The notes under the pieces: generated by a model | The model's database searches: none | The model's input: only the letters and a program-made list of their open reading frames with translations | Told to the model about the DNA's origin: nothing | Position numbers and translations under genes: made by a program | Source: Escherichia coli | GTDB taxonomy: Bacteria > Pseudomonadota > Gammaproteobacteria > Enterobacterales > Enterobacteriaceae | Direction: 5' to 3' (one strand) | DNA: 64,000 nucleotides | NCBI RefSeq assembly: GCF_013315695.1 | Contig: NZ_CP054353.1 | Part shown: in pieces, positions 1 to 64,000 of the stretch | How the letters are laid out: each line of letters begins with the position of its first letter | Position numbering within the stretch: the first letter of the stretch is position 1

Positions 1-1423
1 CTTCATACGATTTTTTCAGTATCACATCAGTGTGTTTGGTTAGGTCTTTGAAAATGCCTTTATTCATCGCGTCGTAGCGTTTGGCGTTGCTCTCAACAGG
101 CATAAAGATATCTTTCACGCGAACCATTTTGTCGACAGCCGTTGCGTAATCCGGATACAGACCAAGCCCTACCGCCGTATTAATCGCCGCCCCCAGACTT
201 GCACAACCATTAATGGCGTTACGGCGTGCCGGAAGGTTGAACACGTCGGCAAAAATCTGCATAAACAGATCGCTGTTCGAACCGCCGCCAGTAATGATCA
301 CATGCTTTGCAAAGTGATTCATTTCATTACACATATTGTCGTAATTGTTCTTCAGCGTCAGCGCCACGCTTTCCAGTATCGAACGATATATCCATGCGTA
401 ATCCATGCTGGAATCAAAGCCGATCATAATCCCGCGTTTGTATGGTTCCCACGGATTGGTCAGCCAGTCCAGCACCGTCATCAGACCATTACAGCCAGGT
501 GGCACACAAGACGCTTTTTTGTTGAGCAAATCTTCCGGTGAAAGATCCTGTGCTTTGGCATCCTGAATTAACGACTCGCCTAGCATGTCGCGTAGCCAGC
601 TCACCGTCCACATGCCTTTGCGAATACCGTAACCTTCATACAGCAAGGTTTGCGGAATAGAAGACATAATCGGCCAGTACGCTACCGGATCTTTCGGCAG
701 TGCTTTACCGTTCATCATCAGCGCGATGTAGGTGCCAAGAGAAATCACCGCCGTTTCATCATCCAGTAATCCGGCTCCCAGAGCTTCTACCGGTTTATCA
801 CTGGTGGTACAAACAACCGGCAGCCCAGCTGGGAAATGTGTCGCCAGCGCGGCTTGAGGAGTGATATGCCCAAGAACAGTGCCCGGCATTTGCACATCAA
901 ACAGCATATGACGGGGGATATTAAACTTCTCCATGACTGCGGCATCTTCACTCCATGCCCAGCTCTTATAATCCACCGGCCACTGACCAAAATAGTTGGC
1001 GATATTGTCTTTAAACTCGCCGGTTAAGCGATGCGTCAGATAACCCGAAAAAGAGGTGACATATGCCACGTCAGGATTCGTATGTTCGTAAGGGCGTGTA
1101 ACGCGTGCATCCTGCCAGCTAATCAACGGCGCAGCTGGCGTGCCATCGGCTTTCAATAACGCACGGCAGCAACGGATGGATCCCAGACCAATACCGACAA
1201 TATCTTCTTTATTTCCGGCAAACTGACTCATCAAATCGTGACCGGCAAAACATAATGATGCCCATAAATCGTCGTCAGGATGTTCTGCGGTATCGGCATC
1301 TGGCGTGTGCATCGGCTGCAATAAGCCTTTGCCTTCGCAAACCACATTACCTTCCAGATCATACATCACCACTTTTGTGCTCTGACTTCCGCCATCAATC
1401 CCTATGATGTATTTTTTCGACAT
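1..1423 (-). CDS. ygcE: FGGY-family sugar kinase, C-terminal end cut off by the window edge
   Basis: Minus-strand ORF starting at ATG (1423-1421) with a GGAG RBS upstream; hand translation MSKKYIIGIDGGSQSTKVV... shows the FGGY kinase N-terminal glycine-rich motif; runs off the left edge so it is absent from the ORF track. Symbol by synteny. Confidence 0.75.
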   Translation of the reverse strand, partial: MSKKYIIGIDGGSQSTKVVMYDLEGNVVCEGKGLLQPMHTPDADTAEHPDDDLWASLCFAGHDLMSQFAGNKEDIVGIGLGSIRCCRALLKADGTPAAPLISWQDARVTRPYEHTNPDVAYVTSFSGYLTHRLTGEFKDNIANYFGQWPVDYKSWAWSEDAAVMEKFNIPRHMLFDVQMPGTVLGHITPQAALATHFPAGLPVVCTTSDKPVEALGAGLLDDETAVISLGTYIALMMNGKALPKDPVAYWPIMSSIPQTLLYEGYGIRKGMWTVSWLRDMLGESLIQDAKAQDLSPEDLLNKKASCVPPGCNGLMTVLDWLTNPWEPYKRGIMIGFDSSMDYAWIYRSILESVALTLKNNYDNMCNEMNHFAKHVIITGGGSNSDLFMQIFADVFNLPARRNAINGCASLGAAINTAVGLGLYPDYATAVDKMVRVKDIFMPVESNAKRYDAMNKGIFKDLTKHTDVILKKSYE

Positions 1424-1449
1424 GATTTTTCTCCTGTAATTTTCTGGAC

Positions 1450-2727
1450 TTACTTGCTGCTAGCCATAGCAGGGGCGCTATCAGCAGTACGAATTTTTTG
1501 GAACAGCAAAAAGGTAAAGACGATCACCATGGCAAGCGCCGCCATGCCCATCAGCCACATATTGCGGTAGGCTTCTGCAGCGGGCAGGGTGTCTTGCCAG
1601 TAGCCGATAATCGGGTAAACGAAGACATCCGGCAGGAATCCAATCACCGAACAAATACCTACCGTGGTGCCCATAATGTAAGACGGTGTTCTCGCTTCGC
1701 CAGGGCAGGCCCAGTACAGCCCGCGTGAGGCGTAACAGGTGAATCCCAGCAGTAAAATCAGGCCAATCCCCATCGCGACCGATTGCGGGTTAGAGTTCGT
1801 GACGAGCAGGGCAGTTAACGCCAGCAAGCCGAGTACGGAAAGGATTTGGATCACGCGGGTAGGGGATTTCACTTTACTGTAGGTGGTGATAATGCCGCCA
1901 AGTGGACCACACAGCGCGCGGAATATTTTGTTGATCACAATCCCCATGTAGCTCGCCGCCACCAGCGACATGCCGTACATTTCGGTGAGATAGTTGGTGG
2001 AGTAACTCAGAATGGCGTAGATGGTGAAGACACCAAAAATCACCATGCTGCAATACCAGGTGGTGCTGATGCGCAAAACGGCCAGGATGTCGCTAAGCTG
2101 GAATGACTGTTTTTCTTCGTTATTGGTATTGCGCAGGTTGTTGTTATCGCTAACAAAAAACCAGCACAGAATCCCCAATAAAATGTAGACCACACTGTAG
2201 ATGATAATGACCGTTTTCAGGCTGGCGCTGTCATCCGGTGCAAAGCGAGAAAAGACCCACATGGTAAACACCGCCAGCGACATTACACCGACGCCGCGCA
2301 GCCCTTCCATCCAGCCCATAATTTTCCCTTGCTCGCTATGATCGCCCAGCAACGATGCGGCTTTAATCGACACCGACCACAGCATTAAAATCGTCGTTAT
2401 CGCAAAGGCGACCTGAATACAGAGCATTACCCACAGCGGTGGATAAGTTGCCATTAACAGACCCAGTAATCCGGTAATGATCATCGCGGAAGTAATCATT
2501 TTGCGATGTGAGAATTTATCGGCAATAACGCCACTGGGCGCATAAAGAATAATAGCTGCAATACCAAAGGTACTCATTATTAAACCTATCTCGGTATTGC
2601 TGAATCCCATAAATTTTGCTATGGGAATTTGATAAATATAACGTAAATAAGCCAGGTCGAAACTAACGCCGCCGCTAAAACTAATTATCGCGAGGGTTAT
2701 CCAACGGCGATATGAGTTGTGTTGCAT
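1450..2727 (-). CDS. yqcE: MFS-family transporter (425 aa)
   Basis: 425-aa ORF, highly hydrophobic with multiple predicted transmembrane segments; position between the sugar kinase and ygcW matches K-12 synteny. Confidence 0.8.
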   Translation of the reverse strand: MQHNSYRRWITLAIISFSGGVSFDLAYLRYIYQIPIAKFMGFSNTEIGLIMSTFGIAAIILYAPSGVIADKFSHRKMITSAMIITGLLGLLMATYPPLWVMLCIQVAFAITTILMLWSVSIKAASLLGDHSEQGKIMGWMEGLRGVGVMSLAVFTMWVFSRFAPDDSASLKTVIIIYSVVYILLGILCWFFVSDNNNLRNTNNEEKQSFQLSDILAVLRISTTWYCSMVIFGVFTIYAILSYSTNYLTEMYGMSLVAASYMGIVINKIFRALCGPLGGIITTYSKVKSPTRVIQILSVLGLLALTALLVTNSNPQSVAMGIGLILLLGFTCYASRGLYWACPGEARTPSYIMGTTVGICSVIGFLPDVFVYPIIGYWQDTLPAAEAYRNMWLMGMAALAMVIVFTFLLFQKIRTADSAPAMASSK

Positions 2728-2905
2728 ATCGTATTCCCATTTGTAATAGACAAAAAAAAGAGAAAAGTAAGCCGCCCTTTCAGGTGGATTACTTTTCTCA
2801 GGTCTCTAGTAATTGCAATAAGAAATAACATGGAAAGCAGTGGTGTTGTGTGAGAGTAGTCACGCTTCTGCTTTTTAAAATTATTTGATAATACGAATAT
2901 CACAC

Positions 2906-2921
2906 TGTGATTACGATCACA
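2906..2921. promoter_or_regulatory. Consensus cAMP-CRP binding site in the yqcE/ygcW divergent intergenic region
   Basis: TGTGATTACGATCACA reads as TGTGA-N6-TCACA, a perfect match to both CRP consensus half-sites. Confidence 0.55.
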
Positions 2922-2974
2922 TTAGCGCTTATGCCCTTATGCTAAAAATTATATCCAGTTACCAGAGATAATGA

Positions 2975-3022
2975 GAAAGGTAACTTCCCTCTCGCGGGGG
3001 AAGTTACCTTTCTTTTTTTTTT
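2975..3022 (+). terminator. Strong intrinsic terminator/attenuator hairpin 25 nt upstream of the ygcW start codon
   Basis: Perfect 15-bp stem GAAAGGTAACTTCCC / GGGAAGTTACCTTTC (2975-2989 and 2998-3012) with an 8-nt loop, followed by a run of 10 T (3013-3022). Upstream AGTTACC (2957-2963) could pair with GGTAACT in the 5' arm as an antiterminator. Confidence 0.5.
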
Positions 3023-3046
3023 GCCTTACGGAAATTGGAGCTAACT

Positions 3047-3832
3047 ATGTCAATCGAATCTCTCAATGCGTTCTCAATGGATTTTTTCTCCCTGAAAGGT
3101 AAAACAGCAATTGTTACCGGCGGGAATAGCGGTTTAGGCCAGGCATTTGCCATGGCGTTGGCCAAAGCTGGCGCAAATGTCTTTATCCCTAGCTTCGTCA
3201 AAGATAACGGCGAAACAAAGGAAATGATTGAAAAACAGGGTGTCGAAGTTGATTTTATGCAGGTGGATATCACCGCAGAAGGCGCGCCGCAGAAGATTAT
3301 CGCTGCCTGCTGTGAGCGCTTCGGTACCGTAGATATTCTGGTTAACAATGCCGGTATTTGTAAGCTGAATAAGGTGCTGGACTTCGGTCGTGCCGACTGG
3401 GACCCGATGATTGATGTGAACCTGACCGCCGCATTCGAGTTAAGCTACGAAGCGGCAAAAATTATGATCCCGCAGAAAAGCGGTAAAATTATTAATATCT
3501 GTTCATTGTTCTCTTACTTAGGTGGACAATGGTCACCTGCATATTCTGCAACTAAACATGCTCTTGCCGGATTCACCAAAGCTTATTGTGATGAACTAGG
3601 TCAATATAATATTCAGGTAAATGGTATTGCCCCTGGATATTACGCTACCGATATCACCCTGGCGACACGCAGTAATCCAGAAACCAATCAGCGCGTTCTT
3701 GATCATATTCCAGCAAACCGTTGGGGCGATACTCAGGATTTAATGGGCACAGCCATATTTCTCGCAAGTCCGGCATCGAATTATGTCAACGGACATTTAT
3801 TAGTGGTTGATGGCGGTTATTTAGTGCGCTAA
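3047..3832 (+). CDS. ygcW: Short-chain dehydrogenase/reductase (SDR), 261 aa
   Basis: ORF with TGGNSGLG Rossmann motif and YxxxK-type active-site region; start taken at the ATG preceded by a GGAG RBS (MSIESLNAF...). Confidence 0.85.
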   Translation: MSIESLNAFSMDFFSLKGKTAIVTGGNSGLGQAFAMALAKAGANVFIPSFVKDNGETKEMIEKQGVEVDFMQVDITAEGAPQKIIAACCERFGTVDILVNNAGICKLNKVLDFGRADWDPMIDVNLTAAFELSYEAAKIMIPQKSGKIINICSLFSYLGGQWSPAYSATKHALAGFTKAYCDELGQYNIQVNGIAPGYYATDITLATRSNPETNQRVLDHIPANRWGDTQDLMGTAIFLASPASNYVNGHLLVVDGGYLVR

Positions 3833-3901
3833 TCCATAACGGTGGTTTCTGTTTTCTCTTATTAATGATTATTCCATTTTTATTATCAGGAAGGAATTAC
3901 T

Positions 3902-5356
3902 ATGTCTTTATCTCGCGCAGCGATTGTCGACCAGCTAAAGGAAATTGTTGGTGCAGATCGCGTAATTACCGATGAAACAGTATTAAAGAAAAACAGTATT
4001 GACCGTTTTCGCAAATTTCCGGATATTCATGGCATTTATACTTTGCCTATTCCGGCAGCGGTCGTAAAACTCGGTTCCACAGAGCAAGTGTCCCGTGTGC
4101 TGAATTTTATGAATGCGCACAAAATTAACGGTGTGCCGCGTACCGGTGCTTCCGCTACCGAAGGTGGACTGGAAACCGTTGTGGAAAACTCGGTAGTGCT
4201 TGATGGCTCTGCAATGAATCAAATCATTAATATTGATATAGAGAATATGCAGGCGACGGCGCAATGTGGTGTTCCGCTGGAGGTGCTGGAAAACGCGTTG
4301 CGTGAAAAAGGTTACACCACGGGGCATTCACCGCAATCAAAACCGCTGGCGCAGATGGGCGGCCTGGTAGCAACCCGCAGTATCGGGCAGTTCTCCACAC
4401 TCTACGGCGCAATCGAAGATATGGTCGTTGGTCTGGAAGCAGTATTGGCTGATGGCACCGTAACACGTATTAAAAACGTGCCACGCCGCGCGGCTGGCCC
4501 GGACATTCGTCACATTATCATCGGCAACGAAGGTGCATTGTGCTATATCACTGAAGTAACAGTGAAAATCTTTAAGTTCACCCCGGAAAACAACCTCTTC
4601 TACGGCTATATCCTGGAAGATATGAAAACCGGCTTCAACATCCTGCGTGAAATCATGGTGGAAGGGTATCGTCCGTCGATTGCTCGTTTGTATGATGCTG
4701 AAGATGGCACCCAACACTTCACCCATTTTGCCGACGGCAAATGCGTGCTGATCTTTATGGCTGAAGGTAACCTTCGCATTGCGAAGGCGACGGGCGAAGG
4801 GATTGCTGAAATCGTGGCACGTTACCCGCAATGCCAGAGCGTGGACAGCAAGCTGATCGAAACCTGGTTTAACAACCTGAACTGGGGACCGGATAAAGTG
4901 GCTGCCGAACGTGTGCAGATCCTCAAAACCGGCAACATGGGCTTTACCACCGAAGTGTCCGGCTGCTGGAGCTGCATTCACGAAATCTACGAAAGCGTTA
5001 TTAACCGTATTCGTACCGAGTTCCCGCACGCCGACGACATCACCATGCTGGGCGGTCACTCCTCTCATAGCTATCAGAACGGCACCAACATGTACTTCGT
5101 CTACGACTACAACGTCGTTGACTGTAAGCCGGAAGAGGAAATCGACAAGTACCACAATCCGCTCAACAAAATCATCTGCGAAGAAACCATTCGCCTCGGC
5201 GGTTCGATGGTGCACCACCACGGTATTGGTAAACATCGCGTTCACTGGAGCAAACTGGAACACGGCAGCGCGTGGACGTTGCTGGAAGGGCTGAAAAAAC
5301 AGTTCGATCCTAACGGCATTATGAATACGGGTACTATCTATCCGATTGAAAAATAA
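3902..5356 (+). CDS. ygcU: FAD-linked oxidase/dehydrogenase (484 aa)
   Basis: 484-aa ORF with an FAD-binding PCMH-type N-terminal region; RBS AGGAAGG upstream. Confidence 0.85.
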   Translation: MSLSRAAIVDQLKEIVGADRVITDETVLKKNSIDRFRKFPDIHGIYTLPIPAAVVKLGSTEQVSRVLNFMNAHKINGVPRTGASATEGGLETVVENSVVLDGSAMNQIINIDIENMQATAQCGVPLEVLENALREKGYTTGHSPQSKPLAQMGGLVATRSIGQFSTLYGAIEDMVVGLEAVLADGTVTRIKNVPRRAAGPDIRHIIIGNEGALCYITEVTVKIFKFTPENNLFYGYILEDMKTGFNILREIMVEGYRPSIARLYDAEDGTQHFTHFADGKCVLIFMAEGNLRIAKATGEGIAEIVARYPQCQSVDSKLIETWFNNLNWGPDKVAAERVQILKTGNMGFTTEVSGCWSCIHEIYESVINRIRTEFPHADDITMLGGHSSHSYQNGTNMYFVYDYNVVDCKPEEEIDKYHNPLNKIICEETIRLGGSMVHHHGIGKHRVHWSKLEHGSAWTLLEGLKKQFDPNGIMNTGTIYPIEK

Positions 5357-5397
5357 TGTGTGAGGCAGCGTTCCGCGATGACGGGGCGTTGCCTTTT

Positions 5398-5419
5398 CGG
5401 CTTCTCAGGCGAGAAGCCG
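5398..5419 (+). terminator. Intercistronic hairpin between ygcU and ygcS (possible partial terminator)
   Basis: CGGCTTCTC-AGGC-GAGAAGCCG, a 9-bp GC-rich stem followed by TTCTTATT. Confidence 0.3.
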
Positions 5420-5449
5420 TTCTTATTACCGGACAATGAAGGGGTAAAG

Positions 5450-6787
5450 ATGAACACTTCACCGGTGCGAATGGATGATTTACCGCTTAACCGTTTTCAC
5501 TGTCGAATTGCTGCGCTCACTTTCGGCGCGCACCTGACCGACGGTTATGTTCTCGGCGTCATTGGTTACGCCATTATTCAGCTTACGCCCGCCATGCAAC
5601 TGACGCCGTTAATGGCGGGAATGATCGGCGGCTCGGCGCTCCTTGGTTTGTTTCTTGGCAGCCTGGTTCTTGGGTGGATCTCCGACCATATTGGTCGGCA
5701 AAAAATCTTCACCTTCAGCTTTTTGCTGATTACGCTCGCTTCGCTCTTGCAATTTTTTGCCACCACGCCAGAGCATCTTATTGGATTGCGCATTTTGATC
5801 GGCATTGGTCTGGGAGGCGATTACTCAGTCGGTCACACCTTGCTGGCTGAATTTTCCCCGCGCCGCCATCGCGGTATTTTGCTGGGCGCATTCAGTGTGG
5901 TGTGGACCGTAGGCTATGTGCTGGCAAGTATTGCCGGACATCACTTTATTACCGAAAGCCCGGAGGCCTGGCGCTGGCTGCTGGCATCAGCGGCGTTACC
6001 AGCCTTGCTGATTACGCTGCTACGTTGGGGCACGCCGGAATCGCCACGCTGGCTACTGCGCCAGGGGCGTTTTGCAGAAGCTCACGCTATCGTTCATCGC
6101 TATTTTGGCCCGCATGTTTTACTGGGCGATGAAGTGGCAACGGCGACCCATAAACACATCAAAACCTTGTTCTCTTCGCGCTACTGGCGGCGCACAGCGT
6201 TTAACAGCGTCTTCTTTGTCTGCCTCGTAATCCCATGGTTTGTGATTTATACCTGGCTGCCAACTATCGCCCAGACTATTGGACTGGAAGATGCGCTGAC
6301 TGCCAGCCTGATGCTTAATGCGTTGTTAATTGTTGGCGCGCTGCTGGGATTAGTTCTGACGCACCTGCTGGCACATCGCAAGTTTTTGCTGGGAAGTTTT
6401 TTGTTGCTGGCGGCAACGCTGGTAGTGATGGCCTGTTTGCCTTCCGGCAGTTCATTAACGCTGCTGCTTTTTGTTCTCTTCAGCACCACCATTTCGGCAG
6501 TCAGTAATCTGGTGGGCATTTTGCCTGCGGAAAGTTTTCCTACTGACATTCGCTCGCTGGGCGTCGGTTTTGCCACCGCCATGAGTCGGTTGGGGGCGGC
6601 GGTAAGTACTGGCCTGCTGCCGTGGGTGCTGGCGCAGTGGGGAATGCAAGCCACCTTATTGCTCCTGGCGGCAGTGTTGTTGGTTGGTTTTGTTGTGACC
6701 TGGCTATGGGCACCAGAAACCAAAGCACTCCCGCTGGTGGCGGCGGGAAATGTAGGAGGTGCGAATGAACATTCTGTTAGCGTTTAA
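5450..6787 (+). CDS. ygcS: MFS transporter (445 aa)
   Basis: ORF track frame 5360-6787; start placed at the ATG (MNTSPVRMDD...) with a GAAGGGG RBS, downstream of the hairpin; hydrophobic multi-pass protein. Confidence 0.8.
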   Translation: MNTSPVRMDDLPLNRFHCRIAALTFGAHLTDGYVLGVIGYAIIQLTPAMQLTPLMAGMIGGSALLGLFLGSLVLGWISDHIGRQKIFTFSFLLITLASLLQFFATTPEHLIGLRILIGIGLGGDYSVGHTLLAEFSPRRHRGILLGAFSVVWTVGYVLASIAGHHFITESPEAWRWLLASAALPALLITLLRWGTPESPRWLLRQGRFAEAHAIVHRYFGPHVLLGDEVATATHKHIKTLFSSRYWRRTAFNSVFFVCLVIPWFVIYTWLPTIAQTIGLEDALTASLMLNALLIVGALLGLVLTHLLAHRKFLLGSFLLLAATLVVMACLPSGSSLTLLLFVLFSTTISAVSNLVGILPAESFPTDIRSLGVGFATAMSRLGAAVSTGLLPWVLAQWGMQATLLLLAAVLLVGFVVTWLWAPETKALPLVAAGNVGGANEHSVSV

Positions 6788-7544
6788 AGCCGAACCGGAT
6801 GCCGGAATGCTGGCGGAAAAAGAGTGGCAGGCGGCGGCTCAGGGTAATATTGGACCAGATGTTTCGCTACTGCGAAGTTTACTCGGTGCTGATGAACAGG
6901 CTGCCGCCGCGCTGCTGTTGGCGCAGAGAAAAAACGGTACGTCGATGTCTTTAACCGCGTTGAGCATGGGGGATGAACGGGCGTTGCACTGGCTGCGCTA
7001 TCTCATGGCTCTTGGGTTTGAGGACGCTGTATTGCTGGAGACGGTGGCAGATCTGCGCTTTGCGCCGGAATTTGTCGCTCGCCATATTGCCGAATGGCAG
7101 CGTCAGAATCCGCTGGATCTGATAATTACCGGCTGCCAAAGCAGCGAAGGGCAGAATGGGCAAACGCCATTTTTGCTGGCGGAAATGCTGGGCTGGCCCT
7201 GCTTCACCCTGGTGGAGCGTTTTACTCTCGACGCGCCGTTTATCACCCTTGAACAGCGTACTGAACATGGGCTGCGCTGTTACCGGGTTCGCTTGCCTGC
7301 GGTGATTGCCGTGCGCCAGTGTGGTGAAGTGGCCTTGCCAGTACCGGGAATGCGCCAGCGAATGGCTGCGGGGAAAGCAGAAATTATCCGTAAAACTGTT
7401 GCTGTCGAATTGCCAGCGATGCAGTGTCTGCAACTGGCAAGAGCAGAGCAACGACGCGGAGCGACGCTGATTGATGGGCAAACGGTAGCAGAAAAAGCGC
7501 AAAAGCTATGGCAGAACTATTTACGCCAAAGGATGCAGCCATGA
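6765..7544 (+). CDS. ygcR: Electron-transfer flavoprotein beta subunit-like (FixA-like)
   Basis: ORF MNILLAFKAEPD...; overlaps the ygcS stop and the ygcQ start, consistent with translational coupling. Confidence 0.8.
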   Translation: MNILLAFKAEPDAGMLAEKEWQAAAQGNIGPDVSLLRSLLGADEQAAAALLLAQRKNGTSMSLTALSMGDERALHWLRYLMALGFEDAVLLETVADLRFAPEFVARHIAEWQRQNPLDLIITGCQSSEGQNGQTPFLLAEMLGWPCFTLVERFTLDAPFITLEQRTEHGLRCYRVRLPAVIAVRQCGEVALPVPGMRQRMAAGKAEIIRKTVAVELPAMQCLQLARAEQRRGATLIDGQTVAEKAQKLWQNYLRQRMQP

Positions 7545-8401
7545 ATATCGCAATTGTGACAATAAATCAGGAGAATGCCGCAATAGCGAGCTGGCTGGCA
7601 GAACAGGATTTCAGCGGTTGTACCCTGGCACACTGGCAGATTGAACCTCAGCCCGTAGTGGCGGAACAGGTGCTGGATGCGCTGGTGGAACAGTGGCAGC
7701 GAACGCCAGCGGACGTTGTTCTCTTTCCGCCGGGAACGTTTGGTGATGAACTGTCGACACGGCTGGCCTGGCGTTTACATGGTGCAAGCATCTGCCAGGT
7801 GACTTCGTTAGATATTTCAACCGTAAGCGTGCGCAAATCCCACTGGGGAAATGCGCTAACGGCGACGCTGCAAACAGAAAAACGCCCGCTATGCCTTTCC
7901 CTTGCCCGCCAGGCGGGAGCAGTGAAAAACGCCACATTGCCCTCTGGTATGCAGCAACTGAACATTGTCCCCGGCGCACTTCCCGACTGGCTGGTTAGCA
8001 CAGAGGATCTGAAAAATGTTACCCGTGACCCATTAGCTGAGGCCAGACGGGTGCTGGTGGTGGGGCAGGGCGGAGAGGCAGATAACCAGGAAATCGCTAT
8101 GCTGGCAGAAAAGCTGGGAGCCGAAGTGGGCTACAGTCGGGCGCGAGTAATGAACGGTGGCGTTGATGCCGAAAAAGTGATTGGTATTTCCGGACATCTG
8201 CTGGCACCTGAGGTGTGTATTGTTGTTGGCGCTTCTGGCGCAGCAGCGTTAATGGCGGGCGTATGCAATAGCAAGTTTGTGGTGGCGATTAATCATGACG
8301 CCAGCGCAGCGGTATTTTCACAGGCAGATGTTGGCGTGGTTGATGACTGGAAAGTGGTGCTGGAGGCAATGGTGACAAACATTCACGCAGATTGCCAATA
8401 A
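7541..8401 (+). CDS. ygcQ: Electron-transfer flavoprotein alpha subunit-like (FixB-like)
   Basis: ORF MNIAIVTINQ... with a C-terminal ETF-alpha FAD-binding region (GISGHLLAPEVCIVVGASGA). Confidence 0.8.
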   Translation: MNIAIVTINQENAAIASWLAEQDFSGCTLAHWQIEPQPVVAEQVLDALVEQWQRTPADVVLFPPGTFGDELSTRLAWRLHGASICQVTSLDISTVSVRKSHWGNALTATLQTEKRPLCLSLARQAGAVKNATLPSGMQQLNIVPGALPDWLVSTEDLKNVTRDPLAEARRVLVVGQGGEADNQEIAMLAEKLGAEVGYSRARVMNGGVDAEKVIGISGHLLAPEVCIVVGASGAAALMAGVCNSKFVVAINHDASAAVFSQADVGVVDDWKVVLEAMVTNIHADCQ

Positions 8402-8439
8402 CGTGTTGCTGGATGATCCTGCCTACGGTTCTGGCCTGG

Positions 8440-8490
8440 GGACTTGTAGGCCTGATAAGACGCGTCAAGCGTCGCATCAGGCGCTGAATG
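8440..8490. repeat. REP (repetitive extragenic palindromic) element between convergent ygcQ and ygcP
   Basis: GTAGGCCTGATAAGACGCGTCAAGCGTCGCATCAGGCG is the classic enterobacterial REP palindrome. Confidence 0.6.
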
Positions 8491-8547
8491 TCCGATGTGG
8501 CGTACAGCCTACAAATCACACAAATTCAATTCGTTACGATTATCCCG

Positions 8548-9123
8548 TCAAAGCAATTTTTTCGCTAGCGTCCAGACCCCGGTATTCGTGGTGGAAAGCG
8601 CCACGACACCTGCGTTAATCGCATTACGCGCATCTTCTTCATCGCACACCAGCCCGCCAGCAATCAGCGGTTGGCGGATTTTCTCCGTCACCCAGCCCAG
8701 CACTTTGGGCATACAGCCAGGCAGGATCTCAATACAATCCGGATTCGATTGCGCAACTTGCTTATCAATGTTGTGAAACGAAATCGAATCAACAATAAAC
8801 AGGCGATGAATACAGAAAAAACCTTCCGCTCTTGCTGCTTTCAGCATTGAGGCTTTGGTACTGATAATGCCGTCCGCCTCGGTCACCAGTTTCAGAAACT
8901 GAATCACCACTTCTTTGTTCGATGCGCCTTCCAGCAAATCGACATGAATAAAGGCATATTTCCCGGCACTTTTAATCTTTTTGACGATATGACTGATGGT
9001 GCAGATATTGCCGTACAACACGGAAATAAACTGGCATTCAGAGTCGATTGCCAGTTGCAGGCTGGCATTATCTTTAACGGCAGCAATCACCGGATTCTGG
9101 CGGAGCAGGTGTAAGAGGGGCAT
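8548..9123 (-). CDS. ygcP: GlpP-family (glycerol-3-phosphate-responsive type) transcription antiterminator-like protein
   Basis: 191-aa ORF with the conserved SAGKxxFxHVDL region of the GlpP antiterminator family. Confidence 0.8.
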   Translation of the reverse strand: MPLLHLLRQNPVIAAVKDNASLQLAIDSECQFISVLYGNICTISHIVKKIKSAGKYAFIHVDLLEGASNKEVVIQFLKLVTEADGIISTKASMLKAARAEGFFCIHRLFIVDSISFHNIDKQVAQSNPDCIEILPGCMPKVLGWVTEKIRQPLIAGGLVCDEEDARNAINAGVVALSTTNTGVWTLAKKLL

Positions 9124-9139
9124 AAATTATCCTTATTAT

Positions 9140-9400
9140 TTATCCAAAACGGTAGGTGATGCCGAATCCGGAAGGCGGATAGCGCCACTGTTGTAGTGTT
9201 GATTCGTCGCACAGCAAACGGCAGGTGCCACACTCCAGGCAGCCGCGATAATCAACGCGTAAGTCACCTTCCGGTGTGAGCGAAAAAAGACCAGCCGGAC
9301 AAGCGTTAATCAACCGTTGTACCGTCTGGCGCTCAACGGAGTCAGCCGGAACAATGTGCGGCGCATCGGCAACGCGCCAGAGATTACGGGCTACAGACAT
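9140..9400 (-). CDS. ygcO: Ferredoxin-like protein (FixX-like), 86 aa
   Basis: ORF MSVARNLW... with a CxxCxxC cysteine cluster; overlaps the ygcN 3' end. Confidence 0.75.
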   Translation of the reverse strand: MSVARNLWRVADAPHIVPADSVERQTVQRLINACPAGLFSLTPEGDLRVDYRGCLECGTCRLLCDESTLQQWRYPPSGFGITYRFG

Positions 9401-10662
9401 CGAATACTCCTGACAACATCGCCCGCCAGATGCCACAGGCCGTGACGACGTAAATGACGCCAGAGCAACTGGCGCAGCGGCGGAACAGGTTTATCACCCT
9501 GATCCCATAAATCGCGGGAAATATCCTGCATTAACGCAGGCCACGCACGGTACCATCCAGGGCGTTGCAAAAGCGCCGGAACATGCTGATAACGTTGTAG
9601 AACATCCCATAGCAGGCTGCGCTCGACGTTGTGATGATAAAGCGCAAACAGATTTTGCGGCTCGCGGTGCTGGCAGGCGCTTATCAGCGTTTGTGCCGCC
9701 GCCTGCGCGCCAGTCAGCGCCATATCCATGCCGCGCACGGAAATTCCGGTATTGACGCAACTGCGCAACGCATCGCCCACCAGCAGCCAGCCGTTACCGG
9801 CGTATTGCACCGGCATACTGTGCAAGCCACCTTCTGGCACCAGATGCGCACCATACTCCAGTGATTCCGTGTTTTTGATAAGCGGGCGCACTGCCGGATG
9901 CGTTTTAAAGCGAGCCAGCAGCTCGCTTGCCGGAACACGACTTTGCGTAAGGGAAGAGAGCGGGCAAACAATCCCTAACGAGAGCGTTTGTTGATTAGTA
10001 TAAAGAAATGCGCCGCCGGGTAAGTCATCACAGATCCCGCCGCTGAACAGCAACGCTGCGCCTTCGTTATTCTCCAGATGAAAACGTTCTTCAATAGCGG
10101 ATGTTTCCAGCGACAGCACTTCTTTGATCCCCAACGCCATCGCTTCGCCAGCAGGACGAGTCACTAACCCGTGACGCTCAGCCAGGACGCTGTTGGCACC
10201 TTCTGCCAGCACCACATAACGGGCGCGGAGAATATCGTCACCACAAATGACACCACACACCCTGCCGTTTTCTTCATACAGCGCATCTACCGTCGCACCA
10301 GGGATGCATTCGACACCTTCTTTTTCGGCTTCGGCAACCAGCCACGGATCGAACCGTGCACGTAATACGCTCCAGGATTCACCGCCGGGCTGTAAGCTGG
10401 AAAACGTCGTTGCGCCATCCGGCGTTAGCAGAGAAAGACTTTCGTGAGTGATGCGTCGTTCAAGAGGCGCGGTCAGGTGAAACTGAGGGAGGAGTTCCGC
10501 GAGCGCCTGGGTATATAAACGCCCGCCGGAAAGGTTTTTACTGCCGGGAATTTCAGCGCGTTCCAGTAACAGAACGGATAAACCTGCCCGCGCGCAGCGT
10601 AAAGCACAAGCGGTGCCTGCTATACCGGCACCAATAATAATAATGTCGCAGTCGTCTTCCAT
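9391..10662 (-). CDS. ygcN: FAD-dependent oxidoreductase (FixC-like), 423 aa
   Basis: ORF MEDDCDIIIIGAGIAGTACA... carrying the GxGxxG dinucleotide-binding motif. Confidence 0.8.
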   Translation of the reverse strand: MEDDCDIIIIGAGIAGTACALRCARAGLSVLLLERAEIPGSKNLSGGRLYTQALAELLPQFHLTAPLERRITHESLSLLTPDGATTFSSLQPGGESWSVLRARFDPWLVAEAEKEGVECIPGATVDALYEENGRVCGVICGDDILRARYVVLAEGANSVLAERHGLVTRPAGEAMALGIKEVLSLETSAIEERFHLENNEGAALLFSGGICDDLPGGAFLYTNQQTLSLGIVCPLSSLTQSRVPASELLARFKTHPAVRPLIKNTESLEYGAHLVPEGGLHSMPVQYAGNGWLLVGDALRSCVNTGISVRGMDMALTGAQAAAQTLISACQHREPQNLFALYHHNVERSLLWDVLQRYQHVPALLQRPGWYRAWPALMQDISRDLWDQGDKPVPPLRQLLWRHLRRHGLWHLAGDVVRSIRCL

Positions 10663-10739
10663 GTCATGCCCCAGATATCCAGAGCGCAACACCCTAACAT
10701 AGCGTTACTTAAGGGAAATTGACCGCCGACACACTCTTA

Positions 10740-11105
10740 TCATTCGCCGCGATAGATGCAACCTGCGGTGCAGGTTTCTTTCACCATCACCGCACTTAAC
10801 AGCGGAACAACCGGTTTAACCTGATCCCAAATCCATTTTGCTAAAACCTCGCTGGTCGGGTTTTCCAGGCCAGGAATATCATTGAGATAATAGTGATCGA
10901 GGCGATCATAGGTTGGTTTAAACGCTGCTTTCAGTTCAGCGAAATCGATAATCCAGCCCGTATGCGGATCGACTTCCCCGGTAATTTCCAGTCGCACCAT
11001 AAAGGAATGCCCGTGCAGGCGACCACATTTATGTCCTTCCGGGACGTGTGGTAAGCGGTGAGCGGCTTCGAAGGTGAAATCTTTAAATAACGTGGTGGAC
11101 ATCAT
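10740..11105 (-). CDS. queD: 6-carboxy-5,6,7,8-tetrahydropterin synthase (queuosine biosynthesis)
   Basis: 121-aa [21 protein letters not shown]...CGRLHGHSF..., the PTPS family zinc-binding signature. Confidence 0.85.
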
Positions 11106-11420
11106 AATTTCTCTACAGGACGATAAAACCGCCGTAGAGTACCGGAAAGGCTGTTTTTTCGCATTATCTAAAACGACTTTGTTGCGCAAAATCGCTGATT
11201 TATCTTAATGATTGGCTAAATTCACTTGTTTTTCATTGGGTTGAGTAATCTATTTTGTTGTTAAAGACTATTGCTAAAACAGGTTAGTCGATTTGGTTAT
11301 TAGTTATCGCTATCCCGTCTTTAATCCACACCGTTCACCCCGTTAACCTTACCTTCTCTTCTGTTTTATGGGCGCTGACAGGGCGCAGAAACAGCTTTGC
11401 TTACTGGAACATAACGACGC
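11106..11420. promoter_or_regulatory. Divergent queD / cysJIH promoter region (expected CysB-dependent cysJ promoter)
   Basis: 315-bp AT-rich intergenic region upstream of cysJ; CysB control of cysJIH is established knowledge, but individual sites were not mapped here. Confidence 0.4.
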
Positions 11421-13220
11421 ATGACGACACAGGTCTCACCTTCCGCGTTGCTTCCGTTGAACCCGGAGCAACTGGCACGCCTTCAGGCGGCCACGACCGA
11501 TTTAACTCCCACCCAGCTTGCCTGGGTTTCTGGCTATTTCTGGGGCGTGCTCAACCAGCAGCCTGCTGCGCTTGCAGCGACGCCAGCGCCCGCCGCAGAA
11601 ATGCCGGGTATAACTATTATCTCCGCCTCGCAAACCGGCAATGCGCGCCGGGTTGCTGAAGCATTACGCGATGATTTATTGGCAGCAAAACTGAACGTTA
11701 AGCTGGTGAACGCGGGCGACTATAAATTCAAACAAATCGCCAGCGAAAAACTGCTTATCGTGGTGACGTCAACGCAAGGAGAAGGGGAACCGCCGGAAGA
11801 AGCCGTCGCGCTGCATAAGTTCCTGTTCTCCAAAAAAGCGCCAAAGCTGGAAAACACCGCGTTTGCCGTGTTTAGCCTCGGCGATAGCTCTTATGAATTT
11901 TTCTGCCAGTCCGGGAAAGATTTTGACAGTAAGCTGGCGGAACTGGGCGGTGAACGCCTGCTTGACCGTGTCGATGCCGATGTTGAATATCAGGCCGCTG
12001 CCAGCGAGTGGCGCGCCCGCGTGGTTGATGCGCTTAAATCGCGTGCGCCTGTCGCGGCACCTTCGCAATCCGTCGCTACTGGCGCGGTAAATGAAATCCA
12101 CACCAGCCCGTACAGCAAAGACGCGCCGCTGGTGGCGAGCCTCTCTGTTAACCAGAAAATTACCGGGCGTAACTCTGAAAAAGACGTTCGCCATATCGAA
12201 ATTGACTTAGGTGACTCGGGCCTGCGTTACCAGCCGGGTGACGCGCTGGGTGTCTGGTATCAGAACGATCCGGCACTGGTGAAAGAACTTGTCGAACTGC
12301 TGTGGCTGAAAGGCGATGAACCTGTCACCGTCGAGGGCAAAACGTTGCCTCTGAACGAAGCGCTACAGTGGCACTTCGAACTGACCGTCAACACCGCCAA
12401 CATTGTTGAGAACTATGCCACGCTTACCCGCAGCGAAACGCTGCTGCCGCTGGTGGGCGATAAAGCGAAGTTACAGCATTACGCCGCGACCACGCCGATT
12501 GTCGACATGGTGCGTTTCTCTCCGGCGCAACTGGATGCCGAAGCGCTGATTAATCTGCTGCGCCCGCTGACCCCGCGCCTGTATTCCATCGCCTCCTCGC
12601 AGGCGGAAGTCGAGAACGAAGTACACGTCACCGTTGGCGTGGTGCGTTACGACGTGGAAGGCCGCGCCCGTGCCGGTGGTGCCTCCAGCTTCCTCGCGGA
12701 CCGCGTGGAAGAAGAGGGCGAAGTCCGCGTATTTATCGAACATAACGACAACTTCCGCCTGCCAGCCAACCCAGAAACCCCGGTGATTATGATTGGCCCA
12801 GGCACCGGCATCGCGCCGTTTCGCGCCTTTATGCAGCAGCGCGCCGCTGACGAAGCGCCGGGTAAAAACTGGTTGTTCTTTGGCAACCCGCACTTTACGG
12901 AAGATTTCCTCTACCAGGTGGAGTGGCAGCGCTACGTCAAAGAGGGCGTGCTGACGCGTATCGATCTTGCCTGGTCGCGCGACCAAAAAGAAAAAGTTTA
13001 TGTACAAGACAAACTGCGCGAACAGGGCGCAGAGCTGTGGCGCTGGATCAATGACGGTGCCCACATTTATGTCTGCGGCGACGCTAATCGCATGGCGAAA
13101 GACGTTGAACAGGCACTTCTGGAAGTGATTGCCGAATTTGGTGGCATGGACACCGAAGCGGCGGATGAATTTTTAAGTGAGCTGCGCGTAGAGCGCCGTT
13201 ATCAGCGAGATGTCTACTAA
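11421..13220 (+). CDS. cysJ: Sulfite reductase [NADPH] flavoprotein alpha component
   Basis: 599-aa [21 protein letters not shown]... with flavodoxin and FAD/NADPH-binding domains; operon with cysI and cysH. Confidence 0.95.
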
Positions 13221-14932
13221 TGAGCGAAAAACATCCAGGGCCTTTAGTGGTCGAAGGAAAACTGACAGACGCCGAGCGCATGAAGCTTGAAAGCAACTAC
13301 CTGCGCGGCACCATTGCGGAAGATTTAAACGACGGTCTGACCGGCGGCTTTAAGGGCGACAACTTCCTGCTGATCCGCTTCCACGGCATGTATCAGCAGG
13401 ATGACCGCGACATCCGCGCCGAACGTGCTGAACAGAAGCTGGAGCCGCGCCACGCGATGCTGTTGCGCTGTCGTCTGCCGGGTGGGGTGATTACCACCAA
13501 ACAGTGGCAGGCGATCGATAAATTTGCCGGTGAAAACACCATCTATGGCAGCATTCGCCTGACCAACCGCCAGACGTTTCAGTTCCACGGCATTCTGAAA
13601 AAGAACGTCAAACCGGTGCACCAGATGCTGCACTCGGTCGGTCTTGATGCGCTGGCGACTGCTAACGACATGAACCGTAACGTACTCTGCACCTCGAACC
13701 CTTACGAGTCGCAGCTGCACGCGGAAGCCTATGAATGGGCTAAGAAAATATCTGAACATCTGCTGCCGCGTACCCGCGCGTATGCGGAGATCTGGCTCGA
13801 TCAGGAAAAAGTCGCCACCACCGATGAAGAACCGATCCTCGGTCAGACTTATTTGCCGCGTAAGTTCAAAACCACGGTAGTGATCCCGCCGCAGAACGAT
13901 ATCGATCTGCACGCCAACGACATGAACTTCGTGGCGATCGCCGAAAACGGCAAGCTGGTGGGCTTTAACCTGCTGGTGGGCGGTGGGCTTTCCATCGAGC
14001 ACGGCAACAAGAAAACCTACGCCCGCACGGCGAGTGAGTTTGGTTATCTGCCGCTGGAGCATACGCTGGCGGTGGCAGAAGCCGTCGTGACGACTCAGCG
14101 CGACTGGGGTAACCGAACCGATCGTAAAAATGCCAAAACCAAATACACGCTGGAGCGCGTGGGGGTTGAGACGTTTAAAGCGGAAGTGGAGCGTCGCGCG
14201 GGGATCAAATTTGAACCGATCCGTCCGTATGAGTTCACCGGACGCGGCGATCGTATTGGTTGGGTTAAGGGCATTGATGATAACTGGCACCTGACGCTAT
14301 TTATCGAAAATGGTCGCATCCTTGATTATCCGGGGCGTCCGCTGAAAACTGGCCTGCTGGAGATCGCGAAGATCCACAAAGGTGATTTCCGCATTACGGC
14401 GAACCAGAATCTGATCATCGCCGGTGTGCCGGAAAGCGAGAAAGCGAAGATCGAGAAGATCGCCAAAGAGAGCGGGTTAATGAATGCCGTCACGCCGCAG
14501 CGTGAAAACTCAATGGCCTGCGTGTCATTCCCGACTTGCCCGCTGGCGATGGCGGAAGCGGAGCGTTTCCTGCCGTCTTTTATCGACAACATCGATAATT
14601 TAATGGCGAAACATGGTGTCAGCGATGAGCATATCGTGATGCGTGTAACAGGCTGCCCGAACGGTTGTGGTCGCGCGATGCTGGCGGAAGTGGGCCTGGT
14701 GGGGAAAGCGCCGGGTCGCTACAACCTGCATCTTGGCGGCAACCGCATTGGGACACGTATCCCACGGATGTATAAAGAAAACATCACCGAGCCGGAAATC
14801 CTGGCGTCGCTTGATGAACTGATAGGGCGCTGGGCGAAAGAGCGCGAAGCGGGTGAAGGCTTCGGCGACTTTACGGTGCGTGCGGGCATCATTCGCCCGG
14901 TGCTCGATCCGGCGCGCGATTTGTGGGATTAA
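13220..14932 (+). CDS. cysI: Sulfite reductase hemoprotein beta component
   Basis: 570-aa ORF; start overlaps the cysJ stop; siroheme/4Fe-4S cysteine motifs (CTSNPY..., CPNGC). Confidence 0.95.
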
Positions 14933-14945
14933 CCATCAGCCCGGT

Positions 14946-14984
14946 CTTGTAGGCCTGATAAGACGCGTGAGCGTCGCATCAGGC
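14946..14984. repeat. REP element between cysI and cysH
   Basis: CTTGTAGGCCTGATAAGACGCGTGAGCGTCGCATCAGGC, the same REP family as at 8440-8490. Confidence 0.6.
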
Positions 14985-15005
14985 AAGGCAAACAGTGAGG
15001 AACTT

Positions 15006-15740
15006 ATGTCCAAACTCGATCTAAACGCCCTGAACGAACTGCCAAAGGTAGACCGGATTCTGGCGCTGGCGGAAACTAACGCCCAACTGGAAAAACTGGA
15101 CGCTGAAGGCCGCGTAGCCTGGGCGCTGGATAATCTGCCCGGTGAATATGTACTTTCTTCCAGCTTTGGCATTCAGGCGGCGGTGAGCCTGCATCTGGTG
15201 AATCAGATTCACCCGGATATTCCAGTGATCCTCACCGATACCGGTTATCTGTTCCCGGAAACCTACCGCTTTATTGACGAGTTAACGGACAAACTCAAAC
15301 TCAACCTGAAAGTGTACCGTGCTACCGAAAGCGCTGCCTGGCAGGAAGCGCGCTACGGCAAACTGTGGGAACAGGGCGTTGAAGGTATTGAAAAGTACAA
15401 CGATATCAACAAAGTCGAACCGATGAACCGGGCGCTAAAAGAACTGAACGCGCAAACCTGGTTTGCCGGCCTGCGCCGTGAACAATCCGGCAGTCGTGCC
15501 AATTTACCGGTGCTGGCAATTCAGCGTGGCGTATTTAAAGTGCTGCCGATTATCGACTGGGATAACCGAACTATTTATCAGTACCTGCAAAAACATGGCC
15601 TGAAATATCACCCATTATGGGATGAAGGATATTTATCGGTCGGTGATACCCATACAACCCGTAAATGGGAACCCGGCATGGCGGAAGAAGAAACGCGTTT
15701 CTTTGGCTTAAAAAGAGAATGTGGGTTACACGAAGGGTAA
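15006..15740 (+). CDS. cysH: Phosphoadenosine phosphosulfate (PAPS) reductase
   Basis: 244-aa product [14 protein letters not shown]... ending ...ECGLHEG; the track ORF starting at 14853 is a 5' over-extension through the REP element. Confidence 0.9.
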
Positions 15741-15757
15741 ATATTGCCGGATAAATT

Positions 15758-15796
15758 AAACGCCTCTGTCAGAAATGATGGGGGCGTTTTTATTTT
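15758..15796 (+). terminator. Candidate terminator downstream of cysH
   Basis: AAACGCC...GGCGTTTTTATTTT: short GC stem plus T-run immediately after the cysH stop; the loop is long, so the call is weak. Confidence 0.35.
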
Positions 15797-15906
15797 GCGA
15801 GCAGCATTCCTGATTTTAAACGTGAACGTCGTTGGAAGAATTAACAGGTATAGAATGGCGTTGGGTGCTTGAGGCTGTCTGGCGTTAAGCATTCGCGAGG
15901 TTCCAG

Positions 15907-16008
15907 ATGGACAAAAGCCCCAGGCGATATTTCTATCAACCTGAGGCCAGCGTTCGAACCCAAACAATTCGAATGTTAGTCTCTTCTTTGCAGGGAGGCA
16001 AGACATGC
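15907..16008 (+). CDS. mok-like upstream reading frame, translationally coupled to hok
   Basis: 33-codon ORF ([15 protein letters not shown]...GGKTC) with a GAGG RBS; its TGA stop overlaps the hok ATG (ATGCTGA), the arrangement typical of hok/mok loci. Confidence 0.35.
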
Positions 16009-16157
16009 TGACAAAATATGCCCTTGTGGCAATCATAGTGCTGTGTTTTACAGTACTGGGATTCACGCTGATGGTAGGCGACTCGTTGTGTGAGTTGAGT
16101 ATCAGAGAACGTGGTATGGAGTTTAAGGCGGTTCTCGCTTACGAATCGAAGAAGTAG
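16005..16157 (+). CDS. hokX: Hok/Gef-family type I toxin (50 aa), apparently intact
   Basis: [50 protein letters not shown]: single TM helix followed by the conserved SLCE...AYES motif of Hok/Gef; GGAGG RBS; a GC hairpin (CGCGGGG-GTAAAA-CCCCGCG, 16164-16183) lies just downstream. Symbol by position between cysH and cas3. Confidence 0.7.
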
Positions 16158-16199
16158 CCACCACGCGGGGGTAAAACCCCGCGTACTGAATTGTGATGG

Positions 16200-16351
16200 T
16201 TTGGTCTCCTGCACCCTTTTTTAATTTATATTGTTTATGTGAATATTATGCCTATGTTTATTATTCATATATATTACGGATGAAAATTATTTGATTATTC
16301 ATAATGTAAATATTTTATTGAACGATATATATCACAGATAATTTTTAATAT
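16200..16351 (+). promoter_or_regulatory. AT-rich cas3 upstream/promoter region
   Basis: About 150 bp of very AT-rich DNA immediately upstream of cas3; in K-12 the cas promoters are H-NS silenced (established knowledge, not verified for this sequence). Confidence 0.4.
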
Positions 16352-19051
16352 ATGCGTAAATATCCTTTAAGTTTACTGAAGGATAAAAATATTGTGACTT
16401 TTTTTGATTTCTGGGGAAAAACCCGACGCGGCGAGAAAGACGGGGGCGACGACTATCACCTTCTTTGCTGGCATTCGCTGGATGTAGCCGCGATGGGCTA
16501 TTTAATGGTTAAAAGCAATTGCTTCGGACTGGCTGACTATTTTCGTCAATTAGGTTTCGCTGACACGGAGCTGGCAGCACAATTTTTCGCCTGGCTGCTG
16601 TGCTGGCACGATATTGGAAAATTTGCCCGCTCTTTTCAGCAACTTTACCTGCACCCACAACTCAAGGTTCCGGAAGGCGCAAGAAAGAATTACGAAAAGA
16701 TCTCTCATTCAACGCTGGGCTACTGGTTGTGGAACCATTATTTAAGTGAATGTCAGGAGTTGCTTCCTTCATCTTCACTCTCTCCGCGCAAACTTAAACG
16801 GGTGATGGAGATGTGGATGCCCATGACTACCGGGCATCATGGTCGACCCCCTGAGCGTATGGATGAACTGGATAATTTTCTGCCTGAAGACAAAGGTGCC
16901 GCACGAGATTTTCTCCTTGCAATCAAGGTACTGTTTCCGCTCATAGAGATCCCCACATTCTGGGATGATGACGAGGGCGTTGAACTTATAAAACAACTTT
17001 CCTGGTATATCTCTGCAACCGTCGTACTTGCAGACTGGACGGGATCGTCAACGCGATATTTTCCACGCGTCGCACAGACAATGGATATTGAAGATTACTG
17101 GCAGAAAACTTTAGTTCAGGCTCAAAACGCCTTAACCGTCTTTCCTCCAAAAGCAGAAAGCGCGCCTTTCACCGGAATTAATACGCTGTTTCCTTTTATT
17201 GAGAATCCGACACCGCTACAGCAAAAGGTGCTGGATCTGGATATCAGCCAGCCGGGACCACAGTTATTTATTCTGGAGGATGTAACCGGCGCAGGTAAAA
17301 CAGAAGCGGCGCTTATCCTGGCGCACAGGTTGATGGCTGCGGGGAAAGCGCAGGGTTTGTTTTTTGGCCTGCCAACAATGGCAACGGCCAATGCCATGTA
17401 CGATCGACTGGTCAAAACCTGGCTTGCTTTCTATTCGCCAGAGTCCCGCCCCAGCCTGGTGCTGGCACACAGTGCCCGAACATTAATGGACCGCTTTAAT
17501 GAATCACTCTGGTCCGGTGATTTAGTCGGGTCAGAAGAACCGGATGAACAAACGTTCAGTCAGGGATGTGCGGCCTGGTTTGCCGACAGTAACAAGAAGG
17601 CGCTACTGGCTGAAATTGGCGTCGGCACGCTGGATCAGGCGATGATGGCTGTGATGCCGTTCAAACATAATAATCTGCGGCTTCTGGGACTGAGTAACAA
17701 AATCCTGCTGGCTGATGAGATCCATGCCTGTGACGCTTACATGTCATGCATTCTTGAAGGGCTGATCGAGCGGCAGGCGCGTGGCGGAAACAGCGTCATT
17801 TTGCTTTCTGCCACGTTATCTCAACAGCAGCGCGACAAACTCGTTGCTGCCTTTGCGCGTGGTATAGAGGGCCAGCAAGAAGCTCCGTTCCTGGAAAAGG
17901 ATGATTACCCCTGGCTGACGCACGTTACGAAATCCGATGTGCATTCACACCGGGTAGCGACGCGCAAAGACGTTGAGCGCAGCGTGAGTGTGGGTTGGCT
18001 TCATAGCGAACAAGAGTGTATTGCGCGTATCGAATCGGCGGTAAGTCAGGGGAAATGTATCGCCTGGATCCGAAATTCTGTCGATGACGCCATCCAGGTT
18101 CATCGTCAGTTACTTGCCCGCGGCGTCATTCCTGCTTCCAGCCTTTCACTTTTTCATAGCCGCTTTGCTTTTAGCGATCGCCAGCGAATTGAAACGGAGA
18201 CGCTGGCACGCTTTGGTAAAGAAGACTGTTCACAGCGTGCCGGAAAAGTCCTCATTTGTACTCAAGTCCTGGAGCAGAGCGTTGACTGCGACCTGGACGA
18301 AATGATTTCCGACCTTGCCCCTGTTGATTTACTGATCCAGCGAGCAGGGCGATTACAGCGACATATCCGCGATATGAATGGCCAGTTAAAGCGTGACGGT
18401 AAAGACGAGCGTCACCCTCCTGAATTGCTGATTCTGGCCCCCGTCTGGGACGACTCTCCGGGTGACGAATGGTTTGGCAGTGCCATGCGTAACAGTGCAT
18501 TTGTCTATCCCGATCATGGGCGAATCTGGCTGACGCAGCGTGTGCTGCGTGAGCAAGGTGCTATTCAGATGCCACACTCAGCCCGGCTTCTGATTGAATC
18601 AGTCTACGGTGAGGACGTAGTAATGCCGGAAGGGTTTGCCCGCAGCGAGCAGGAGCAAGTGGGCAAATATTACTGCGATCGCGCAATGGCTAAAAAGTTT
18701 GTACTGAACTTCAGGCCCGGCTATGCCGCCAATATCAACGATTACCTCCCGGAAAAACTGTCGACACGTCTGGCTGAAGAGTCTGTTTCCCTGTGGCTGG
18801 CTACCTGTATTGACGGTGTGGTGAAGCCTTATGCCACAGGTGCACACGCATGGGAAATGAGCGTTGTCAGAGTGCGCCGAAGCTGGTGGAAAAAACATCG
18901 GGATGAGTTTGCTTTACTGGAAGGGGATGCGTTCAGGCAGTGGTGCGTTGAACAGCGGCATGATCCGGAGATGGCAAACGTGATTTTAGTCACCGATGAC
19001 GAAAGTTGTGGGTATTCGGCTACGGAGGGATTGATTGGCAAGGTTGGTTGA
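16352..19051 (+). CDS. cas3: Type I-E Cas3 HD-nuclease/helicase
   Basis: 899-aa ORF with an N-terminal HD region (HSLDVAA...HDIGKF), Walker A GAGKTEAA and DExH box LLADEIHACD; start could instead be the GTG 14 codons downstream. Confidence 0.9.
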   Translation: MRKYPLSLLKDKNIVTFFDFWGKTRRGEKDGGDDYHLLCWHSLDVAAMGYLMVKSNCFGLADYFRQLGFADTELAAQFFAWLLCWHDIGKFARSFQQLYLHPQLKVPEGARKNYEKISHSTLGYWLWNHYLSECQELLPSSSLSPRKLKRVMEMWMPMTTGHHGRPPERMDELDNFLPEDKGAARDFLLAIKVLFPLIEIPTFWDDDEGVELIKQLSWYISATVVLADWTGSSTRYFPRVAQTMDIEDYWQKTLVQAQNALTVFPPKAESAPFTGINTLFPFIENPTPLQQKVLDLDISQPGPQLFILEDVTGAGKTEAALILAHRLMAAGKAQGLFFGLPTMATANAMYDRLVKTWLAFYSPESRPSLVLAHSARTLMDRFNESLWSGDLVGSEEPDEQTFSQGCAAWFADSNKKALLAEIGVGTLDQAMMAVMPFKHNNLRLLGLSNKILLADEIHACDAYMSCILEGLIERQARGGNSVILLSATLSQQQRDKLVAAFARGIEGQQEAPFLEKDDYPWLTHVTKSDVHSHRVATRKDVERSVSVGWLHSEQECIARIESAVSQGKCIAWIRNSVDDAIQVHRQLLARGVIPASSLSLFHSRFAFSDRQRIETETLARFGKEDCSQRAGKVLICTQVLEQSVDCDLDEMISDLAPVDLLIQRAGRLQRHIRDMNGQLKRDGKDERHPPELLILAPVWDDSPGDEWFGSAMRNSAFVYPDHGRIWLTQRVLREQGAIQMPHSARLLIESVYGEDVVMPEGFARSEQEQVGKYYCDRAMAKKFVLNFRPGYAANINDYLPEKLSTRLAEESVSLWLATCIDGVVKPYATGAHAWEMSVVRVRRSWWKKHRDEFALLEGDAFRQWCVEQRHDPEMANVILVTDDESCGYSATEGLIGKVG

Positions 19052-19140
19052 GATGTCTGCGACAGGATTCTCTGAATAGTTGATACACAAAAAAGGATGG
19101 ACAACCGACCAGGGATGGTCTTTTTTACGAGAGGATGCGT

Positions 19141-20703
19141 ATGAACTCGTTTTCACTTCTGACAACCCCGTGGTTGCCTGTTCGTTTCAAAGACGGAACG
19201 ACAGGCAAGCTGGCATCAGTCGATCTGGCTGATGAGAATGTTGTCGATATCGCCGCACCGCGAGCAGATTTACAAGGTGCGGCCTGGCAGTTTTTGCTGG
19301 GACTACTACAAACCAGCTTCGCGCCAAAAGATCATCGTCGTTGGGATGATATCTGGGAAGACGGACTGGAAGCTGAAAAGCTACGAGAAGCATTGCTGTC
19401 TTTAGAACATGCTTTCCAGTTTGGGCCTGATTCATCTTCATTTATGCAGGATTTTGAGGCGCTCACGGGAGATAAAGTTCCGGTCGCTTCGCTACTGCCT
19501 GAGATTCCCGGCTCTCAAACGACGAAGTTTAATAAAGACCATTTTATCAAGCGGGGTGTAACGGAATATCTGTGCCCCCATTGCTTAGCATTGGCCTTGT
19601 TCTCTTTACAGTTGAATGCACCCGCGGGCGGCAAAGGCTATCGCACCGGTTTACGCGGCGGTGGGCCGATGACGACTCTCATTGAATTACAGGAATATCA
19701 GGGCAATCAACAAACACCCTTGTGGCGCAAACTGTGGCTCAACGTGATGCCGCAGGATGAAGCCGACTTACCGCTACCCAAAAAATTTGACGATCTGATT
19801 TTCCCCTGGCTAGGCCCGACGCGTACCAGCGAACTGGCCGGTGCGGTGGTAACCCATGATCAGGTCAATAAACTCCAGGCGTACTGGGGAATGCCGCGGC
19901 GTATACGTATTGATTTTAATACCACGACAGTCGGCAACTGCGATATTTGCGACGAGCAGAACGACGCGCTCCTGAGCCTGATGACGACCAAAAATTATGG
20001 TGCCAATTATGCCATGTGGCAGCATCCCTTAACGCCTTACCGTGTACCACTTAAAGAGGGTGGCGAGTTTTACTCCGTTAAACCACAACCGGGCGGTTTA
20101 ATCTGGCGCGACTGGTTAGGCCTTATCGAAACGGGTAAATCAGAAAACAATACGGAACTTCCCGCGCTGGTGGTGAAACTCTTTAATGCCAGCAGTCTGA
20201 AACAGGCAAAAGTGGGCCTATGGGGATTTGGTTATGATTTTGACAACATGAAAGCGCGCTGTTGGTACGAACACCATTTCCCGCTACTGCTCAATAAAAA
20301 AGAAGGCCAGATACCGAAGCTGCGGCTGGCTGCGCAAACGGCTTCACGGATTCTGAGTCTGTTACGGAGTGCATTGAAAGAAGCATGGTTCTCCGATCCA
20401 AAAGGTGCAAGGGGTGATTTCAGTTTTGTGGATATCGACTTCTGGAACAAAACTCAGCATCGCTTCCTGAGGTTAGTGCGCCAAATTGAAGAAGGTCAGG
20501 ATGCGGATGAATTACTCGGCAAATGGCAAAAGGAAATTTGGTTATTCGCGCGTCAGGATTTTGACGAGCGTGTATTCACTAATCCTTATGAGCCCGTTGA
20601 TTTGAAACGCGTCATGACCGCGCGCAAGAAATATTTTACAACATCGGCGGAGAAGCAAAGTGCTAAAGCCGCCAGGGAGAAAAAGCAGGAGGCTGCTGAA
20701 TGA
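19141..20703 (+). CDS. casA: Cascade large subunit Cse1/CasA
   Basis: First gene after cas3 in a canonical I-E order; about 520 aa; start chosen at the second ATG, 6 nt after a GAGAGG RBS (the track ORF starts 2 codons earlier). Confidence 0.85.
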   Translation: MNSFSLLTTPWLPVRFKDGTTGKLASVDLADENVVDIAAPRADLQGAAWQFLLGLLQTSFAPKDHRRWDDIWEDGLEAEKLREALLSLEHAFQFGPDSSSFMQDFEALTGDKVPVASLLPEIPGSQTTKFNKDHFIKRGVTEYLCPHCLALALFSLQLNAPAGGKGYRTGLRGGGPMTTLIELQEYQGNQQTPLWRKLWLNVMPQDEADLPLPKKFDDLIFPWLGPTRTSELAGAVVTHDQVNKLQAYWGMPRRIRIDFNTTTVGNCDICDEQNDALLSLMTTKNYGANYAMWQHPLTPYRVPLKEGGEFYSVKPQPGGLIWRDWLGLIETGKSENNTELPALVVKLFNASSLKQAKVGLWGFGYDFDNMKARCWYEHHFPLLLNKKEGQIPKLRLAAQTASRILSLLRSALKEAWFSDPKGARGDFSFVDIDFWNKTQHRFLRLVRQIEEGQDADELLGKWQKEIWLFARQDFDERVFTNPYEPVDLKRVMTARKKYFTTSAEKQSAKAAREKKQEAAE

Positions 20704-21236
20704 GTATTGTAAAAGAGGAGCACAAAGCCACGCTGCGTAAATGGCACGAAGAGTTGCAGGAAAAACGCGGCAATCGTGCCAGTCTGCGGCGTAGCACAAC
20801 GGTTAATGATGTTTGTCTGTCAGAAGGTTTTCGTTCTCTGCTGATGCAGACCCACACGTTGTGGAAAATTGAATCACAGGAGTGGCGTTTTACCGCACTG
20901 GCGCTGGTTGCCGCCGTTGCCGCCAATGTAAAAGCCATTGATGAACGGCAGCCTTTTGCCGCGCAGTTGGCGGCGGTAATGTCTGAGGGGCGTTTTACTC
21001 GCCTGTCGGCAGTCAAAACGCCGGATGAATTACTGCGCCAGTTACGTCGCGCGGTCAAATTATTAAATGGTTCCGTCAATCTTATCTCTTTGGCAGACGA
21101 TATTTTCCGCTGGTGCCAGGAGAGTGACGACCTGCTCAATCATCACCGCCGCCAGCAGCGGCCAACAGAATTTATCCGTATCCGCTGGGCGCTGGAATAT
21201 TACCAGGCTGGCGACGCCGATAACGAACAAAATTAA
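20700..21236 (+). CDS. casB: Cascade small subunit Cse2/CasB
   Basis: 178-aa basic protein; ATGA start/stop overlap with casA. Confidence 0.85.
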   Translation: MSIVKEEHKATLRKWHEELQEKRGNRASLRRSTTVNDVCLSEGFRSLLMQTHTLWKIESQEWRFTALALVAAVAANVKAIDERQPFAAQLAAVMSEGRFTRLSAVKTPDELLRQLRRAVKLLNGSVNLISLADDIFRWCQESDDLLNHHRRQQRPTEFIRIRWALEYYQAGDADNEQN

Positions 21237-21250
21237 TAAAGGACTATCTC

Positions 21251-22306
21251 ATGACGACATTTATTCAGCTTCATTTGTTAACCGCTTACCCTGCTGCCAA
21301 CCTTAACCGTGATGACACCGGTGCGCCAAAAACTGTGGTACTGGGTGGAGCAACGCGTCTGCGCGTTTCCTCGCAAAGTCTGAAACGTGCGTGGCGCACT
21401 TCTGCACTTTTTGAACAGGCGCTGGCGGGCCATATTGGTATTCGTAGTGGGCGTATCGCGCGCGAGGCAGCAACTATCATGATTGAGAAAGGAATCGAAG
21501 AAAAAAAAGCCATCGAATGGGCGGCAGATATTGCCGATTATCTTGGTAAAGCCAAAAAAGACAAAAAACCAAAAGATCCGCTCACTAACGCTGAAACTGA
21601 ACAGCTCGTCCATATCAGCCCGGCAGAATTTGACGCCGTAAAAGCGCTGGCCCATCAACTGGCAGAAGAAAAGCGCGCGCCAAAAGAGGACGATCTCGCT
21701 TTGTTACGTAAAGATCGTATGGCGGTAGATATCGCCATGTTTGGTCGTATGCTGGCGAATAAACCCGAGTTTAATGTTGAAGCCGCCTGTCAGGTCGCGC
21801 ACGCGTTTGGTGTCAGTGAAACGATTGTCGAAGATGATTTTTTCACCGCCGTTGATGATTTGCGCCAGGCCTCTGAAGATGCTGGTGCAGGGCATCTTGG
21901 TGAAACTGGATTTGGTTCTGCGCTGTTCTACACCTATATCTGCATTGATAAAGATCTGCTGGTCGAAAACCTCGGCGGTGACGAAGCATTAGCTAATCAG
22001 ACCCTGCGCGCCTTTACGGAAGCAGCGTTTAAAGTTTCCCCAACCGGTAAACAAAACAGCTTTGCCAGCCGTGCCTACGCCTCCTGGGCGCTGGCAGAAA
22101 AAGGCACCGAACAACCGCGTTCTCTGGCGGCGGCTTTCTATGAACCCATTAATGGCACACGTCAGTTAGATGTGGCGGTGCAGCGTATTACAACGCTTCG
22201 CGAAAACATGAATACGGTTTACGAACAGAAGACCGAATGCGCAAGTTTTGACGTGATGAACAAACAGGGAAGCATGAAGGACGTGCTGGACTTTATCTGC
22301 GCGTAA
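21251..22306 (+). CDS. casC: Cascade backbone Cas7e/CasC
   Basis: 351-aa ORF MTTFIQLHLLTAYPAANLNRDDTGAPK..., typical Cas7e N-terminus. Confidence 0.9.
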   Translation: MTTFIQLHLLTAYPAANLNRDDTGAPKTVVLGGATRLRVSSQSLKRAWRTSALFEQALAGHIGIRSGRIAREAATIMIEKGIEEKKAIEWAADIADYLGKAKKDKKPKDPLTNAETEQLVHISPAEFDAVKALAHQLAEEKRAPKEDDLALLRKDRMAVDIAMFGRMLANKPEFNVEAACQVAHAFGVSETIVEDDFFTAVDDLRQASEDAGAGHLGETGFGSALFYTYICIDKDLLVENLGGDEALANQTLRAFTEAAFKVSPTGKQNSFASRAYASWALAEKGTEQPRSLAAAFYEPINGTRQLDVAVQRITTLRENMNTVYEQKTECASFDVMNKQGSMKDVLDFICA

Positions 22307-22316
22307 GGGGCGGCTT

Positions 22317-23063
22317 ATGAGCCAATATCTGATTTTTCAGCTTCATGGGCCAATGGCATCCTGGGGCGTTGATGCACCCGGTGAGGTGCGTCATACCCAT
22401 GAACTGCCTTCGCGTTCAGCATTGCTGGGGCTGCTGGCTGCCGGGGTAGGGATACGGCGTGATGACACCGAATGCTTAAACGCGTTTAATCGCCACTATT
22501 CACTGGTGGTTTGCGCCAGCCGTAACCCGCGCTGGGCACGGGATTATCACACGGTCCAGATGCCAAAAGAGGTGCGTAAAGCGCGTTATTTCAGCCGTCG
22601 CGAAGAGTTGAGCGACCCTGATCTTCTAAGCGCGATTATCTCCCGGCGCGACTACTACACCGATGCCTGGTGGATGGTGGCCGTGGCAACAACAGCTGAT
22701 GCGCCTTACAGCCTCGAACAGTTGCAGGAAGGTTTACGCCATCCGGCTTTTCCGCTTTATCTGGGGCGAAAAAGCCATCCGCTGGCATTACCCCTTGCGC
22801 CGTTACTGCTTGAAGGTAACGCGTCTGATGCCTTACGTAACGCATACCAACAGTATCAGGATCGTTTCCACGAACTGAAAGTCTCACTCCCGAAACTTCA
22901 GGATGAATGCTGGTGGGAAGGGGAGCACGATGGCCTGGTCTCGAGCAAAATATTACGCCGCCGGGATGTTCCTTTAAATCGTCAGCAGTGGCTGTTTGGG
23001 GAACGCACCGTCAATCAGGGGCCGTGGCTCAGCAAGGAGGAACCATGTACCTCTCAAGAATAA
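22317..23063 (+). CDS. casD: Cascade Cas5e/CasD
   Basis: 248-aa ORF MSQYLIFQLHGPMASWG..., Cas5e signature. Confidence 0.9.
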   Translation: MSQYLIFQLHGPMASWGVDAPGEVRHTHELPSRSALLGLLAAGVGIRRDDTECLNAFNRHYSLVVCASRNPRWARDYHTVQMPKEVRKARYFSRREELSDPDLLSAIISRRDYYTDAWWMVAVATTADAPYSLEQLQEGLRHPAFPLYLGRKSHPLALPLAPLLLEGNASDALRNAYQQYQDRFHELKVSLPKLQDECWWEGEHDGLVSSKILRRRDVPLNRQQWLFGERTVNQGPWLSKEEPCTSQE

Positions 23064-23691
23064 CCTTACATACCGGTCAGCTTTCGCCTGCGCAGTTGCT
23101 GCATTTGGTGGATCGCGGTGAATATGTGATGCATCAGTGGCTGTGGGATCTTTTTCCTGGCGGCAAAGAAAGGCAATTTCTTTATCGTCGGGAAGAACTC
23201 CAGGGCGCGTTTCGCTTTTTTGTCCTGTCGCAGGAACGCCCGGCGGAAAGTGAAACGTTCACCATCGAATGCCGGTCATTTGCGCCTGAACTGCATACCG
23301 GACAATCCCTTTGTTTCAACCTGCGGGCGAATCCAACAGTCTGTAAAGCGGGTAAGCGCCACGATCTGCTGATGGAGGCGAAACGGCAGGTGAGGGGGCA
23401 GGCGGAAGGAAGAAATGTCTGGTTGCATCAACAACAGGCGGCGCTGGACTGGCTGGCAGCGCAGGGGGAGAGAAGCGGTTTTACACTGCTGGATACCTCG
23501 GTCGATGCCTACCGACAACAGCAACTGCGGCGGGAAAACTCCCGGCAACTGATCCAGTTCAGTAGCGTGGATTATACGGGGATGCTTACGGTCACCGATC
23601 CTGGGTTATTTCTGCAACGTCTGAGCCAGGGGTATGGCAAAAGCCGGGCGTTCGGTTGTGGTCTGATGCTGATCAAACCTGGAGCAGAGGC

Positions 23692-23695
<4 letters not shown>
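23045..23695 (+). CDS. casE: Cas6e/CasE crRNA endoribonuclease
   Basis: Start at ATG 23045 after an AGGAGG RBS (MYLSRITLHTGQ...); overlaps the casD 3' end by 19 nt; the track ORF from 22907 is a 5' over-extension. Confidence 0.85.
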
Positions 23696-24905
<1,210 letters not shown>

Positions 24906-25001
24906 GTTACCCGTTCTTTAAAAATAAGGAAAAGTTTGAATTTAGTTGGTAGATTGTTGTTGTGGAATAAAATTGTTTAAAAACAGATACGTATGCTTAG
25001 T
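24906..25001 (+). promoter_or_regulatory. CRISPR leader
   Basis: 96-bp AT-rich sequence between the cas2 stop and the first repeat. Confidence 0.6.
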
Positions 25002-25213
25002 GTGTTCCCCGCGCCAGCGGGGATAAACCGGCTGGGTACTAGCCAGGGTGAAAGGAAGTCACGTGTTCCCCGCGCCAGCGGGGATAAACCGTCGACAATG
25101 GATAAGTTGACTTCAGGTCTGGGGAGTTCCCCGCGCTAGCGGGAATAAACCGTGCAGTACGCCTGATGACAAACCAGGCATCGGGAGTTCCCCCGCGTCA
25201 GCGGGGAACTCCC
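25002..25213 (+). CRISPR. Type I-E CRISPR array: 4 repeats (29 bp) and 3 spacers (32 bp)
   Basis: Repeats at 25002, 25063, 25124 and 25185 (61-bp period): GTGTTCCCCGCGCCAGCGGGGATAAACCG twice, then GAGTTCCCCGCGCTAGCGGGAATAAACCG, then a degenerate terminal repeat GAGTTCCCCCGCGTCAGCGGGGAACTCCC. Spacers: gctgggtactagccagggtgaaaggaagtcac; tcgacaatggataagttgacttcaggtctggg; tgcagtacgcctgatgacaaaccaggcatcgg. Confidence 0.9.
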
Positions 25214-25233
25214 AGCTCCCATTTTCAAACCCA

Positions 25234-26271
25234 TCAAGACGCCTTCGCCAGCTCCTTCACCAGCGGTAGCATTATCCGCATAACGTCACGGCAGCGACGT
25301 TCTATTCTTCCAGGAAGCGCCTTATCAATATGCTGTTGATTATCAAGCCTTACATCATGCCAGCTATTTCCTGCAGGGAATGCGGTTGTTTTTGCGCGTT
25401 GCTGATAACCATCCTTATTCCCAAGATCCCAGTTAGTCGCTTCCACCGAAAGTACAGCAATGCCCGCTTTGTCGAATATTTCTGCGTCATTACAACACCC
25501 AGTGCCTTTCGGATAATTTTTATTCAAACCCGGATTGGTCGTTGCGGCAATTCCATGACTACGCGCAATTGCCAGCGCCCTGTCGCGCGTTAATTTCCTT
25601 ACTGCTTCAGGGGTTTTTACACCGCTGTTGAAATACAATTTATCGCCAACAATTAAGTTATCGAGATTAATCACCAGCAGTGTATTTTTCTTTTCGGAGT
25701 CACTCATCCGCTTGAGTAAATTCTCAGCGCCTAATTTCCCTTCCTCTTCGCCGCTGGTCGCCACAAATCGAATACCATACTCGGTAGGCGTATTTTTCAG
25801 GCGTTCTGCCAATTCCAGCATGACACCTAAACCTGCGGCGTTATCATCCATTCCTTGTAACGTCAGCCCGCCGAGATTGGCATCGGCGTCAGCATCGCTC
25901 AGCGGGGCGTAAGTATCCAGATGCGCCATAATGATGATCTGCTGCGGCGCTTTGCCTTCATGAGCGGCAATCACCGTACTTCCCGTCACGTTATGCCAGC
26001 TCTTGCGATTATCGCGGGCGGTATAAATATACCGACTATTAAATGTCCGAATATCACTGCGATAACCCATTTGCTGAAACTGTTGGCGAATATAATCGGC
26101 AGATAACATTTCTGCAGGAGTTCCGGTCATGCGTCCCGGAAAGAAAGTAGCAATATGTCGTGCCTGGGTATTAGCAAAATCGCCAGGTTTAGGTGACGAG
26201 GCGTGTACGGGGAGAATAAAGCATACGCCGAGCGCCAGGGCAGCGGTACGGTGGCGCAATGCGGAAAACAT
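25234..26271 (-). CDS. iap: Alkaline phosphatase isozyme conversion aminopeptidase (M28 family), secreted
   Basis: 345-aa ORF with an N-terminal signal peptide (MFSALRHRTAALALGVCFILPVHA); convergent with the CRISPR array as in K-12. Confidence 0.85.
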   Translation of the reverse strand: MFSALRHRTAALALGVCFILPVHASSPKPGDFANTQARHIATFFPGRMTGTPAEMLSADYIRQQFQQMGYRSDIRTFNSRYIYTARDNRKSWHNVTGSTVIAAHEGKAPQQIIIMAHLDTYAPLSDADADANLGGLTLQGMDDNAAGLGVMLELAERLKNTPTEYGIRFVATSGEEEGKLGAENLLKRMSDSEKKNTLLVINLDNLIVGDKLYFNSGVKTPEAVRKLTRDRALAIARSHGIAATTNPGLNKNYPKGTGCCNDAEIFDKAGIAVLSVEATNWDLGNKDGYQQRAKTTAFPAGNSWHDVRLDNQQHIDKALPGRIERRCRDVMRIMLPLVKELAKAS

Positions 26272-26522
26272 AGTGAGTCCTTAAATACCATGCAAATTTT
26301 TTTACCGCCATAGTATGAAACTGCCGCTGCGCTAAAACAATTTCAAATCTTCCTAAACGCCCGAAATCCGGTGCCTTAAGCACTTTTTGATATTAGCTTT
26401 GCCAAATCGTTATTCCGTTAAGGAACTACTCATTCTAATTGGTAATTTCATTCGTTCTCTTACGCTCCCTATAGTCGAAACATCTGATGGCAAGAAAATA
26501 GCGGTATTGCAAAGGAACGGTT
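26272..26522. promoter_or_regulatory. Divergent iap / cysDNC promoter region
   Basis: 250-bp intergenic region upstream of cysD; CysB activation of cysDNC is established knowledge, sites not mapped here. Confidence 0.4.
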
Positions 26523-27431
26523 ATGGATCAAAAACGACTTACTCACCTGCGGCAACTGGAGGCGGAAAGCATCCACATTATTCGCGAGGTGGCGGCAGAA
26601 TTCTCAAATCCGGTGATGCTCTACTCTATCGGTAAAGATTCCAGCGTCATGTTGCATCTGGCGCGCAAGGCGTTTTATCCAGGTACGCTGCCTTTCCCGT
26701 TGCTGCATGTCGATACCGGCTGGAAATTCCGCGAGATGTATGAGTTCCGCGATCGTACGGCGAAAGCCTACGGCTGCGAGCTGCTGGTGCATAAAAACCC
26801 GGAAGGCGTGGCGATGGGGATTAATCCATTCGTACACGGCAGCGCGAAACATACCGATATTATGAAAACTGAAGGCCTGAAACAGGCGCTGAACAAATAC
26901 GGTTTTGATGCCGCCTTCGGTGGTGCGCGCCGTGACGAAGAGAAATCCCGCGCTAAAGAGCGAATCTACTCTTTCCGTGACCGCTTCCATCGCTGGGATC
27001 CGAAAAATCAGCGCCCGGAGCTGTGGCACAACTACAACGGGCAAATTAACAAAGGCGAAAGCATCCGCGTCTTCCCGCTCTCTAACTGGACCGAGCAGGA
27101 TATCTGGCAATACATCTGGCTGGAAAATATCGACATTGTGCCGCTGTATCTCGCTGCGGAACGTCCGGTTCTGGAACGCGACGGTATGTTGATGATGATT
27201 GATGACAACCGTATCGACCTGCAACCGGGCGAAGTGATTAAAAAACGGATGGTGCGTTTCCGTACGCTGGGCTGCTGGCCGCTGACCGGTGCGGTGGAGT
27301 CAAATGCACAAACACTGCCGGAGATCATCGAAGAGATGCTGGTTTCCACCACCAGTGAACGTCAGGGCCGCGTGATTGACCGCGACCAGGCGGGGTCTAT
27401 GGAGCTGAAAAAACGTCAGGGGTATTTTTAA
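26523..27431 (+). CDS. cysD: Sulfate adenylyltransferase subunit 2
   Basis: 302-aa [30 protein letters not shown]..., PAPS-reductase-like fold. Confidence 0.95.
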
Positions 27432-27432
27432 G

Positions 27433-28860
27433 ATGAACACCGCACTTGCACAACAAATCGCCAATGAAGGCGGCGTCGAAGCCTGGATGATTGCGCAACA
27501 ACATAAAAGCCTGCTGCGTTTTCTGACCTGTGGTAGCGTCGATGACGGCAAAAGTACCCTGATTGGTCGCCTGCTGCACGATACCCGCCAAATCTACGAA
27601 GATCAGCTCTCATCGCTGCATAACGACAGTAAGCGTCACGGCACCCAGGGCGAAAAGCTGGATCTGGCGCTTCTGGTGGATGGTCTGCAAGCCGAGCGTG
27701 AACAGGGCATTACTATTGATGTGGCCTACCGCTATTTCTCTACCGAGAAGCGTAAATTTATTATCGCCGACACACCTGGGCACGAGCAGTACACCCGCAA
27801 TATGGCGACCGGCGCATCGACATGCGAACTGGCGATCTTACTGATCGACGCCCGTAAAGGCGTGCTCGATCAAACCCGTCGTCACAGTTTTATCTCCACA
27901 CTGTTGGGGATCAAACATCTGGTCGTGGCGATCAACAAAATGGATCTGGTGGATTACAGTGAAGAGACGTTCACCCGTATTCGTGAAGATTATCTGACTT
28001 TTGCCGGGCAGCTGCCGGGTAATCTGGATATCCGCTTTGTGCCGCTCTCTGCACTGGAAGGCGACAACGTGGCTTCGCAAAGTGAAAGTATGCCGTGGTA
28101 CAGCGGTCCGACACTGCTCGAAGTGCTGGAAACCGTGGAGATCCAGCGAGTGGTGGATGCCCAGCCAATGCGCTTCCCGGTGCAGTACGTTAATCGCCCG
28201 AATCTCGATTTTCGTGGCTACGCCGGAACGCTGGCATCCGGTCGCGTGGAAGTCGGGCAACGTGTCAAAGTGCTGCCCTCTGGTGTGGAATCAAACGTCG
28301 CGCGGATCGTGACCTTTGATGGCGATCGCGAAGAAGCCTTTGCCGGAGAAGCGATCACCCTGGTGCTGACGGATGAAATCGACATCAGCCGTGGCGATCT
28401 GCTGCTGGCGGCAGACGAAGCGTTACCGGCTGTGCAGAGCGCGTCGGTGGATGTGGTATGGATGGCGGAACAGCCGCTTTCCCCGGGCCAGAGTTACGAC
28501 ATCAAAATTGCCGGTAAGAAGACGCGTGCTCGTGTTGATGGCATTCGTTATCAGGTTGATATCAATAACCTTACCCAACGCGAAGTTGAAAACCTGCCGC
28601 TGAACGGCATCGGCCTGGTAGATCTCACCTTTGACGAGCCACTGGTGTTAGATCGTTATCAGCAAAACCCGGTTACCGGTGGGCTGATTTTTATCGATCG
28701 CCTGAGTAATGTGACCGTAGGTGCCGGTATGGTGCACGAACCAGTTAGCCAGGCAACTGCTGCACCATCTGAATTCAGTGCATTCGAACTGGAATTGAAT
28801 GCCCTGGTTCGCCGCCATTTCCCTCATTGGGGTGCGCGCGATTTACTGGGAGATAAATAA
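27433..28860 (+). CDS. cysN: Sulfate adenylyltransferase subunit 1 (GTPase)
   Basis: 475-aa ORF with GTP-binding motifs ([18 protein letters not shown]). Confidence 0.95.
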
Positions 28861-29465
28861 TGGCTCTGCATGACGAAAACGTCGTCTGGCATAGCCACCC
28901 AGTAACTCCGCAACAACGCGAACAGCACCACGGTCATCGTGGTGTTGTGCTGTGGTTTACCGGCCTCTCTGGTTCCGGTAAATCAACCGTCGCGGGGGCG
29001 CTGGAGGAGGCGTTACATAAACTTGGCGTCAGTACGTATCTGCTGGATGGCGACAATGTTCGCCACGGATTATGCAGCGATCTCGGTTTTAGCGATGCCG
29101 ATCGTAAAGAAAATATCCGTCGCGTCGGTGAAGTGGCGAATTTGATGGTTGAAGCCGGACTGGTGGTGCTGACCGCATTTATCTCGCCACACCGCGCCGA
29201 ACGCCAGATGGTTCGCGAACGCGTAGGAGAAGGGCGCTTTATCGAAGTGTTTGTCGATACACCGCTGGCGATTTGCGAAGCCCGCGATCCAAAAGGCTTA
29301 TATAAGAAAGCGCGTGCCGGTGAACTGCGCAACTTTACGGGAATAGATTCCGTTTACGAAGCGCCTGAATCGGCAGAAATTCATCTCAATGGTGAACAAT
29401 TAGTAACAAATTTGGTACAGCAATTATTAGATCTGTTGAGACAGAACGATATTATCAGATCCTGA
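28860..29465 (+). CDS. cysC: Adenylylsulfate (APS) kinase
   Basis: 201-aa ORF with P-loop GLSGSGKST; start overlaps the cysN stop. Confidence 0.95.
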
Positions 29466-29514
29466 GACACCACCGGGTTTCCATGCCCGGTTCGTCAAAG
29501 TAACAGGATCAAAT

Positions 29515-29838
29515 ATGCGTAATAGCCATAACATTACACTAACAAATAACGACAGCCTTACTGAGGATGAAGAAACCACATGGTCACTGCCTGGTGCCGT
29601 GGTCGGTTTTATCTCATGGTTATTTGCGCTGGCGATGCCGATGTTGATTTATGGCTCTAACACGCTGTTCTTCTTTATCTACACCTGGCCTTTCTTTCTG
29701 GCACTGATGCCTGTCGCGGTAGTGGTGGGGATTGCGCTGCATTCATTGATGGACGGAAAGCTACGCTACAGTATTGTTTTCACCCTGGTGACAGTAGGCA
29801 TTATGTTTGGCGCACTGTTTATGTGGCTACTGGGCTAA
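29515..29838 (+). CDS. ygbE: Small inner-membrane protein (DUF3561-like)
   Basis: 107-aa hydrophobic ORF at the K-12 syntenic position between cysC and ftsB. Confidence 0.75.
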   Translation: MRNSHNITLTNNDSLTEDEETTWSLPGAVVGFISWLFALAMPMLIYGSNTLFFFIYTWPFFLALMPVAVVVGIALHSLMDGKLRYSIVFTLVTVGIMFGALFMWLLG

Positions 29839-30031
29839 TTTGTACTTTCTTGTCTCCTCTGTTCATAATTCAAACCGTAACTAATAATGAGATTATGTTC
29901 TGCACGCCCTGGGTATACGTAACAATGGACAAATGTGGTACATTTGCCCGCGTTGTCGCGGTATCCCCAACAGAGGATGTAGAGTCGTCTTCGGATGCAT
30001 GGGATGATGATGCCGTTTTTCAGGGGGCAGG

Positions 30032-30343
30032 ATGGGTAAACTAACGCTGCTGTTGCTGGCTATTCTGGTCTGGCTACAGTATTCGCTGTGGTTCGGTAAG
30101 AACGGTATACATGACTATACCCGCGTCAATGATGATGTGGCGGCACAGCAAGCTACAAACGCGAAACTTAAAGCGCGAAACGATCAACTTTTTGCCGAAA
30201 TTGACGATCTCAATGGCGGCCAGGAGGCGCTCGAAGAGCGTGCGCGTAATGAACTCAGCATGACCAGGCCGGGCGAAACTTTTTATCGTCTGGTGCCTGA
30301 CGCGTCGAAGCGCGCACAGTCTGCGGGGCAAAACAATCGATAA
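30032..30343 (+). CDS. ftsB: Cell division protein FtsB
   Basis: 103-aa [28 protein letters not shown]... with TM anchor plus coiled coil. Confidence 0.9.
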
Positions 30344-30361
30344 ATCAGCCCAGGAATTAAC

Positions 30362-31072
30362 ATGGCAACCACTCATTTGGATGTTTGCGCCGTGGTTCCG
30401 GCGGCCGGATTTGGCCGTCGAATGCAAACGGAATGTCCTAAGCAATATCTCTCAATCGGTAATCAAACCATTCTTGAACACTCGGTGCATGCGCTGCTGG
30501 CGCATCCCCGGGTGAAACATGTCGTCATTGCCATAAGTCCTGGCGATAGCCGTTTTGCACAACTTCCTCTGGCGAATCATCCACAAATCACGGTTGTTGA
30601 TGGTGGTGAAGAGCGTGCCGATTCCGTGCTGGCAGGTCTGAAAGCCGCTGGCGACGCGCAGTGGGTATTGGTGCATGACGCCGCTCGTCCTTGTCTGCAT
30701 CAGGATGACCTCGCGCGATTGTTGGCGTTGAGCGAAACCAGCCGCACGGGGGGGATCCTCGCCGCACCAGTGCGCGATACGATGAAACGTGCCGAACCGG
30801 GCAAAAATGCCATTGCTCATACCGTTGATCGCAACGGCTTATGGCACGCGCTGACGCCGCAATTTTTCCCTCGTGAGCTGTTACATGACTGCCTGACGCG
30901 CGCTCTAAATGAAGGCGCTACCATTACCGACGAAGCCTCGGCGCTGGAATATTGCGGATTTCATCCGCAGTTGGTCGAAGGCCGCGCGGATAACATTAAA
31001 GTCACGCGCCCGGAAGATTTGGCACTGGCCGAGTTTTACCTCACCCGAACCATCCATCAGGAGAATACATAA
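30362..31072 (+). CDS. ispD: 2-C-methyl-D-erythritol 4-phosphate cytidylyltransferase
   Basis: 236-aa ORF; [11 protein letters not shown] motif; forms an operon with ispF. Confidence 0.9.
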
Positions 31073-31551
31073 TGCGAATTGGACACGGTTTTGACGTACA
31101 CGCCTTTGGCGGTGAAGGCCCAATTATCATTGGTGGCGTACGCATTCCTTACGAAAAAGGATTGCTGGCGCATTCTGATGGCGATGTGGCGCTCCATGCG
31201 TTGACCGATGCATTGCTTGGCGCGGCGGCGCTGGGGGATATCGGCAAACTGTTCCCGGATACCGATCCGGCATTTAAAGGTGCCGACAGCCGCGAGCTGC
31301 TACGCGAAGCCTGGCGTCGTATTCAGGCGAAGGGTTATACCCTTGGCAACGTCGATGTCACTATCATCGCTCAGGCACCGAAGATGTTGCCGCACATTCC
31401 ACAAATGCGCGTGTTTATTGCCGAAGATCTCGGCTGCCATATGGACGATGTTAACGTGAAAGCCACTACTACGGAAAAACTTGGATTTACCGGACGTGGG
31501 GAAGGGATTGCCTGTGAAGCGGTGGCGCTACTCATTAAGGCAACAAAATGA
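31072..31551 (+). CDS. ispF: 2-C-methyl-D-erythritol 2,4-cyclodiphosphate synthase
   Basis: 159-aa [16 protein letters not shown]...; start overlaps the ispD stop. Confidence 0.9.
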
Positions 31552-32577
31552 TTGAGTTTGATAATCTCACTTACCTCCACGGTAAACCGCAAGGCACCGG
31601 GCTGCTGAAAGCCAATCCGGAAGACTTTGTGGTGGTGGAAGATTTGGGCTTTGAGCCTGATGGTGAAGGTGAGCATATTCTGGTTAGAATCCTCAAAAAC
31701 GGCTGCAATACCCGTTTTGTGGCGGATGCACTGGCGAAATTCCTGAAAATTCATTCCCGTGAAGTCAGCTTCGCTGGGCAAAAAGACAAACATGCTGTTA
31801 CGGAACAGTGGTTATGCGCTCGCGTGCCGGGCAAAGAGATGCCCGATCTGAGCGCCTTTCAACTGGAAGGCTGCCAGGTGCTGGAGTATGCGCGGCACAA
31901 GCGCAAGCTGCGTTTAGGCGCGCTGAAAGGTAACGCCTTTACCCTGGTTCTGCGCGAAGTGAGCAATCGCGATGACGTTGAACAACGTCTGATCGATATT
32001 TGCGTAAAAGGTGTACCGAACTACTTCGGTGCCCAACGTTTTGGGATTGGCGGTAGCAACTTGCAGGGCGCGCTGCGCTGGGCGCAAACCAATACTCCGG
32101 TGCGCGATCGCAATAAACGGAGTTTTTGGTTGTCGGCAGCCCGCAGTGCGTTGTTTAATCAGATTGTTGCTGAGCGCCTCAAAAAAGCAGACGTTAATCA
32201 AGTTGTTGACGGCGATGCGCTACAATTAGCCGGACGTGGTAGCTGGTTTGTCGCAACCACCGAAGAACTGGTGGAATTACAGCGTCGCGTCAACGATAAA
32301 GAGCTGATGATAACCGCCGCATTGCCGGGCAGTGGCGAATGGGGAACTCAGCGTGAAGCGCTGGCATTCGAACAAGCAGCTGTCGCCGCAGAAACTGACT
32401 TACAAGCCTTACTGGTGCGCGAAAAAGTTGAAGCCGCGCGCAGAGCGATGCTGCTGTATCCGCAACAATTAAGCTGGAACTGGTGGGATGACGTCACCGT
32501 AGAAATCCGTTTCTGGCTTCCGGCGGGTAGTTTTGCAACCAGCGTTGTCAGGGAACTTATCAACACAACAGGTGATT

Positions 32578-32597
<20 letters not shown>
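31548..32597 (+). CDS. truD: tRNA pseudouridine(13) synthase
   Basis: 349-aa ORF; overlaps the ispF stop and the surE start. Confidence 0.9.
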
Positions 32598-33959
<1,362 letters not shown>

Positions 33960-34098
33960 AACGTGAGGAAATACCTGGATTTTTCCTGGTTATTTTGCCG
34001 CAGGTCAGCGTATCGTGAACATCTTTTCCAGTGTTCAGTATGGTGCCTTGCACGGTAATTATGTCACTGGTTATTAACCAATTTTTCCTGGGGGATAA

Positions 34099-35238
34099 AT
34101 GAGCGCGGGAAGCCCAAAATTCACCGTTCGCCGCATTGCGGCTTTGTCACTGGTTTCGCTATGGCTGGCAGGCTGTTCTGACACTTCAAATCCACCGGCC
34201 CCGGTCAGCTCCGTTAATGGCAATGCGCCTGCAAATACCAATTCTGGTATGTTGATTACGCCGCCGCCGAAAATGGGGACGACGTCTACAGCGCAGCAAC
34301 CGCAAATTCAGCCGGTACAGCAGCCACAAATTCAGGCCACTCAACAACCGCAAATCCAGCCGGTGCAGCCAGTAGCTCAGCAGCCGGTACAGATGGAAAA
34401 CGGACGCATCGTCTATAACCGTCAGTATGGGAACATTCCGAAAGGCAGTTATAGCGGCAGTACCTATACAGTGAAAAAAGGCGACACACTTTTCTATATC
34501 GCCTGGATTACTGGCAACGATTTCCGTGACCTTGCTCAGCGCAACAATATTCAGGCACCATACGCGCTGAACGTCGGTCAGACCTTACAGGTGGGGAATG
34601 CTTCCGGTACGCCAATCACTGGCGGAAATGCCATTACCCAGGCCGACGCAGCAGAGCAAGGAGTTGTGATCAAGCCTGCACAAAATTCCACCGTTGCTGT
34701 TGCTTCGCAACCGACAATTACGTATTCTGAGTCTTCGGGTGAACAGAGTGCTAACAAAATGTTGCCGAACAACAAGCCAACTGCGACCACGGTCACAGCG
34801 CCTGTAACGGTACCAACAGCAAGCACAACCGAGCCGACTGTCAGCAGTACATCAACCAGTACGCCTATCTCCACCTGGCGCTGGCCGACTGAGGGCAAAG
34901 TGATCGAAACCTTTGGCGCTTCTGAGGGGGGCAACAAGGGGATTGATATCGCAGGCAGCAAAGGACAGGCAATTATCGCGACTGCAGATGGCCGCGTTGT
35001 TTATGCCGGTAACGCGCTGCGCGGCTACGGTAATCTGATTATCATCAAACATAATGATGATTACCTGAGTGCCTACGCCCATAACGACACAATGCTGGTC
35101 CGGGAACAACAAGAAGTGAAGGCGGGGCAAAAAATAGCAACCATGGGTAGCACCGGAACCAGTTCAACACGCTTGCATTTTGAAATTCGTTACAAGGGGA
35201 AATCCGTAAACCCGCTGCGTTATTTGCCGCAGCGATAA
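34099..35238 (+). CDS. nlpD: Murein hydrolase activator lipoprotein NlpD (LysM plus M23 domains)
   Basis: 379-aa ORF with lipoprotein signal (LAGCS), a Q/P-rich repeat region, a LysM segment and a C-terminal M23 peptidase-like domain. Confidence 0.9.
34285..34395 (+). repeat. In-frame tandem repeat inside nlpD encoding QQPQIQP(V/A) units
   Basis: About 3.5 near-identical 24-nt units (cagcaaccgcaaattcagccggta...) visible directly in the sequence. Confidence 0.5.
34700..34735 (+). promoter_or_regulatory. Major rpoS promoter located inside nlpD
   Basis: TTGCTT-N17-TATTCT (34700-34705 and 34723-34728) places the transcription start about 566 nt upstream of the rpoS ATG, matching the known long rpoS 5' UTR. 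Confidence 0.6.
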
Positions 35239-35300
35239 ATCGGCGGAACCAGGCTTTTGCTTGAATGTTCCGTCAAGGGATCACGGGTAGGAGCCACCTT

Positions 35301-36293
35301 ATGAGTCAGAATACGCTGAAAGTTCATGATTTAAATGAAGATGCGGAATTTGATGAGAACGGAGTTGAGGTTTTTGACGAAAAGGCCTTAGTAGAAGAGG
35401 AACCCAGTGATAACGATTTGGCCGAAGAGGAACTGTTATCGCAGGGAGCCACACAGCGTGTGCTGGACGCGACTCAGCTTTACCTTGGTGAGATTGGTTA
35501 TTCACCACTGTTAACGGCCGAAGAAGAAGTTTATTTTGCGCGTCGCGCACTGCGTGGAGATGTTGCCTCTCGCCGCCGGATGATCGAGAGTAACTTGCGT
35601 CTGGTGGTAAAAATTGCCCGCCGTTATGGCAATCGTGGTCTGGCGTTGCTGGATCTTATCGAAGAGGGCAACCTGGGGCTGATCCGCGCGGTAGAGAAGT
35701 TTGACCCGGAACGTGGTTTCCGCTTCTCAACATACGCAACCTGGTGGATTCGCCAGACGATCGAACGGGCGATTATGAACCAAACCCGTACTATTCGTTT
35801 GCCGATTCACATCGTAAAGGAGCTGAACGTTTACCTGCGAACCGCACGCGAGTTGTCCCATAAACTGGACCATGAACCAAGTGCGGAAGAGATCGCAGAG
35901 CAACTGGATAAGCCAGTTGATGACGTCAGCCGTATGCTTCGTCTTAACGAGCGCATTACCTCGGTAGACACCCCGCTGGGTGGTGATTCCGAAAAAGCGT
36001 TGCTGGACATCCTGGCCGATGAAAAAGAGAACGGTCCGGAAGATACCACGCAAGATGACGATATGAAGCAGAGCATCGTCAAATGGCTGTTCGAGCTGAA
36101 CGCCAAACAGCGTGAAGTGCTGGCACGTCGATTCGGTTTGCTGGGGTACGAAGCGGCAACACTGGAAGATGTAGGTCGTGAAATTGGCCTCACCCGTGAA
36201 CGTGTTCGCCAGATTCAGGTTGAAGGCCTGCGCCGTTTGCGCGAAATCCTGCAAACGCAGGGGCTGAATATCGAAGCGCTGTTCCGCGAGTAA
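35301..36293 (+). CDS. rpoS: RNA polymerase sigma factor RpoS (sigma-S/sigma-38)
   Basis: 330 aa starting [21 protein letters not shown]...; sigma-70 family regions 2-4; the track ORF from 35265 is over-extended. Confidence 0.95.
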
Positions 36294-36310
36294 GTAAGCA
36301 TCTGTCATAA

Positions 36311-36345
36311 AGGCCAGTCTCTTATGAGGCTGGCCTTTTTCTTTT
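36311..36345. terminator. rpoS intrinsic terminator (possibly bidirectional)
   Basis: AGGCCAGTCT-CTTATG-AGGCTGGCCT hairpin followed by TTTTTCTTTT. Confidence 0.6.
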
Positions 36346-36413
36346 GTATGGGGAGTTGGTGTGTTTCGTCGCCTGGATAAGACACGTCAGCGTCCCATCC
36401 GGCAATCAACATC

Positions 36414-36821
36414 CTATTTGCTCATCATCTTGCGCACCAGCTGCATAAACAGCTCCTGCTCTTCTCCACTCAAACGCCCCAAAAATTCCTCATCCACACT
36501 GTCGCCAATCGGTATCGCCGCAGCAAGTACCTTTTCTCCTTCGGCAGTCAGCCAGACAAAGCGTCGCCGCTTATCAGCGGCGTCATGTTCACGTCTGACT
36601 AAGCCACGATTTTCCATTCTTGCCAACATTTCTGCCAGCGTTGCTTTGGTGCTGACTGCTGCTTCTATCAGTGCCACCTGTTCGATACCAGGCTTATCAG
36701 CAATGGCGCGCATCACCGCGTACTGTGGTTTGGTCAGGTCAGGTAACTCGTGCTGCCAGCGGGCCGTATGCTGCTGAAAAAGCTGTCGTAACTGATGGAA
36801 CGCTTTATTTCGTAACGCCAT
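36414..36821 (-). CDS. hosA: MarR/SlyA-family transcriptional regulator
   Basis: 135-aa ORF with a winged-helix MarR fold (TKPQYAVMRAIADKPGIEQVALIEAAVSTKATLAEMLARMENRGLV); divergent from the decarboxylase genes. Symbol from memory of the E. coli rpoS-mutS variable region. Confidence 0.75.
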   Translation of the reverse strand: MALRNKAFHQLRQLFQQHTARWQHELPDLTKPQYAVMRAIADKPGIEQVALIEAAVSTKATLAEMLARMENRGLVRREHDAADKRRRFVWLTAEGEKVLAAAIPIGDSVDEEFLGRLSGEEQELFMQLVRKMMSK

Positions 36822-36936
36822 GTAAACTCCGGGCTAATTCTCTGTCGCTATCATAGCGGTTTTTCAGTGACGAAGAAGATGTTGTTACTTTTCAATCCTT
36901 GCCGCTGTGGAAATGAAGGAGTATGTTAATAATAAC

Positions 36937-36950
36937 GTTCGTATACGAAC
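36937..36950. promoter_or_regulatory. Perfect 14-bp palindrome, candidate MarR-family operator
   Basis: GTTCGTATACGAAC lies 18 bp upstream of the ecdB start codon in the hosA/ecdB divergent region. Confidence 0.4.
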
Positions 36951-36967
36951 AATTAAGAGAGTAAGCA

Positions 36968-37561
36968 ATGAAACTGATCGTCGGGATGACAGGGGCTACC
37001 GGTGCGCCTCTTGGTGTGGCATTACTGCAAGCGCTGCGGGAGATGCCGAATGTCGAGACTCATCTGGTGATGTCGACGTGGGCGAAAACCACCATTGAAC
37101 TGGAAACGCCTTACAGCGCTCGCGATGTTGCTGCCCTCGCAGACTTCAGCCATAACTCGGCGGATCAGGCGGCGACCATCTCCTCAGGTTCCTTTCGTAC
37201 CGACGGCATGATCGTTATTCCGTGCAGTATGAAAACGCTCGCCGGTATCCGTGCCGGTTACGCCGATGGCCTGGTAGGGCGCGCGGCGGACGTCGTGCTC
37301 AAAGAAGGCCGCAAACTGGTGCTGGTGCCGCGTGAAATGCCGCTTAGCACCATCCATCTCGAAAATATGCTCGCACTTTCGCGCATGGGCGTGGCGATGG
37401 TGCCGCCGATGCCTGCCTTTTATAACCATCCCGAAACGGTAGATGACATTGTCCAGCACGTGGTAGCCCGCGTGCTGGATCAATTTGGCCTCGAACATCC
37501 TCACGCCAGGCGCTGGCAAGGATTGTCGCAGACCCGGAATTTTTCTCAGGAGAATGAATAA
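36968..37561 (+). CDS. ecdB: UbiX-like flavin prenyltransferase (prenyl-FMN synthase), decarboxylase subunit B
   Basis: 197-aa ORF MKLIVGMTGATGAPLGV... with UbiX/Pad1 flavoprotein signature. Confidence 0.85.
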   Translation: MKLIVGMTGATGAPLGVALLQALREMPNVETHLVMSTWAKTTIELETPYSARDVAALADFSHNSADQAATISSGSFRTDGMIVIPCSMKTLAGIRAGYADGLVGRAADVVLKEGRKLVLVPREMPLSTIHLENMLALSRMGVAMVPPMPAFYNHPETVDDIVQHVVARVLDQFGLEHPHARRWQGLSQTRNFSQENE

Positions 37562-38988
37562 TGGCATTTGATGATTTACGCAGCTTTTTACAGGCGCTCG
37601 ACGACCATGGGCAATTGCTGAAAATCAGCGAAGAGGTGAACGCAGAACCGGATCTGGCAGCCGCAGCCAACGCCACCGGGCGTATCGGCGACGGCGCGCC
37701 AGCGCTGTGGTTTGATAATATTCGCGGCTTTACCGATGCCCGCGTGGCGATGAACACCATCGGTTCCTGGCAGAACCACGCGATTTCCCTCGGCCTGCCG
37801 CCAAATACCCCGGTTAAAAAACAGATCGATGAGTTTATCCGCCGCTGGGACAACTTCCCGATTGCCCCGGAACGCCGAGCCAATCCAGCCTGGGCGCAGA
37901 ACACCGTCGATGGAGACGAGATCAACCTGTTCGATATCCTGCCGCTGTTTCGTTTAAACGATGGCGATGGCGGTTTCTATCTCGACAAAGCGTGCGTGGT
38001 TTCCCGCGATCCGCTTGATCCGGATAACTTCGGCAAGCAGAACGTCGGTATCTACCGCATGGAAGTGAAGGGCAAACGTAAGCTCGGCCTGCAACCGGTG
38101 CCGATGCACGATATCGCCCTGCATCTGCATAAAGCGGAAGAGCGCGGTGAAGATCTGCCGATTGCGATCACCCTCGGTAACGATCCGATCATCACGCTGA
38201 TGGGGGCCACGCCGCTGAAATATGATCAGTCCGAGTACGAAATGGCAGGCGCGCTGCGTGAAAGCCCGTACCCGATCGCCACCGCCCCGCTGACTGGTTT
38301 TGATGTGCCGTGGGGTTCAGAAGTGATCCTCGAAGGGGTTATCGAAAGTCGTAAACGTGAGATCGAAGGGCCGTTCGGTGAGTTTACCGGCCACTACTCC
38401 GGTGGGCGCAACATGACCGTGGTGCGCATCGATAAAGTCTCTTACCGCACGAAACCGATTTTCGAATCGCTGTACCTCGGCATGCCGTGGACGGAAATCG
38501 ACTATCTGATGGGGCCAGCCACCTGCGTGCCGCTGTATCAGCAACTGAAAGCCGAGTTCCCGGAAGTGCAGGCGGTGAACGCCATGTACACCCACGGCCT
38601 GCTGGCGATTATCTCCACCAAAAAACGCTACGGTGGCTTTGCCCGCGCGGTGGGCCTGCGTGCGATGACCACGCCGCACGGTCTGGGCTATGTGAAGATG
38701 GTGATTATGGTCGATGAAGACGTTGATCCGTTCAACCTGCCGCAGGTGATGTGGGCGCTCTCCTCGAAAGTGAACCCGGCAGGGGATTTGGTGCAGTTGC
38801 CGAATATGTCCGTGCTGGAACTCGACCCAGGCTCAAGCCCGGCGGGGATCACCGACAAGCTGATTATCGACGCCACCACGCCTGTCGCCCCGGACAACCG
38901 TGGTCACTACAGTCAGCCGGTGGTGGATTTACCGGAAACCAAAGCCTGGGCTGAAAAACTGACCGCTATGCTGGCCGCACGTCAATAA
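37561..38988 (+). CDS. ecdC: UbiD-family (prenyl-FMN-dependent) aromatic acid decarboxylase subunit C
   Basis: 475-aa UbiD-family ORF; start overlaps the ecdB stop. Confidence 0.85.
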   Translation: MAFDDLRSFLQALDDHGQLLKISEEVNAEPDLAAAANATGRIGDGAPALWFDNIRGFTDARVAMNTIGSWQNHAISLGLPPNTPVKKQIDEFIRRWDNFPIAPERRANPAWAQNTVDGDEINLFDILPLFRLNDGDGGFYLDKACVVSRDPLDPDNFGKQNVGIYRMEVKGKRKLGLQPVPMHDIALHLHKAEERGEDLPIAITLGNDPIITLMGATPLKYDQSEYEMAGALRESPYPIATAPLTGFDVPWGSEVILEGVIESRKREIEGPFGEFTGHYSGGRNMTVVRIDKVSYRTKPIFESLYLGMPWTEIDYLMGPATCVPLYQQLKAEFPEVQAVNAMYTHGLLAIISTKKRYGGFARAVGLRAMTTPHGLGYVKMVIMVDEDVDPFNLPQVMWALSSKVNPAGDLVQLPNMSVLELDPGSSPAGITDKLIIDATTPVAPDNRGHYSQPVVDLPETKAWAEKLTAMLAARQ

Positions 38989-38998
38989 GGAGAACAAG

Positions 38999-39235
38999 AT
39001 GATTTGTCCACGTTGTGCTGATGAACAGATTGAAGTGATGGCGAAATCGCCGGTAAAAGATGTCTGGACGGTCTACCAGTGCCAGCATTGCCTCTATACC
39101 TGGCGCGATACCGAACCGCTGCGCCGCACCAGCCGCGAACATTATCCCGAAGCGTTCCGCATGACGCAGAAAGATATTGATGACGCGCCGATGGTGCCGA
39201 GCATCCCGCCGCTGCTGGCGGAAGGTAAGCGCTAA
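38999..39235 (+). CDS. ecdD: Small zinc-ribbon decarboxylase subunit D
   Basis: 78-aa ORF with CPRC...CQHC cysteine pairs; last gene of the ecdBCD-type operon. Confidence 0.75.
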   Translation: MICPRCADEQIEVMAKSPVKDVWTVYQCQHCLYTWRDTEPLRRTSREHYPEAFRMTQKDIDDAPMVPSIPPLLAEGKR

Positions 39236-39240
39236 ATAAA

Positions 39241-39268
39241 AGGTCCGATGCCCATCGGACCTTTTTAT
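39241..39268. terminator. Bidirectional terminator between convergent ecdD and ygbN
   Basis: AAAA-GGTCCGATG-cc-CATCGGACC-TTTTT: 9-bp stem flanked by A and T runs. Confidence 0.6.
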
Positions 39269-39273
39269 TAAGG

Positions 39274-40638
39274 TCAAATTACCGCCCATACGCACCAGGT
39301 AATTAAGAATCCGGTAAAACCGAGAATGGTCGTTAACACTGTCCAGGTTTTCAGACCGTCTGCTACCGACAACCCCAGATATTTGGTCACAATCCAGAAC
39401 CCTGAGTCATTAATATGTGACGCGCCAAGCCCACCAAAGCAGGCTGCCAGCGTCACCAATACGCACTGAATCGGATTCAATCCCATCACCGCTTCTGAGA
39501 GTAACCCGCCGGTTGTCAGGATTGCTACGGTTGCTGACCCCTGCGATGCACGCAGCGCCAGTGAAATAATAAATGCGGCTGGTAACAGAGGCAGGTCAAT
39601 CATTTGTAGCATGTTGGCAAGGGCTTTGCCGACGCCCGATTCCACCAGCACTTTGCCAAATACCCCTCCAGCACCAGTAACCAAAATCACTACCGCCGCG
39701 GTGGGAAGGGCTGAGCCCATAATGTCGCTGGTGTGTTGTAAGCTCCAGCCGCGACGTAAAGCCAATAACCAGAATGCCAGCACCAGCGCAATCATTAGAG
39801 CTACCATTGGTGAGCCGATCAGCTGTAGCGTACCAAGCAGGGGATGCGAAGGCGGCATCAGTGTTGCGGAAACCGTACCCGCCATGATAATCGCGATAGG
39901 AATAACAATTAGCGAGGTGACCAGCGCGACGCCCGGTGGATTTATTTTATCGCTTAATTTTGTCGCGCCTTCCTCACTGGCCGGAGCCAGTTGCATCTGT
40001 TCCAGTACTTCCACCGACATCGCATATTGGCGCTTATTGATTATTTTCGCTGCAAAGTAGCCAACAATCCCTACGGGAATAGAAATCGCAATACCGATGA
40101 TGGTTAGCCAGCCGATGTCTGCGTGGAGTAACCCCGCTGCGGCGACAGGGCCTGGATGCGGCGGTACCGCCACATGAACAGTTAGCATGATTCCAGCGAC
40201 AGGCAGGCCAAATTTGAGTGGCGATATTTTGGCAACCTTGGCAAAACCGTAAATGATTGGCGCAAGAATAATAAAGCCGACATCAAAGAAGACGGGGATA
40301 CCGAGGAAGAACGCTGCCAGAGTCAGCGCAGCGATAGTTCGTTTGTCACCTAACTTGCGACTGAAATAATTAGCCAGTGACTCTGCACCACCAGAGTGTT
40401 CGATCATACGCCCCAGCATAGCGCCCAGACCAATAATAATAGTGACGGAACCAAGCACACCGCCCATCCCGGCGATCATCACTTTACCCACTTCGCCCGC
40501 CGGTATACCCGCCGCAAGTGCGACTAACAGGCTGACGAGGAGCAGAGCAACGAATGGTTGTACCTTTGCCTTGATGACCAGCAGCAACAGCATGATTACG
40601 CCAGTTAACGCAATGCATAACAATGTAATTGTGGACAT
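39274..40638 (-). CDS. ygbN: GntP-family permease
   Basis: 454-aa hydrophobic ORF with GntP-family topology; first gene of the minus-strand ygbJKLMN cluster. Confidence 0.85.
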   Translation of the reverse strand: MSTITLLCIALTGVIMLLLLVIKAKVQPFVALLLVSLLVALAAGIPAGEVGKVMIAGMGGVLGSVTIIIGLGAMLGRMIEHSGGAESLANYFSRKLGDKRTIAALTLAAFFLGIPVFFDVGFIILAPIIYGFAKVAKISPLKFGLPVAGIMLTVHVAVPPHPGPVAAAGLLHADIGWLTIIGIAISIPVGIVGYFAAKIINKRQYAMSVEVLEQMQLAPASEEGATKLSDKINPPGVALVTSLIVIPIAIIMAGTVSATLMPPSHPLLGTLQLIGSPMVALMIALVLAFWLLALRRGWSLQHTSDIMGSALPTAAVVILVTGAGGVFGKVLVESGVGKALANMLQMIDLPLLPAAFIISLALRASQGSATVAILTTGGLLSEAVMGLNPIQCVLVTLAACFGGLGASHINDSGFWIVTKYLGLSVADGLKTWTVLTTILGFTGFLITWCVWAVI

Positions 40639-40726
40639 GGGAAACCCTGTCTGAAAGTTATAGTTAACCTACCCCATCCGTAGATGGGGGGATGTATGGG
40701 TACGTTGTAATTAGGGATTTAACGAA

Positions 40727-41503
40727 TTAGCGCCAGGCGTCAAACCAGCCAAGCCCTTCTTCGGTGAGGCCACGAGGTTTATATTCACAACCGATCCAGC
40801 CCTGATATCCCACCTCATCGAACAGGCGGAACAGCCACGGATAGTTGATTTCTCCATCGTCCGGTTCATGTCGATCAGGTAGTCCGGCAATTTGTACGTG
40901 CGCATATTTCCCGGCGTAGTCGCGGATTAAATGCGTCAGGTTGCCATCTACTTTTTGCGCATGAAAAGTATCTAGTTGAATAAACACGTTATCTCGCGCA
41001 ACTTCTTCAACAATAGCCAGTGCCTGATACTGGCTGGAGAAGAGATAATGAGGCTTAACGCCGGGGCTGAGTGCTTCAACTAATATTCGCTTGCCGTGTG
41101 GCGCAAAGCGGTCGGCAGCGTAGCGGAGATTATCGATAAATACTGCCCTGTACCGTTCAGCATCTTCGCCAGCGGGCACGACGCCTGCCATCACATGGAC
41201 TTGTTCACAATTGAGCGCCAATGCATATTCCAGTGCCAGGTCGATGTCTGCGTGTGCTTCGTGCTCACGTCCGGGAAGGGCGGATAATCCCCATTCCCCC
41301 GCATTAATATCTCCGGGAGCGGTATTGAACAGCGCCAGTGTCAGATGGTTTTGCTCCAGTTGCTTTTGGATTTGCAGGGTGGAGTAGTTATAGGGAAACA
41401 GAAATTCCACAGCATCGAACCCGGCTTTTCGCGCTGCGGCGAAGCGTTCAATAAAAGGCACTTCGGTGAACATCATGGATAAATTAGCTGCAAAACGAGG
41501 CAT
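40727..41503 (-). CDS. ygbM: Hydroxypyruvate isomerase-like TIM-barrel isomerase (2-oxo-tetronate isomerase type)
   Basis: 258-aa [32 protein letters not shown]..., xylose-isomerase-like fold. Confidence 0.8.
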
Positions 41504-41507
41504 TGCA

Positions 41508-42146
41508 TTAACTCCTTAATTCCGCAATTTCACCTGCGGTCAGATAACGGATCGGGCGGTCACCGAGAATAAAAATCAGCTTTGCCGTTTCCTCCAGCTC
41601 TTCCATATTGTTGGCGGCTTCTTGCAGGCTTTCACCGCAAACCACTGGGCCATGATTTGCCAGTAAAAAAGCCTGATTGTCTGCTGCCAGTTCCGCCAGA
41701 TCCTGTGCGATGCGTTTATCGCCCGGTCGGTAATAAGGCACCAGCGGGATATTTCCCATCCGCATCACCACGTATGGTGTGAACGGACGAATAACGTTGC
41801 TGCTGTCCAGCCCTTGCAGGCAGGAAAGCGCCGTCGACCATGTGCTGTGCAAATGCACCACCGCTTTACAGCGCGGATTGTTGCGATACAGCGCCAGATG
41901 AAAGAGCACCTCTTTCGAGGGTTTGTCACCACTTAACCATTCGCCATCCGCGGCGACTTTGGAAAGCCGCTGCGGATCGAGATTGCCCAGGCATGAACCT
42001 GTCGGTGTCGCCAGTAAATTCCCGTCAGGTAAAAGCAGCGACAGATTGCCAGCCGAACCGGTTGCATAGCCGCGCTGAAAGAATGAACTGGCAATCCGCG
42101 TCATCTCCTCTCGCAAAGACTGCTCTACTTTTGCGAAATCGCTCAT
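41508..42146 (-). CDS. ygbL: Class II aldolase/adducin-family protein (3-oxo-tetronate 4-phosphate decarboxylase type)
   Basis: 212-aa ORF in the class II aldolase family; overlaps the ygbK stop. Confidence 0.8.
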
Positions 42147-43405
42147 GATAAAAACTCTCTTTGGGCTCGTGAAAAAAAGGCTTCATCACCGAAGTTGCCA
42201 GATTTAAGGGCGAGTGAGACAGGCTTATCCAGTGCGTTTACCCACGGCACGCCAGGGGAAATGGTTGGGCCAATATGAAACCCTTTTATTCCCAGGCTCT
42301 GTGTGACTACGCCGGAGGTCTCACCGCCTGCGACAATAAAGCGTGTCACGCCTTCCGCTGCTAACCGCGCCGCTAGTTGAGAAAACAGTGTTTCTACTGC
42401 CTGACTGGCTTTTTGTGCACCGTATTGCTGTTGAATTGCTGCCAATGCGTCAGTGCTTGCGGTGGCAAAAACCAGTGGAGCAAGTACACTTTCCTGGCCC
42501 AGAACCCACTCTGCCAGTTCGTGTGCATAAGCGGCCAGAGTTTCAATTGAGAGGCAGCGTGCCACATCAACTTCACGGGCTGGTGCAATTTGACGGTAAT
42601 GTGCTACCTGGCGGTTGGTCATTTGAGAGCATGAACCGGAGAGCACTACGCCGCGCCCAGCGAGCGGATGCCCTGCTTTGCGAGCCTGGTTACCGTTTTC
42701 TTGCGCCCACTGCCGGGCAAGGCCAATCGCCAGACCAGAACCGCCCGTTACCAGTGGGGCATCGCGCAAGGCTTCTCCCTGAATTTCCAGATGGTATTCG
42801 GTCAGCGCATCAAGCACCGCGTAGCGGTAGCCCTCTTGCTGTAAGCGAGCCAGCTCTTGACGAACGGCATCCACACCTTGTTCGAAAACATGTGCCGAAA
42901 CGACGCCGCAGCGCCCTGTGGATTGCGCTTCAACCAGACGGGGAAGATAGCTGTCGGTCATGGGATTTACCGGGTGATGGCGCATCCCGGATTCGGCCAG
43001 CAGTTGATTCATTACGAACAAATACCCCTGATAAACCGTACGTCCGTTGACCGGCAGGGCCGGAGAGAAGACCGTAAACGGCGTGTCGAGAGCATCCATT
43101 AATGCATCGGTAACCGGGCCGATATTACCTTTCGCCGTACTGTCGAAAGTAGAGCAGTATTTGAAATAGATCTGTTTGCAACCTTGCTGTTGCAACCAGC
43201 TCAGAGCCGCCAGCGATTGCTGTGTGGCTTCAACCACCGGACAGGAACGCGTTTTCAGGCTGATCACCAGTGCGTCGATTGCTTCCGGCATTTTACCTGT
43301 TGGAACACCGTTAATTTGTACCGTTGGTAGACCGTTTTCCACCAGAAAACTGGCGATATCCGTCGCGCCGGTAAAATCATCGGCGATAACGCCAATCTTG
43401 ATCAT
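42143..43405 (-). CDS. ygbK: Four-carbon acid sugar kinase (3-oxo-tetronate kinase type)
   Basis: 420-aa ORF MIKIGVIADDFTGATD... (DUF1537/DUF2090-type kinase); ATGA overlap with ygbJ. Confidence 0.8.
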   Translation of the reverse strand: MIKIGVIADDFTGATDIASFLVENGLPTVQINGVPTGKMPEAIDALVISLKTRSCPVVEATQQSLAALSWLQQQGCKQIYFKYCSTFDSTAKGNIGPVTDALMDALDTPFTVFSPALPVNGRTVYQGYLFVMNQLLAESGMRHHPVNPMTDSYLPRLVEAQSTGRCGVVSAHVFEQGVDAVRQELARLQQEGYRYAVLDALTEYHLEIQGEALRDAPLVTGGSGLAIGLARQWAQENGNQARKAGHPLAGRGVVLSGSCSQMTNRQVAHYRQIAPAREVDVARCLSIETLAAYAHELAEWVLGQESVLAPLVFATASTDALAAIQQQYGAQKASQAVETLFSQLAARLAAEGVTRFIVAGGETSGVVTQSLGIKGFHIGPTISPGVPWVNALDKPVSLALKSGNFGDEAFFSRAQREFLS

Positions 43406-44310
43406 GATTTCGCTCCCGGTAGAGTGATGCCAGAGAAAATCTTGATAACTGCGCTATCGTCTTCTTTCCCGTAACCCGCGTTACTGGCGCTGGTGAACAT
43501 ATTCAATGCTGTTGAGGCCAATGGCAGCGGGAAGTGCAGGGCTTTGGCTGTATCGGCAACCAGACCAAGATCCTTAACAAAAATATCGACGGCTGAATGC
43601 GGGGTGTAATCGCCATCCACCACATGACGCATCCGGTTTTCGAACATCCAGGAATTTCCGGCGGCATTGGTCACGACGTCATACATCACATCCAGCGGGA
43701 TCCCCGCACGGGCTGCAAGTGCCATCGCTTCGGCTCCGGCAGCAATATGTACGCCCGCTAACAACTGGTGAATAATTTTTACGGTCGAACCTGGTCCCGG
43801 TTCTGCACCTATGCGATAAACTTTTCCGGCAACGGCTTCCAGCACGGGTGCCAGTCGTTCAAAGGCAATATCGCTACCGGAGGCCATGACAGTCATTTCA
43901 CCGTTAGCGGCTTTTACTGCACCACCAGAAACTGGCGCATCCAGCATTTCCAGATCGAATCCAGCCAGAGCGGTAGCAATTTCTTGCGCATCAGCACTAG
44001 CGATAGTGGAAGAAACCATTACTGCCGTACCGGGTTTCAGATGTTGTGCAACGCCTGTTTCACCAAACAGCACCTGTTTAACCTGGGCCGCATTGACCAC
44101 CAGCACCAGCAGAGCGTCCAGTTTTTCGGCAAACGTCGCGGCGTTATCAGAAACCCCGCAAGCACCTGCCTCTTTCAACGTAGCGCAGGCATTGCTGTTC
44201 AGGTCTGCGCCCCAGGTAGAAAGACCTGCGCGGACACATGACAGTGCTGCTCCCATTCCCATTGACCCTAAGCCAACGATACCGACATGAAACTCAGATC
44301 CCGTTTTCAT
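43402..44310 (-). CDS. ygbJ: NAD-dependent 3-hydroxyisobutyrate dehydrogenase-family enzyme (L-threonate dehydrogenase type)
   Basis: 302-aa ORF with N-terminal Rossmann motif VGIVGLGSMGMGAA. Confidence 0.85.
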   Translation of the reverse strand: MKTGSEFHVGIVGLGSMGMGAALSCVRAGLSTWGADLNSNACATLKEAGACGVSDNAATFAEKLDALLVLVVNAAQVKQVLFGETGVAQHLKPGTAVMVSSTIASADAQEIATALAGFDLEMLDAPVSGGAVKAANGEMTVMASGSDIAFERLAPVLEAVAGKVYRIGAEPGPGSTVKIIHQLLAGVHIAAGAEAMALAARAGIPLDVMYDVVTNAAGNSWMFENRMRHVVDGDYTPHSAVDIFVKDLGLVADTAKALHFPLPLASTALNMFTSASNAGYGKEDDSAVIKIFSGITLPGAKS

Positions 44311-44381
44311 CTGCTCTCCTTGTTAATTTAAGTGATATTTTGTTTGATATTGTGAATATAAGCGCTGGAAGATAACGATAT

Positions 44382-44397
44382 GGTGAGCTGATTCACA
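44382..44397. promoter_or_regulatory. CRP-like site in the ygbJ/ygbI divergent region
   Basis: GGTGAGCTGATTCACA matches TGTGA-N6-TCACA with one mismatch; additional TGTGAA motifs at 44351 and 44423 may be DeoR-type operator repeats. Confidence 0.3.
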
Positions 44398-44475
44398 AAA
44401 ATTAACATTGTGTGTTATTTTATGTGAACTAAGCGTTAGTTGCGCCGCGCACGTTTCGCAGGCAAATAGCGTAGA

Positions 44476-45273
44476 ATGTCAGCAGGACAAAGGAAGGAGC
44501 AAAAGTTGATACCCGTAGAGCGTCGCCAAATCATCCTTGAGATGGTAGCTGAAAAAGGCATTGTCAGTATTGCTGAACTAACGGACAGAATGAATGTGTC
44601 ACATATGACCATTCGTCGGGATTTACAAAAACTGGAGCAGCAGGGAGCCGTTGTGCTGGTGTCCGGAGGCGTCCAGTCTCCGGGACGCGTGGCGCATGAA
44701 CCTTCTCATCAGGTAAAAACTGCGCTGGCAATGACGCAAAAAGCGGCTATTGGCAAGCTGGCGGCAAGTCTTGTTCAGCCGGGAAGTTGTATCTATCTGG
44801 ATGCGGGAACGACCACGCTAGCGATAGCACAGCATCTGATTCACATGGAGTCACTGACTGTGGTCACAAACGATTTCGTTATTGCGGACTACTTGCTCGA
44901 CAACAGTAATTGCACAATTATTCACACTGGCGGTGCAGTGTGTCGGGAAAACCGTTCCTGTGTCGGGGAAGCCGCTGCGACCATGCTGCGCAGCCTGATG
45001 ATTGATCAGGCTTTTATTTCTGCATCGTCATGGAGTGTGCGGGGGATTTCTACGCCAGCGGAAGATAAAGTCACGGTGAAACGGGCGATTGCCAGTGCCA
45101 GCCGCCAGCGAGTTTTGGTCTGTGATGCGACGAAATATGGTCAGGTGGCGACATGGCTGGCGTTACCATTAAGCGAGTTTGATCAGATTATTACAGACGA
45201 CGGTTTGCCGGAGAGTGCCAGTCGCGCGCTGGCGAAGCAGGATCTCTCTTTGCTGGTAGCGAAAAATGAATAA
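44476..45273 (+). CDS. ygbI: DeoR-family transcriptional regulator
   Basis: N-terminal HTH (SIAELTDRMNVSHMTIRRDL) plus DeoR C-terminal sensor domain; an alternative TTG start 10 codons downstream (MIPVERRQ...) follows a GGAGG-like RBS. Confidence 0.8.
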   Translation: MSAGQRKEQKLIPVERRQIILEMVAEKGIVSIAELTDRMNVSHMTIRRDLQKLEQQGAVVLVSGGVQSPGRVAHEPSHQVKTALAMTQKAAIGKLAASLVQPGSCIYLDAGTTTLAIAQHLIHMESLTVVTNDFVIADYLLDNSNCTIIHTGGAVCRENRSCVGEAAATMLRSLMIDQAFISASSWSVRGISTPAEDKVTVKRAIASASRQRVLVCDATKYGQVATWLALPLSEFDQIITDDGLPESASRALAKQDLSLLVAKNE

Positions 45274-45295
45274 TGGCCTGCAATAACACCGGGTT

Positions 45296-45321
45296 ACTCA
45301 TGCTTCACAGAAGAAGCATGA
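45296..45321. terminator. Hairpin between convergent ygbI and pphB
   Basis: CTCATGCTTC-ACAGAA-GAAGCATGAG, a 10-bp perfect stem, followed by TTTATTTT. Confidence 0.5.
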
Positions 45322-45323
45322 GA

Positions 45324-45980
45324 CTACTTTATTTTATAAAATGACAGCCGCCCGCTTTTCGGCGATCCGGTATCAATATAAATCTGGTTAGCGAACGTCT
45401 GAGTGTTATCAAACATCATATGACCAAATATAAAGAAGTCGGCACCGTTTATTTTTTGTAATTCGCTATTAAGTGATTTCTGCACACGATCAACAGGCCA
45501 GAGTAATTCGCTCTCCGCTATTTCTTTGCCAAACTGATACTCCTTCCCCGGATAATCTGCATGTGCGATGACATATTTTATGTTGTCGTTAGTGATTTCA
45601 ATAATATGTGGAAGGTGATGAAATTTCAGCAACAGATCTATTGCCGCTTGTTGCTCTGAATCATTTAAATCGAAAAACCAGTCACCACCGCTGGCAAGCC
45701 ACATATTTCCATCGCCAGTTTCGAATGCATCCAACGCCATCGCTTCGTGGTTGCCTTTAACCGACGTAAACCAGGGCTGGTTTAACAGGCGTAGCACGTT
45801 AAGACTCTCCGGCCCACGATCAATGTTGTCGCCGACAGAAATAAGTAAGTCTTTTTCGGGGCAAAAAGAGCGTTGATGTAAGCGGGATTGTAATAATTGA
45901 TAGTCACCATGAATATCACCAACGGCCCATATATGGCGATAGTGATGGGCATTGATTTTTTGATAGCGTGTAGATGGCAT
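45324..45980 (-). CDS. pphB: Serine/threonine protein phosphatase 2 (PPP family metallophosphatase)
   Basis: 218-aa ORF with GDIHGD and GNHE metallophosphatase motifs. Confidence 0.85.
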   Translation of the reverse strand: MPSTRYQKINAHHYRHIWAVGDIHGDYQLLQSRLHQRSFCPEKDLLISVGDNIDRGPESLNVLRLLNQPWFTSVKGNHEAMALDAFETGDGNMWLASGGDWFFDLNDSEQQAAIDLLLKFHHLPHIIEITNDNIKYVIAHADYPGKEYQFGKEIAESELLWPVDRVQKSLNSELQKINGADFFIFGHMMFDNTQTFANQIYIDTGSPKSGRLSFYKIK

Positions 45981-46085
45981 GGTTTTACCCTGTAAAATAA
46001 GATTTCCTATTATACAGGGTATTTTTATTTGATTCGTCAGTTGTCGTTAATATTCCCGATAGCAAAAGACTATCGGGAATTGTTA

Positions 46086-48647
46086 TTACACCAGACTCTT
46101 CAAGCGATAAATCCACTCCAGCGCCTGACGCGGAGTCAGTGAATCCGGGTCGAGGTTTTCCAGTGCCTCGACCGCAGGCGAAGTTTCTTCTGGTACGGAC
46201 AGCAAAGACATCTGCGTGCCATCCACTTGCGTAGCGGCGGCGTTCGGCGAAATGCTTTCCAGCTCACGCAGTTTTTGCCGTGCGCGCTTAATCACCTCTT
46301 TTGGCACGCCCGCCAGAGCAGCAACCGCCAGGCCGTAGCTTTTGCTCGCCGCGCCGTCCTGTACGCTGTGCATAAAGGCGATGGTGTCGCCGTGCTCCAG
46401 CGCATCGAGGTGCACGTTAGCCACGCCTTCCATTTTCTCCGGCAGTTGAGTCAGCTCGAAGTAATGGGTGGCAAACAACGTCAATGCCTTAATCTTATTC
46501 GCCAGATTTTCAGCGCACGCCCACGCCAGCGACAGACCATCGTAAGTGGACGTTCCACGCCCAATCTCATCCATCAACACCAGGCTGTACTCCGTGGCGT
46601 TATGCAGAATATTGGCGGTTTCGGTCATCTCCACCATAAAGGTTGAACGCCCGGATGCCAGATCGTCAGCCGCGCCCACACGGGTAAAGATACGGTCAAT
46701 CGGGCCAATCTCGACTTTTTGCGCCGGTACGTAGCTGCCGATATAGGCCATCAGCGCAATCAGTGCGGTCTGGCGCATATAGGTACTTTTACCGCCCATG
46801 TTCGGACCGGTGATGATCAACATGCGACGCTGCGGCGACAGGTTCAGCGGGTTAGCGATAAACGGCTCATTCAGTACCTGTTCAACTACCGGATGGCGAC
46901 CTTCGGTAATGCGAATACCCGGTTTATCAATGAAGGTCGGGCAGGTGTAGTTCAGGGTATAGGCCCGTTCCGCCAGGTTCACCAGTACGTCGAGTTCTGC
47001 CAGTGCGCTCGCGCTCTGTTGCAACGTTTCCAGATGCGGCAACAGCAGGTCGAACAACTCTTCATAAAGCTGTTTTTCCAGTGCCAGTGCTTTACCTTTC
47101 GAGGTGAGTACTTTGTCTTCATACTCTTTTAGCTCTGGAATAATGTAGCGTTCGGCGTTTTTCAGCGTCTGGCGACGCATATAGTTGATGGGTGCCAGAT
47201 GGCTTTGTCCACGGCTGATCTGAATGTAATAACCATGAACCGCGTTAAAGCCGACTTTCAGCGTGTCCAGGCCAGTACGTTCACGCTCGCGGACTTCCAG
47301 ACGCTCCAGATAATCGGTCGCGCCGTCAGCCAGCGCGCGCCACTCATCCAGCTCTTCGTTATAGCCCGGTGCGATAACACCACCGTCGCGTACCAGCACT
47401 GGCGGTGTGTCGATGATTGCTCGCTCCAGCAGATCGCGCAGCTCGGCAAACTCGCCCATTTTTTCACGCAGCGCCTGTACCGGAGCGCTATCGACATTTT
47501 CTAATAGTGCACGCAGCTCCGGCAGTTGCTGGAAAGCGTGACGCATACGGGCCAGATCGCGTGGGCGAGCAGTTCGTAAAGCCAGACGCGCCAGAATACG
47601 TTCCAGGTCGCCGACCTGACGCAGTACCGGCTGCAGCTCGGCGGTGAAATCCTGCAATGCGCCAATAGTTTGCTGGCGCTCAAGCAACACGCGGGTATCG
47701 CGCACTGGCATATGCAGCCAGCGTTTCAGCATACGGCTGCCCATCGGCGTGACGGTGCAGTCGAGCACAGAAGCCAGCGTATTTTCCGCACCACCCGCCA
47801 GATTCTGGGTGATTTCCAGGTTACGACGCGTCGCGGCATCCATAATGATGCTGTCCTGCTCACGTTCCATAGTGATAGAACGAATATGCGGCAGGGTCGT
47901 GCGTTGGGTATCTTTCGCATATTGCAACAGACAACCGGCGGCACAAAGTCCGCGCGGTGCGTTCTCGACGCCAAAACTGACCAGATCGCGAGTGCCAAAT
48001 TGCAGGTTTAACTGCTGGCGCGCGGTGTCGATTTCAAACTCCCACAGCGGGCGACGACGCAGGCCGCGGCGACCTTCAATCAGCGACATCTCGGCGAAAT
48101 CTTCCGCATACAGTAATTCCGCTGGATTCGTACGTTGCAGTTCTGCCGCCATCGTTTCGCGGTCCGCCGGTTCGCTCAGGCGAAAACGACCGGAACTGAT
48201 ATCCAGCGTTGCGTAGCCGAAACCTTTACTGTCCTGCCAGATAGCCGCCAGCAGGTTGTCCTGACGTTCCTGCAACAGTGCTTCATCGCTGATGGTGCCC
48301 GGCGTAACGATACGGACAACTTTGCGCTCGACCGGCCCTTTGCTGGTCGCTGGATCGCCAATTTGTTCGCAGATGGCAACGGACTCGCCCTGGTTCACCA
48401 GTTTGGCGAGGTAGTTTTCCACCGCATGGTAGGGAATCCCCGCCATCGGGATTGGCTCTCCCGCTGAAGCACCGCGTTTGGTCAGTGAAATATCCAGCAG
48501 TTGCGACGCCCGTTTTGCGTCGTCATAAAACAGTTCATAAAAGTCGCCCATCCGGTAAAACAGCAGGATCTCGGGATGCTGGGCTTTCAGCTTGAGATAT
48601 TGCTGCATCATGGGCGTATGGGCATCGAAATTTTCTATTGCACTCAT
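46086..48647 (-). CDS. mutS: DNA mismatch repair protein MutS
   Basis: 853-aa ORF with Walker [10 protein letters not shown] and the MutS domain series. Confidence 0.95.
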
Positions 48648-48893
48648 GGGGTTATGTCCGGTTCCCTGATATTAAATGGGGTGTGATGGTTTTTATTTTC
48701 GTTGTTATCACATAAGGCGCACATGATACCGGAGTTAATCATTTCAGGGGAAGAAGCGAACGGCGAGTTCTTGATGGTGATTCCGGGAAAGATGCTGTTT
48801 TGCAGCTTTTGCGTGATGCTTATGAAGCAAGTACGCAAAATTGCGTCGGTTGAATAAACCTCCTCCTTCAGAGCCATAGTCCCCTTTCAAATT

Positions 48894-48916
48894 AAGTTGT
48901 AATATAAATACACCTT
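48894..48916. promoter_or_regulatory. NsrR-like inverted repeat upstream of ygbA
   Basis: AAGTTGTAATATAAATACACCTT resembles the 11-1-11 NsrR box (AAGATGCATTT-N-AAATGCATCTT) and sits 18 bp upstream of the ygbA start; ygbA as an NsrR regulon member is established knowledge. Confidence 0.35.
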
Positions 48917-48933
48917 AAGAGTATGGAGGCAGC

Positions 48934-49278
48934 ATGTCCGGCAAGCGTATCTCTCGTGAAAAACTGACGATTAAAAAAATGATCGATCTTTATCAAGCGA
49001 AATGCCCGCAGGCGTCAGCAGAGCCGGAGCATTACGAGGCGTTGTTTGCTTACGCGCAAAAGCGGCTGGATAAATGTGTGTTCGGCGAAGAGAAACCAGC
49101 CTGTAAGCAGTGTCCGGTGCACTGTTACCAGCCAGCAAAGCGTGAAGAGATGAAACAGATTATGCGTTGGGCCGGGCCGCGAATGCTGTGGCGTCATCCG
49201 ATCTTAACCGTGCGTCATCTCATCGATGACAAGCGTCCGGTGCCGGAGTTGCCAGAAAAATATCGTCCAAAGAAATAA
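48934..49278 (+). CDS. ygbA: Nitrous oxide-stimulated promoter family protein (YgbA-like, Cys-rich)
   Basis: 114-aa ORF with GGAGG RBS and CxxC motifs (CKQCPVHCY). Confidence 0.8.
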   Translation: MSGKRISREKLTIKKMIDLYQAKCPQASAEPEHYEALFAYAQKRLDKCVFGEEKPACKQCPVHCYQPAKREEMKQIMRWAGPRMLWRHPILTVRHLIDDKRPVPELPEKYRPKK

Positions 49279-49282
49279 ATCT

Positions 49283-49305
49283 GCCGGAGAGCCATACTCT
49301 CCGGC
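49283..49305 (-). terminator. Terminator hairpin downstream of the molbindin gene (minus strand)
   Basis: GCCGGAGAG-CCATA-CTCTCCGGC; on the minus strand it is followed by a U-rich tract (AGAUUUAUUUCUUU). Confidence 0.45.
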
Positions 49306-49316
49306 AAATAAGGCGT

Positions 49317-49745
49317 TTACGCTTTGGTGGCAATCAGGATGGCTGATGCTTTGATCAATGCAATAACGCGCGAGCCAGTGGTGAGTTTCATTTCATCCTG
49401 ACTTTCATTTGTTACCACTGCCACAATTTCAAAACCCGCATCCGTTTTGATATGGACAGTGGCGTTCACTGCGCCTTCGGTGATTGTCGACACGCTGCCA
49501 GCAAACTGGTTGCGAGCAGAGAATTTCAGTCCACAGTCTTCCGTTGCCAGTGTTACCCACGGGGCTTTAATCAGGGCAATCGCTTCTTTCCCTTTTGCCA
49601 GACCAAGAGCCTGCTGGCTGCTGTGTGTAACAATTGCCACCAGCTTTGCACCACCTGCCAGCGTCAGTTCTACTTCATCATTCACAGCGCCCATTGCTAC
49701 TGCGCTAACTGTTCCGGTTAATTGATTTCTTGCTGAAACTGCCAT
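49317..49745 (-). CDS. Tandem TOBE-domain molybdate/tungstate-binding protein (molbindin, Mop-like), 142 aa
   Basis: Two TOBE repeats each starting with the SARNQ signature (MAVSARNQLTGTVSAV... and KFSARNQFAGSVSTI...); start placed at the ATG 7 nt after AAAGGAGG (the track ORF from 49784 is over-extended); 44 bp downstream of fhlA on the same strand with no intervening terminator. Confidence 0.8.
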   Translation of the reverse strand: MAVSARNQLTGTVSAVAMGAVNDEVELTLAGGAKLVAIVTHSSQQALGLAKGKEAIALIKAPWVTLATEDCGLKFSARNQFAGSVSTITEGAVNATVHIKTDAGFEIVAVVTNESQDEMKLTTGSRVIALIKASAILIATKA

Positions 49746-49789
49746 ACTGCCTCCTTTCATTGAATGTTGATCGAGTATAACCACATCTG

Positions 49790-51868
49790 TTAAATCAATG
49801 CCGATTTATCAATTCCCAGTCGCTTCATCCGTGACAGCAGAGTCGTGCGTTTCAGCCCCAGACGTTGCGCAGCGCCTTTAGGCCCGGCAACCACGCCGTT
49901 TGTTTCTTTCAGCACGCGAACAATCAACTGATATTCATCTTCGCCCTCCTGGGCGACAACCGTTGCGGCAGGCGGCGTTTCAGGTTCTGGTAAAGCAATA
50001 TCTGGCAATGACAGCTGCAGCACGTTGCCGCGTGTTAGCAATACCGCGCGCTCGATGACGTTTTCCAGCTCACGCACGTTGCCCGGCCATTCCATGTTGC
50101 TCAGGATGCGCAGCGTCTCGGCAGGAATGCTGTCGATATTGCGCCCCAGACGACGGGCAATTTTGAAGGTAAAGGCTTTCGCCAGCAGCGGAATATCTTC
50201 CGGACGCTCGCGTAGTGGCGGCAGGTGGATCGGGAATACGTTCAGGCGGTAATAGAGATCACTACGGAACTCTCGGTCGGCGACCATTTTTTTCAGATCG
50301 CGGTTAGTCGCGGCAATTAAACGTACGTCCGTCTGAATGATTTTGTTGCTGCCGAGGCGTTCAAACTCCTGTTCCTGTAATACACGCAGCAACTTCGGCT
50401 GTAACTCCAGCGGCATATCGCCCACTTCGTCGAGGAACAGGGAGCTTTTATCCGCCAGTTCAAAACGACCAATGCGCTGGGCGCTGGCACCGGTAAAAGC
50501 CCCACGCTCATGACCAAACAGATCGCTCTCCAGCAATCCGGCAGGCATCGCCGCGCAGTTCATTTTTACCATGCGGCGATTATTACGCCCACTGAGATTA
50601 TGGATAGCACGGGCAATCAGCTCTTTACCCGTGCCAGTTTCACCGAGGATCAGCACGGTACTGTCACTTTGCGCCACCATTTCAACTTGTTTAAGCACGC
50701 TGTACATGGCTTCGCTGCGGCCAATAATCTCGCCAAATTCACTATCAACATTGTTGAGCTGCTCGGTCAGGGCGAGGTTTTCATCAACCAGCCGTTCTTT
50801 CAGACGATGGATTTCCTGATAGGCGAGGGCGTTATCGACAGCGATTGCCACACGTTCGGCAATCTGGCGCAGTAAATTCAGATTGGTAGTGGTAAACACT
50901 TTCTCTTCGCATTGCGCCAGTTTCAGCACGCCCAGCATGGTGTCGCCAGACATCAGCGGTAACAGGCACAAGGTTTGAATCTGGTTGCCCCAGGTGTCGA
51001 ACAACATGCGTTCATAGGGGGCTAAATCGTCCCGCTCGTGGAGATTAATCAACAGCATCTCTTTACTTTTGAAGACGCGTTCGGTGAGGGTTCCGGCTTC
51101 ATCGACTTCGCTCTGTTCGTGGGCGGGATGCTGTTTATCAAGATAGTGAGTGGAGTAGATGTTGAGTTTGTTTTTACGGTGGCTGCGTAAGACGATGCTG
51201 ATATCGTCAATGTCGAAGTAGTAATGGATTTCTTTGGCGACTTCGCTGACCAGTTCGTCCATATCCAGGCGGGAAAGCACCGCGTTGGTAATGGCAACCA
51301 GGATGCGGAAGTTATCGCGCTCCCGGCATAACAACTCATAGTCGACATTGTTAACGACGCGGCTCTGGATTTGTTCGGTGACGACCGAAACGATCTGCGT
51401 AAATGTTTGCAGACGATTGAACTCTTTTTCGCTCCAGGGGCGATCGTCATAACGAATAAATTCACAGCCACCAAAAATATGCCCTTCCGCCGCCAGTGGC
51501 ATCAGGCAATAGTGACCAAATTTGGGGTATAGTCCACCTGCGGCCAGCTGCGGCCAGGTTTCACAAAATTCTTCGTAACTGCAATGCAGCGTATCAGGGC
51601 GCGACAAAATGCTGCGTACCGGACCGTGTGCCAGAACAGTTTCGTCTTCATATTTAATGGGGGTGTCTTTTTCACGCGACGCGTAATAAGACGCACGTTG
51701 AGTCTGCGCTTGCCACAACACAATAGCCGCGTTGTCGGCGAGCGCAGAACGCTTTACCAGTTGCGAAAGAGCCTCACACAGCGAGGCCAGATCGGGCTGC
51801 TGCAATAGTGTCCGAGTGATGTCGAACAACCCTTGTTGTCCGAGATCACTCATCGGTGTATATGACAT
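49790..51868 (-). CDS. fhlA: Formate hydrogenlyase transcriptional activator (sigma-54 enhancer-binding protein)
   Basis: 692 aa from MSYTPMSDLGQQ...; GAF domains, AAA+ sigma-54 activation domain (GETGTGKE, GAFTGA) and C-terminal HTH. Confidence 0.9.
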   Translation of the reverse strand: MSYTPMSDLGQQGLFDITRTLLQQPDLASLCEALSQLVKRSALADNAAIVLWQAQTQRASYYASREKDTPIKYEDETVLAHGPVRSILSRPDTLHCSYEEFCETWPQLAAGGLYPKFGHYCLMPLAAEGHIFGGCEFIRYDDRPWSEKEFNRLQTFTQIVSVVTEQIQSRVVNNVDYELLCRERDNFRILVAITNAVLSRLDMDELVSEVAKEIHYYFDIDDISIVLRSHRKNKLNIYSTHYLDKQHPAHEQSEVDEAGTLTERVFKSKEMLLINLHERDDLAPYERMLFDTWGNQIQTLCLLPLMSGDTMLGVLKLAQCEEKVFTTTNLNLLRQIAERVAIAVDNALAYQEIHRLKERLVDENLALTEQLNNVDSEFGEIIGRSEAMYSVLKQVEMVAQSDSTVLILGETGTGKELIARAIHNLSGRNNRRMVKMNCAAMPAGLLESDLFGHERGAFTGASAQRIGRFELADKSSLFLDEVGDMPLELQPKLLRVLQEQEFERLGSNKIIQTDVRLIAATNRDLKKMVADREFRSDLYYRLNVFPIHLPPLRERPEDIPLLAKAFTFKIARRLGRNIDSIPAETLRILSNMEWPGNVRELENVIERAVLLTRGNVLQLSLPDIALPEPETPPAATVVAQEGEDEYQLIVRVLKETNGVVAGPKGAAQRLGLKRTTLLSRMKRLGIDKSALI

Positions 51869-51941
51869 TTTGTTCTTCCAGGAAAGCACCGCAAAGCGGT
51901 GCAAAAGGTCATTGACTAACTATAGGAGATTTAGAATTTTA

Positions 51942-52952
51942 TTAGCATATACGCGGAAGCGGTTCGGCGTGTGGTAAATCGAGGGTTCGTTTCACGCCAT
52001 ACAGACCGGCAAGACGAACACCTTTACGTTCCACCACTTCACCAATCAGCGCCGCGTCTTTTCCCAATGGATGGGAATGTAACGCCGCCAGCACTTGCTC
52101 TGCTGCGTTGCGTTCAACGGCGATCACCAGTTTGCCTTCGTTGGCAAAATTAAGGGCGTCCAGTCCCAGCAGTTCGCAAACGCCGCGTACAGCAGGTTTA
52201 ACCGGCAGTGCCGCTTCTGAAATTTCAATACCACAACCGCAGGCTGCCGCGAACTCATGAACTACCGCGTTCACTCCACCACGGGTGGCATCACGCAGCG
52301 CTTTCACGCCGGGAATGTCACGCAGCGTCTGAATAACCGGCGTTAGTACCGCACAGTCGCTTACCAGTTCGCCATCCAGCCCCAGCTGCTCACGCAGGTT
52401 AAGGATAGTCGCCCCGTGGTCGCCGAGAGTTCCACTCACCAGCAGAACATCGCCTGCGGTTAGCGTTTGTGCGCCCCAGTGAATATTCGCCGGAATTGCG
52501 CCCATGCCAGCGGTGTTGATAAACAGTTTATCTGCCGCGCCGCGCTGCACCACTTTAGTATCGCCAGTAACGATGGCAATGCCTGCCGCGCGGGCGGTTT
52601 CTGCCATGCTGGTCACTACGGCTTTCAGTGTCTCCATCGGCAATCCTTCTTCGAGGATAAAGCCACAGGAGAGATAGCGCGGAATAGCGCCACTGACCGC
52701 AACGTCATTCGCGGTGCCGCAAATCGCCAGCTTGCCGATATTACCGCCAGGGAAGAACAGCGGGTCAATAACGTAACTGTCGGTGGAGAACGCCAGACGG
52801 TCGCCTTCCGCCACCAGTTGTGCCAGATCAAGGCGCGCCTGGTCTTCCTGTTCTGCCAGCCACGGATTGGAAAAAGCTTCCATAAACAGGCTGTTGATTA
52901 ATTGCTGCATCGCCTGGCCGCCGCTGCCGTGGGCGAGTTGGATATTATTCAC
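51942..52952 (-). CDS. hypE: [NiFe]-hydrogenase maturation protein HypE
   Basis: 336-aa ORF ending in the ...PRIC C-terminus characteristic of HypE. Confidence 0.9.
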   Translation of the reverse strand: MNNIQLAHGSGGQAMQQLINSLFMEAFSNPWLAEQEDQARLDLAQLVAEGDRLAFSTDSYVIDPLFFPGGNIGKLAICGTANDVAVSGAIPRYLSCGFILEEGLPMETLKAVVTSMAETARAAGIAIVTGDTKVVQRGAADKLFINTAGMGAIPANIHWGAQTLTAGDVLLVSGTLGDHGATILNLREQLGLDGELVSDCAVLTPVIQTLRDIPGVKALRDATRGGVNAVVHEFAAACGCGIEISEAALPVKPAVRGVCELLGLDALNFANEGKLVIAVERNAAEQVLAALHSHPLGKDAALIGEVVERKGVRLAGLYGVKRTLDLPHAEPLPRIC

Positions 52953-54070
52953 GCTTCACTCTCCTGCTGACGATACTGATACCACGCGGCGCATGCTCCT
53001 TCGGAGGAAACCATCAGCGCGCCAAACGCGGTTTGAGGATTACAGGTGTTACCAAACAGCGGGCATTGATGCGGCTTACATTTGCCCGTTAATACTTCGC
53101 CACAACGTGCGCGCGGGTCATCGCAGACCTGCTGCGGTGCCGGGCGGAAATGCGCTTCGGCATCGAATCGTTGATAATCCGGCGTCAGGTGTACACCAGA
53201 AGATTCAATCACGCCTAAGCCGCGCCATTCGCTGTCGCCGTTGACACAGAACACATCGGCAATCGCCTGTTGCGCCAGCAGGTTACCGGCATCCGGCACC
53301 ACCCGACGATACTGATTCTCTACCTTGCTGTGGGCTGCTATTTTCTGCTCCACCAGCATGACCACGCCTTGCAGTAGATCAAGCGGTTCGAAACCAGCCA
53401 CCACCAGCGGACGATGAAAATCGCTGGCGATAAAATTATAGGCGTCGGTGCCGATAACCATACTGACGTGGCCGGGCGCGAGGAACGCGTCGATACCGTT
53501 ATCCGGCTGTTCCAGCAAACTGCGCAGTGTTGGGATGAGCGTAATGTGCTGGCAGAAGAAGTAAAAATTCTGCACATCGCGGGCTTTTGCCTGTTGCAGA
53601 GTGATGGCGGTGGTCGGCATGGTGGTTTCAAAACCTAAGCCGAAGAACACCACTTTGCGGGTTGGATTCTCCTGCGCCAGTTTTAACGCATCCATTGGCG
53701 AGTAAACGATGCGCACATCGGCACCGCGCGCTTTTGCCTGTAACAACGACCCCTGTTTCCCTGGTACGCGCATGGCGTCGCCAAAGGTACAGAAGATGAC
53801 TTCCGGATGGCTGGCAATCTCCACGCAGGTGTCGATTCTTCCCATCGGCAGTACACATACCGGGCAACCCGGACCGTGGATAAACTCAACGTTCTCCGGC
53901 AGCAACTGGTCGAGGCCGAATTTAAAAATGGCGTGGGTATGACCGCCACACACTTCCATAATCCGCAGAGGGCGTTCGGCGGTGTAAGAGAGATGTGAAG
54001 CACGTTCGCGCAGATGCTCAATTAACTGCATCACCTGTTCCGGCGCGCGATATTCATCAACAAAACGCAT
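52949..54070 (-). CDS. hypD: [NiFe]-hydrogenase maturation protein HypD
   Basis: 373-aa ORF with conserved CGxH, GPGCPVC and FPVC motifs. Confidence 0.9.
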   Translation of the reverse strand: MRFVDEYRAPEQVMQLIEHLRERASHLSYTAERPLRIMEVCGGHTHAIFKFGLDQLLPENVEFIHGPGCPVCVLPMGRIDTCVEIASHPEVIFCTFGDAMRVPGKQGSLLQAKARGADVRIVYSPMDALKLAQENPTRKVVFFGLGFETTMPTTAITLQQAKARDVQNFYFFCQHITLIPTLRSLLEQPDNGIDAFLAPGHVSMVIGTDAYNFIASDFHRPLVVAGFEPLDLLQGVVMLVEQKIAAHSKVENQYRRVVPDAGNLLAQQAIADVFCVNGDSEWRGLGVIESSGVHLTPDYQRFDAEAHFRPAPQQVCDDPRARCGEVLTGKCKPHQCPLFGNTCNPQTAFGALMVSSEGACAAWYQYRQQESEA

Positions 54071-54342
54071 TATTTTTCCTCGCCATACAACAGCGCACCG
54101 ACATCCGGCTCAACGTCAAACATGTTTTGTAAGGCGTCGAGAGTGTCGCGCGCTTCGGCTTCATTAATTACGCTCATGGCAAAGCCAACGTGAACCAGTA
54201 CCCACTGGCCCACGCGTGGCTGACCGTTTTCATCGCAGCTGCCGACTAACGTTAAATCGACATCGCGCTGAATGCCGCAGACGTCGACTTTCGCCTGGTT
54301 GCCGTCAATGGTGCGGATCTGGCCGGGAACGCCTATGCACAT
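54070..54342 (-). CDS. hypC: [NiFe]-hydrogenase maturation chaperone HypC
   Basis: 90 aa starting MCIGVPGQI (the N-terminal Cys after Met is diagnostic); the track ORF is over-extended by 9 codons. Confidence 0.85.
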
Positions 54343-55205
54343 CGCTGTGTCTCCAGCCAGTTCAGCCACTGCTCCATCCCTTCGCCGCTGGTGGCGGAAA
54401 TAAGGATGATTTCAATTTCTGGATTGACTTCACGGGCGCAGGCGATGCACTTCTCAACGTCGAAATTGAGATACGGCAGCAAGTCAACTTTGTTGAGCAG
54501 CATCAGCGAGGCGGCGGCAAACATATGCGGATATTTCAGCGGTTTGTCTTCACCTTCGGTAACGGAAAGCACCGCCACTTTGTGTTTTTCACCGAGATCG
54601 AAGCTGGCCGGGCAAACGAGGTTACCAACGTTTTCGATAAACAGAATACCGTTATCGGCCAGTGGCAGGCGCGGTGCGGCGTCGGCAATCATCTGAGCGT
54701 CGAGATGGCAGCCTTTACCGGTATTCACCTGAATCGCTGGTGTGCCGGTAGCACGAATGCGTGCGGCATCGTTCACGGTTTGCTGATCGCCTTCAATAAC
54801 CGCGCACGGAACGCTGTCTTTCAGGCGCATTAAGGTTTCCGTCAGCAGGGTGGTTTTACCGGAACCAGGGCTGGAAACTAGGTTGAGCACCAGTTGCTTG
54901 CGGGCAGCAAAGCGCGCGCGGTTGCGTTCAGCCAGACGGTTATTTTTGTCCAGCACGTCAATTTCGACTTCCAGCATCCGACGCTGGCTCATGCCCGGCG
55001 CGTGAGTGCCCGCTTCGCCATGACCGTAATGCAGGTCGCCTTCTTCAGTCTGGCTGGGGGTAAATTCAGGCGCTTTAATGCCGGTGATTTTCATCTTCGG
55101 GCGTGCCGCCGGGGCAAATGGCGCGCTACGAAACGCGGAATGAGGGTTATGTTCATCACCCTCAATATAGAGGTTGCCTTCACCGCAACCGCATGTTGTA
55201 CACAT
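54333..55205 (-). CDS. hypB: Nickel-insertion GTPase HypB
   Basis: 290-aa ORF with N-terminal [10 protein letters not shown] metal-binding motif and GTPase P-loop GSGKTT. Confidence 0.9.
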
Positions 55206-55208
55206 CGC

Positions 55209-55559
55209 TCACTCCTGGTCTATTTCTATCCGCCGAATCTGTAAACCGTCGTCTGCCACAATCTGTAGCATGTCACCATGACACTGTGGACAGCGGCGGA
55301 CGCGCTGGGTCAGTAGCGTCACATACTGTTGGCATGTTTCACACCAGCATTCGGCCTCTTGTTCTTCGAGGTGCAGTTTACAACCTTCCGCCACGCTGCC
55401 GCGGCAAACCAGATCAAAACAAAAGGCAAGAGAGCTGGTTTCGACACAAGAAAATGCGCCAATTTTGAGCCAGACCCCAGTTACGCGTTTTGCGCCGTGT
55501 TTTGCGGCCTGCTGTTCGATCAATTCCAGTGCCCGTTGGCAGAGGGTTATTTCGTGCAT
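55209..55559 (-). CDS. hypA: Nickel-insertion protein HypA
   Basis: 116 aa starting MHEITLCQ after a GGGAGG RBS; zinc-finger CxxC...CxxC pairs. Confidence 0.9.
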   Translation of the reverse strand: MHEITLCQRALELIEQQAAKHGAKRVTGVWLKIGAFSCVETSSLAFCFDLVCRGSVAEGCKLHLEEQEAECWCETCQQYVTLLTQRVRRCPQCHGDMLQIVADDGLQIRRIEIDQE

Positions 55560-55590
55560 ATCGCCTCCCATTAACTATTGCCAGCTACAA

Positions 55591-55605
55591 GCAATAATTG
55601 TGCCA
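55591..55605 (-). promoter_or_regulatory. Sigma-54 (-24/-12) promoter for the hyp operon
   Basis: Reverse complement reads TGGCAC-AATTA-TTGC, matching the GG-N10-GC sigma-54 consensus. Confidence 0.5.
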
Positions 55606-55630
55606 GTGTTGATTATCCCTGCGGTGAATA

Positions 55631-55665
55631 ATGTCGATGATGTCGAAATGACACGTCGACACGGC
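55631..55665. promoter_or_regulatory. Candidate FhlA upstream activating sequence (hyp/hyc divergent region)
   Basis: ATGTCGATGATGTCGAAATGACACGTCGACA contains repeated TGTCGA/TCGACA units; a near-identical motif recurs at 56282-56338. Confidence 0.45.
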
Positions 55666-55717
55666 GACGAAATTCATCTTTAGCTTAGAAATTGCTTTAA
55701 TAACAATGAATTAAAAG

Positions 55718-55735
55718 TTGGCACAGAAAATGCTT
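55718..55735 (+). promoter_or_regulatory. Sigma-54 (-24/-12) promoter for the hyc operon
   Basis: TTGGCAC-AGAAAA-TGCTT matches the GG-N10-GC consensus about 40 bp upstream of the hycA ATG. Confidence 0.55.
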
Positions 55736-55770
55736 AAAGCTGGCATCTCTGTTAAACGGGTAACCTGACA

Positions 55771-56232
55771 ATGACTATTTGGGAAATAAGCGAGAAAGCC
55801 GATTACATCGCACAGCGGCATCGTCGCCTACAGGACCAGTGGCACATCTACTGCAATTCGCTGGTTCAGGGGATCACGTTATCGAAAGCGCGCCTGCATC
55901 ACGCCATGAGCTGCGCGCCGGACAAAGAACTCTGTTTCGTCCTTTTTGAACATTTTCGCATTTACGTCACCCTGGCGGATGGCTTTAACAGCCACACCAT
56001 CGAGTATTACGTCGAAACAAAAGATGGCGAAGACAAACAGCGGATTGCGCAGGCGCAACTGAGCATTGACGGCATGATTGATGGCAAGGTCAACATCCGC
56101 GATCGCGAACAGGTTCTGGAACACTATCTCGAAAAAATCGCTGGCGTTTACGACAGCTTATATACCGCCATTGAAAACAATGTGCCGGTGAATTTAAGCC
56201 AACTGGTAAAGGGACAAAGCCCGGCAGCATGA
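55771..56232 (+). CDS. hycA: Formate hydrogenlyase regulatory protein HycA
   Basis: 153-aa ORF, first gene after the sigma-54 promoter. Confidence 0.9.
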   Translation: MTIWEISEKADYIAQRHRRLQDQWHIYCNSLVQGITLSKARLHHAMSCAPDKELCFVLFEHFRIYVTLADGFNSHTIEYYVETKDGEDKQRIAQAQLSIDGMIDGKVNIRDREQVLEHYLEKIAGVYDSLYTAIENNVPVNLSQLVKGQSPAA

Positions 56233-56281
56233 GCTGAGGCTTTGCCCGTTTTGCAGGCGTTACGCCTGTTTGGGGATGGGC

Positions 56282-56338
56282 GTGTCGATGAGTGTCGAAA
56301 ATGACATTTCATCGGCATGTTTTCGTCAAAAATGACAA
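56282..56338. promoter_or_regulatory. Second FhlA-UAS-like motif between hycA and hycB
   Basis: TGTCGATGAGTGTCGAAAATGACA... repeats the 55631-55665 motif almost exactly. Confidence 0.4.
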
Positions 56339-56356
56339 TCACCTGAGGAATGCCTG

Positions 56357-56968
56357 GTGAATCGTTTTGTAATTGCTGACTCCACGCTCTGTATCGGCTG
56401 CCACACTTGTGAGGCTGCCTGTTCAGAGACGCATCGCCAGCACGGCCTGCAATCAATGCCGCGCCTGAGAGTGATGCTAAATGAAAAAGAATCTGCGCCG
56501 CAGCTCTGCCACCACTGTGAAGATGCACCCTGCGCAACGGTCTGCCCGGTTAACGCCATCACTCGTGTTGATGGTGCTGTGCAGTTGAATGAAAGTCTGT
56601 GCGTAAGCTGCAAACTGTGTGGCATCGCCTGCCCGTTTGGCGCAATTGAATTTTCCGGCAGCCGTCCGCTGGATATTCCGGCAAACGCCAATACCCCGAA
56701 AGCGCCACCGGCACCGCCTGCTCCGGCGTGTGTCAGCACATTGCTTGACTGGGTGCCAGGTATTCGCGCGATCGCCGTCAAATGTGACCTTTGTAGCTTT
56801 GATGAACAAGGTCCGGCCTGCGTGCGGATGTGCCCGACTAAAGCCCTGCATCTGGTGGATAACACCGATATCGCCCGCGTCAGCAAACGTAAGCGTGAGC
56901 TGACTTTTAACACGGACTTTGGCGATCTCACCTTGTTTCAGCAGGCTCAAAGTGGAGAGGCTAAATGA
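56357..56968 (+). CDS. hycB: Formate hydrogenlyase Fe-S subunit HycB
   Basis: 203-aa ORF with four CxxCxxCxxxCP ferredoxin-type clusters; GTG start after a GAGGAA RBS. Confidence 0.9.
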   Translation: MNRFVIADSTLCIGCHTCEAACSETHRQHGLQSMPRLRVMLNEKESAPQLCHHCEDAPCATVCPVNAITRVDGAVQLNESLCVSCKLCGIACPFGAIEFSGSRPLDIPANANTPKAPPAPPAPACVSTLLDWVPGIRAIAVKCDLCSFDEQGPACVRMCPTKALHLVDNTDIARVSKRKRELTFNTDFGDLTLFQQAQSGEAK

Positions 56969-58791
56969 GCGCAATTTCCCTGATCAATAGCGGCGTGGCG
57001 TGGTTTGTCGCCGTCGCTGTTCTGGCATTTCTCTTTTCTTTTCAAAAAGCGCTAAGTGGCTGGATAGCCGGAATTGGCGGCGCGGTGGGTAGCCTGTATA
57101 CGGCAGCCGCGGGCTTCACTGTGCTGACTGGCGCGGTTGGCGTGAGCGGTGCGCTGTCGCTGGTAAGCTACGATGTGCAAATCTCTCCGCTTAACGCGAT
57201 TTGGCTGATTACGCTCGGTCTGTGCGGTCTGTTTATCAGCCTCTACAACATTGACTGGCATCGCCACGCGCAGGTGAAGTGCAACGGCTTGCAGATCAAT
57301 ATGTTGATGGCTGCCGCCGTCTGTGCCGTCATCGCCAGCAACCTCGGCATGTTCGTGGTAATGGCCGAAATCATGGCCCTGTGTGCGGTGTTCCTCACCA
57401 GCAACAGCAAAGAGGGCAAACTGTGGTTTGCGCTGGGGCGTCTTGGCACTCTGCTGCTGGCGATTGCTTGCTGGCTGCTGTGGCAGCGTTACGGCACGCT
57501 GGATCTGCGCCTGCTGGATATGCGTATGCAACAGCTGCCGCTCGGTTCCGATATCTGGCTGCTCGGTGTGATTGGCTTTGGTCTGCTGGCAGGGATTATT
57601 CCGCTGCACGGCTGGGTGCCGCAGGCACATGCTAACGCCTCTGCGCCAGCTGCCGCGTTGTTTTCTACGGTAGTCATGAAAATTGGCCTGCTGGGCATTT
57701 TAACCCTGTCACTGCTGGGCGGTAACGCACCGCTGTGGTGGGGGATCGCGCTGCTGGTGCTCGGTATGATCACCGCGTTCGTCGGTGGTCTGTATGCGCT
57801 GATGGAGCATAACATCCAGCGCCTGCTGGCTTACCACACCCTGGAAAATATCGGCATTATCCTGCTGGGGCTGGGCGCTGGCGTAACGGGTATCGCGCTC
57901 GAACAACCGGCGCTGATTGCCCTTGGTCTGGTTGGTGGTCTGTACCATCTGCTTAACCATAGCCTGTTCAAAAGCGTGCTTTTCCTCGGGGCGGGGAGCG
58001 TCTGGTTCCGTACCGGTCATCGCGATATCGAAAAACTCGGTGGTATTGGCAAGAAAATGCCGGTTATCTCCATCGCCATGTTAGTCGGGCTGATGGCAAT
58101 GGCTGCGCTGCCGCCGCTGAACGGTTTTGCCGGGGAATGGGTTATCTATCAATCCTTCTTCAAACTGAGCAATAGTGGCGCGTTTGTTGCCCGTCTTCTC
58201 GGGCCGCTGCTCGCCGTGGGGCTGGCAATTACCGGTGCGCTGGCGGTGATGTGTATGGCGAAAGTCTATGGCGTTACTTTCCTCGGCGCGCCGCGTACCA
58301 AAGAAGCCGAAAACGCCACCTGTGCGCCGCTCCTGATGAGCGTAAGCGTAGTGGCACTGGCGATTTGCTGCGTAATTGGCGGTGTTGCTGCGCCGTGGCT
58401 ACTGCCGATGCTCTCTGCTGCTGTACCTCTGCCGCTGGAGCCTGCTAACACCACCGTTTCTCAACCAATGATCACGTTGCTGCTGATTGCCTGCCCGCTG
58501 CTGCCATTCATCATTATGGCGATTTGCAAAGGCGATCGTTTGCCGTCGCGTTCCCGCGGCGCGGCCTGGGTGTGCGGCTACGACCATGAAAAATCAATGG
58601 TGATTACCGCTCACGGTTTTGCCATGCCGGTGAAACAGGCGTTTGCGCCGGTGCTGAAACTGCGCAAATGGCTGAATCCGGTGTCGCTGGTACCGGGCTG
58701 GCAGTGCGAGGGGAGTGCGTTGCTGTTCCGCCGGATGGCGCTGGTTGAACTGGCGGTGCTGGTGGTGATTATTGTTTCACGAGGAGCCTGA
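56965..58791 (+). CDS. hycC: Formate hydrogenlyase membrane subunit HycC (NuoL/ND5-like)
   Basis: 608-aa polytopic membrane ORF; overlaps the hycB stop. Confidence 0.9.
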   Translation: MSAISLINSGVAWFVAVAVLAFLFSFQKALSGWIAGIGGAVGSLYTAAAGFTVLTGAVGVSGALSLVSYDVQISPLNAIWLITLGLCGLFISLYNIDWHRHAQVKCNGLQINMLMAAAVCAVIASNLGMFVVMAEIMALCAVFLTSNSKEGKLWFALGRLGTLLLAIACWLLWQRYGTLDLRLLDMRMQQLPLGSDIWLLGVIGFGLLAGIIPLHGWVPQAHANASAPAAALFSTVVMKIGLLGILTLSLLGGNAPLWWGIALLVLGMITAFVGGLYALMEHNIQRLLAYHTLENIGIILLGLGAGVTGIALEQPALIALGLVGGLYHLLNHSLFKSVLFLGAGSVWFRTGHRDIEKLGGIGKKMPVISIAMLVGLMAMAALPPLNGFAGEWVIYQSFFKLSNSGAFVARLLGPLLAVGLAITGALAVMCMAKVYGVTFLGAPRTKEAENATCAPLLMSVSVVALAICCVIGGVAAPWLLPMLSAAVPLPLEPANTTVSQPMITLLLIACPLLPFIIMAICKGDRLPSRSRGAAWVCGYDHEKSMVITAHGFAMPVKQAFAPVLKLRKWLNPVSLVPGWQCEGSALLFRRMALVELAVLVVIIVSRGA

Positions 58792-58793
58792 GA

Positions 58794-59717
58794 ATGAGTG
58801 TTTTATATCCGTTAATTCAGGCGCTGGTGCTATTTGCCGTTGCGCCGCTGCTCTCCGGTATTACCCGCGTAGCGCGCGCCCGTCTGCATAACCGTCGTGG
58901 GCCGGGTGTGTTGCAGGAGTATCGCGACATTATCAAACTGCTGGGGCGTCAGAGCGTTGGCCCGGATGCCTCCGGCTGGGTGTTCCGCCTGACGCCGTAT
59001 GTGATGGTGGGCGTCATGCTGACTATCGCCACTGCGCTGCCGGTGGTGACCGTCGGTTCTCCGCTGCCGCAACTGGGCGATTTGATCACCTTACTGTATC
59101 TCTTCGCCATCGCGCGTTTCTTCTTTGCCATTTCTGGTCTGGATACCGGTAGCCCGTTTACCGCTATCGGCGCGAGCCGTGAAGCGATGCTTGGCGTGTT
59201 GGTTGAACCGATGCTGCTGCTTGGTCTGTGGGTCGCCGCACAGGTTGCCGGTTCCACCAACATCAGCAACATCACCGACACCGTTTATCACTGGCCACTG
59301 AGCCAGAGCATCCCGCTGGTGCTGGCGCTTTGTGCCTGTGCGTTCGCCACCTTTATCGAAATGGGCAAACTGCCGTTCGACCTGGCGGAAGCCGAGCAGG
59401 AGTTGCAGGAAGGTCCGCTCTCCGAATACAGCGGTAGCGGCTTTGGCGTCATGAAATGGGGTATCAGCCTGAAACAGCTGGTGGTGTTGCAGATGTTCGT
59501 CGGGGTGTTTATTCCGTGGGGACAAATGGAAACCTTCACCGCTGGTGGACTGCTGCTGGCGCTGGTGATTGCCATCATCAAACTGGTGGTTGGCGTCCTG
59601 GTTATCGCGCTGTTCGAAAACAGCATGGCCCGTCTGCGTCTTGATATTACTCCGCGCATTACCTGGGCTGGGTTTGGCTTTGCATTTTTAGCGTTCGTCT
59701 CCTTGCTGGCGGCGTGA
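58794..59717 (+). CDS. hycD: Formate hydrogenlyase membrane subunit HycD (NuoH-like)
   Basis: 307-aa polytopic membrane ORF. Confidence 0.9.
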   Translation: MSVLYPLIQALVLFAVAPLLSGITRVARARLHNRRGPGVLQEYRDIIKLLGRQSVGPDASGWVFRLTPYVMVGVMLTIATALPVVTVGSPLPQLGDLITLLYLFAIARFFFAISGLDTGSPFTAIGASREAMLGVLVEPMLLLGLWVAAQVAGSTNISNITDTVYHWPLSQSIPLVLALCACAFATFIEMGKLPFDLAEAEQELQEGPLSEYSGSGFGVMKWGISLKQLVVLQMFVGVFIPWGQMETFTAGGLLLALVIAIIKLVVGVLVIALFENSMARLRLDITPRITWAGFGFAFLAFVSLLAA

Positions 59718-59734
59718 TTAAAGAGAGTTTGAGC

Positions 59735-61444
59735 ATGTCTGAAGAAAAATTAGGTCAACATTATCTCGCCGCGCTGAATGAGGCATTTCCGGGCGTCGTG
59801 CTGGACCACGCGTGGCAGACCAAAGATCAGCTGACTGTCACCGTAAAGGTGAACTATCTGCCGGAAGTGGTGGAGTTTCTCTACTACAAGCAGGGGGGCT
59901 GGCTGTCGGTGCTGTTTGGTAACGACGAACGCAAACTGAATGGTCATTACGCCGTTTACTACGTGCTGTCGATGGAGAAGGGCACCAAATGCTGGATAAC
60001 CGTGCGCGTTGAAGTTGACGCCAACAAACCGGAATATCCGTCCGTGACACCGCGCGTTCCGGCGGCGGTGTGGGGCGAGCGCGAAGTGCGCGATATGTAC
60101 GGTTTGATTCCGGTTGGTCTGCCAGATGAACGCCGTCTGGTGCTGCCGGATGACTGGCCGGATGAACTTTATCCGCTGCGTAAAGACAGCATGGATTATC
60201 GTCAGCGTCCGGCACCGACTACCGATGCTGAAACCTACGAGTTCATCAACGAACTGGGCGACAAGAAAAACAATGTCGTGCCGATTGGTCCGCTGCACGT
60301 CACTTCTGACGAACCGGGTCACTTCCGTCTGTTTGTCGATGGCGAAAACATTATCGACGCCGACTACCGCCTGTTCTACGTTCATCGCGGCATGGAAAAA
60401 CTGGCGGAAACCCGCATGGGTTATAACGAAGTGACCTTCCTCTCTGACCGTGTGTGCGGGATCTGCGGCTTTGCTCACAGCACCGCCTATACCACGTCGG
60501 TGGAAAACGCGATGGGTATTCAGGTGCCAGAACGTGCGCAGATGATCCGCGCCATTCTGCTGGAGGTAGAACGCCTGCACTCGCATCTGCTCAATCTCGG
60601 CCTGGCCTGTCACTTTACCGGCTTCGACTCCGGCTTTATGCAGTTCTTCCGCGTGCGTGAAACCTCCATGAAAATGGCAGAGGTCCTTACCGGTGCACGT
60701 AAAACCTACGGCCTGAACCTGATCGGCGGGATTCGTCGCGATCTGCTGAAAGACGACATGATCCAGACCCGCCAGCTGGCACAACAGATGCGTCGTGAAG
60801 TGCAGGAGCTGGTGGATGTGCTGCTGAGCACACCGAACATGGAACAACGCACCGTCGGTATTGGTCGTCTGGACCCGGAAATCGCTCGCGACTTCAGTAA
60901 CGTTGGCCCGATGGTCCGTGCCAGCGGTCACGCCCGTGATACCCGTGCCGATCACCCGTTTGTTGGTTATGGCCTGCTGCCAATGGAAGTCCACAGCGAG
61001 CAGGGCTGCGACGTTATTTCCCGTCTGAAAGTGCGTATCAACGAAGTCTATACCGCGCTGAATATGATCGATTACGGTCTGGATAACCTGCCGGGCGGCC
61101 CGCTGATGGTGGAAGGCTTTACCTACATTCCGCACCGTTTCGCGCTGGGCTTTGCCGAAGCGCCGCGCGGCGACGATATCCACTGGAGCATGACCGGCGA
61201 CAACCAGAAGCTGTACCGCTGGCGCTGCCGTGCGGCGACCTACGCAAACTGGCCGACCCTGCGCTACATGCTGCGCGGCAACACCGTTTCCGATGCGCCG
61301 TTGATTATCGGTAGCCTGGACCCTTGCTACTCCTGTACCGACCGCATGACCGTGGTCGATGTACGTAAGAAGAAGAGCAAAGTGGTGCCGTACAAAGAAC
61401 TCGAGCGTTACAGCATTGAGCGTAAAAACTCGCCGCTGAAATAA
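59735..61444 (+). CDS. hycE: Hydrogenase 3 large [NiFe] subunit HycE
   Basis: 569 aa from MSEEKLGQHYL...; N-terminal RVCGICGFAH and C-terminal DPCYSCTDR Ni-binding motifs; the track ORF from 59714 is over-extended. Confidence 0.9.
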   Translation: MSEEKLGQHYLAALNEAFPGVVLDHAWQTKDQLTVTVKVNYLPEVVEFLYYKQGGWLSVLFGNDERKLNGHYAVYYVLSMEKGTKCWITVRVEVDANKPEYPSVTPRVPAAVWGEREVRDMYGLIPVGLPDERRLVLPDDWPDELYPLRKDSMDYRQRPAPTTDAETYEFINELGDKKNNVVPIGPLHVTSDEPGHFRLFVDGENIIDADYRLFYVHRGMEKLAETRMGYNEVTFLSDRVCGICGFAHSTAYTTSVENAMGIQVPERAQMIRAILLEVERLHSHLLNLGLACHFTGFDSGFMQFFRVRETSMKMAEVLTGARKTYGLNLIGGIRRDLLKDDMIQTRQLAQQMRREVQELVDVLLSTPNMEQRTVGIGRLDPEIARDFSNVGPMVRASGHARDTRADHPFVGYGLLPMEVHSEQGCDVISRLKVRINEVYTALNMIDYGLDNLPGGPLMVEGFTYIPHRFALGFAEAPRGDDIHWSMTGDNQKLYRWRCRAATYANWPTLRYMLRGNTVSDAPLIIGSLDPCYSCTDRMTVVDVRKKKSKVVPYKELERYSIERKNSPLK

Positions 61445-61453
61445 GGAATCGCC

Positions 61454-61996
61454 ATGTTTACCTTTATCAAAAAAGTCATTAAAACCGGCACGGCGACCTC
61501 GTCTTACCCGCTGGAGCCGATTGCGGTTGATAAAAACTTCCGTGGTAAGCCAGAGCAGAACCCGCAGCAGTGCATCGGCTGTGCAGCCTGCGTCAATGCC
61601 TGCCCGTCAAACGCCTTAACGGTTGAAACTGACCTCGCCACAGGTGAGCTGGCATGGCAGTTCAATCTCGGTCGCTGCATCTTCTGTGGACGTTGCGAAG
61701 AAGTCTGCCCGACGGCGGCGATCAAACTGTCGCAAGAGTACGAACTGGCGGTGTGGAAGAAAGAAGACTTCCTGCAACAGTCTCGCTTCGCGCTGTGCAA
61801 CTGCCGCGTCTGCAATCGTCCTTTCGCCGTCCAGAAAGAGATCGACTACGCCATTGCGCTGCTTAAGCACAATGGTGACAGCCGCGCGGAAAACCACCGC
61901 GAAAGCTTTGAGACTTGCCCGGAATGTAAGCGCCAGAAATGCCTGGTGCCGTCCGACCGTATTGAACTGACTCGCCATATGAAAGAGGCCATCTGA
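61454..61996 (+). CDS. hycF: Formate hydrogenlyase Fe-S subunit HycF
   Basis: 180-aa ORF with two CxxCxxCxxxCP motifs. Confidence 0.9.
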
Positions 61997-62763
61997 TGAG
62001 CAATTTATTAGGCCCCCGTGACGCCAACGGCATTCCGGTCCCGATGACGGTGGATGAATCCATCGCCAGTATGAAGGCGTCGTTACTGAAAAAAATCAAA
62101 CGTTCTGCCTACGTTTACCGCGTGGACTGCGGCGGCTGCAACGGCTGTGAAATCGAAATTTTCGCCACGCTTTCGCCGCTGTTCGATGCAGAACGCTTCG
62201 GCATTAAAGTCGTCCCGTCACCGCGTCATGCGGATATTTTACTGTTTACCGGCGCGGTCACCCGTGCAATGCGATCCCCTGCGCTGCGTGCGTGGCAGTC
62301 CGCGCCGGACCCGAAAATCTGTATCTCCTACGGTGCCTGCGGTAACAGCGGCGGCATTTTCCACGATCTCTACTGCGTGTGGGGCGGTACGGATAAAATC
62401 GTCCCGGTCGATGTTTACATTCCTGGTTGCCCACCAACGCCTGCCGCCACGCTGTATGGCTTTGCGATGGCGCTCGGCCTGCTGGAGCAGAAAATCCACG
62501 CTCGTGGGCCGGGTGAACTGGATGAACAACCGGCTGAGATTCTGCATGGCGATATGGTGCAGCCGCTGCGTGTAAAAGTAGATCGCGAAGCACGCCGCCT
62601 GGCGGGTTATCGTTACGGTCGCCAGATTGCCGATGATTTCCTGACGCAGTTAGGGCAGGGTGAAGAGCAGGTTGCACGCTGGCTGGAAGCGGAAAACGAT
62701 CCGCGTCTGAACGAGATTGTCAGCCATCTGAATCATGTTGTTGAAGAGGCGCGTATCCGATGA
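61996..62763 (+). CDS. hycG: Hydrogenase 3 small subunit HycG (NuoB-like)
   Basis: 255-aa ORF with CGGCNGC and GCPP motifs. Confidence 0.9.
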
Positions 62764-63170
62764 GTGAAAAGGTGGTGTTCAGTCAACTGAGCCGTAAATT
62801 TATTGATGAGAACGATGCCACGCCCGCCGAGGCGCAGCAGGTGGTCTATTACAGCCTGGCGATTGGTCACCACCTTGGGGTTATCGATTGCCTGGAAGCG
62901 GCGCTCACCTGCCCGTGGGATGAATATCTGGCATGGATTGCCACTCTGGAGGCGGGCAGCGAAGCCCGCCGCAAAATGGAAGGCGTGCCGAAATATGGTG
63001 AGATCGTCATCGACATTAACCATGTGCCGATGCTGGCCAACGCATTCGATAAAGCCCGGGCAGCGCAAACTTCGCAGCAGAAGGAATGGAGTACAATGCT
63101 GTTAAGTATGCTGCATGATATTCATCAGGAAAACGCCATCTATTTGATGGTGAGGAGACTGCGTGACTGA
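62760..63170 (+). CDS. hycH: Formate hydrogenlyase maturation protein HycH
   Basis: 136-aa ORF; overlaps neighbours on both sides. Confidence 0.85.
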
Positions 63171-63630
63171 CGTTTTACTTTGTGTTGGCAATAGCATGAT
63201 GGGCGATGATGGCGCAGGCCCGCTGCTGGCGGAAAAGTGCGCCGCCGCGCCGAAAGGTAACTGGGTGGTGATTGACGGCGGTAGCGCACCGGAAAACGAT
63301 ATCGTCGCCATCCGTGAACTGCGCCCGACACGACTGCTGATTGTCGACGCCACGGATATGGGGCTAAACCCCGGCGAGATCCGCATCATCGACCCGGATG
63401 ACATCGCCGAGATGTTTATGATGACTACCCATAACATGCCGCTGAACTACCTTATCGACCAGTTGAAAGAAGACATTGGCGAAGTGATTTTCCTCGGCAT
63501 CCAGCCGGATATCGTCGGCTTTTACTACCCGATGACCCAGCCGATTAAAGACGCGGTAGAAACCGTTTATCAACGGCTGGAAGGCTGGGAAGGGAATGGC
63601 GGCTTCGCGCAGTTAGCGGTGGAAGAATAA
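63163..63630 (+). CDS. hycI: Hydrogenase 3 maturation endopeptidase HycI
   Basis: 155-aa [28 protein letters not shown]..., HycI/HybD protease family. Confidence 0.9.
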   Translation: MTDVLLCVGNSMMGDDGAGPLLAEKCAAAPKGNWVVIDGGSAPENDIVAIRELRPTRLLIVDATDMGLNPGEIRIIDPDDIAEMFMMTTHNMPLNYLIDQLKEDIGEVIFLGIQPDIVGFYYPMTQPIKDAVETVYQRLEGWEGNGGFAQLAVEE

Positions 63631-64000
63631 TTCTTCATTAGGGAATTCAGGGAATTGAACATCAAAACAGGGATGTGCGCTTTTTATTGAGCTTAGTGCT
63701 GCCTGCACAGGCCACCAGCTTTACCGAATATCTGCCAATGAGTGACAGCGAATACGCGCAAAAGCGGGCGCTGAAACCTCTCTTAAACATGCCTTATGAT
63801 GCCGAGCAAACCTGGCATTTTAGAAAAGTGGGCGTTGCTGGCGTGACGCTTGAAAAGATGCCAAATGATGATAGTGAATGGCAATTGAACGGTAAAGATC
63901 GCGCCGGTAAATCCTGGTCTGTGCCTGTGGGGGGGGCTGCAAAATATGGCGGGTAATGCGCAACTTTACCGTGCCGATCTTGATCGTAACGGCATTCAGG

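Follow-up and report, generated by a model that had tools for sequence, protein, structure and literature searches.

The ygc cluster of Escherichia coli is tentatively read here, at a probability of about 0.45, as a glp-like catabolic regulon for a glycerol-type diol with an onium or betaine substituent, in which electrons from YgcU would pass through an ETF–FixCX module to quinone. The cluster lies at positions 1–10662 of the window, the whole stretch of 64,000 nucleotides that was analysed, and comprises ygcE–yqcE, ygcWUSRQ and ygcNOP. Gene coordinates are those of the RefSeq annotation mapped to the window, and families were assigned with Pfam and NCBIfam; together these sources bear out the ten-gene grouping and every family call made in the first-pass annotation, with none of the ten proteins reaching an equivalog cut-off. 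The absence of an assigned physiological role, also stated there, holds: no functional study of the ygc genes was found in the full-text literature, which yields only promoter and CRP surveys and incidental mentions.

Gene content and leader RNAs

The yqcE–ygcE operon opens with an MFS transporter gene, yqcE (1450–2727, minus strand), followed by the FGGY-family kinase gene ygcE (<1–1423, minus strand), whose last 55 nt (3′ end) lie beyond the window. The divergent operon begins with ygcW (3047–3832, plus strand), encoding an SDR oxidoreductase of the KduD/gluconate-5-dehydrogenase type, and ygcU (3902–5356, plus strand), encoding an alkyl-DHAP-synthase-like FAD enzyme with FAD_binding_4 and FAD-oxidase_C domains. 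It continues with ygcS (5378–6787, plus strand), for an MFS transporter akin to organic-cation carriers (Sugar_tr and MFS_1), and with ygcR (6765–7544, plus strand) and ygcQ (7541–8401, plus strand), for a divergent ETF beta subunit and a divergent, short (286 aa) ETF alpha subunit; ygcR shares 23 nt with ygcS and 4 nt with ygcQ. The third operon comprises ygcN (9391–10662, minus strand), for a FixC-like ETF:quinone oxidoreductase, ygcO (9140–9400, minus strand), for a FixX-like ferredoxin, and, in last position, ygcP (8548–9123, minus strand), for a GlpP-family RNA-binding antiterminator (G3P_antiterm).

A CRP site seen in the sequence, TGTGATTACGATCACA (2906–2921, no strand assigned), is a perfect palindrome common to the divergent yqcE and ygcW promoters. 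It is bound in vivo, as determined by ChIP in ETEC (PMC4287617), and in vitro with a Kd of about 1.7 nM (PMC12871828), and yqcE–ygcE is on a list of Crp-activated genes (PMC8085971).

Each of the two divergent operons is headed by one copy of the same leader RNA. The yqcE leader (2750–2815, minus strand; model R1 match of 57.8 bits, E 1e-15) comprises an AUUACU antiterminator strand, a GAG-rich loop and a terminator hairpin followed by U8, with a terminator fold of −22.3 kcal/mol (z −3.7). The ygcW leader (2956–3023, plus strand), located by terminator scan and R1 match (55.9 bits, E 4.5e-15), has the layout AGUUACC/GAG-rich loop/GGUAACU overlapping a 19-bp terminator, then U10; its fold has an energy of −34.7 kcal/mol (z −7.5), and the antiterminator hairpin alone −6.7. 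By these folding energies, both leaders combine a strong terminator with a weak antiterminator. No further copies were found across the 64 kb, and the R1 search of this window detected none at ygcNOP, which leaves co-expression of the redox module only putative. The leader RNA and CRP site common to yqcE–ygcE and ygcWUSRQ indicate that the ygc genes form one functional unit, in agreement with the earlier view that they act together.

Full-length copies of the leader number 110, in 83 sources from three phyla; yqcE is the gene directly 3′ in 44 of them, and BCCT, OpuA-type ABC and MttB genes are also found downstream. Pairing reaches 96.3% in the antiterminator helix, where both-side changes affect 5 of 7 pairs, and 99.3% in the terminator helix, where they affect 5 of 10; one column covaries with partners in both helices. 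These compensatory changes indicate selection on the switch. YgcP matches G3P_antiterm over its full length (209.8 bits; best solved relative 3kts), and leader and YgcP are both present in 56 cases, both absent in 21 and discordant in 6. The ygc leader is not in Rfam, and the comparison suggests an undescribed terminator/antiterminator RNA switch in three phyla.

YgcP belongs to the same Pfam family as Bacillus subtilis GlpP, whose targets are conditional terminators of the glpD, glpFK and glpTQ leaders. As at both leader-headed ygc operons, each glp operon under GlpP opens with a promoter, a short stretch bound by protein and an intrinsic terminator (PMC9604022). The layout of the glpD leader (GGUC/GAG-rich loop/GACC running into the terminator arm) is like that of the ygc leader, although the sequences differ and MAFFT gives no in-register alignment. 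To our knowledge, GlpP-type leader control is undescribed for E. coli, and no description of it was found in the literature searched. The B. subtilis regulon likewise combines an FGGY kinase (GlpK), a flavin dehydrogenase (GlpD) and transporters (GlpF/GlpT); however, the ygc dehydrogenase is AGPS-like rather than GlpD-like, an SDR is always present, and ygc-type regulons use MFS, BCCT or OpuA-type carriers.

Control of the three transcription units would thus be glp-like. The yqcE–ygcE and ygcWUSRQ transcripts would start at the divergent promoters under one cAMP–CRP site and by default stop at once in the leader hairpin. YgcP, made from ygcNOP, would be needed for read-through by holding the weak antiterminator helix, its effector presumably being a phosphorylated pathway intermediate other than glycerol-3-phosphate itself.

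Core enzymes and the ETF–FixCX module

YgcW, YgcE and YgcU are linked in all 63 loci, from five phyla, and the entire ygc arrangement is retained in 32 enterobacterial species; the gene-neighbourhood comparison therefore places the grouping beyond chance. ETF and YgcNO are present in 32 of 39 Enterobacterales loci, with seven lacking them, and ETF in 13 of the 24 loci of other phyla. Twelve of these 13 account for all the Clostridia, Negativicutes, other anaerobic Bacillota and Desulfobacterota, and the remaining one is an Actinomycetes MAG (L074). ETF is absent from six Bacilli (aerobic), four Pseudonocardiaceae and SAR324. The ETF–FixCX module is accordingly accessory rather than the centre of the system, missing from 18 of the 63 complete loci, whereas the SDR, FGGY kinase and YgcU are missing from none. 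Wherever ETF occurs outside Enterobacterales, its beta gene lies directly 3′ of ygcU, and in anaerobes a second, GlcD-like oxidase gene directly follows that of ETF alpha.

The kinase YgcE has FGGY_N and FGGY_C domains, with LsrK as its best solved relative and glycerol kinases next. In an alignment with GlpK, it keeps the catalytic Asp and the Arg that correspond to D245 and R83, but neither E84 nor the Y135 segment. YgcW is 63–97% identical across phyla and its gene always adjoins ygcU. The best solved relative of YgcU is AGPS (profile E 6e-56), followed by glycolate oxidase (1e-34) and LctD (7e-25). The two proteins have in common the FAD domain, the cap domain and the catalytic residues, invariant R262, Y398 and H438–440 of YgcU aligning with AGPS R419, Y578 and H615–617; YgcU lacks the N-terminal ~150–200 residues, and the alignment begins at AGPS residue 200. 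By the AGPS match and these Arg/Tyr/HHH residues, YgcU is alkyl-DHAP-synthase-like rather than a generic FAD oxidase.

The eukaryotic ether-lipid set, consisting of alkylglycerol kinase, acyl/alkyl-DHAP reductase (an SDR) and AGPS, contains the same three enzyme types as YgcE, YgcW and YgcU, and its substrates are 1-substituted glycerol, glycerol-3-phosphate and DHAP. YgcW is nevertheless KduD-like and no orthologue of DHRS7B, and YgcU is cytoplasmic, ETF-linked and in a catabolic context, in which the direction of the reaction and the substituent would be those proposed below. The AGPS and ETF features of YgcU pull in different directions: redox-neutral AGPS chemistry would make the ETF needless, and a plain dehydrogenase would leave the AGPS residues unexplained.

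YgcR and YgcQ, at 58 and 63 bits, are too divergent for their cofactor content to be certain; against the FixA and FixB models they reach 33 and 62 bits. The best solved relatives of YgcQ are Geobacter ETF (5ow0), LctC and human ETF. YgcN matches FixC-type NCBIfam models at 364–380 bits, Thermotoga maritima FixC (7koe_C) with E 6e-56, and the ETFQO_UQ-bd domain at 30.6 bits (cut-off 27.7), and YgcO matches FixX at 84 bits, under the cut-off, with the FixX-type motif CPAG...CxxCxxCxxxC present. The FixC match and UQ-binding domain make an ETF:quinone oxidoreductase role of YgcN/YgcO, with electrons delivered to quinone, the sensible reading, as first suggested. Flavin-based bifurcation, suggested alongside it, finds no specific support, the short and divergent YgcR/YgcQ scoring about equally against canonical and bifurcating ETFs.

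Two paralogous E. coli sets, FixABCX (cai carnitine operon) and YdiQRST (YdiO), likewise consist of ETF beta, ETF alpha, a FixC-type ETF:quinone oxidoreductase and a FixX ferredoxin, and each, as proposed for ygc, works for a single dedicated flavoprotein encoded in a catabolic operon; for FixABCX the pathway is one for a quaternary amine. In ygc, however, the partner is of VAO/AGPS type, not an acyl-CoA dehydrogenase, the redox genes are spread over two operons, and YgcR and YgcQ are far more divergent.

Substrate class and alternative readings

Both transporters of the E. coli cluster, YqcE and YgcS, are MFS proteins. The best solved relatives of YgcS are SLC22A1/OCT1 and OCTN2 (E 4e-22), with sugar porters at 1.5e-17, and it matches Sugar_tr at 180 bits. 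Outside Enterobacterales, the transporters of the regulon are of BCCT or OpuA type, and MttB methyltransferases also belong to it; BCCT, OpuA-type or MttB genes are present in 19 of the 24 non-enterobacterial loci, whereas the four from Pseudonocardiaceae and one from Desulfobacteraceae have no betaine-type transporter.

The cluster had first been proposed to oxidise a polyol or sugar acid. In such a route a neutral polyol or a sugar acid would enter through the MFS carriers, YgcW and YgcU would oxidise it and YgcE phosphorylate it, and ETF–FixCX would be the obligatory electron outlet. The catabolic kinase-plus-dehydrogenase part of this proposal is supported. FGGY kinases use polyols, ketoses and aldonates, YgcW is KduD- or gluconate-5-dehydrogenase-like, YqcE weakly matches the galactonate-transporter subfamily and CRP control is typical for secondary carbon sources; given the Sugar_tr match of YgcS and the MFS carriers, the substrate in Enterobacterales may yet be a neutral polyol. 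A plain polyol or sugar acid fits poorly, however, with the BCCT, OpuA-type and MttB genes governed by the same leader RNA in other phyla, and with the likeness of YgcS to OCT1 and OCTN2. YgcU is 64–75% identical in Firmicutes, Desulfobacterota and Actinomycetes, which argues for one common reaction, and it resembles AGPS, not alditol oxidase. Moreover, no conserved aldolase, isomerase or dehydratase was found alongside the three-enzyme core, and the supposedly obligatory outlet is dispensed with in 18 loci. As the whole substrate story, a polyol or sugar acid is unlikely.

YgcU and YgcR/YgcQ could instead act as a 2-hydroxyacid dehydrogenase–ETF like Acetobacterium woodii LctBCD (PDB 7qh2), which also pairs a FAD_binding_4 dehydrogenase with an ETF, and oxidise a hydroxy-acid end product, with kinase and SDR in a separate upstream step. 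The best solved matches include LctD for YgcU and LctC for YgcQ, YgcU also matches glycolate oxidase, and the ETF genes lie directly 3′ of the oxidase gene. This role is improbable, however, given that YgcU scores 193 bits against AGPS and 123 and 91 against the 2-hydroxyacid dehydrogenases (LctD being distant, E 1e-21 versus 5e-40 for AGPS), keeps the AGPS-specific residues, and occurs without ETF in 18 loci and never without kinase and SDR. The second, GlcD-like oxidase of the anaerobes, which would suit such a role, could itself be the ETF partner instead of YgcU, and the ygc genes have no tie to lactate.

It is highly unlikely that the cluster is decaying or silent in E. coli, a remnant without a present substrate that is kept only by linkage and held off by its leaders: the literature reports no phenotype or function, the leader terminators are strong and the redox genes diverge fast among Enterobacterales (YgcR/Q/O/N 40–60% identity versus about 90% for YgcW/U/P), but all ten reading frames are intact in the window, 5061 of the 5426 complete genomes of E. 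coli retain at least 80% of window 1–12000 (the 12-kb query, which matches E. coli chromosome NZ_LR898874.1 with 100% identity), the palindromic CRP site is bound at about 1.7 nM (PMC12871828), and both leader helices carry compensatory changes.

In the favoured reading, a glp-like regulon for a substituted glycerol-type compound, YqcE and/or YgcS would import a diol or ketol with an onium or betaine-type substituent. Phosphorylation and oxidation would then give a 1-substituted dihydroxyacetone-phosphate analogue, whose substituted carbon the YgcU flavin may attack to release the substituent and a product at the triose-phosphate level. The ETF YgcR/YgcQ would reoxidise the flavin and pass the electrons via YgcN/YgcO to quinone, and aerobes without ETF–FixCX would rely instead on O2 or on a housekeeping ETF. 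The sequence comparisons suggest that the substrate of the ygc regulon is a glycerol-like compound with a charged, betaine-type group, not a plain sugar.

Gene content and conserved core of the ygc cluster

The ygc cluster occupies window positions 1–10662. RefSeq has the minus-strand genes ygcE and yqcE first, then ygcW-ygcU-ygcS-ygcR-ygcQ in plus orientation and last, again in minus orientation, ygcN-ygcO-ygcP; the window edge cuts off 55 nt of the 3′ end of ygcE. Short gaps and overlaps between genes (ygcS/ygcR 23 nt, ygcR/ygcQ 4 nt and ygcN/ygcO 10 nt) suggest three transcription units. The RefSeq starts of ygcW (ATG 3047) and ygcS (5378) were adopted; the longest open reading frames begin upstream of them, at TTG 3035 and GTG 5360. 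Positions 1–12000 are 100% identical to the chromosome of E. coli MSB1_4I, and at least 80% of this segment is kept in 5061 of 5426 complete E. coli genomes. The cluster is flanked on one side by a CRISPR array with queE, ygcG, an IS4 copy and eno (L001, a locus upstream of the window, 4486–5307), and on the other by queD, cysJIH, a hok/gef-family gene and cas3 (window about 16005–18000). A weak match to the Rfam family naRNA4 between the convergent ends of ygcQ and ygcP (8449–8522, minus strand; 31.9 bits against a gathering score of 59.5) is probably a REP-type element.

The first-pass annotation had placed the ten genes and their families correctly: the positions agree exactly with RefSeq, where the cluster is already annotated, and Pfam and NCBIfam match all ten family assignments. 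None of the ten proteins reaches the cut-off of any function-specific NCBIfam model, and they are therefore unassigned paralogues. The physiological role had been called unknown, in agreement with the literature, as a full-text search (gene names; MttB/FGGY/ETF; AGPS with ETF; BCCT/FGGY/GlpP; homoserine betaine) returned no functional study of any of the genes. The ygc genes do not figure in papers on quaternary amines in Citrobacter and on Eubacterium maltosivorans, a review of PTS-Ntr prints ‘ygcO’ in error for ycgO, and D-serine signalling is unaffected by ygcU deletion.

The ten E. coli proteins and a reference neighbour set were mapped onto all comparison loci. A scan of one genome per species detected relatives of YgcU (64–99% identity) in 80 loci of Enterobacterales, Desulfobacterota, SAR324, Negativicutes, Clostridia, halophilic Bacilli and Pseudonocardiaceae, with 71–73% identity in Sporomusa, Alkalihalobacillus and Desulfobacula. 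Among the 63 loci flanked by 4 kb or more on each side (39 from Enterobacterales and 24 from other phyla), the short-chain dehydrogenase/reductase (SDR) YgcW, the FGGY kinase YgcE and the flavoenzyme YgcU occur together in every one. YgcP is present in nearly all of the Enterobacterales and in 14 of the 24 other loci. The electron-transfer flavoprotein (ETF) YgcR/YgcQ accompanies YgcN/YgcO in 32 of the 39 Enterobacterales loci and is missing from seven, of the Erwinia, Pantoea, Izhakiella and Serratia proteamaculans type. Outside this order an ETF is present in 13 of 24 loci, namely all 12 from Clostridia, Negativicutes, other anaerobic Bacillota and Desulfobacterota, plus one Actinomycetes metagenome-assembled genome (MAG), and always with the ETF beta gene directly 3′ of ygcU; the loci without it are from six Bacilli, four Pseudonocardiaceae and SAR324. 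Within Enterobacterales, identity is about 90% for YgcW, YgcU, YgcP and YqcE and falls to 40–60% for YgcR, YgcQ, YgcO and YgcN. Judged by this patchy distribution and lower identity, the redox module is an accessory, faster-evolving add-on, the spread of which tracks an anaerobic or facultative lifestyle. The earlier placing of the ETF-FixCX module at the centre of the system does not survive this comparison, and the simplest reading is that the module would be an anoxic electron outlet of YgcU. Two loci carry unexpected labels: L008, labelled as a Planctomycetota MAG, has a ygcU 99% identical to that of E. coli, and L029, labelled as Chryseobacterium sp., has most of the cluster, at identities typical of Enterobacterales (ygcU 89%). 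Both are most likely contamination or mis-binning in public assemblies.

YgcE contains FGGY_N (69 bits) and FGGY_C (79 bits) domains in Pfam, with an Asp aligned to GlpK D245, and lies below the cut-off of every FGGY subfamily model in NCBIfam, none of which comes near; a comparison of the glycerol-binding residues with those of GlpK was uninformative. Two subtypes were read from loci L035–L051 against L010–L034. The first (E. coli, Citrobacter and Cedecea) shares 54–58% identity with Firmicute kinases, and the second (Serratia, Rahnella, Erwinia and Pantoea) is 43–50% identical to the E. coli protein and resembles the kinases of SAR324 and Desulfobacterota. Their coexistence suggests that the kinase gene may have been exchanged within Enterobacterales.

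The ETF subunits are short and divergent (YgcR, PF01012 58.7 bits; YgcQ, PF00766 63.3 bits and PF01012 30.2 bits) and fall far below the cut-offs of all NCBIfam equivalog models. YgcN matches FixC-type models at 364–380 bits, contains an ETFQO_UQ-bd domain and aligns with PDB entry 7koe chain C (E 6e-56), and YgcO carries the FixX-type cluster motif CxxCxxCxxxC. On these matches YgcN is a FixC-type ETF:quinone oxidoreductase. YgcR scores best against the canonical Paracoccus and human ETF beta subunits, and YgcQ about equally against canonical ETFs (5ow0 and 1efv) and the bifurcating LctC. Of the two roles that the first-pass annotation had considered, electron delivery to quinone is the parsimonious reading; bifurcation is neither favoured nor disfavoured by ETF scores that are about equal. 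In 11 of the 13 ETF loci a second, very divergent GlcD-like oxidase follows directly after ETF alpha, and it may be the real ETF partner in anaerobes or the catalyst of a further step. FAD_binding_4 oxidases of this second kind, 510–560 residues long, are encoded in anaerobe loci L003 (13241–14782), L005 (13283–14845), L006 (9789–11417) and 14 others; the C-terminal half is GlcD-like, and similarity to YgcU is very slight (BLASTP E 0.001).

YgcU and its relationship to alkyl-DHAP synthase

The closest relative of YgcU among solved structures is alkyl-DHAP synthase (AGPS), both by single-sequence and by profile comparison. In a search of the PDB with a YgcU profile, AGPS scored 193 bits (E 6e-56), followed by glycolate oxidase (123 bits, E 1e-34) and LctD (91 bits, E 7e-25), with D-lactate and D-2-hydroxyglutarate dehydrogenases weaker still (below 91 bits). 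YgcU is composed of FAD_binding_4 (124 bits) and FAD-oxidase_C (69 bits) domains in Pfam. Its residues Arg262, Tyr398 and His438–440 align in HMMER with Arg419, Tyr578 and His615–617 of AGPS (guinea-pig numbering), the catalytic residues of that enzyme. The register of the alignment is correct, because the Y578F crystal variant (PDB entry 4bca) differs at exactly the Tyr578 column. All five residues are invariant in 12 of 12 sequences from four phyla, and YgcU of E. coli shares 64–75% identity with its homologues in Firmicutes and Actinomycetes. In contrast to AGPS, which has an N-terminal domain and a long hydrophobic tunnel for fatty acyl and alkyl chains, YgcU lacks the N-terminal domain: it is 484 rather than 658 residues long, shorter by the N-terminal 150–200 residues, and the alignment begins at AGPS residue 200. 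YgcU is predicted to have an AGPS-like active site, yet it is probably no lipid enzyme.

The AGPS active site handles compounds of the form X-CH2-CO-CH2-O-phosphate. In its established mechanism, acyl-DHAP forms an adduct with flavin N5 through its C1 carbanion, and the substituent at C1 departs and is replaced by an incoming nucleophile. KduD-like SDRs, the type to which YgcW belongs, interconvert a secondary alcohol beside a terminal CH2OH and the ketone, and FGGY kinases phosphorylate the terminal CH2OH of polyols and ketols. The activities expected of YgcE and YgcW would be those needed to make X-CH2-CO-CH2-O-phosphate from X-CH2-CHOH-CH2OH. Eukaryotic ether-lipid metabolism uses the same three enzyme types (alkylglycerol kinase, alkyl-DHAP reductase and AGPS), a link that we infer. 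The high conservation of YgcU and its retention of the AGPS residues point to a possible, undescribed flavin reaction of YgcU on a DHAP-like compound. A tension remains between the two obvious activities and the gene content, in that an AGPS-type exchange is redox-neutral and would need no ETF, and a plain dehydrogenase would need no AGPS residues. The need for an ETF and the AGPS residues would both be accounted for if the flavin adduct collapsed oxidatively.

CRP site, leader RNAs and YgcP

The 319-nt region between yqcE and ygcW contains three elements. The first, read directly in the sequence, is a perfectly palindromic CRP site, TGTGATTACGATCACA (2906–2921), which is bound in vivo in ETEC (PMC4287617) and in vitro with a Kd of about 1.7 nM (PMC12871828); yqcE-ygcE is listed as Crp-activated (PMC8085971). 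The other two are leader RNAs. Just 5′ of the ygcW start, the plus-strand leader (2956–3023) ends in a hairpin (2973–3023) of 19 bp followed by ten U, and just 5′ of yqcE the minus-strand leader (2750–2815) ends in a similar hairpin followed by eight U. The sequence TTACYAGAG-N-GAGAAARGTAA precedes both hairpins; these are its two occurrences in the window, and it occurred in 0 of 100 shuffles. The same element lies 5′ of the SDR gene in Halobacillus, Virgibacillus, Geosporobacter, Dethiosulfatibacter, Sporomusa, Saccharopolyspora and others. The leader terminators of Firmicutes and Actinomycetes have internal loops, and were missed by a strict terminator scan and seen by reading the sequences.

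Trained on 14 copies, a sequence-only model of the leader recovered 110 full-length ones from 83 sources in Proteobacteria, Firmicutes and Actinomycetes, two in the window and 108 in comparison loci L002–L086. Because the alignment was fitted to no structure, the pair counts are unbiased toward one. The antiterminator helix (AGUUACU/AGUAACU) is 96.3% paired, with five of seven pairs changed on both sides, and the terminator helix (GAGAAAAGUA/UGCUUUUCUC) is 99.3% paired, with five of ten pairs changed on both sides. For neither helix did any of 500 shuffles reach the observed paired percentage and covariation score, and slid controls collapsed for both. Compensatory changes among 104 distinct leader sequences thus back two helices that are mutually exclusive and hold on the same alignment. 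One column pairs and covaries with a different partner in each helix (U-A to C-G and A-U to G-C), as expected of a switch. The terminators have predicted energies of −34.7 and −22.3 kcal/mol and the antiterminator hairpins alone only −6.7 and −1.4 kcal/mol; the latter are weak, and a protein would therefore be needed to hold them.

The distribution of the leader follows that of ygcP: 56 loci have both and 21 have neither, the leader occurs alone in five (four of them truncated contigs) and ygcP alone in one. YgcP residues 12–184 cover positions 1–173 of the 173 of G3P_antiterm (PF04309, 209.8 bits), and among solved structures YgcP comes closest to the Listeria glycerol-uptake antiterminator (3kts, E 5e-28). 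The leader is absent from Rfam 15, and ygcNOP has none. A metagenome scan with the 20-base leader core gave significant matches in nine of 43 rescanned loci unlike E. coli, every one of them in a ygc or MttB setting and eight of full length; the matches in the remaining 34 were attributed to chance. The motif did not precede any canonical glp operon in a scan that was not designed for glp operons.

GlpP-type control by a protein–RNA attenuator is known from Bacillus, where the leader RNA is bound only by protein loaded with glycerol-3-phosphate. Both window operons are headed by the corresponding arrangement, a terminator overlapping an antiterminator/protein-binding segment. The ygc leader has the same layout as the glpD 5′ UTR of B. 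subtilis, in which GGUC, a GAG-rich loop and GACC run into the terminator arm (PMC9604022). Alignment of the two leaders with MAFFT found no register; the resemblance is therefore one of architecture, which does not prove homology. Taken together, these features show a putative GlpP-type protein–RNA attenuator in E. coli, for which this type of control is not known to have been described. We conclude that yqcE-ygcE and ygcWUSRQ are, on their shared elements, co-regulated by CRP and YgcP-dependent antitermination. The effector of YgcP is expected to be the YgcE product, and not necessarily glycerol-3-phosphate.

Substrate class and a possible pathway

In other phyla the leader defines the regulon. 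It lies directly 5′ of the SDR operon (55 copies), yqcE (44) and BCCT genes (five), and also of an OpuA-type ABC operon and MttB-family genes (L077, L192 and L094/L145). BCCT carriers, OsmF/OpuAC-type binding proteins and MttB handle trimethylammonium-type compounds, and one or another of them is encoded in 19 of the 24 non-enterobacterial loci. The neighbouring MttB gene is uninterrupted, without the in-frame amber codon of pyrrolysine-type MttB, and its product does not name the amine, as it is only distantly related to the glycine-betaine enzyme MtgB. The E. coli carriers belong to the MFS; among solved structures YgcS nevertheless comes closest to OCT1 and OCTN2 (E 4e-22), with sugar porters behind them. 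In locus L145 (6232–8705, plus strand) the leader is followed by an MttB-family gene, a homologue of PanB (ketopantoate hydroxymethyltransferase) that scores above the panB cut-offs, and then an OpuA-type ABC transporter. Upstream of these are MmgE/PrpD, Fe-ADH and octopine-dehydrogenase-family genes, the first two of which also lie by the cluster in L006.

The core has no aldolase, isomerase or dehydratase as a regular companion. The ETF-less Enterobacterales and SAR324 have additional genes for a succinate-semialdehyde-dehydrogenase-like enzyme, an aldo-keto reductase and a homologue of the formaldehyde-activating enzyme Fae (134.9 bits against a cut-off of 118). The Fae gene adjoins the core (L036, 2386–2889, minus strand; L041; L050; L052, 6890–7390, plus strand) and, with the adjoining dehydrogenase and reductase genes, suggests that formaldehyde or reactive aldehydes may arise in the pathway. 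In Alkalihalobacillus oceani, one eight-gene operon (L002, 612–11443, plus strand) encodes an OpuAC-type binding protein, an aspartase-like lyase, a betaine-aldehyde-dehydrogenase-like enzyme and a Zn alcohol dehydrogenase, together with BCCT, SDR, FGGY and YgcU; a sigma-54 activator is encoded upstream. The locus of Halobacillus halophilus is a minimal one, of five genes.

Taken together, the transporters, MttB, the relatives of YgcS and the Fae and operon genes point to a candidate substrate in which a glycerol-type moiety is joined to a betaine-type moiety. The first-pass annotation had proposed an undescribed oxidation of a polyol or sugar acid through the ETF-FixCX module; its catabolic unit and its transfer of electrons to quinone hold, the centre of the system was misplaced, and so, probably, was the substrate class. 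Three known compounds were set aside: glycerophosphocholine, for which ordinary phosphodiesterases do the job, carnitine, for which the kinase step leads to no sensible product, and DHPS, an anion that does not fit BCCT or OpuA carriers.

A more specific proposal, unlikely at a rough probability of 15%, is that the core runs ether-lipid chemistry in reverse and salvages the glycerol of betaine-headed glyceryl ethers, for example deacylated DGTS, a guess that draws on very few loci. Deacylation of the DGTS-type betaine lipids of algae, fungi and plants leaves glyceryl-trimethylhomoserine. The kinase and then the SDR would convert this compound into a 1-O-substituted DHAP, and the AGPS-like flavoenzyme would cleave the ether bond, oxidatively through ETF in anaerobes. 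The homoserine betaine released would be exported by E. coli and demethylated with MttB by anaerobes; some aerobes would convert it to fumarate and trimethylamine with the alcohol dehydrogenase, betaine-aldehyde-dehydrogenase-like and aspartase-like enzymes of the Alkalihalobacillus operon. Such a pathway, if real, would be a new flavin-dependent way of cleaving ethers, and microbes would have a new route that involves precursors of trimethylamine.

The analysis resolves ten core-genome E. coli genes without assigned function into a three-enzyme conserved core and an accessory redox module. New here, as read from sequence, are this split, the predicted AGPS-type active site, the link to betaine transporters and MttB, and the putative GlpP-type leader RNA in E. 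coli, conserved over three phyla. The leader, predicted to depend on YgcP, offers a testable handle, as a reporter fusion would allow a search for the inducer. Should the substrate prove to be a quaternary-amine compound, the pathway would be relevant to the turnover of betaine and trimethylamine by microbes of the gut and the sea.

Follow-up and report, generated by a model that had tools for sequence, protein, structure and literature searches.

Two mirror-image leader RNAs in the yqcE/ygcW intergenic region of Escherichia coli suggest GlpP-type antitermination

The 319-bp yqcE/ygcW intergenic region of Escherichia coli contains two mirror-image control modules. Each module comprises, in order, a CRP site, an extended −10 element, a leader RNA and a terminator, roles that are assigned to these elements from the sequence. 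The ygc/yqc system is probably one of GlpP-type, protein-dependent antitermination under class II CRP promoters; its dependence on the GlpP-family protein YgcP, its ligand and its transcription starts are predicted. The preliminary description of this DNA had recognised a single leader, that of ygcW, together with one CRP site and one regulated operon from ygcW onward. That leader and that site stand, but a second, homologous leader before yqcE (minus strand, 2752–2815) and a second CRP-like site at 2849–2864 had been overlooked; with the leader before yqcE–ygcE, the regulated unit becomes two divergent operons.

In both modules, element a (RUUACY) forms the first bases of the leader and is complementary to element b (RGUAAY), located 14–18 nt downstream; a–b pairing closes a loop containing two GAG(A) boxes. 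Box 2 and element b constitute the 5′ arm of a strong intrinsic terminator, which ends about 25–30 nt upstream of the start codon. The distance from the CRP centre to the predicted start is 41.5 nt in each module, and the two CRP centres are 57 bp apart. The features are listed below, with positions counted along the whole 64-kb stretch of DNA that was analysed, referred to here as the window.

1450–2727, minus strand: yqcE (MFS transporter), then ygcE (FGGY kinase), truncated at the first position of the window; second regulated unit
2799–2760, minus strand: terminator stem of the yqcE leader, with a T8 run at 2759–2752
2752–2815, minus strand: yqcE leader RNA (covariance model R1, folding, Term-seq)
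2793–2787, minus strand: element b′ of the yqcE leader, AGUAAUC
2807–2794, minus strand: loop of the yqcE leader, AGAGACCUGAGAAA
2814–2808, minus strand: element a′ of the yqcE leader, AAUUACU
2822–2830, minus strand: predicted extended −10 of the yqcE promoter, TGtTATTTC; predicted start 2814–2816, K-12 2900503–2900505(+)
2849–2864: CRP site 2, TGTGAGAGTAGTCACG, one mismatch, centred at 2856.5, 41.5 nt upstream of the predicted yqcE start (2815)
2906–2921: CRP site 1, TGTGATTACGATCACA, matching the consensus perfectly, centred at 2913.5, 41.5 nt upstream of the predicted ygcW start (2955)
2940–2948, plus strand: predicted extended −10 of the ygcW promoter, TGcTAAAAA, read from the sequence; predicted start 2955–2957, K-12 2900362–2900364(−)
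2955–3022, plus strand: ygcW leader RNA, extending from the predicted start to where the U tract ends (covariance model R1, Term-seq)
2957–2963, plus strand: element a, AGUUACC, 5′ strand of the antiterminator helix, covarying with element b
2964–2978, plus strand: loop AGAGAUAAUGAGAAA with two GAG(A) boxes (2964–2968 and 2973–2978), proposed YgcP recognition site
2979–2985, plus strand: element b, GGUAACU, common to the antiterminator (with a) and the terminator 5′ arm
2973–3022, plus strand: intrinsic terminator with a 19-bp stem, loop UCGC and T10 (folding, conservation, Term-seq)
3047–8401, plus strand: ygcW-ygcU-ygcS-ygcR-ygcQ, presumed regulated operon (RefSeq annotation of an identical strain, NCBIfam)
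8548–9123, minus strand: ygcP, GlpP family (PF04309), proposed trans-acting antiterminator (Pfam)

CRP site 1 is the sole perfect TGTGA-N6-TCACA in the 64-kb window, where five matches with at most one mismatch were observed against 1.8 expected. The perfect site reported earlier at 2906–2921 is thus exact, and published data have found it bound both in vivo and in vitro: it is occupied by CRP in ETEC ChIP-seq (PMC4287617), has a Kd of 1.7 nM in Footprint-seq (PMC12871828) and is also a PhyloScan prediction. Site 1 keeps a constant distance to the ygcW leader in 50 of the 51 loci, and all 47 loci have a CRP site with no or one mismatch 41.5–43.5 nt before the yqcE leader. The TGnTA motif is kept in 96 of 98 leaders overall, being found no more than 20 nt upstream of the ygcW leader in 50 of 51 loci and before the yqcE leader in 46 of 47. 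Spacing to this −10 element and to the leader start agrees with −41.5 in 97 of the 98 leaders, the starts themselves being predicted; the Cappable-seq supplements contain no start-site entry for the predicted ygcW or yqcE promoters. A class II CRP promoter with an extended −10 is exemplified by galP1. As in galP1-type promoters, CRP is centred here 41.5 nt upstream of the predicted start, over the −35 region, and TGn precedes the −10; unlike them, two such promoters with predicted starts stand back to back, each with a CRP site of its own.

The ygcW terminator stem pairs 2973–2991 with 2996–3014 in 19 pairs around a 4-nt loop; 16 of the pairs are contiguous Watson–Crick and two are G–U. The T10 run at 3013–3022, whose first two T lie within the stem, had been placed correctly, but the perfect 15-bp hairpin spanning 2975–3022 of the preliminary description was too short. 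The hairpin folds with about −32 to −40 kcal/mol (z = −6.1 to −6.9; none of 200 shuffles was as stable). Its distance of 25 nt from the start codon was given correctly (T run ending at 3022, ygcW ATG at 3047), and a GGAG lies at 3037–3040. A plus-strand scan from hairpin to ATG found no promoter-like site, in accord with the earlier argument that an independent promoter has no room there. On the minus strand, the promoter-like TTCTCA-18-TATAAT at 2977–2948 probably owes its appearance to the conserved GAGAA box, since its −10 is not conserved.

Upstream of the terminator, AGTTACC (2957–2963) is, as had been noted, the exact complement of GGTAACT (2979–2985). In a 39-nt nascent RNA, the 7-bp a–b helix is the minimum-energy fold (−6.2 kcal/mol). 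Box 2 of this leader doubles as the base of the terminator stem, and box 1 is unpaired in antiterminator and terminator alike. A leader-peptide attenuator was also considered, in the form of a short ORF from the ATG at 2971, and was rejected, since conservation fails for the ATG and for a ribosome-binding site alike: the codon is AAG, CAG, CTG or GGA in many orthologous leaders, with no Shine–Dalgarno sequence upstream. The yqcE leader has the same plan with lower stability; its fold has −20.7 kcal/mol (z = −4.0), and its a–b helix about −1 kcal/mol against about −6 for the ygcW leader.

Both terminators coincide with 3′ ends detected in vivo. Published Term-seq data place Rho-independent 3′ ends in both 5′ UTRs and leave them uncharacterised (Adams 2021, PMC7815308). 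The ygcW-leader end, K-12 position 2900311(−), corresponds to window position 3008, with 40,640 reads and an intrinsic score of 15.8; the yqcE-leader end, K-12 position 2900556(+), corresponds to 2763, with 1,557 reads and a score of 11.4 (PMC7815308). Both are insensitive to bicyclomycin, and the ygcW end, classed as ‘orphan’, belongs to a leader RNA that is abundant in LB (PMC7815308). The Rho-independent 3′ end expected at about 3022 therefore exists, but not at that position: both ends fall 4–5 nt inside the 3′ arm instead of in the U tract, a shortfall assumed to reflect exonuclease trimming.

A covariance model of the leader motif (R1) was applied to loci collected through a search for the ygcP/GlpP-family gene. 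The ygcW leader scores 86 bits at 2947–3022 and the yqcE leader 81 bits at 2752–2824(−). The window and 49 further Enterobacterales loci each gave exactly two strong matches (60–86 bits); Thalassobacillus gave one. Over the 64-kb window, R1 found no copies beyond the two leaders and none before ygcN or ygcP. A BLAST search with the leaders gave a median of two matching sites per E. coli genome; no site was on a plasmid, and none coincided with an annotated feature. Weaker copies of the motif stand at operon starts adjoining YgcP/GlpP homologues in Listeria, Bacillus sp., Thalassobacillus, Lachnoclostridium and Faecalibacterium; in Serratia microhaemolytica, ygcP is present and the motif is absent nearby. 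Across 91 distinct leaders from enterobacteria and Thalassobacillus, box 1 GAG and box 2 GAGAAA never vary, and with the Listeria and Bacillus copies included, box 1 GAG and box 2 GAGA are still invariant. Such invariance implies that the boxes would be recognised in a sequence-specific manner.

The terminator is conserved: every Enterobacterales locus examined has it, and compensatory changes occur in it, with 97.7% of the alignment cells paired and double changes at six pairs. The attenuator-type upstream pairing of AGTTACC with GGTAACT is likewise kept by covariation across loci, compensatory changes being found at three of the six core antiterminator pairs. In the model alignment, 88.6% of the antiterminator cells pair, as against 15–54% when the partner is slid. 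Both MAFFT and the covariance model misplace a 3–4-nt insertion of about ten yqcE-type leaders, so the 88.6% count is conservative. When the pairs were counted again on elements anchored by sequence only, all six core pairs were intact in 51 of 57 distinct leaders. Among these 57, pair a2–b6 is GC in 44 and AU in 11, with a mismatch in two; a5–b3 is AU in 53 and GC in four, with none broken; and a7–b1 is UA in 43 and CG in ten, with a C·A mismatch in four. In yqcE-type leaders, b6 is mismatched in the terminator and paired in the antiterminator. At one position the covariation belongs to the antiterminator alone, because the 5′-arm base there is unpaired in the terminator. The a–b helix itself is short and weak. 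Its covariation represents perhaps some 4–5 independent events, many sequences having inherited the same change, and the shuffle controls applied to it take no account of relatedness.

The earlier assignment of YgcP to the GlpP family is borne out by Pfam: YgcP matches PF04309 (G3P_antiterm) over its full length with E = 2.8e-62, residues 12–184 corresponding to model positions 1–173 of 173. The protein matches the Listeria GlpP structure 3KTS with E = 4.6e-28 and about 35% identity over the aligned stretch (own count), and its clostridial homologues with 46–49% identity. To our knowledge, YgcP is the sole GlpP-family protein of E. coli. Across 64 loci, its gene is almost always linked to ygcW, ygcU and yqcE; in Listeria, the four form a single operon, ygcU-ygcP-yqcE-ygcW, and in E. 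coli ygcP sits in a separate convergent operon, ygcNOP, without the leader motif. The presumed ygcW–ygcQ operon, with intergenic gaps of at most 69 nt or overlaps, encodes an SDR, an AGPS/GlcD-like FAD oxidase, an MFS transporter and the beta and alpha subunits of an ETF. The YgcP ligand is probably not glycerol-3-phosphate, since the regulated genes are not glp genes; judging from gene content, it would be another, likely phosphorylated, compound, and the phospho-sugars proposed in the preliminary description are a guess. A literature search on YgcP and the ygc genes returned nothing relevant.

The closest known system is that of B. subtilis GlpP, which acts on glpD, glpFK and glpTQ in a glycerol-3-phosphate-dependent manner. 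The two share a full-length protein family (PF04309), an intrinsic terminator in the 5′ UTR straight after the promoter, tandem (G)GAGA boxes in or before the terminator 5′ arm bracketed by a short helix, AGUUA at the 5′ end of the leader, and catabolite control on top, exerted by CcpA there and by CRP here. The canonical glp leaders were compared through Priestia, Lysinibacillus and Paenibacillus loci in place of B. subtilis. In the leaders of Priestia glpF, Priestia glpD and Paenibacillus glpF, a short helix is followed by GGAGAAUNGGAGA and this by the terminator 5′ arm, a layout that the leaders of Lysinibacillus and that of Paenibacillus glpD follow more loosely. R1 scores the Priestia glpD leader at 22.6 bits. 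The Listeria monocytogenes glpP locus, with no adjoining glp genes, was uninformative as a comparison. The ygc system differs in its host, a Proteobacterium, in its genes (SDR, AGPS/GlcD-like FAD oxidase, ETF subunits, MFS transporters and FGGY kinase) and in the divergent arrangement of its leaders around two CRP sites. The ygc a–b helix is longer than that of glp leaders (6–7 bp against 3–5 bp), and its boxes are AGAGA and GAGAAA, whereas glp boxes are GGAGA.

Antitermination in E. coli is already exemplified by bgl. The BglG/SacY/LicT systems with their RAT targets (E. coli bgl; B. subtilis sac and lic) resemble the ygc system in that a weak antiterminator overlaps the terminator 5′ arm and wins through a protein, and in the substrate-specific control of a catabolic operon. 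They differ in having a CAT-PRD fold and a PTS phosphorylation domain, whereas YgcP is a barrel-like PF04309 protein with no such domain; the RAT sequence, compared by eye, is unrelated, and ygc recognition seems to use GAGA boxes in a loop. An identity with BglG/SacY–RAT was rejected: no cluster protein matches the BglG-type family, and YgcP matches PF04309 only. Short purine-rich repeats are recognised by HutP (NAG) and by TRAP ((G/U)AG). The invariant GAG boxes of the ygc leaders suggest the same style of recognition; unlike those cases, the proteins are unrelated, there are two boxes only, and TRAP promotes termination.

In the default state, the terminator outcompetes the a–b helix (−32 and −21 against −6 and −1 kcal/mol for the ygcW and yqcE leaders, respectively), and short leader RNAs accumulate in LB according to Term-seq. 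The proposed switch would be YgcP together with a small phosphorylated metabolite derived from the cluster’s own kinase and transporters. Loaded YgcP would bind the GAGA boxes and the a–b hairpin on the nascent RNA and hold the terminator 5′ arm off the 3′ arm, allowing RNA polymerase to enter ygcWUSRQ and yqcE-ygcE. CRP-cAMP would thus exert catabolite control of initiation and YgcP substrate-specific control of elongation, a logic that would be that of Bacillus GlpP with glpD and glpFK, moved into an Enterobacterales cluster. The link between YgcP and the leaders is one that we infer from co-occurrence and family analogy.

Three other explanations bear on the same observations. The terminated transcripts might themselves be the functional products, either as two CRP-activated trans-acting sRNAs or as constitutive attenuators, with unregulated read-through and no part for YgcP. 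The abundance of the ygcW leader RNA in LB (40,640 Term-seq reads, ‘orphan’) would suit this explanation, as would the stable hairpin with its long U tail, which resembles the 3′ ends of Hfq-binding sRNAs, and leader-derived sRNAs are documented (PMC7815308). Against it, ygcW and yqcE have no entry in the searchable RIL-seq-derived sRNA prediction tables; each of the two homologous copies immediately precedes an operon of the same pathway, with no space for a separate promoter; homologous leaders occur at Firmicutes operon starts; and covariation backs a second fold in competition with the terminator, for which an sRNA would have no use. We consider this explanation unlikely, although the leader RNAs may have a trans role besides their cis role.

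A second explanation is a protein-independent riboswitch, in which the a–b hairpin with its GAGA loop binds a metabolite directly, perhaps as a pseudoknot with UUUCUC in the 3′ arm, and YgcP does something else. Aptamers built from a small hairpin or pseudoknot exist; the element also shows conservation of both sequence and structure, occupies 5′ UTRs and, like a riboswitch expression platform, overlaps a terminator. The putative aptamer, however, has only about 29 nt, and it matches no Rfam family, all scores lying far under the gathering scores. At gathering scores, a search of the whole window found only sok, at 15863–16020, and a permissive search of 2700–3100 gave chance hairpin matches only (14–25 bits against thresholds of 39–229). 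A GlpP-family gene adjoins the motif in every complete locus examined, the loci having been gathered via that gene, and the same layout is found in glp leaders, where read-through needs the GlpP protein; in B. subtilis, deletion of glpP abolishes expression from the glpD leader (PMC9604022). We consider the riboswitch very unlikely. Nor does a controlling factor other than YgcP appear at all likely, such as another RNA-binding protein or a general elongation factor, with YgcP acting in the pathway as an enzyme-like TIM-barrel protein. Only one family member, B. subtilis GlpP, has been shown to bind RNA, and ygcP shares a transcript with the redox genes ygcN and ygcO and does not stand beside a leader; yet the co-occurrence of motif and GlpP homologue holds across very different gene orders and phyla, and the loci compared have no second conserved regulator gene in the cluster.

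Under GlpP-type antitermination, a helix with two GAG(A) boxes over a terminator might be a general, uncatalogued RNA target of the GlpP family from Firmicutes to Enterobacterales, and the ygc type an offshoot with a switched ligand, in which YgcP senses a phosphorylated metabolite other than glycerol-3-phosphate, and which controls an ETF-linked catabolic pathway of E. coli, as a second class of RNA-binding catabolic antiterminator in this species after BglG. We advance this wider reading tentatively, at somewhat less than even odds. The comparison of leaders provides a concrete RNA motif, helix plus tandem GAGA boxes, for a regulator family without an Rfam model; the word GlpP is absent from a 2025 review of RNA-binding antiterminators. 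The two mirror-image class II CRP promoters combined with the same antiterminator would make a small, reusable AND-gate. If the proposal is true, GlpP-type antitermination works in Proteobacteria, and two ‘orphan’ 3′ ends in the published Term-seq atlas are accounted for. The ygc/yqc cluster is among the larger gene blocks of E. coli K-12 without a known function; if its leaders are YgcP-dependent, a ygcW′ read-through reporter would allow the pathway’s substrate or inducer to be screened for directly.

The divergent yqcE–ygcW region carries two terminator-bearing RNA leaders, one before each gene, within the following cluster. Gene coordinates come from the RefSeq annotation of the identical strain MSB1_4I, converted to window positions; window 2400–3400 is 100% identical to that strain and 95–99% identical to most other E. 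coli.

Genes of the ygc cluster (RefSeq; products from NCBIfam, except that of ygcP)
Cut at window start, minus strand: ygcE
1450–2727, minus strand: yqcE, MFS transporter
3047–3832, plus strand: ygcW, KduD-like SDR
3902–5356, plus strand: ygcU, GlcD-like FAD oxidase
5378–6787, plus strand: ygcS, MFS transporter
6765–7544, plus strand: ygcR, ETF beta subunit
7541–8401, plus strand: ygcQ, ETF alpha subunit
8548–9123, minus strand: ygcP, PF04309 protein
9140–9400, minus strand: ygcO, FixC-/FixX-like pair with YgcN
9391–10662, minus strand: ygcN, FixC-/FixX-like pair with YgcO
10740–11105, minus strand: queD

YgcP matches PF04309 over its full length (E = 2.8e-62) and is homologous to the solved Listeria GlpP structure 3KTS (E = 4.6e-28), as its assignment to the GlpP family in the preliminary description implied. 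In the identical strain (L001), a CRISPR array is annotated in the queE–ygcE interval (L001 5087–5908), just beyond the window and upstream of ygcE, and an IS4 copy sits between eno and ygcG. A match to the Rfam sok antitoxin RNA (RF01794) at 15863–16020 (+), scoring 111 bits against a gathering score of 59, indicates a hok/sok-type toxin–antitoxin locus downstream of the cys genes.

The elements proposed for the ygcW side in the preliminary description are all present. CRP site 1, TGTGATTACGATCACA (2906–2921), is the sole perfect CRP core in the 64-kb window. TGcTAAAAA at 2940–2948 predicts a transcription start at 2955, 41.5 nt from the centre of this site. The leader hairpin has 19 pairs (2973–2991 with 2996–3014) and a T10 run (3013–3022); the 101-nt region folds at −40 kcal/mol (shuffles −20.5 ± 3.2; z = −6.1). 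From the end of the T run to the ygcW ATG (3047) there are 25 nt, and scanning of this interval revealed no plus-strand promoter-like site. AGTTACC (2957–2963), upstream of the terminator, complements GGTAACT (2979–2985) within its 5′ arm. On the minus strand, the leader DNA holds a promoter-like TTCTCA-18-TATAAT (2948–2977, 10/12 matches) aimed at yqcE, whose K-12 version is listed as the yqcE promoter (Shimada 2014). It is probably fortuitous, since reading the conserved GAGAA box in reverse complement gives its −35 element, and other genera do not keep its −10 element.

The minus strand before yqcE holds a homologous leader, AAUUACU-AGAGACCUGAGAAA-AGUAAUCCACC...GGCGGCUUACUUUUCUC-U8, folding at −20.7 kcal/mol (z = −4.0). 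It is preceded by CRP-like site 2, TGTGAGAGTAGTCACG (2849–2864), and by TGtTATTTC (2830–2822), which predicts a start at 2815, again 41.5 nt from the CRP site centre. The two modules mirror each other, the leader element beginning at +2 or +3 of both predicted starts.

Published data bear on both modules. The ygcW CRP site was predicted by PhyloScan in 2007, is covered by a CRP ChIP-seq peak in ETEC H10407 (PMC4287617) and appears as a ‘novel CRP site’ with a Kd of 1.7 nM in a 2026 Footprint-seq preprint (PMC12871828); thus, of the two CRP sites, at least one is CRP-bound. The Term-seq atlas of Adams et al. 2021 (K-12 in LB, OD 0.4; PMC7815308) contains two ‘orphan’ 3′ ends, entered without a regulatory-element note, which were placed in the window through the K-12 sequence.

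Term-seq 3′ ends (PMC7815308)
K-12 2900311, minus strand = window 3008, plus strand: 40,640 reads; 38 nt before ygcW; Rho score 0.50; intrinsic score 15.8
K-12 2900556, plus strand = window 2763, minus strand: 1,557 reads; 36 nt before yqcE; Rho score 0.61; intrinsic score 11.4

The 3′ end expected at the ygcW hairpin is therefore found, at 3008, and both conserved leader terminators act in vivo; that the terminators and the CRP site are real is virtually certain. Both ends fall 4–5 nt within the terminator 3′ arm, outside the U tract. Our guess is exonuclease trimming through the A–U-rich stem base, or else an alternative conformer may have been degraded.

A YgcP scan with one genome per species gave 64 loci, spanning Escherichia, Citrobacter, Klebsiella, Serratia, Rahnella, Pantoea, Erwinia and Budvicia and, beyond Enterobacterales, Listeria, Bacillus, Thalassobacillus and two Clostridia. 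By gene mapping, ygcP is constantly accompanied by ygcW, ygcU and yqcE, a core that in Listeria forms a single operon, ygcU-ygcP-yqcE-ygcW. The leader lies upstream of both ygcW and yqcE in every enterobacterial region inspected. R1, a covariance model built on 91 distinct leaders, has exactly two strong matches in the window and none elsewhere in its 64 kb; 49 other enterobacterial loci likewise have two apiece, and Thalassobacillus has one. Weaker matches (22–31 bits) occupy functionally sensible positions. Five Listeria species have one immediately before ygcU, and Bacillus sp. DNRA2 has one before ygcU and another before ygcW. In the two Clostridia, Lachnoclostridium and Faecalibacterium, the match comes immediately 3′ of the glpP homologue, and the genes 3′ of the match encode glycerol-3-phosphate-oxidase/GlpA-like enzymes. 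In 50/51 ygcW and 47/47 yqcE leaders, a CRP-like site precedes the leader's first base by 41.5–44.5 nt, and TGnTA is found in 96 of 98.

Some loci depart from this arrangement. The two leaders of Limnobaculum allomyrinae have terminator hairpins identical to each other, as do those of Budvicia, suggesting that gene conversion has acted between the inverted copies:
L036: 16257–16334 (−) and 16574–16651 (+), leaders with identical hairpins
L041: 16312–16389 (−) and 16588–16665 (+), leaders with identical hairpins
In Limnobaculum eriocheiris (L032 13878–13959), the leaders have merged into one bidirectional hairpin, with loss of the promoters and CRP sites. Citrobacter youngae (L010, about 16320–16470) and Klebsiella spallanzanii (L012, about 12666–12816) carry an insertion of ~130 bp between the yqcE terminator and start codon, presumably similar to an ERIC/IRU repeat. 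Serratia microhaemolytica (L045) has an orphan ygcP homologue (7431–7988) without ygcW, ygcU or yqcE, and its 18-kb locus lacks the leader motif even with search filters off.

Both the hairpin and the antiterminator pairing are kept in orthologous loci. For the terminator, 97.7% of cells pair, against 60–68% with a slid partner, with double changes in six pairs. For the antiterminator helix, formed by elements a and b (b also belonging to the terminator 5′ arm), the model alignment, which misplaces about nine rows, gives 88.6% against 15–54%, with double changes in three pairs. A second count, anchoring elements by sequence only (TTRC, GAGNNA), used 57 distinct leaders, 51 of which keep all six core pairs. 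Pair a2–b6 is GC in 44, AU in 11 and broken in 2; a5–b3 is AU in 53 and GC in 4, never broken; a7–b1 is UA in 43, CG in 10 and CA in 4. In Enterobacteriaceae, the a2–b6 change divides ygcW-type from yqcE-type leaders; in the latter, b6 lies opposite a terminator mismatch, and this covariation therefore belongs to the antiterminator helix alone. The a5–b3 change has at least two origins, one enterobacterial MAG and the Listeria/Bacillus group. Since independent covariation events number only about 4–5, the comparative backing for the helix is good but not overwhelming. The nascent a–b helix is weak (−6.2 kcal/mol for ygcW, −1.4 for yqcE) beside the terminators (−31.8 and −20.7 kcal/mol), as expected of an antiterminator that needs a protein to stabilise it.

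The loop between a and b contains two boxes, GAG (box 1) and GAGAAA (box 2), without variation among the 91 leaders. Box 1 is unpaired in terminator and antiterminator folds alike, and its invariance therefore points to sequence-specific recognition. Six glpF/glpD leaders of canonical glpP-glpF-glpK-glpD loci from Priestia megaterium, Lysinibacillus and Paenibacillus were compared (L067 7600–7700 and 10170–10265; glp leaders of L070 and L071). Four of them (Priestia glpF and glpD, Paenibacillus glpF, Lysinibacillus glpD) show a short helix around two GAG-type boxes, which in the clearest cases read GGAGAAUNGGAGA. There, box 2 continues into a strong terminator's 5′ arm; the remaining two have a looser layout. 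The ygc-derived R1 gives the Priestia glpD leader 22.6 bits. The ygc leaders are thus a variant of the leader type known to respond to GlpP. Without glpP, B. subtilis loses expression from the glpD leader, and the 5′ UTR confers glycerol control on foreign promoters (PMC9604022). Five of the six glp leaders open with AAGUUAAUA (Lysinibacillus glpF with AAGUUCAUA), and ygc-type leaders open with (A/C)AGUUAC; the AGUUA common to both at the 5′ terminus may matter for binding or, given that GlpP reportedly stabilises glpD mRNA, for mRNA stability.

Read-through is likely to depend on antitermination by YgcP. Transcription would begin at the predicted starts with class II-type CRP activation, and ligand-loaded YgcP would bind the boxes and helix of the nascent RNA, blocking the terminator. 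The ligand, on the model of GlpK and glycerol-3-phosphate, may be a phosphorylated intermediate arising through YqcE/YgcS uptake and YgcE kinase. Every locus holds a GlpP-family gene, the loci having been gathered with a YgcP query. That another factor is the regulator seems quite improbable. A protein-free riboswitch is about equally improbable: the element is tiny, matches no Rfam family and is tied to GlpP genes. The abundance of the short RNA would suit trans-acting sRNAs or unregulated attenuators, but these are unlikely given twin leaders before two operons of one pathway, conservation of the competing helix and no entry in the searchable sRNA tables; the leaders may yet have a dual role. 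A leader peptide was ruled out, its ATG not being conserved among orthologous leaders.

Taken singly, the CRP site, both 3′ ends and the YgcP family annotation are already in the literature or databases, and the mechanism itself is of a known kind. RefSeq annotates no feature under the leader, and no paper was found that links the CRP site, 3′ ends and YgcP, describes twin leaders or studies YgcP. In E. coli, and in Proteobacteria as a whole, the cluster is the first candidate system of the GlpP type. The GlpP family gains a usable RNA motif, and an unstudied K-12 gene cluster with its orphan regulator becomes a directly testable system.

Follow-up and report, generated by a model that had tools for sequence, protein, structure and literature searches.

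The ygcU-ygcS junction and its two hairpins

The window analyzed here, a stretch of Escherichia coli DNA of 64,000 nucleotides, occurs with 100% identity in several clinical isolates, and its identity to most other genomes is about 98%. It contains the ygc cluster, in which yqcE/ygcE on the minus strand is followed by ygcW, ygcU, ygcS, ygcR, and ygcQ on the plus strand and by ygcP, ygcO, and ygcN on the minus strand. The ygcW gene (3047-3832, plus strand) encodes a short-chain dehydrogenase and ygcU (3902-5356, plus strand) an FAD-linked oxidase with the Pfam domains FAD_binding_4 and FAD-oxidase_C; the ygcU reading frame and its TAA stop codon at 5354-5356 are given by both the ORF list and the RefSeq annotation of an identical genome. 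Read from the K-12-type start, ygcS (5450-6787, plus strand) encodes an MFS transporter of 445 residues, while YgcP matches the family of glycerol-3-phosphate-responsive antiterminators over its full length (PF04309, E = 2.5e-62). Our search of the literature on ygcU, ygcS, ygcP, ygcQ, ygcR, ygcN, and ygcO returned nothing on operon structure or on the hairpin described below, nor does the K-12 feature annotation describe it.

From the ygcU stop to the K-12-type ygcS ATG at 5450, the two genes are separated by a gap of 93 nt (5357-5449), and within it lies the hairpin of interest, henceforth hp2 (5398-5419, plus strand), with the arms CGGCTTCTC and GAGAAGCCG enclosing the four-nucleotide loop AGGC. 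The initial annotation had reported a 9-bp GC-rich stem at these positions, followed by a T-rich tract, in a 93-nt gap before ygcS, and all of this was borne out by the sequence: the stem consists of nine perfect Watson-Crick pairs, six of them G-C, and is followed directly by TTCTTATTAC, which includes a U-rich but interrupted tail at 5420-5428 on the plus strand (TTCTTATTA). hp2 sits 41 nt past the ygcU stop on the plus strand, which is the sense strand downstream of the gene, and there is no T tract on its reverse strand. By RNAfold, hp2 alone has a free energy of -14.9 kcal/mol, and its pairs keep probabilities of at least 0.9 when the whole gap is folded.

We asked how often such a hairpin arises by chance. 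The 93-nt gap as a whole folds at -43 kcal/mol versus -28.7 +/- 3.0 kcal/mol for shuffled sequences (z = -4.8), and perfect hairpins, defined by a stem of at least 9 bp and a loop of 3-8 nt, were counted 10 times (6 distinct) in the 64-kb window versus 1.9 +/- 1.7 times in dinucleotide shuffles. Since perfect hairpins are this rare in the window, only about 0.003 would be expected by chance in a given 93-nt gap, and it is unlikely that hp2 arose there by chance. Its stem falls within the range of intrinsic terminators (about 5-14 bp, G-C-rich, with a loop of 3-8 nt), and in a terminator scan of the first 12 kb hp2 ranks third by stem length and G-C content. The tail is further from the type. 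An intrinsic terminator is expected to have a U tract of about 7-9 nt, uninterrupted or nearly so, directly after the stem, whereas the hp2 tail UUCUUAUUA has six U in eight positions and is broken at positions 3 and 6; a repaired tract would read TTTTTTTT. On a simple tail score, which is not a calibrated model of terminator strength, hp2 reaches 2.94 versus 5.28 for the terminator in the ygcW leader.

The gap also holds a second hairpin, hp1 (5362-5395, plus strand), which the initial annotation did not mention. It starts 5 nt past the ygcU stop, ends two nucleotides before hp2, and comprises 14 pairs, including three G-U, with the loop CGATGA and a following UUUU (RNAfold); at -23.1 kcal/mol its fold is stronger than that of hp2. 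The gap is therefore laid out as hp1 and hp2 in tandem, then the U-rich tail, then the ygcS ribosome-binding site. All Escherichia loci have hp1, and the other genera lack it. We considered that it might have arisen by tandem duplication of an hp2-type hairpin followed by divergence, and rejected this, as local alignments between the two were no better than those of shuffled sequences (best p 0.026-0.06 before correction for 12 comparisons).

Whether the hairpins are coding depends on where ygcS starts. RefSeq/PGAP places the start in some genomes at an in-frame ATG at 5378-5380 on the plus strand, within the hp1 loop, and does so in an identical genome, giving a product of 469 residues (WP_001571781.1), while the K-12 start is the ATG 72 nt further downstream, at 5450, giving 445 residues. 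The latter is preceded by a Shine-Dalgarno sequence, GAAGGGG at 5438-5444 on the plus strand as read from the sequence, 5 nt before the ATG, which is kept as ATGAAGGGGTA in Escherichia, Citrobacter, Klebsiella, and Yokenella. Alignments with YgcS orthologues from other genera begin at residue 1 of the 445-residue form, and the ygcU-ygcS gaps in other genera, at 52-64 nt, are too short for the extension that a start at 5378 implies. The Shine-Dalgarno sequence and the orthologues thus favor 5450, and the start at 5378 is probably wrong. We therefore discarded the idea that hp2 is ygcS coding sequence: because the orthologues start at the equivalent of 5450, without the extension, and the gaps lack the room for it, we take both hairpins to be non-coding.

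Elsewhere in the cluster, the convergent ygcQ/ygcP gap contains a match at 8449-8522 to the Rfam family naRNA4 that stays below threshold (31.9 bits versus a gathering score of 59.5); this naRNA4-like, REP-derived match is probably a REP element. The Term-seq tables of Adams et al. include a 3' end that falls 84 nt into ygcN (about 10579 in the window, minus strand; K-12 2892741, plus strand), together with a region of Rho termination at K-12 2893051, a possible sign that transcription of the ygcN-O-P operon ends prematurely.

Conservation of hp2 in Enterobacteriaceae

To place hp2 in an evolutionary context, we scanned representative genomes with YgcU and obtained 67 loci. An orthologue of hp2 occurs at the same place in 34 Enterobacteriaceae loci, from genera that include Escherichia, Citrobacter, Klebsiella, Raoultella, Superficieibacter, Yokenella, Pluralibacter, Mixta, Cedecea, and Buttiauxella, and in all 34 the G-C core ends 19-32 nt before the ygcS ATG. 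Pairing is kept despite sequence drift, as in the stems GGCTTCTC/GAGAAGCC, GGCTCCTC/GAGGAGCC, GGCTTTTC/GGAAAGCC, TGGCTTCC/GGAAGCCA, GGTCGGCTC/GAGCCGACC, and GTGCGGTCTC/GAGGCCGCAC. In a MAFFT alignment of 33 distinct sequences covering 11 stem pairs (alignment A3), 86.8% of cells pair and both sides have changed in nine of the 11 pairs; the observed covariation score was matched by none of 500 shuffles, and control structures slid by one to three columns scored far lower. The hp2 stem is maintained in evolution by compensatory change, and hp2 is not a chance hairpin.

The tails range from U8 to poor. At least five T are found in the 8 nt after the core in 28 of the 34 loci, and several of these, for example L013, L015, and L016, have the T6-T8 runs of textbook terminators; in Citrobacter sedlakii the arrangement is GGTGGCTTCCCGCTCGGGAAGCCAC-TTTTTTT. 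In some species the hairpin is kept with a poor tail (L008, CGACTTTA; L010, CCTTTACC; L011, ACAATTTT). Among more distant Enterobacterales, Serratia, Rahnella, Limnobaculum, and Budvicia also have a G-C-rich hairpin shortly past the ygcU stop followed by a longer spacer, and where ygcS-R-Q is absent altogether (Erwinia, Pantoea, and some Serratia) ordinary end-of-operon terminator hairpins follow ygcU.

Outside Escherichia, the hp2 orthologue lies 5-15 nt after the ygcU stop, except in four loci with insertions (L006, L008, L010, and L055). Large structured insertions of 120-200 nt lie between the ygcU stop and the conserved hairpin in several genera, at 6456-6590 in L006, 6456-6660 in L010, and 6456-6580 in L055, and are ERIC-like by eye; an insertion at 3689-3750 in C. 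koseri (L008) contains a 13-bp palindrome. Several genera seem to share a hot spot for insertions between the ygcU stop and the hairpin. The set of loci also includes an Enterobacteriaceae-type ygc cluster in a "Planctomycetota MAG" (L004) and in "Chryseobacterium sp. 18061" (L025), with YgcU identities to E. coli of 99% and 89%, respectively; these are most likely the result of contamination or mis-binning.

The gap itself is not a dispersed repeat. For a 131-nt query spanning it, the number of matching places per E. coli genome had a median of one and a maximum of three, and no Rfam family is found at the gap. On these two grounds we rejected the possibility that hp2 is a REP/BIME, ERIC, or box C repeat or a member of a known RNA family.

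The ygcW and yqcE leader elements and antitermination

The cluster contains a GlpP-family protein, YgcP, and the initial annotation had raised the possibility that hp2 is a second antitermination target. On this reading YgcP would act at hp2 as well, and ygcS-R-Q would be induced together with, or apart from, ygcW-ygcU. Candidates for what YgcP might recognize are two strongly conserved elements in the divergent region between ygcW and yqcE. The ygcW leader element (2956-3022, plus strand) consists of a terminator and an overlapping alternative hairpin, and the yqcE leader element (2752-2815, minus strand) is its mirror image and belongs to the same family; a covariance model of the whole element built from 82 copies (R1) scores them at 84.6 and 79 bits, respectively. 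Each element has a long terminator, GAGAAARGTAAC...GTTACYTTTCTC, followed by a run of 8-10 T. An alternative 6-bp hairpin, with the arms RTTACY and RGTAAY around the loop AGAGA-N-UGAGAAA, precedes and overlaps this terminator, its 3' arm being shared with the terminator 5' arm.

A pattern search found 96 copies of the leader element in related loci, 82 of which were distinct and were aligned. The alternative hairpin covaries (GUUACC/GGUAAC versus AUUACU/AGUAAU versus GUUGCC/GGCGAC), and none of 500 shuffles reached the observed score. The element is present in five Firmicute or other loci with a YgcP homologue (L053, L059, L066, L067, and L068) and absent from seven loci without one (L052, L057, L058, and L061-L064). 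In K-12, RNA 3' ends map in vivo to both leaders, at 2900311 on the minus strand for ygcW (40,640 reads, intrinsic-terminator score 15.8) and at 2900556 on the plus strand for yqcE (score 11.4), and Rho dependence is seen for neither of them (Adams et al., 2021, PMC7815308, supplementary files 1 and 3). The known targets of GlpP are terminators in leaders adjoining a promoter (PMC9604022), and the layout of the two leaders is that expected of a GlpP-type system. The leader elements are probably the RNA target of YgcP. No Rfam family matches them, and we found no published description of them; within this locus we regard them as more interesting than hp2.

Between the divergent leaders lie two CRP-like sites of the form TGTGA-N6-TCACA, at 2849-2864 (one mismatch) and 2906-2921 (none), in agreement with CRP sites for yqcE and ygcW predicted earlier by PhyloScan (PMC1794230). 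In five Bacillaceae loci that have neither ygcP nor the leader element (L057, L058, and L061-L063), repeated palindromes of the GAAAATTTTCC type occur about 100-200 nt upstream of ygcW, which suggests that a DNA-binding repressor replaces the antiterminator there.

With R1 and a second model of the leader 5' hairpin (R2), we searched for further copies of the element. Over the whole window with filters off, R1 and R2 matched only 2956-3022 (plus strand) and 2752-2815 (minus strand); R1 gave no match at 5357-5449 with filters off and E up to 10, and the best R2 score at the ygcU-ygcS junction was 1.0 bit (E = 3.8 in 131 nt). A local search with R1 returned no plus-strand match to hp2 and only -3.3 bits on the minus strand. 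Across the 67 loci (745 kb), R1 matched upstream of ygcW or yqcE or of Firmicutes operon genes, and never downstream of ygcU. Because neither model gives a match at the junction, we rejected hp2 as a copy of the ygcW/yqcE leader element; the likely YgcP target has no second copy there. We also noted that the hp2 orthologues share a core, CTTCYC-N4-GRGAAG, with the apical stem in the ygcW leader; in the window this pattern has a single match, hp2 itself, and we consider the resemblance coincidental, since R1 includes this stem and still misses hp2.

A switch of the leader type would also need an alternative partner for the hp2 stem. When the hp2 3' arm is held unpaired, however, the 5' arm finds only four weak pairs, inside the ygcU coding sequence, so that an antiterminator fold competing with hp2 was rejected for want of a substantial partner. 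The sequence TTACC-N12-GGTAA (5426-5447), downstream of hp2, has a superficial likeness to the leader alternative hairpin, but it is no match to the leader element, and it lies past the terminator and is therefore unable to compete with the hp2 stem. Moreover, hp2 is intercistronic rather than located in a 5' leader near a promoter, where the reported GlpP targets are found (PMC9604022). Against these results stand the presence in the cluster of a gene for a full-length PF04309 protein and the terminator-like form of hp2, which must be read through. The proposal of a second antitermination target, which found neither a model match at the junction nor an antiterminator pairing for the 5' arm, is thus highly improbable, and hp2 looks constitutive rather than switch-like.

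Proposed partial termination at hp2 and its rivals

We favor, with a probability of roughly 0.55, the reading that hp2 is a leaky intrinsic terminator, serving also as a protective 3' hairpin, that holds ygcS-R-Q below ygcW-ygcU. hp2 and its U-rich tail would form an intrinsic (Rho-independent) terminator-type hairpin within a ygcW-ygcU-ygcS-ygcR-ygcQ transcription unit. RNA polymerase starting from the ygcW promoter and passing the regulated leader terminator would reach hp2 41 nt after the ygcU stop; some transcripts would end in the UUCUUAUU tract, with 3' ends expected at 5420-5428, and leave the ygcW-ygcU mRNA with a hairpin protecting its 3' end, and the remaining polymerases would read through into ygcS-R-Q, which would have no promoter of its own. 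hp2 would in this way fix the expression of the accessory genes, for the transporter and the electron-transfer flavoprotein, at a lower level than that of the core dehydrogenase genes.

Several results are consistent with this reading. A consensus scan of the plus strand from 4028 to 8980 found no sigma-70-like promoter; since there is no promoter-like site and the ATG follows the hairpin after only 19-32 nt in most species, ygcS should be transcribed only through hp2. Because the E. coli tail is interrupted and scores below the leader terminator, a fraction of polymerases should pass, and the interrupted tail fits partial rather than full termination. The end-of-operon terminators found where ygcS-R-Q is missing fit the idea that hp2 is the ygcW-ygcU terminator, kept inside the operon. 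The initial annotation had proposed a partial terminator that sets differential expression within the operon: the anatomy of hp2, its fixed position before ygcS, its covarying conservation, and its mostly T-rich tails speak for this, whereas termination at hp2, its partial nature, and the effect on expression ratios are what we infer from them. In K-12 the junction corresponds to 2897871-2897963 and hp2 to 2897901-2897922 on the minus strand, and the Term-seq tables of Adams et al. (2021; LB and M63) list no 3' end between 2892741 and 2900311; because the transcripts already end at the ygcW leader, with 40,640 reads at 2900311, these data are uninformative for the junction rather than negative. 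The TERMITe supplements contain no ygc entries.

The main rival to a leaky terminator is a role in RNA stability or processing, which we consider unlikely: hp2, together with hp1 in Escherichia, would barely stop RNA polymerase and would instead block 3'-to-5' exonucleases, so that after endonucleolytic cleavage the ygcW-ygcU segment would be stabilized relative to ygcS-R-Q. The two stable tandem hairpins of Escherichia are in keeping with such a barrier, as is the retention of the hairpin with a poor U tract in L008, L010, and L011, where it may be retained for something besides termination. By contrast, a pure exonuclease barrier has no need of the T-rich tail seen in 28 of the 34 loci, and hp2 is single-copy, belongs to no Rfam family, and is not a REP-type repeat. 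A stability role is in any case compatible with that of a terminator and usually accompanies it. Control at the level of translation, in which the U-rich tail, or the CCUUUU on the 3' side of hp1 in Escherichia, would pair with GAAGGGG and limit ygcS translation, is very unlikely. Minimum free energy folds do pair UUACC (5426-5430) with GGUAA (5443-5447) at a probability of about 0.9, and GCCUUUU pairs with the Shine-Dalgarno region if the first 10-16 nt past the stop are kept unpaired. Across 33 loci, however, the mean predicted accessibility of the Shine-Dalgarno sequence is 0.38 versus 0.39 with the tail shuffled, so that the pairing is what any U-rich tail beside a purine-rich site would give; it also shows no covariation, the paired columns being invariant in the clade that has them. 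Sequestration of the Shine-Dalgarno sequence by the tail, being no stronger than in the shuffled-tail controls, was therefore set aside.

The position of the hairpin in other genera raises the further possibility, to our minds quite doubtful, of a ribosome-gated terminator. In most genera a ribosome finishing ygcU would cover the 5' arm and suppress termination, so that read-through into ygcS-R-Q would report ygcU translation and the accessory module would be licensed only when ygcU is translated; in Escherichia, the insertion of hp1 would have moved hp2 out of reach of the ribosome and taken the ribosome-proximal position, with a weakening of the U tract. For the other genera the reading has its appeal: the distance from the stop to the hairpin core is at most 12 nt in 22 of the 34 loci, and the tR2 terminator, with an efficiency of less than 10% when placed 5 nt from a stop codon, rises to a plateau of about 90% beyond 30 nt, repression being nearly complete at 5-9 nt (Li et al., 2016, PMC4824070). 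A ribosome is expected to occlude a hairpin within about 10-15 nt of the stop, but hp2 lies at 41 nt in the window, as in all Escherichia loci, and gating cannot act on it there. The short gap elsewhere may simply reflect compact gene spacing. Nor did we retain a trade-off in which hairpins far from the stop have weaker tails, since the difference in mean tail score (2.0 versus 2.9) is only a trend (one-sided p = 0.12, five independent insertion events).

Should hp2 prove to be a leaky terminator, transcription of the ygc cluster would be controlled at two levels: at the leader, by a regulated terminator that is probably under the control of YgcP, with CRP-like sites behind it, and inside the operon, by a fixed valve that would hold expression of the transporter and electron-transfer-flavoprotein genes lower than that of the dehydrogenase genes. 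This would be useful for expressing or de-orphaning an unstudied catabolic cluster, although the general view of gene regulation is unchanged by hp2. The analysis also flags a start codon of ygcS that is likely mis-set in many RefSeq E. coli genomes. The negative result on antitermination is the more valuable by-product, as it gives a sharper picture of the YgcP-associated RNA element and of its distribution, both where it is found and where it is not.

Among known systems, the GlpP-controlled leader terminators of Bacillus subtilis glpD, glpFK, and glpTQ (cited in PMC9604022) resemble hp2 in that it is terminator-shaped and lies in a cluster with a GlpP-family protein. Unlike the ygcW and yqcE leaders, however, hp2 has no RTTACY-AGAGA-N-UGAGAAA-RGTAAY hairpin overlapping the terminator, no U8-10 run, and no match to R1 or R2. 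Intercistronic REP hairpins in malE-malF stabilize the upstream mRNA segment, and hp2, likewise stable and intercistronic, could protect upstream mRNA in the same manner; unlike REP/BIME hairpins, it occurs in a single copy in E. coli genomes, lacks the REP consensus, and belongs to no Rfam family. With its core no more than 12 nt from the ygcU stop in 22 of 34 loci, the hp2 family is also akin to stop-proximal terminators such as the tR2 constructs and the pyrBI attenuator, a stop-proximal terminator repressed by the ribosome (cited in PMC4824070), whereas the 41 nt found in E. coli lie beyond the range of about 30 nt over which repression was measured for tR2.

Classical partial terminators of E. 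coli are the rplL-rpoB attenuator and T1 in rpsU-dnaG-rpoD. Partial terminators between the genes of an operon are a recognized class (Li et al., 2016, PMC4824070), with which hp2 shares a G-C-rich hairpin and U-rich tail on the sense strand between co-oriented genes, an imperfect tail, and a downstream gene without a promoter; it differs from them in that Escherichia has a second hairpin, hp1, in front of it. Of the known classes, partial intrinsic terminators inside an operon come closest to hp2, which has their structure and a U tract that conforms only weakly.

Follow-up and report, generated by a model that had tools for sequence, protein, structure and literature searches.

Whether a repetitive extragenic palindrome (REP) lodged between two genes of an operon sets their expression apart is a question raised by the cysJIH operon of Escherichia coli. 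We analyzed a stretch of 64,000 nt (contig NZ_CP054353.1, assembly GCF_013315695.1; hereafter the window), derived from a clinical strain and not from K-12, in which near-identical REP units had been noted between ygcQ and ygcP (site 1) and between cysI and cysH (site 2), the latter with the suggestion that it could modulate the stability of cysH mRNA relative to cysJI. REPs are defined as imperfect hairpin-forming palindromes of 30–40 nt (PMC3333891), their hallmarks being a GTAG 5′ of the hairpin foot and a two-base stem mismatch needed for binding of TnpA-REP (PMC3333891, PMC8266576). About 40% of them lie in tandem intergenic regions and about 60% in convergent ones, with 207 of 704 convergent gene pairs containing one, so that both settings represent the norm.

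Identity and folding of the two palindromes

Alignment demonstrated that the two sites share the same GTAG, outer stem of 7 bp, 2-nt mismatch and inner stem of 5 bp and differ only in their loops (Table 1). The original prediction of two near-identical units, located at a convergent gene junction and within an operon, respectively, was borne out, including the gene names ygcQ, ygcP, cysI and cysH; the stems are identical, and the limits could be drawn more tightly than 8440–8490 and 14946–14984. Counting the GTAG, which abuts the stem in both cases, the palindromes span 36–37 nt (32–33 nt without it), and both are extragenic, lying between annotated coding sequences.

Table 1 Features at the two REP sites and their surroundings (window coordinates).
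Feature	Position	Strand	Remark
ygcQ	7541–8401	+	converges on ygcP
CT dinucleotide, site 1	8443–8444		5′ of GTAG
REP, site 1	8446–8482	+	z2-like palindromic unit of the z type; in the convergent ygcQ–ygcP gap
GTAG, site 1	8446–8449
Stem-loop, site 1	8450–8482
Outer stem, site 1	8450–8456/8476–8482
AA/GC mismatch, site 1	8457–8458/8474–8475
Inner stem, site 1	8459–8463/8469–8473
Loop, site 1	8464–8468		GTCAA
Linker and inverted REP remnant	8483–8512	+	linker GCTGAAT 8483–8489; truncated y-type remnant to 8512
ygcP	8548–9123	−
cysI	13220–14932	+	73-nt spacer to cysH
Modest hairpin in cysI 3′ end	14883–14910	+	upstream of the REP, not at the REP
CT dinucleotide, site 2	14946–14947		5′ of GTAG
REP, site 2	14949–14984	+	single, z-type, z2-like; cysI–cysH spacer, within cysJIH mRNA
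GTAG, site 2	14949–14952
Stem-loop, site 2	14953–14984		loop GTGA
cysH Shine-Dalgarno and start codon	14997–15008	+	GAGGA 14997–15001; start codon 15006–15008
cysH	15006–15740	+
Intrinsic-terminator-like hairpin with T-run	15758–15799	+	just past cysH; 14 pairs, tail TTATTTTGCG

Folding was demonstrated likewise, with the AA opposite GC forming a 2 × 2 internal loop of both copies in the RNA as well as the DNA structures. The RNA folding energies were in the range of −21.9 to −22.3 kcal/mol (z −4.6 to −5.5), where the two strands of site 1 yielded −22.0 and −22.3 kcal/mol and site 2 yielded −21.9 kcal/mol (z −5.05); the DNA folds of the two sites reached −12.8 and −12.9 kcal/mol (z −4.3 and −5.6). 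The 33-nt REP pattern did not occur in any of 100 dinucleotide shuffles of the window. Family membership and copy number were evident from dispersed copies found with a 50-nt query in a median of at least 40 places per E. coli genome, a count that is a lower bound in 5109 records. Both elements are almost certainly ordinary E. coli copies of the REP, or palindromic unit, of the z type (z2-like), tentatively z2 rather than z1 as judged from the consensus. The z type is marked by TGCC|TGAT at the inverted foot, and a long inner stem points to z2 as opposed to z1 or y. Their reverse complements read TGCCTGATGCG for site 2 and CGCCTGATGCG for site 1, resembling a type I site described in the literature as specific for z1/z2. 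A motif scan of the 64-kb window revealed no further canonical GTAG-REP. REP-like sequence was otherwise observed in decayed form at 36370–36404 and as the remnant at 8490–8512.

This remnant, an inverted and truncated REP beside site 1 that is putatively y-type as judged from the consensus, reads GTCCGATGTGGCGT..AGCCTAC with the CTAC at 8509–8512, and its DNA folding energy is at shuffle level, indicating a non-folding sequence. Both REPs are already known, in two usual REP settings and at annotated positions. REP201 of K-12 (2894809–2894875, 67 bp), an annotated REP plus truncated inverted REP at ygcP/ygcQ of the class ‘Convergent’, maps by coordinates to 8445–8511 of the window, where the truncated inverted REP differs from K-12 by few substitutions. 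The K-12 cysI–cysH REP is longer than that of the window by a single A in the 5′ arm, locus and orientation being alike and the sequence essentially so, and is probably REP200, judging by the numbering, in which REP199 lies at 2866 kb and REP201 at 2894.8 kb. Loops of palindromic units are the target specificity of IS1397 (Clement et al. 1999, as reported in a citing paper), and the site 1 loop matches this description: many genomes, that of strain MLI109 included, carry IS1397 precisely in this loop with a TCAA duplication, whereas the copy in the window is intact and devoid of IS1397.

The stem of site 1 begins 48 nt past the ygcQ stop codon. At site 2 the distance from the cysI stop to the GTAG is 16 nt, the stem starts about 20–21 nt past the stop and leaves 21 nt between its end and the cysH ATG; a weaker extended stem, beginning 11 nt past the cysI stop, is possible. 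The stretch past this REP (AAGGCAAACAGTGAGGAACTT) shows conservation that extends to Citrobacter, Salmonella and Kluyvera. In the minimum free energy fold the cysH Shine-Dalgarno sequence pairs with the bases that directly follow the cysI stop, but this partner is not conserved in the spacers of other species, and the long-range pairing was therefore dropped. The fold at 14883–14907 in the cysI 3′ end was no better than that of shuffled sequences and is thus not claimed as an element.

Neither REP is followed by a U-tract (downstream AAGGCAAAC at site 2, and GCUGAAUG on the plus and CUACAAGUCC on the minus strand at site 1), indicating that they are not intrinsic terminators. A terminator scan of 8000–16500 gave no terminator-like site at either REP and detected the terminator past cysH, which, unlike the U-less REP, is likely the true end of the cysJIH transcript. 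An internal cysH promoter was also considered and set aside, as the scan of the same range gave no promoter-like site upstream of cysH. In an Rfam scan of the whole window no RNA family was found at either site; its sole match in the window was sok at 15863–16020. BIME-2 elements consist of z2 and y REPs in inversion, set apart by a short linker and mostly arranged in tandem, and are gyrase targets. Site 2, a single REP without an inverted partner, does not qualify as a BIME, nor does site 1 as a BIME-2, with its z2-like REP, 7-nt linker and non-folding truncated remnant in one copy. The translational down-regulators described by Liang, Rudd and Deutscher in 2015 reportedly involve a REP that starts no more than about 15 nt past the upstream stop; measured against this criterion, both sites fall outside the class, with 16 nt to the GTAG and 20 nt to the stem after cysI and 48 nt to the stem after ygcQ.

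Conservation of the cysI–cysH junction and published transcript data

Conservation was demonstrated across complete E. coli genomes, 5419 of 5426 of which contain the cysI–cysH REP junction. In 39 species a GTAG-REP ends 20–23 nt ahead of the cysH ATG, and this fixed spacing could reflect selection for a stronger local function than assumed. The REP type in the slot tracks the genus, with paired stem changes across the Enterobacteriaceae. Among the slot variants observed in other Enterobacteriaceae were genus-specific REPs, REP pairs or triplets, an unrelated palindromic repeat and an empty slot. A tblastn search identified 14 related species with a cysI–cysH spacer of 12–16 nt without a hairpin.

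Published data allowed us to assess the suggested effect on cysH. The operon cysH-cysI-cysJ was among the 390 operons tested for differential decay by Dar and Sorek 2018 (S2, PMC5927463) and is missing from the 47 for which both stability and abundance differed at least 2-fold in the one strain and one condition studied (S3, PMC5927463). Term-seq in M63 minimal medium (Adams et al. 2021) yielded a single 3′ end close to the junction. It is located at K-12 position 2888409 on the minus strand, which corresponds by coordinate mapping to window position 14910, inside cysI and 43 nt ahead of the stem of the REP. The curated lists of that study do hold 3′ ends beside REP-like hairpins elsewhere, e.g. 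after gpp, but contain none at the foot of the site 2 REP. A full-text literature search coupling cysH with ‘repetitive extragenic palindromic’ returned nothing relevant. A strong effect of the cysI–cysH REP on cysH relative to cysJI is not supported by the published data, and any effect may be below 2-fold or confined to other conditions. Analogy with malE-malF and yjdM-yjdN keeps the proposed modulation of cysH stability plausible, whereas its strong form finds no support in the decay data, the Term-seq data or the 14 species.

Possible roles of the hairpins

At the DNA level both copies are non-autonomous repeats, kept in intergenic spots where they do little harm, such as convergent gene ends and gaps between co-directional genes, with the GTAG foot and the bulged hairpin as the predicted recognition structure of the tyrosine transposase TnpA-REP (RAYT). 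At the RNA level we infer that transcription of each copy would give rise to a hairpin near −22 kcal/mol lacking a U-tract, which, as for REP hairpins in general, could stop 3′-to-5′ exonucleases and could mildly attenuate read-through with the assistance of Rho. Site 1 is predicted to fold equally well on either strand and would most likely serve as a protective 3′ hairpin of both the ygcQ and the ygcP mRNAs. Its role at the ygcQ 3′ end is tentative, as REP201 is absent among the SEnd-seq bidirectional terminators listed in a 2026 supplement and a region of NusG-dependent Rho termination was located within ygcQ, 85 nt ahead of the REP. Site 2 spaces cysI and cysH by 73 nt, suggesting that cysH starts from its own Shine-Dalgarno sequence and not from a tightly coupled junction.

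A differential stabiliser of the malE-malF type, at which exonucleases halt after cuts in cysH so that cysJI outlives cysH and CysJI is produced in excess, would be consistent with a stable hairpin correctly placed and oriented on the cysJIH mRNA, and stabilisation is what REPs are classically known for (Newbury et al. 1987, as cited in PMC6061677). In addition, a 2026 genome-wide analysis found REP-containing tandem gene pairs on average upstream-biased in expression, the log upstream/downstream ratio having a median of 0.96 as against −0.09 in controls. However, besides the absence of cysH-cysI-cysJ from the differentially decaying operons, the 3′ end located upstream of the REP instead of at its foot and the 14 species devoid of any cysI–cysH hairpin, a published figure legend states that upstream genes adjoining REPs do not have longer half-lives genome-wide, and the stability of cysJIH was reported to be unaffected by a weakened RhlB-PNPase interaction, rendering this role possible but rather unlikely. 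Similarly, the REP might act as a partial attenuator like REP325 of yjdMN, where the polymerase pauses and Rho frees some transcripts, lowering cysH transcription below that of cysJI. REP325 was shown to be partly Rho-dependent, and BIME-associated attenuation has been reported (Espeli et al. 2001, as summarized in a citing paper). We nevertheless regard attenuation at site 2 as unlikely, considering that cysJIH survived a filter discarding operons with substantial intergenic Rho-dependent termination (PMC5927463) and that neither cysI nor cysH appears in the Rho table of Adams et al., which covers LB only, where the operon is weakly expressed; moreover, the 21-nt gap between the hairpin and translated cysH would leave little naked RNA for Rho loading.

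Alternatively, the REP could act on cysH, with the hairpin shielding the 5′ end of a cysH fragment from RNase E after a cut upstream, or insulating initiation from cysI. The sole mapped 3′ end indeed lies upstream of the REP, the A/U-rich single-stranded stretch between this end and the REP contains GA|UUU, which fits the RNase E motif RN|WUU (PMC5927463), in other operons RNase E cuts leave structured 5′ ends that stabilise the downstream segments (PMC5927463), and the hairpin keeps its distance to the cysH ATG in the 39 species while its sequence varies by paired substitutions. Yet the fixed spacing is explained equally by one old insertion event ahead of a Shine-Dalgarno region that is conserved, the paired substitutions reflect genus-wide REP types and not selection at cysI–cysH, cysH is not in the RNase E site table (S7, PMC5927463), and differential decay of cysJIH was called in neither direction, making such a downstream action improbable. 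It is more speculative still that the cysH-proximal slot is old, selectively kept and acting on cysH rather than cysJI, each genus refilling it with its own REP type, an idea based on the fixed 20–23 nt, the paired stem changes between genera and the position of the 3′ end. A purely DNA-level role, as a gyrase- or IHF-binding or nucleoid-organising site, would draw on the gyrase targeting of BIME-2 arrays and the IHF binding of BIME-1 linkers given in a literature summary. We consider it very improbable indeed, since site 2 is single and the partner of site 1 truncated, neither having BIME-1 or BIME-2 architecture, and since recent work detected neither chromosomal contacts between REPs nor compaction of the nucleoid by a model REP.

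Relation to known REP systems

We thus favor the reading of both elements as ordinary REP copies, for which any bias of cysJI over cysH arising from site 2 would probably remain below 2-fold. Two known systems serve for comparison, the malE-malF element consisting of inverted REPs and REP325 representing a multi-unit array, whereas site 2 is a single REP. As at malE-malF, the hairpin of site 2 lies between cistrons of one operon and is transcribed alike; however, the malEFG half-lives of 3.5 versus 1 min go along with a 3′ end defined by the hairpin (PMC5927463), while the cysJIH 3′ end is not at the REP. REP325 in yjdM-yjdN likewise belongs to a tandem gene pair and was proposed to combine an exonuclease block with partial Rho-dependent attenuation (Harris et al. 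2026, preprint), yielding a ladder of truncated transcripts, in contrast to the one unit of site 2 located 21 nt from a translated gene.

Together, differential expression does not follow from the mere presence of a REP within an operon, with cysJIH providing a worked example, and the comparison of the cysI–cysH slot across species is of modest interest for the study of how REPs spread and persist.

Two near-identical REP elements in the window

The window, from Escherichia coli, runs in reverse orientation to K-12 and is identical to strain MSB1_4I across 7.8 kb (100%), most other strains showing 97–98% identity. Of the two palindromes, one lies between the convergent genes ygcQ and ygcP (site 1) and the other in the cysI–cysH spacer of the cysJIH operon (site 2). 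Their alignment revealed the loop as the sole difference, and the 33-nt REP pattern had zero occurrences in shuffled versions of the window. The RNA folds of both sites, about −22 kcal/mol, were far better than those of shuffles, with site 1 folding strongly on both strands, and both also fold as single-stranded DNA. These data confirm the two palindromes at the places originally proposed, within slightly tighter limits. A motif scan of the whole 64 kb yielded no other canonical REP. After a terminator-like hairpin with a T-run, which itself follows an open reading frame, we observed a decayed REP-like sequence, CGCCTGGATAAGACACGTCAGCGTCCCATCCGGC, lacking the GTAG and folding poorly.

Coordinates of the REP elements, annotated genes and neighboring features in the window
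Feature	Position	Strand	Composition or remark
ygcQ	7541–8401	+	annotated
Site 1 REP	8446–8482		GTAG GCCTGAT AA GACGC GTCAA GCGTC GC ATCAGGC
ygcP	8548–9123	-	annotated
cysI	13220–14932	+	annotated, as is cysJ
Site 2 REP	14949–14984		GTAG GCCTGAT AA GACGC GTGA GCGTC GC ATCAGGC
cysH	15006–15740	+	annotated
hok/sok-type locus	15863–16157		toxin-antitoxin
Rfam sok match	15863–16020	+	111 bits
Hok/Gef coding sequence	~16005–16157		annotated
cas3	16352–19051		annotated
CRISPR array	25004–25150	-	downstream of cas genes
Open reading frame	35265–36293		precedes terminator-like hairpin
Terminator-like hairpin, T-run	36310–36404 region		
Decayed REP-like sequence	36370–36403		no GTAG

The hok/sok-type locus is situated between cysH and cas3, and the minimal CRISPR array comprises two spacers and three type I-E repeats, two exact and one with 2 mismatches.

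E. coli REPs are defined as imperfect palindromes of 30–40 nt with a conserved GTAG directly 5' of the foot and a two-base stem mismatch needed by the REP-associated transposase; the roughly 600 copies are extragenic and fall into types y, z1 and z2 (PMC3333891; PMC8266576). In both copies GTAG abuts the stem, the bulge is formed by AA opposite GC, and the location is extragenic; a 50-nt query matched at least 40 places per genome, in 5109 records. Judged by sequence, both copies thus display every REP feature that can be tested at this level, and their identification as REPs was correct. By the z2 consensus, we provisionally take both sites to be z2-like. The reverse complement of both contains TGCC|TGAT, a z-type-specific motif (PMC3333891). 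A 2026 preprint supplement places K-12 REP201 (2894809–2894875, class 'Convergent') in the ygcP/ygcQ gap. This element maps onto window 8445–8511; after the REP come a linker of 7 nt and an inverted REP of the y type that is truncated and has lost its fold. By numbering order the cysI–cysH copy is probably REP200, a name inferred here.

In strain MLI109 (locus L003, 4568–5998) an IS3-family element, named IS1397 in RefSeq, is inserted exactly in the site 1 loop (window 8464–8468) with duplication of TCAA, and 284 E. coli records matched this REP–IS1397 junction at 99% or more. As IS1397 targets the loops of palindromic units (as relayed by PMC3333891), its insertion independently marks the ygcQ/ygcP sequence as a bona fide REP. 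According to the 2026 preprint, about 60% of E. coli REPs lie between convergent genes and about 40% between tandem genes, with 207 of 704 convergent pairs and 146 tandem pairs containing a REP. A lone REP without partner is a minority form (84/584; PMC3333891), yet well known. The positions of both sites are not unusual, and both elements are already-known REPs in two standard contexts.

Transcript ends and stability at the two sites

A terminator scan of the 146-nt ygcQ/ygcP spacer detected no terminator-like sites, and folding showed no strong structure other than the REP there on either strand. Judging from other convergent REPs, site 1 would most likely supply a protective 3' hairpin for both the ygcQ and ygcP mRNAs. 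REP201 is absent at its expected coordinate from the SEnd-seq bidirectional terminator list, and a NusG-dependent Rho termination region has been mapped within ygcQ, 85 nt before the REP.

For site 2, the original prediction was that the REP could modulate cysH mRNA stability relative to cysJI. Earlier studies describe REP hairpins as shielding upstream RNA from 3' exonucleases (PMC6061677; PMC5927463), and 2026 preprint work reports a model REP that stabilizes the upstream gene and attenuates read-through, as well as REP-containing tandem pairs that are on average upstream-biased, with wide scatter and half-lives that are not longer. On these grounds the regulatory idea appears reasonable, though generic. 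The accessible data for this operon point the other way. The cysH–cysI–cysJ operon was among the 390 analyzed by Dar and Sorek 2018 (PMC5927463), a set from which cases with internal promoters, intrinsic terminators or strong Rho termination had been excluded beforehand, and is absent from their 47 operons with at least 2-fold differential decay and abundance. The curated Term-seq lists of Adams et al. 2021 contain a single 3' end near cysI–cysH (M63 glucose, K-12 2888409, minus strand), corresponding to window 14910, a position within cysI that precedes the REP stem by 43 nt; this end lies 3 nt past a modest hairpin (14883–14907). The lists show no end at the REP foot, although they do hold 3' ends beside REP-like hairpins elsewhere. 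Site 2 is not followed by a U-tract, a proper terminator follows cysH, and cysJIH mRNA stability was unchanged on weakening the RhlB–PNPase interaction. The 3' end at 14910 may stem from cleavage by RNase E within the A/U-rich segment that separates cysI from the REP, after which a cysH fragment would carry the REP hairpin at its 5' end; we assign this account a low probability. Together, existing genome-wide data for cysJIH do not support the proposed regulatory role, and the REP may still have a small or condition-specific effect.

Conservation and variation of the cysI–cysH spacer

Within complete E. coli genomes, 5419 of 5426 carry the cysI–cysH junction including the REP at 95% identity or more, and other arrangements occur in rare variants; 4812 retain an intact ygcQ/ygcP junction and 614 do not. 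The number of cysI–cysH REPs varies in Escherichia, from one in nearly all E. coli to two in strain N96 and Escherichia sp. MOD1-EC7003 and three in E. coli SCPM-O-B-8794 and E. albertii. The N96 spacer (136 nt; L004, 4074–4209) combines a z-type with an inverted y-type REP, and that of E. whittamii spans 154 nt.

Searching species-representative genomes with one degenerate DNA pattern for the C-terminus of CysI gave 91 loci, and the cysI stop and cysH start could be placed in 85 of them, covering Enterobacteriaceae and relatives (spacers L005–L095). Spacer lengths ranged from 12 to 234 nt. Fourteen spacers of just 12–16 nt hold essentially a Shine-Dalgarno sequence alone, for taxa including Enterobacter cloacae (15 nt, CCACGAGAGGTAATT), Leclercia, Lelliottia, Pluralibacter, Trabulsiella, Huaxiibacter and a Serratia. 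Most spacers beyond these contain between one and three REPs of a genus-specific kind. REP hairpins with a GTAG tag were found in 45, in most cases arranged as an inverted pair spanning ~100 nt, and the remaining 26 hold other contents, including an unrelated CCCTCTCCC...GGGAGAGGG palindromic repeat. This G+C-rich repeat, CCCTCTCCC..GGGAGAGGG..GGGTGAGGGG, fills the slot in Pseudocitrobacter, one Escherichia (L077), Kluyvera and some Enterobacter (L016, L077, L024, L060, L061, L064, L022, L079, L082, L088, L044), and presumably resembles what was called boxC.

By a stricter test, the GTAG-REP hairpin ends 20–23 nt upstream of the cysH ATG in 39 species. The cysH-proximal hairpin type tracks genus: Escherichia has a 32-nt z2-like form, Citrobacter, Salmonella and Kluyvera share a GCCTGATAAGCGnAGCGCCATCAGGC hairpin of 26 nt, and Klebsiella, Enterobacter and Raoultella have a GCCGGGCAAACGCAGTGCCGCCCGGC hairpin. 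Outer-stem positions 4, 6 and 7 vary on both sides with pairing preserved; we dropped these paired changes as a sign of selection at cysI–cysH, since they mirror genus-wide REP families. Overall, the comparison shows that a cysJIH operon can work without the REP, and that the slot upstream of cysH is a long-lived or repeatedly used home of palindromic repeats.
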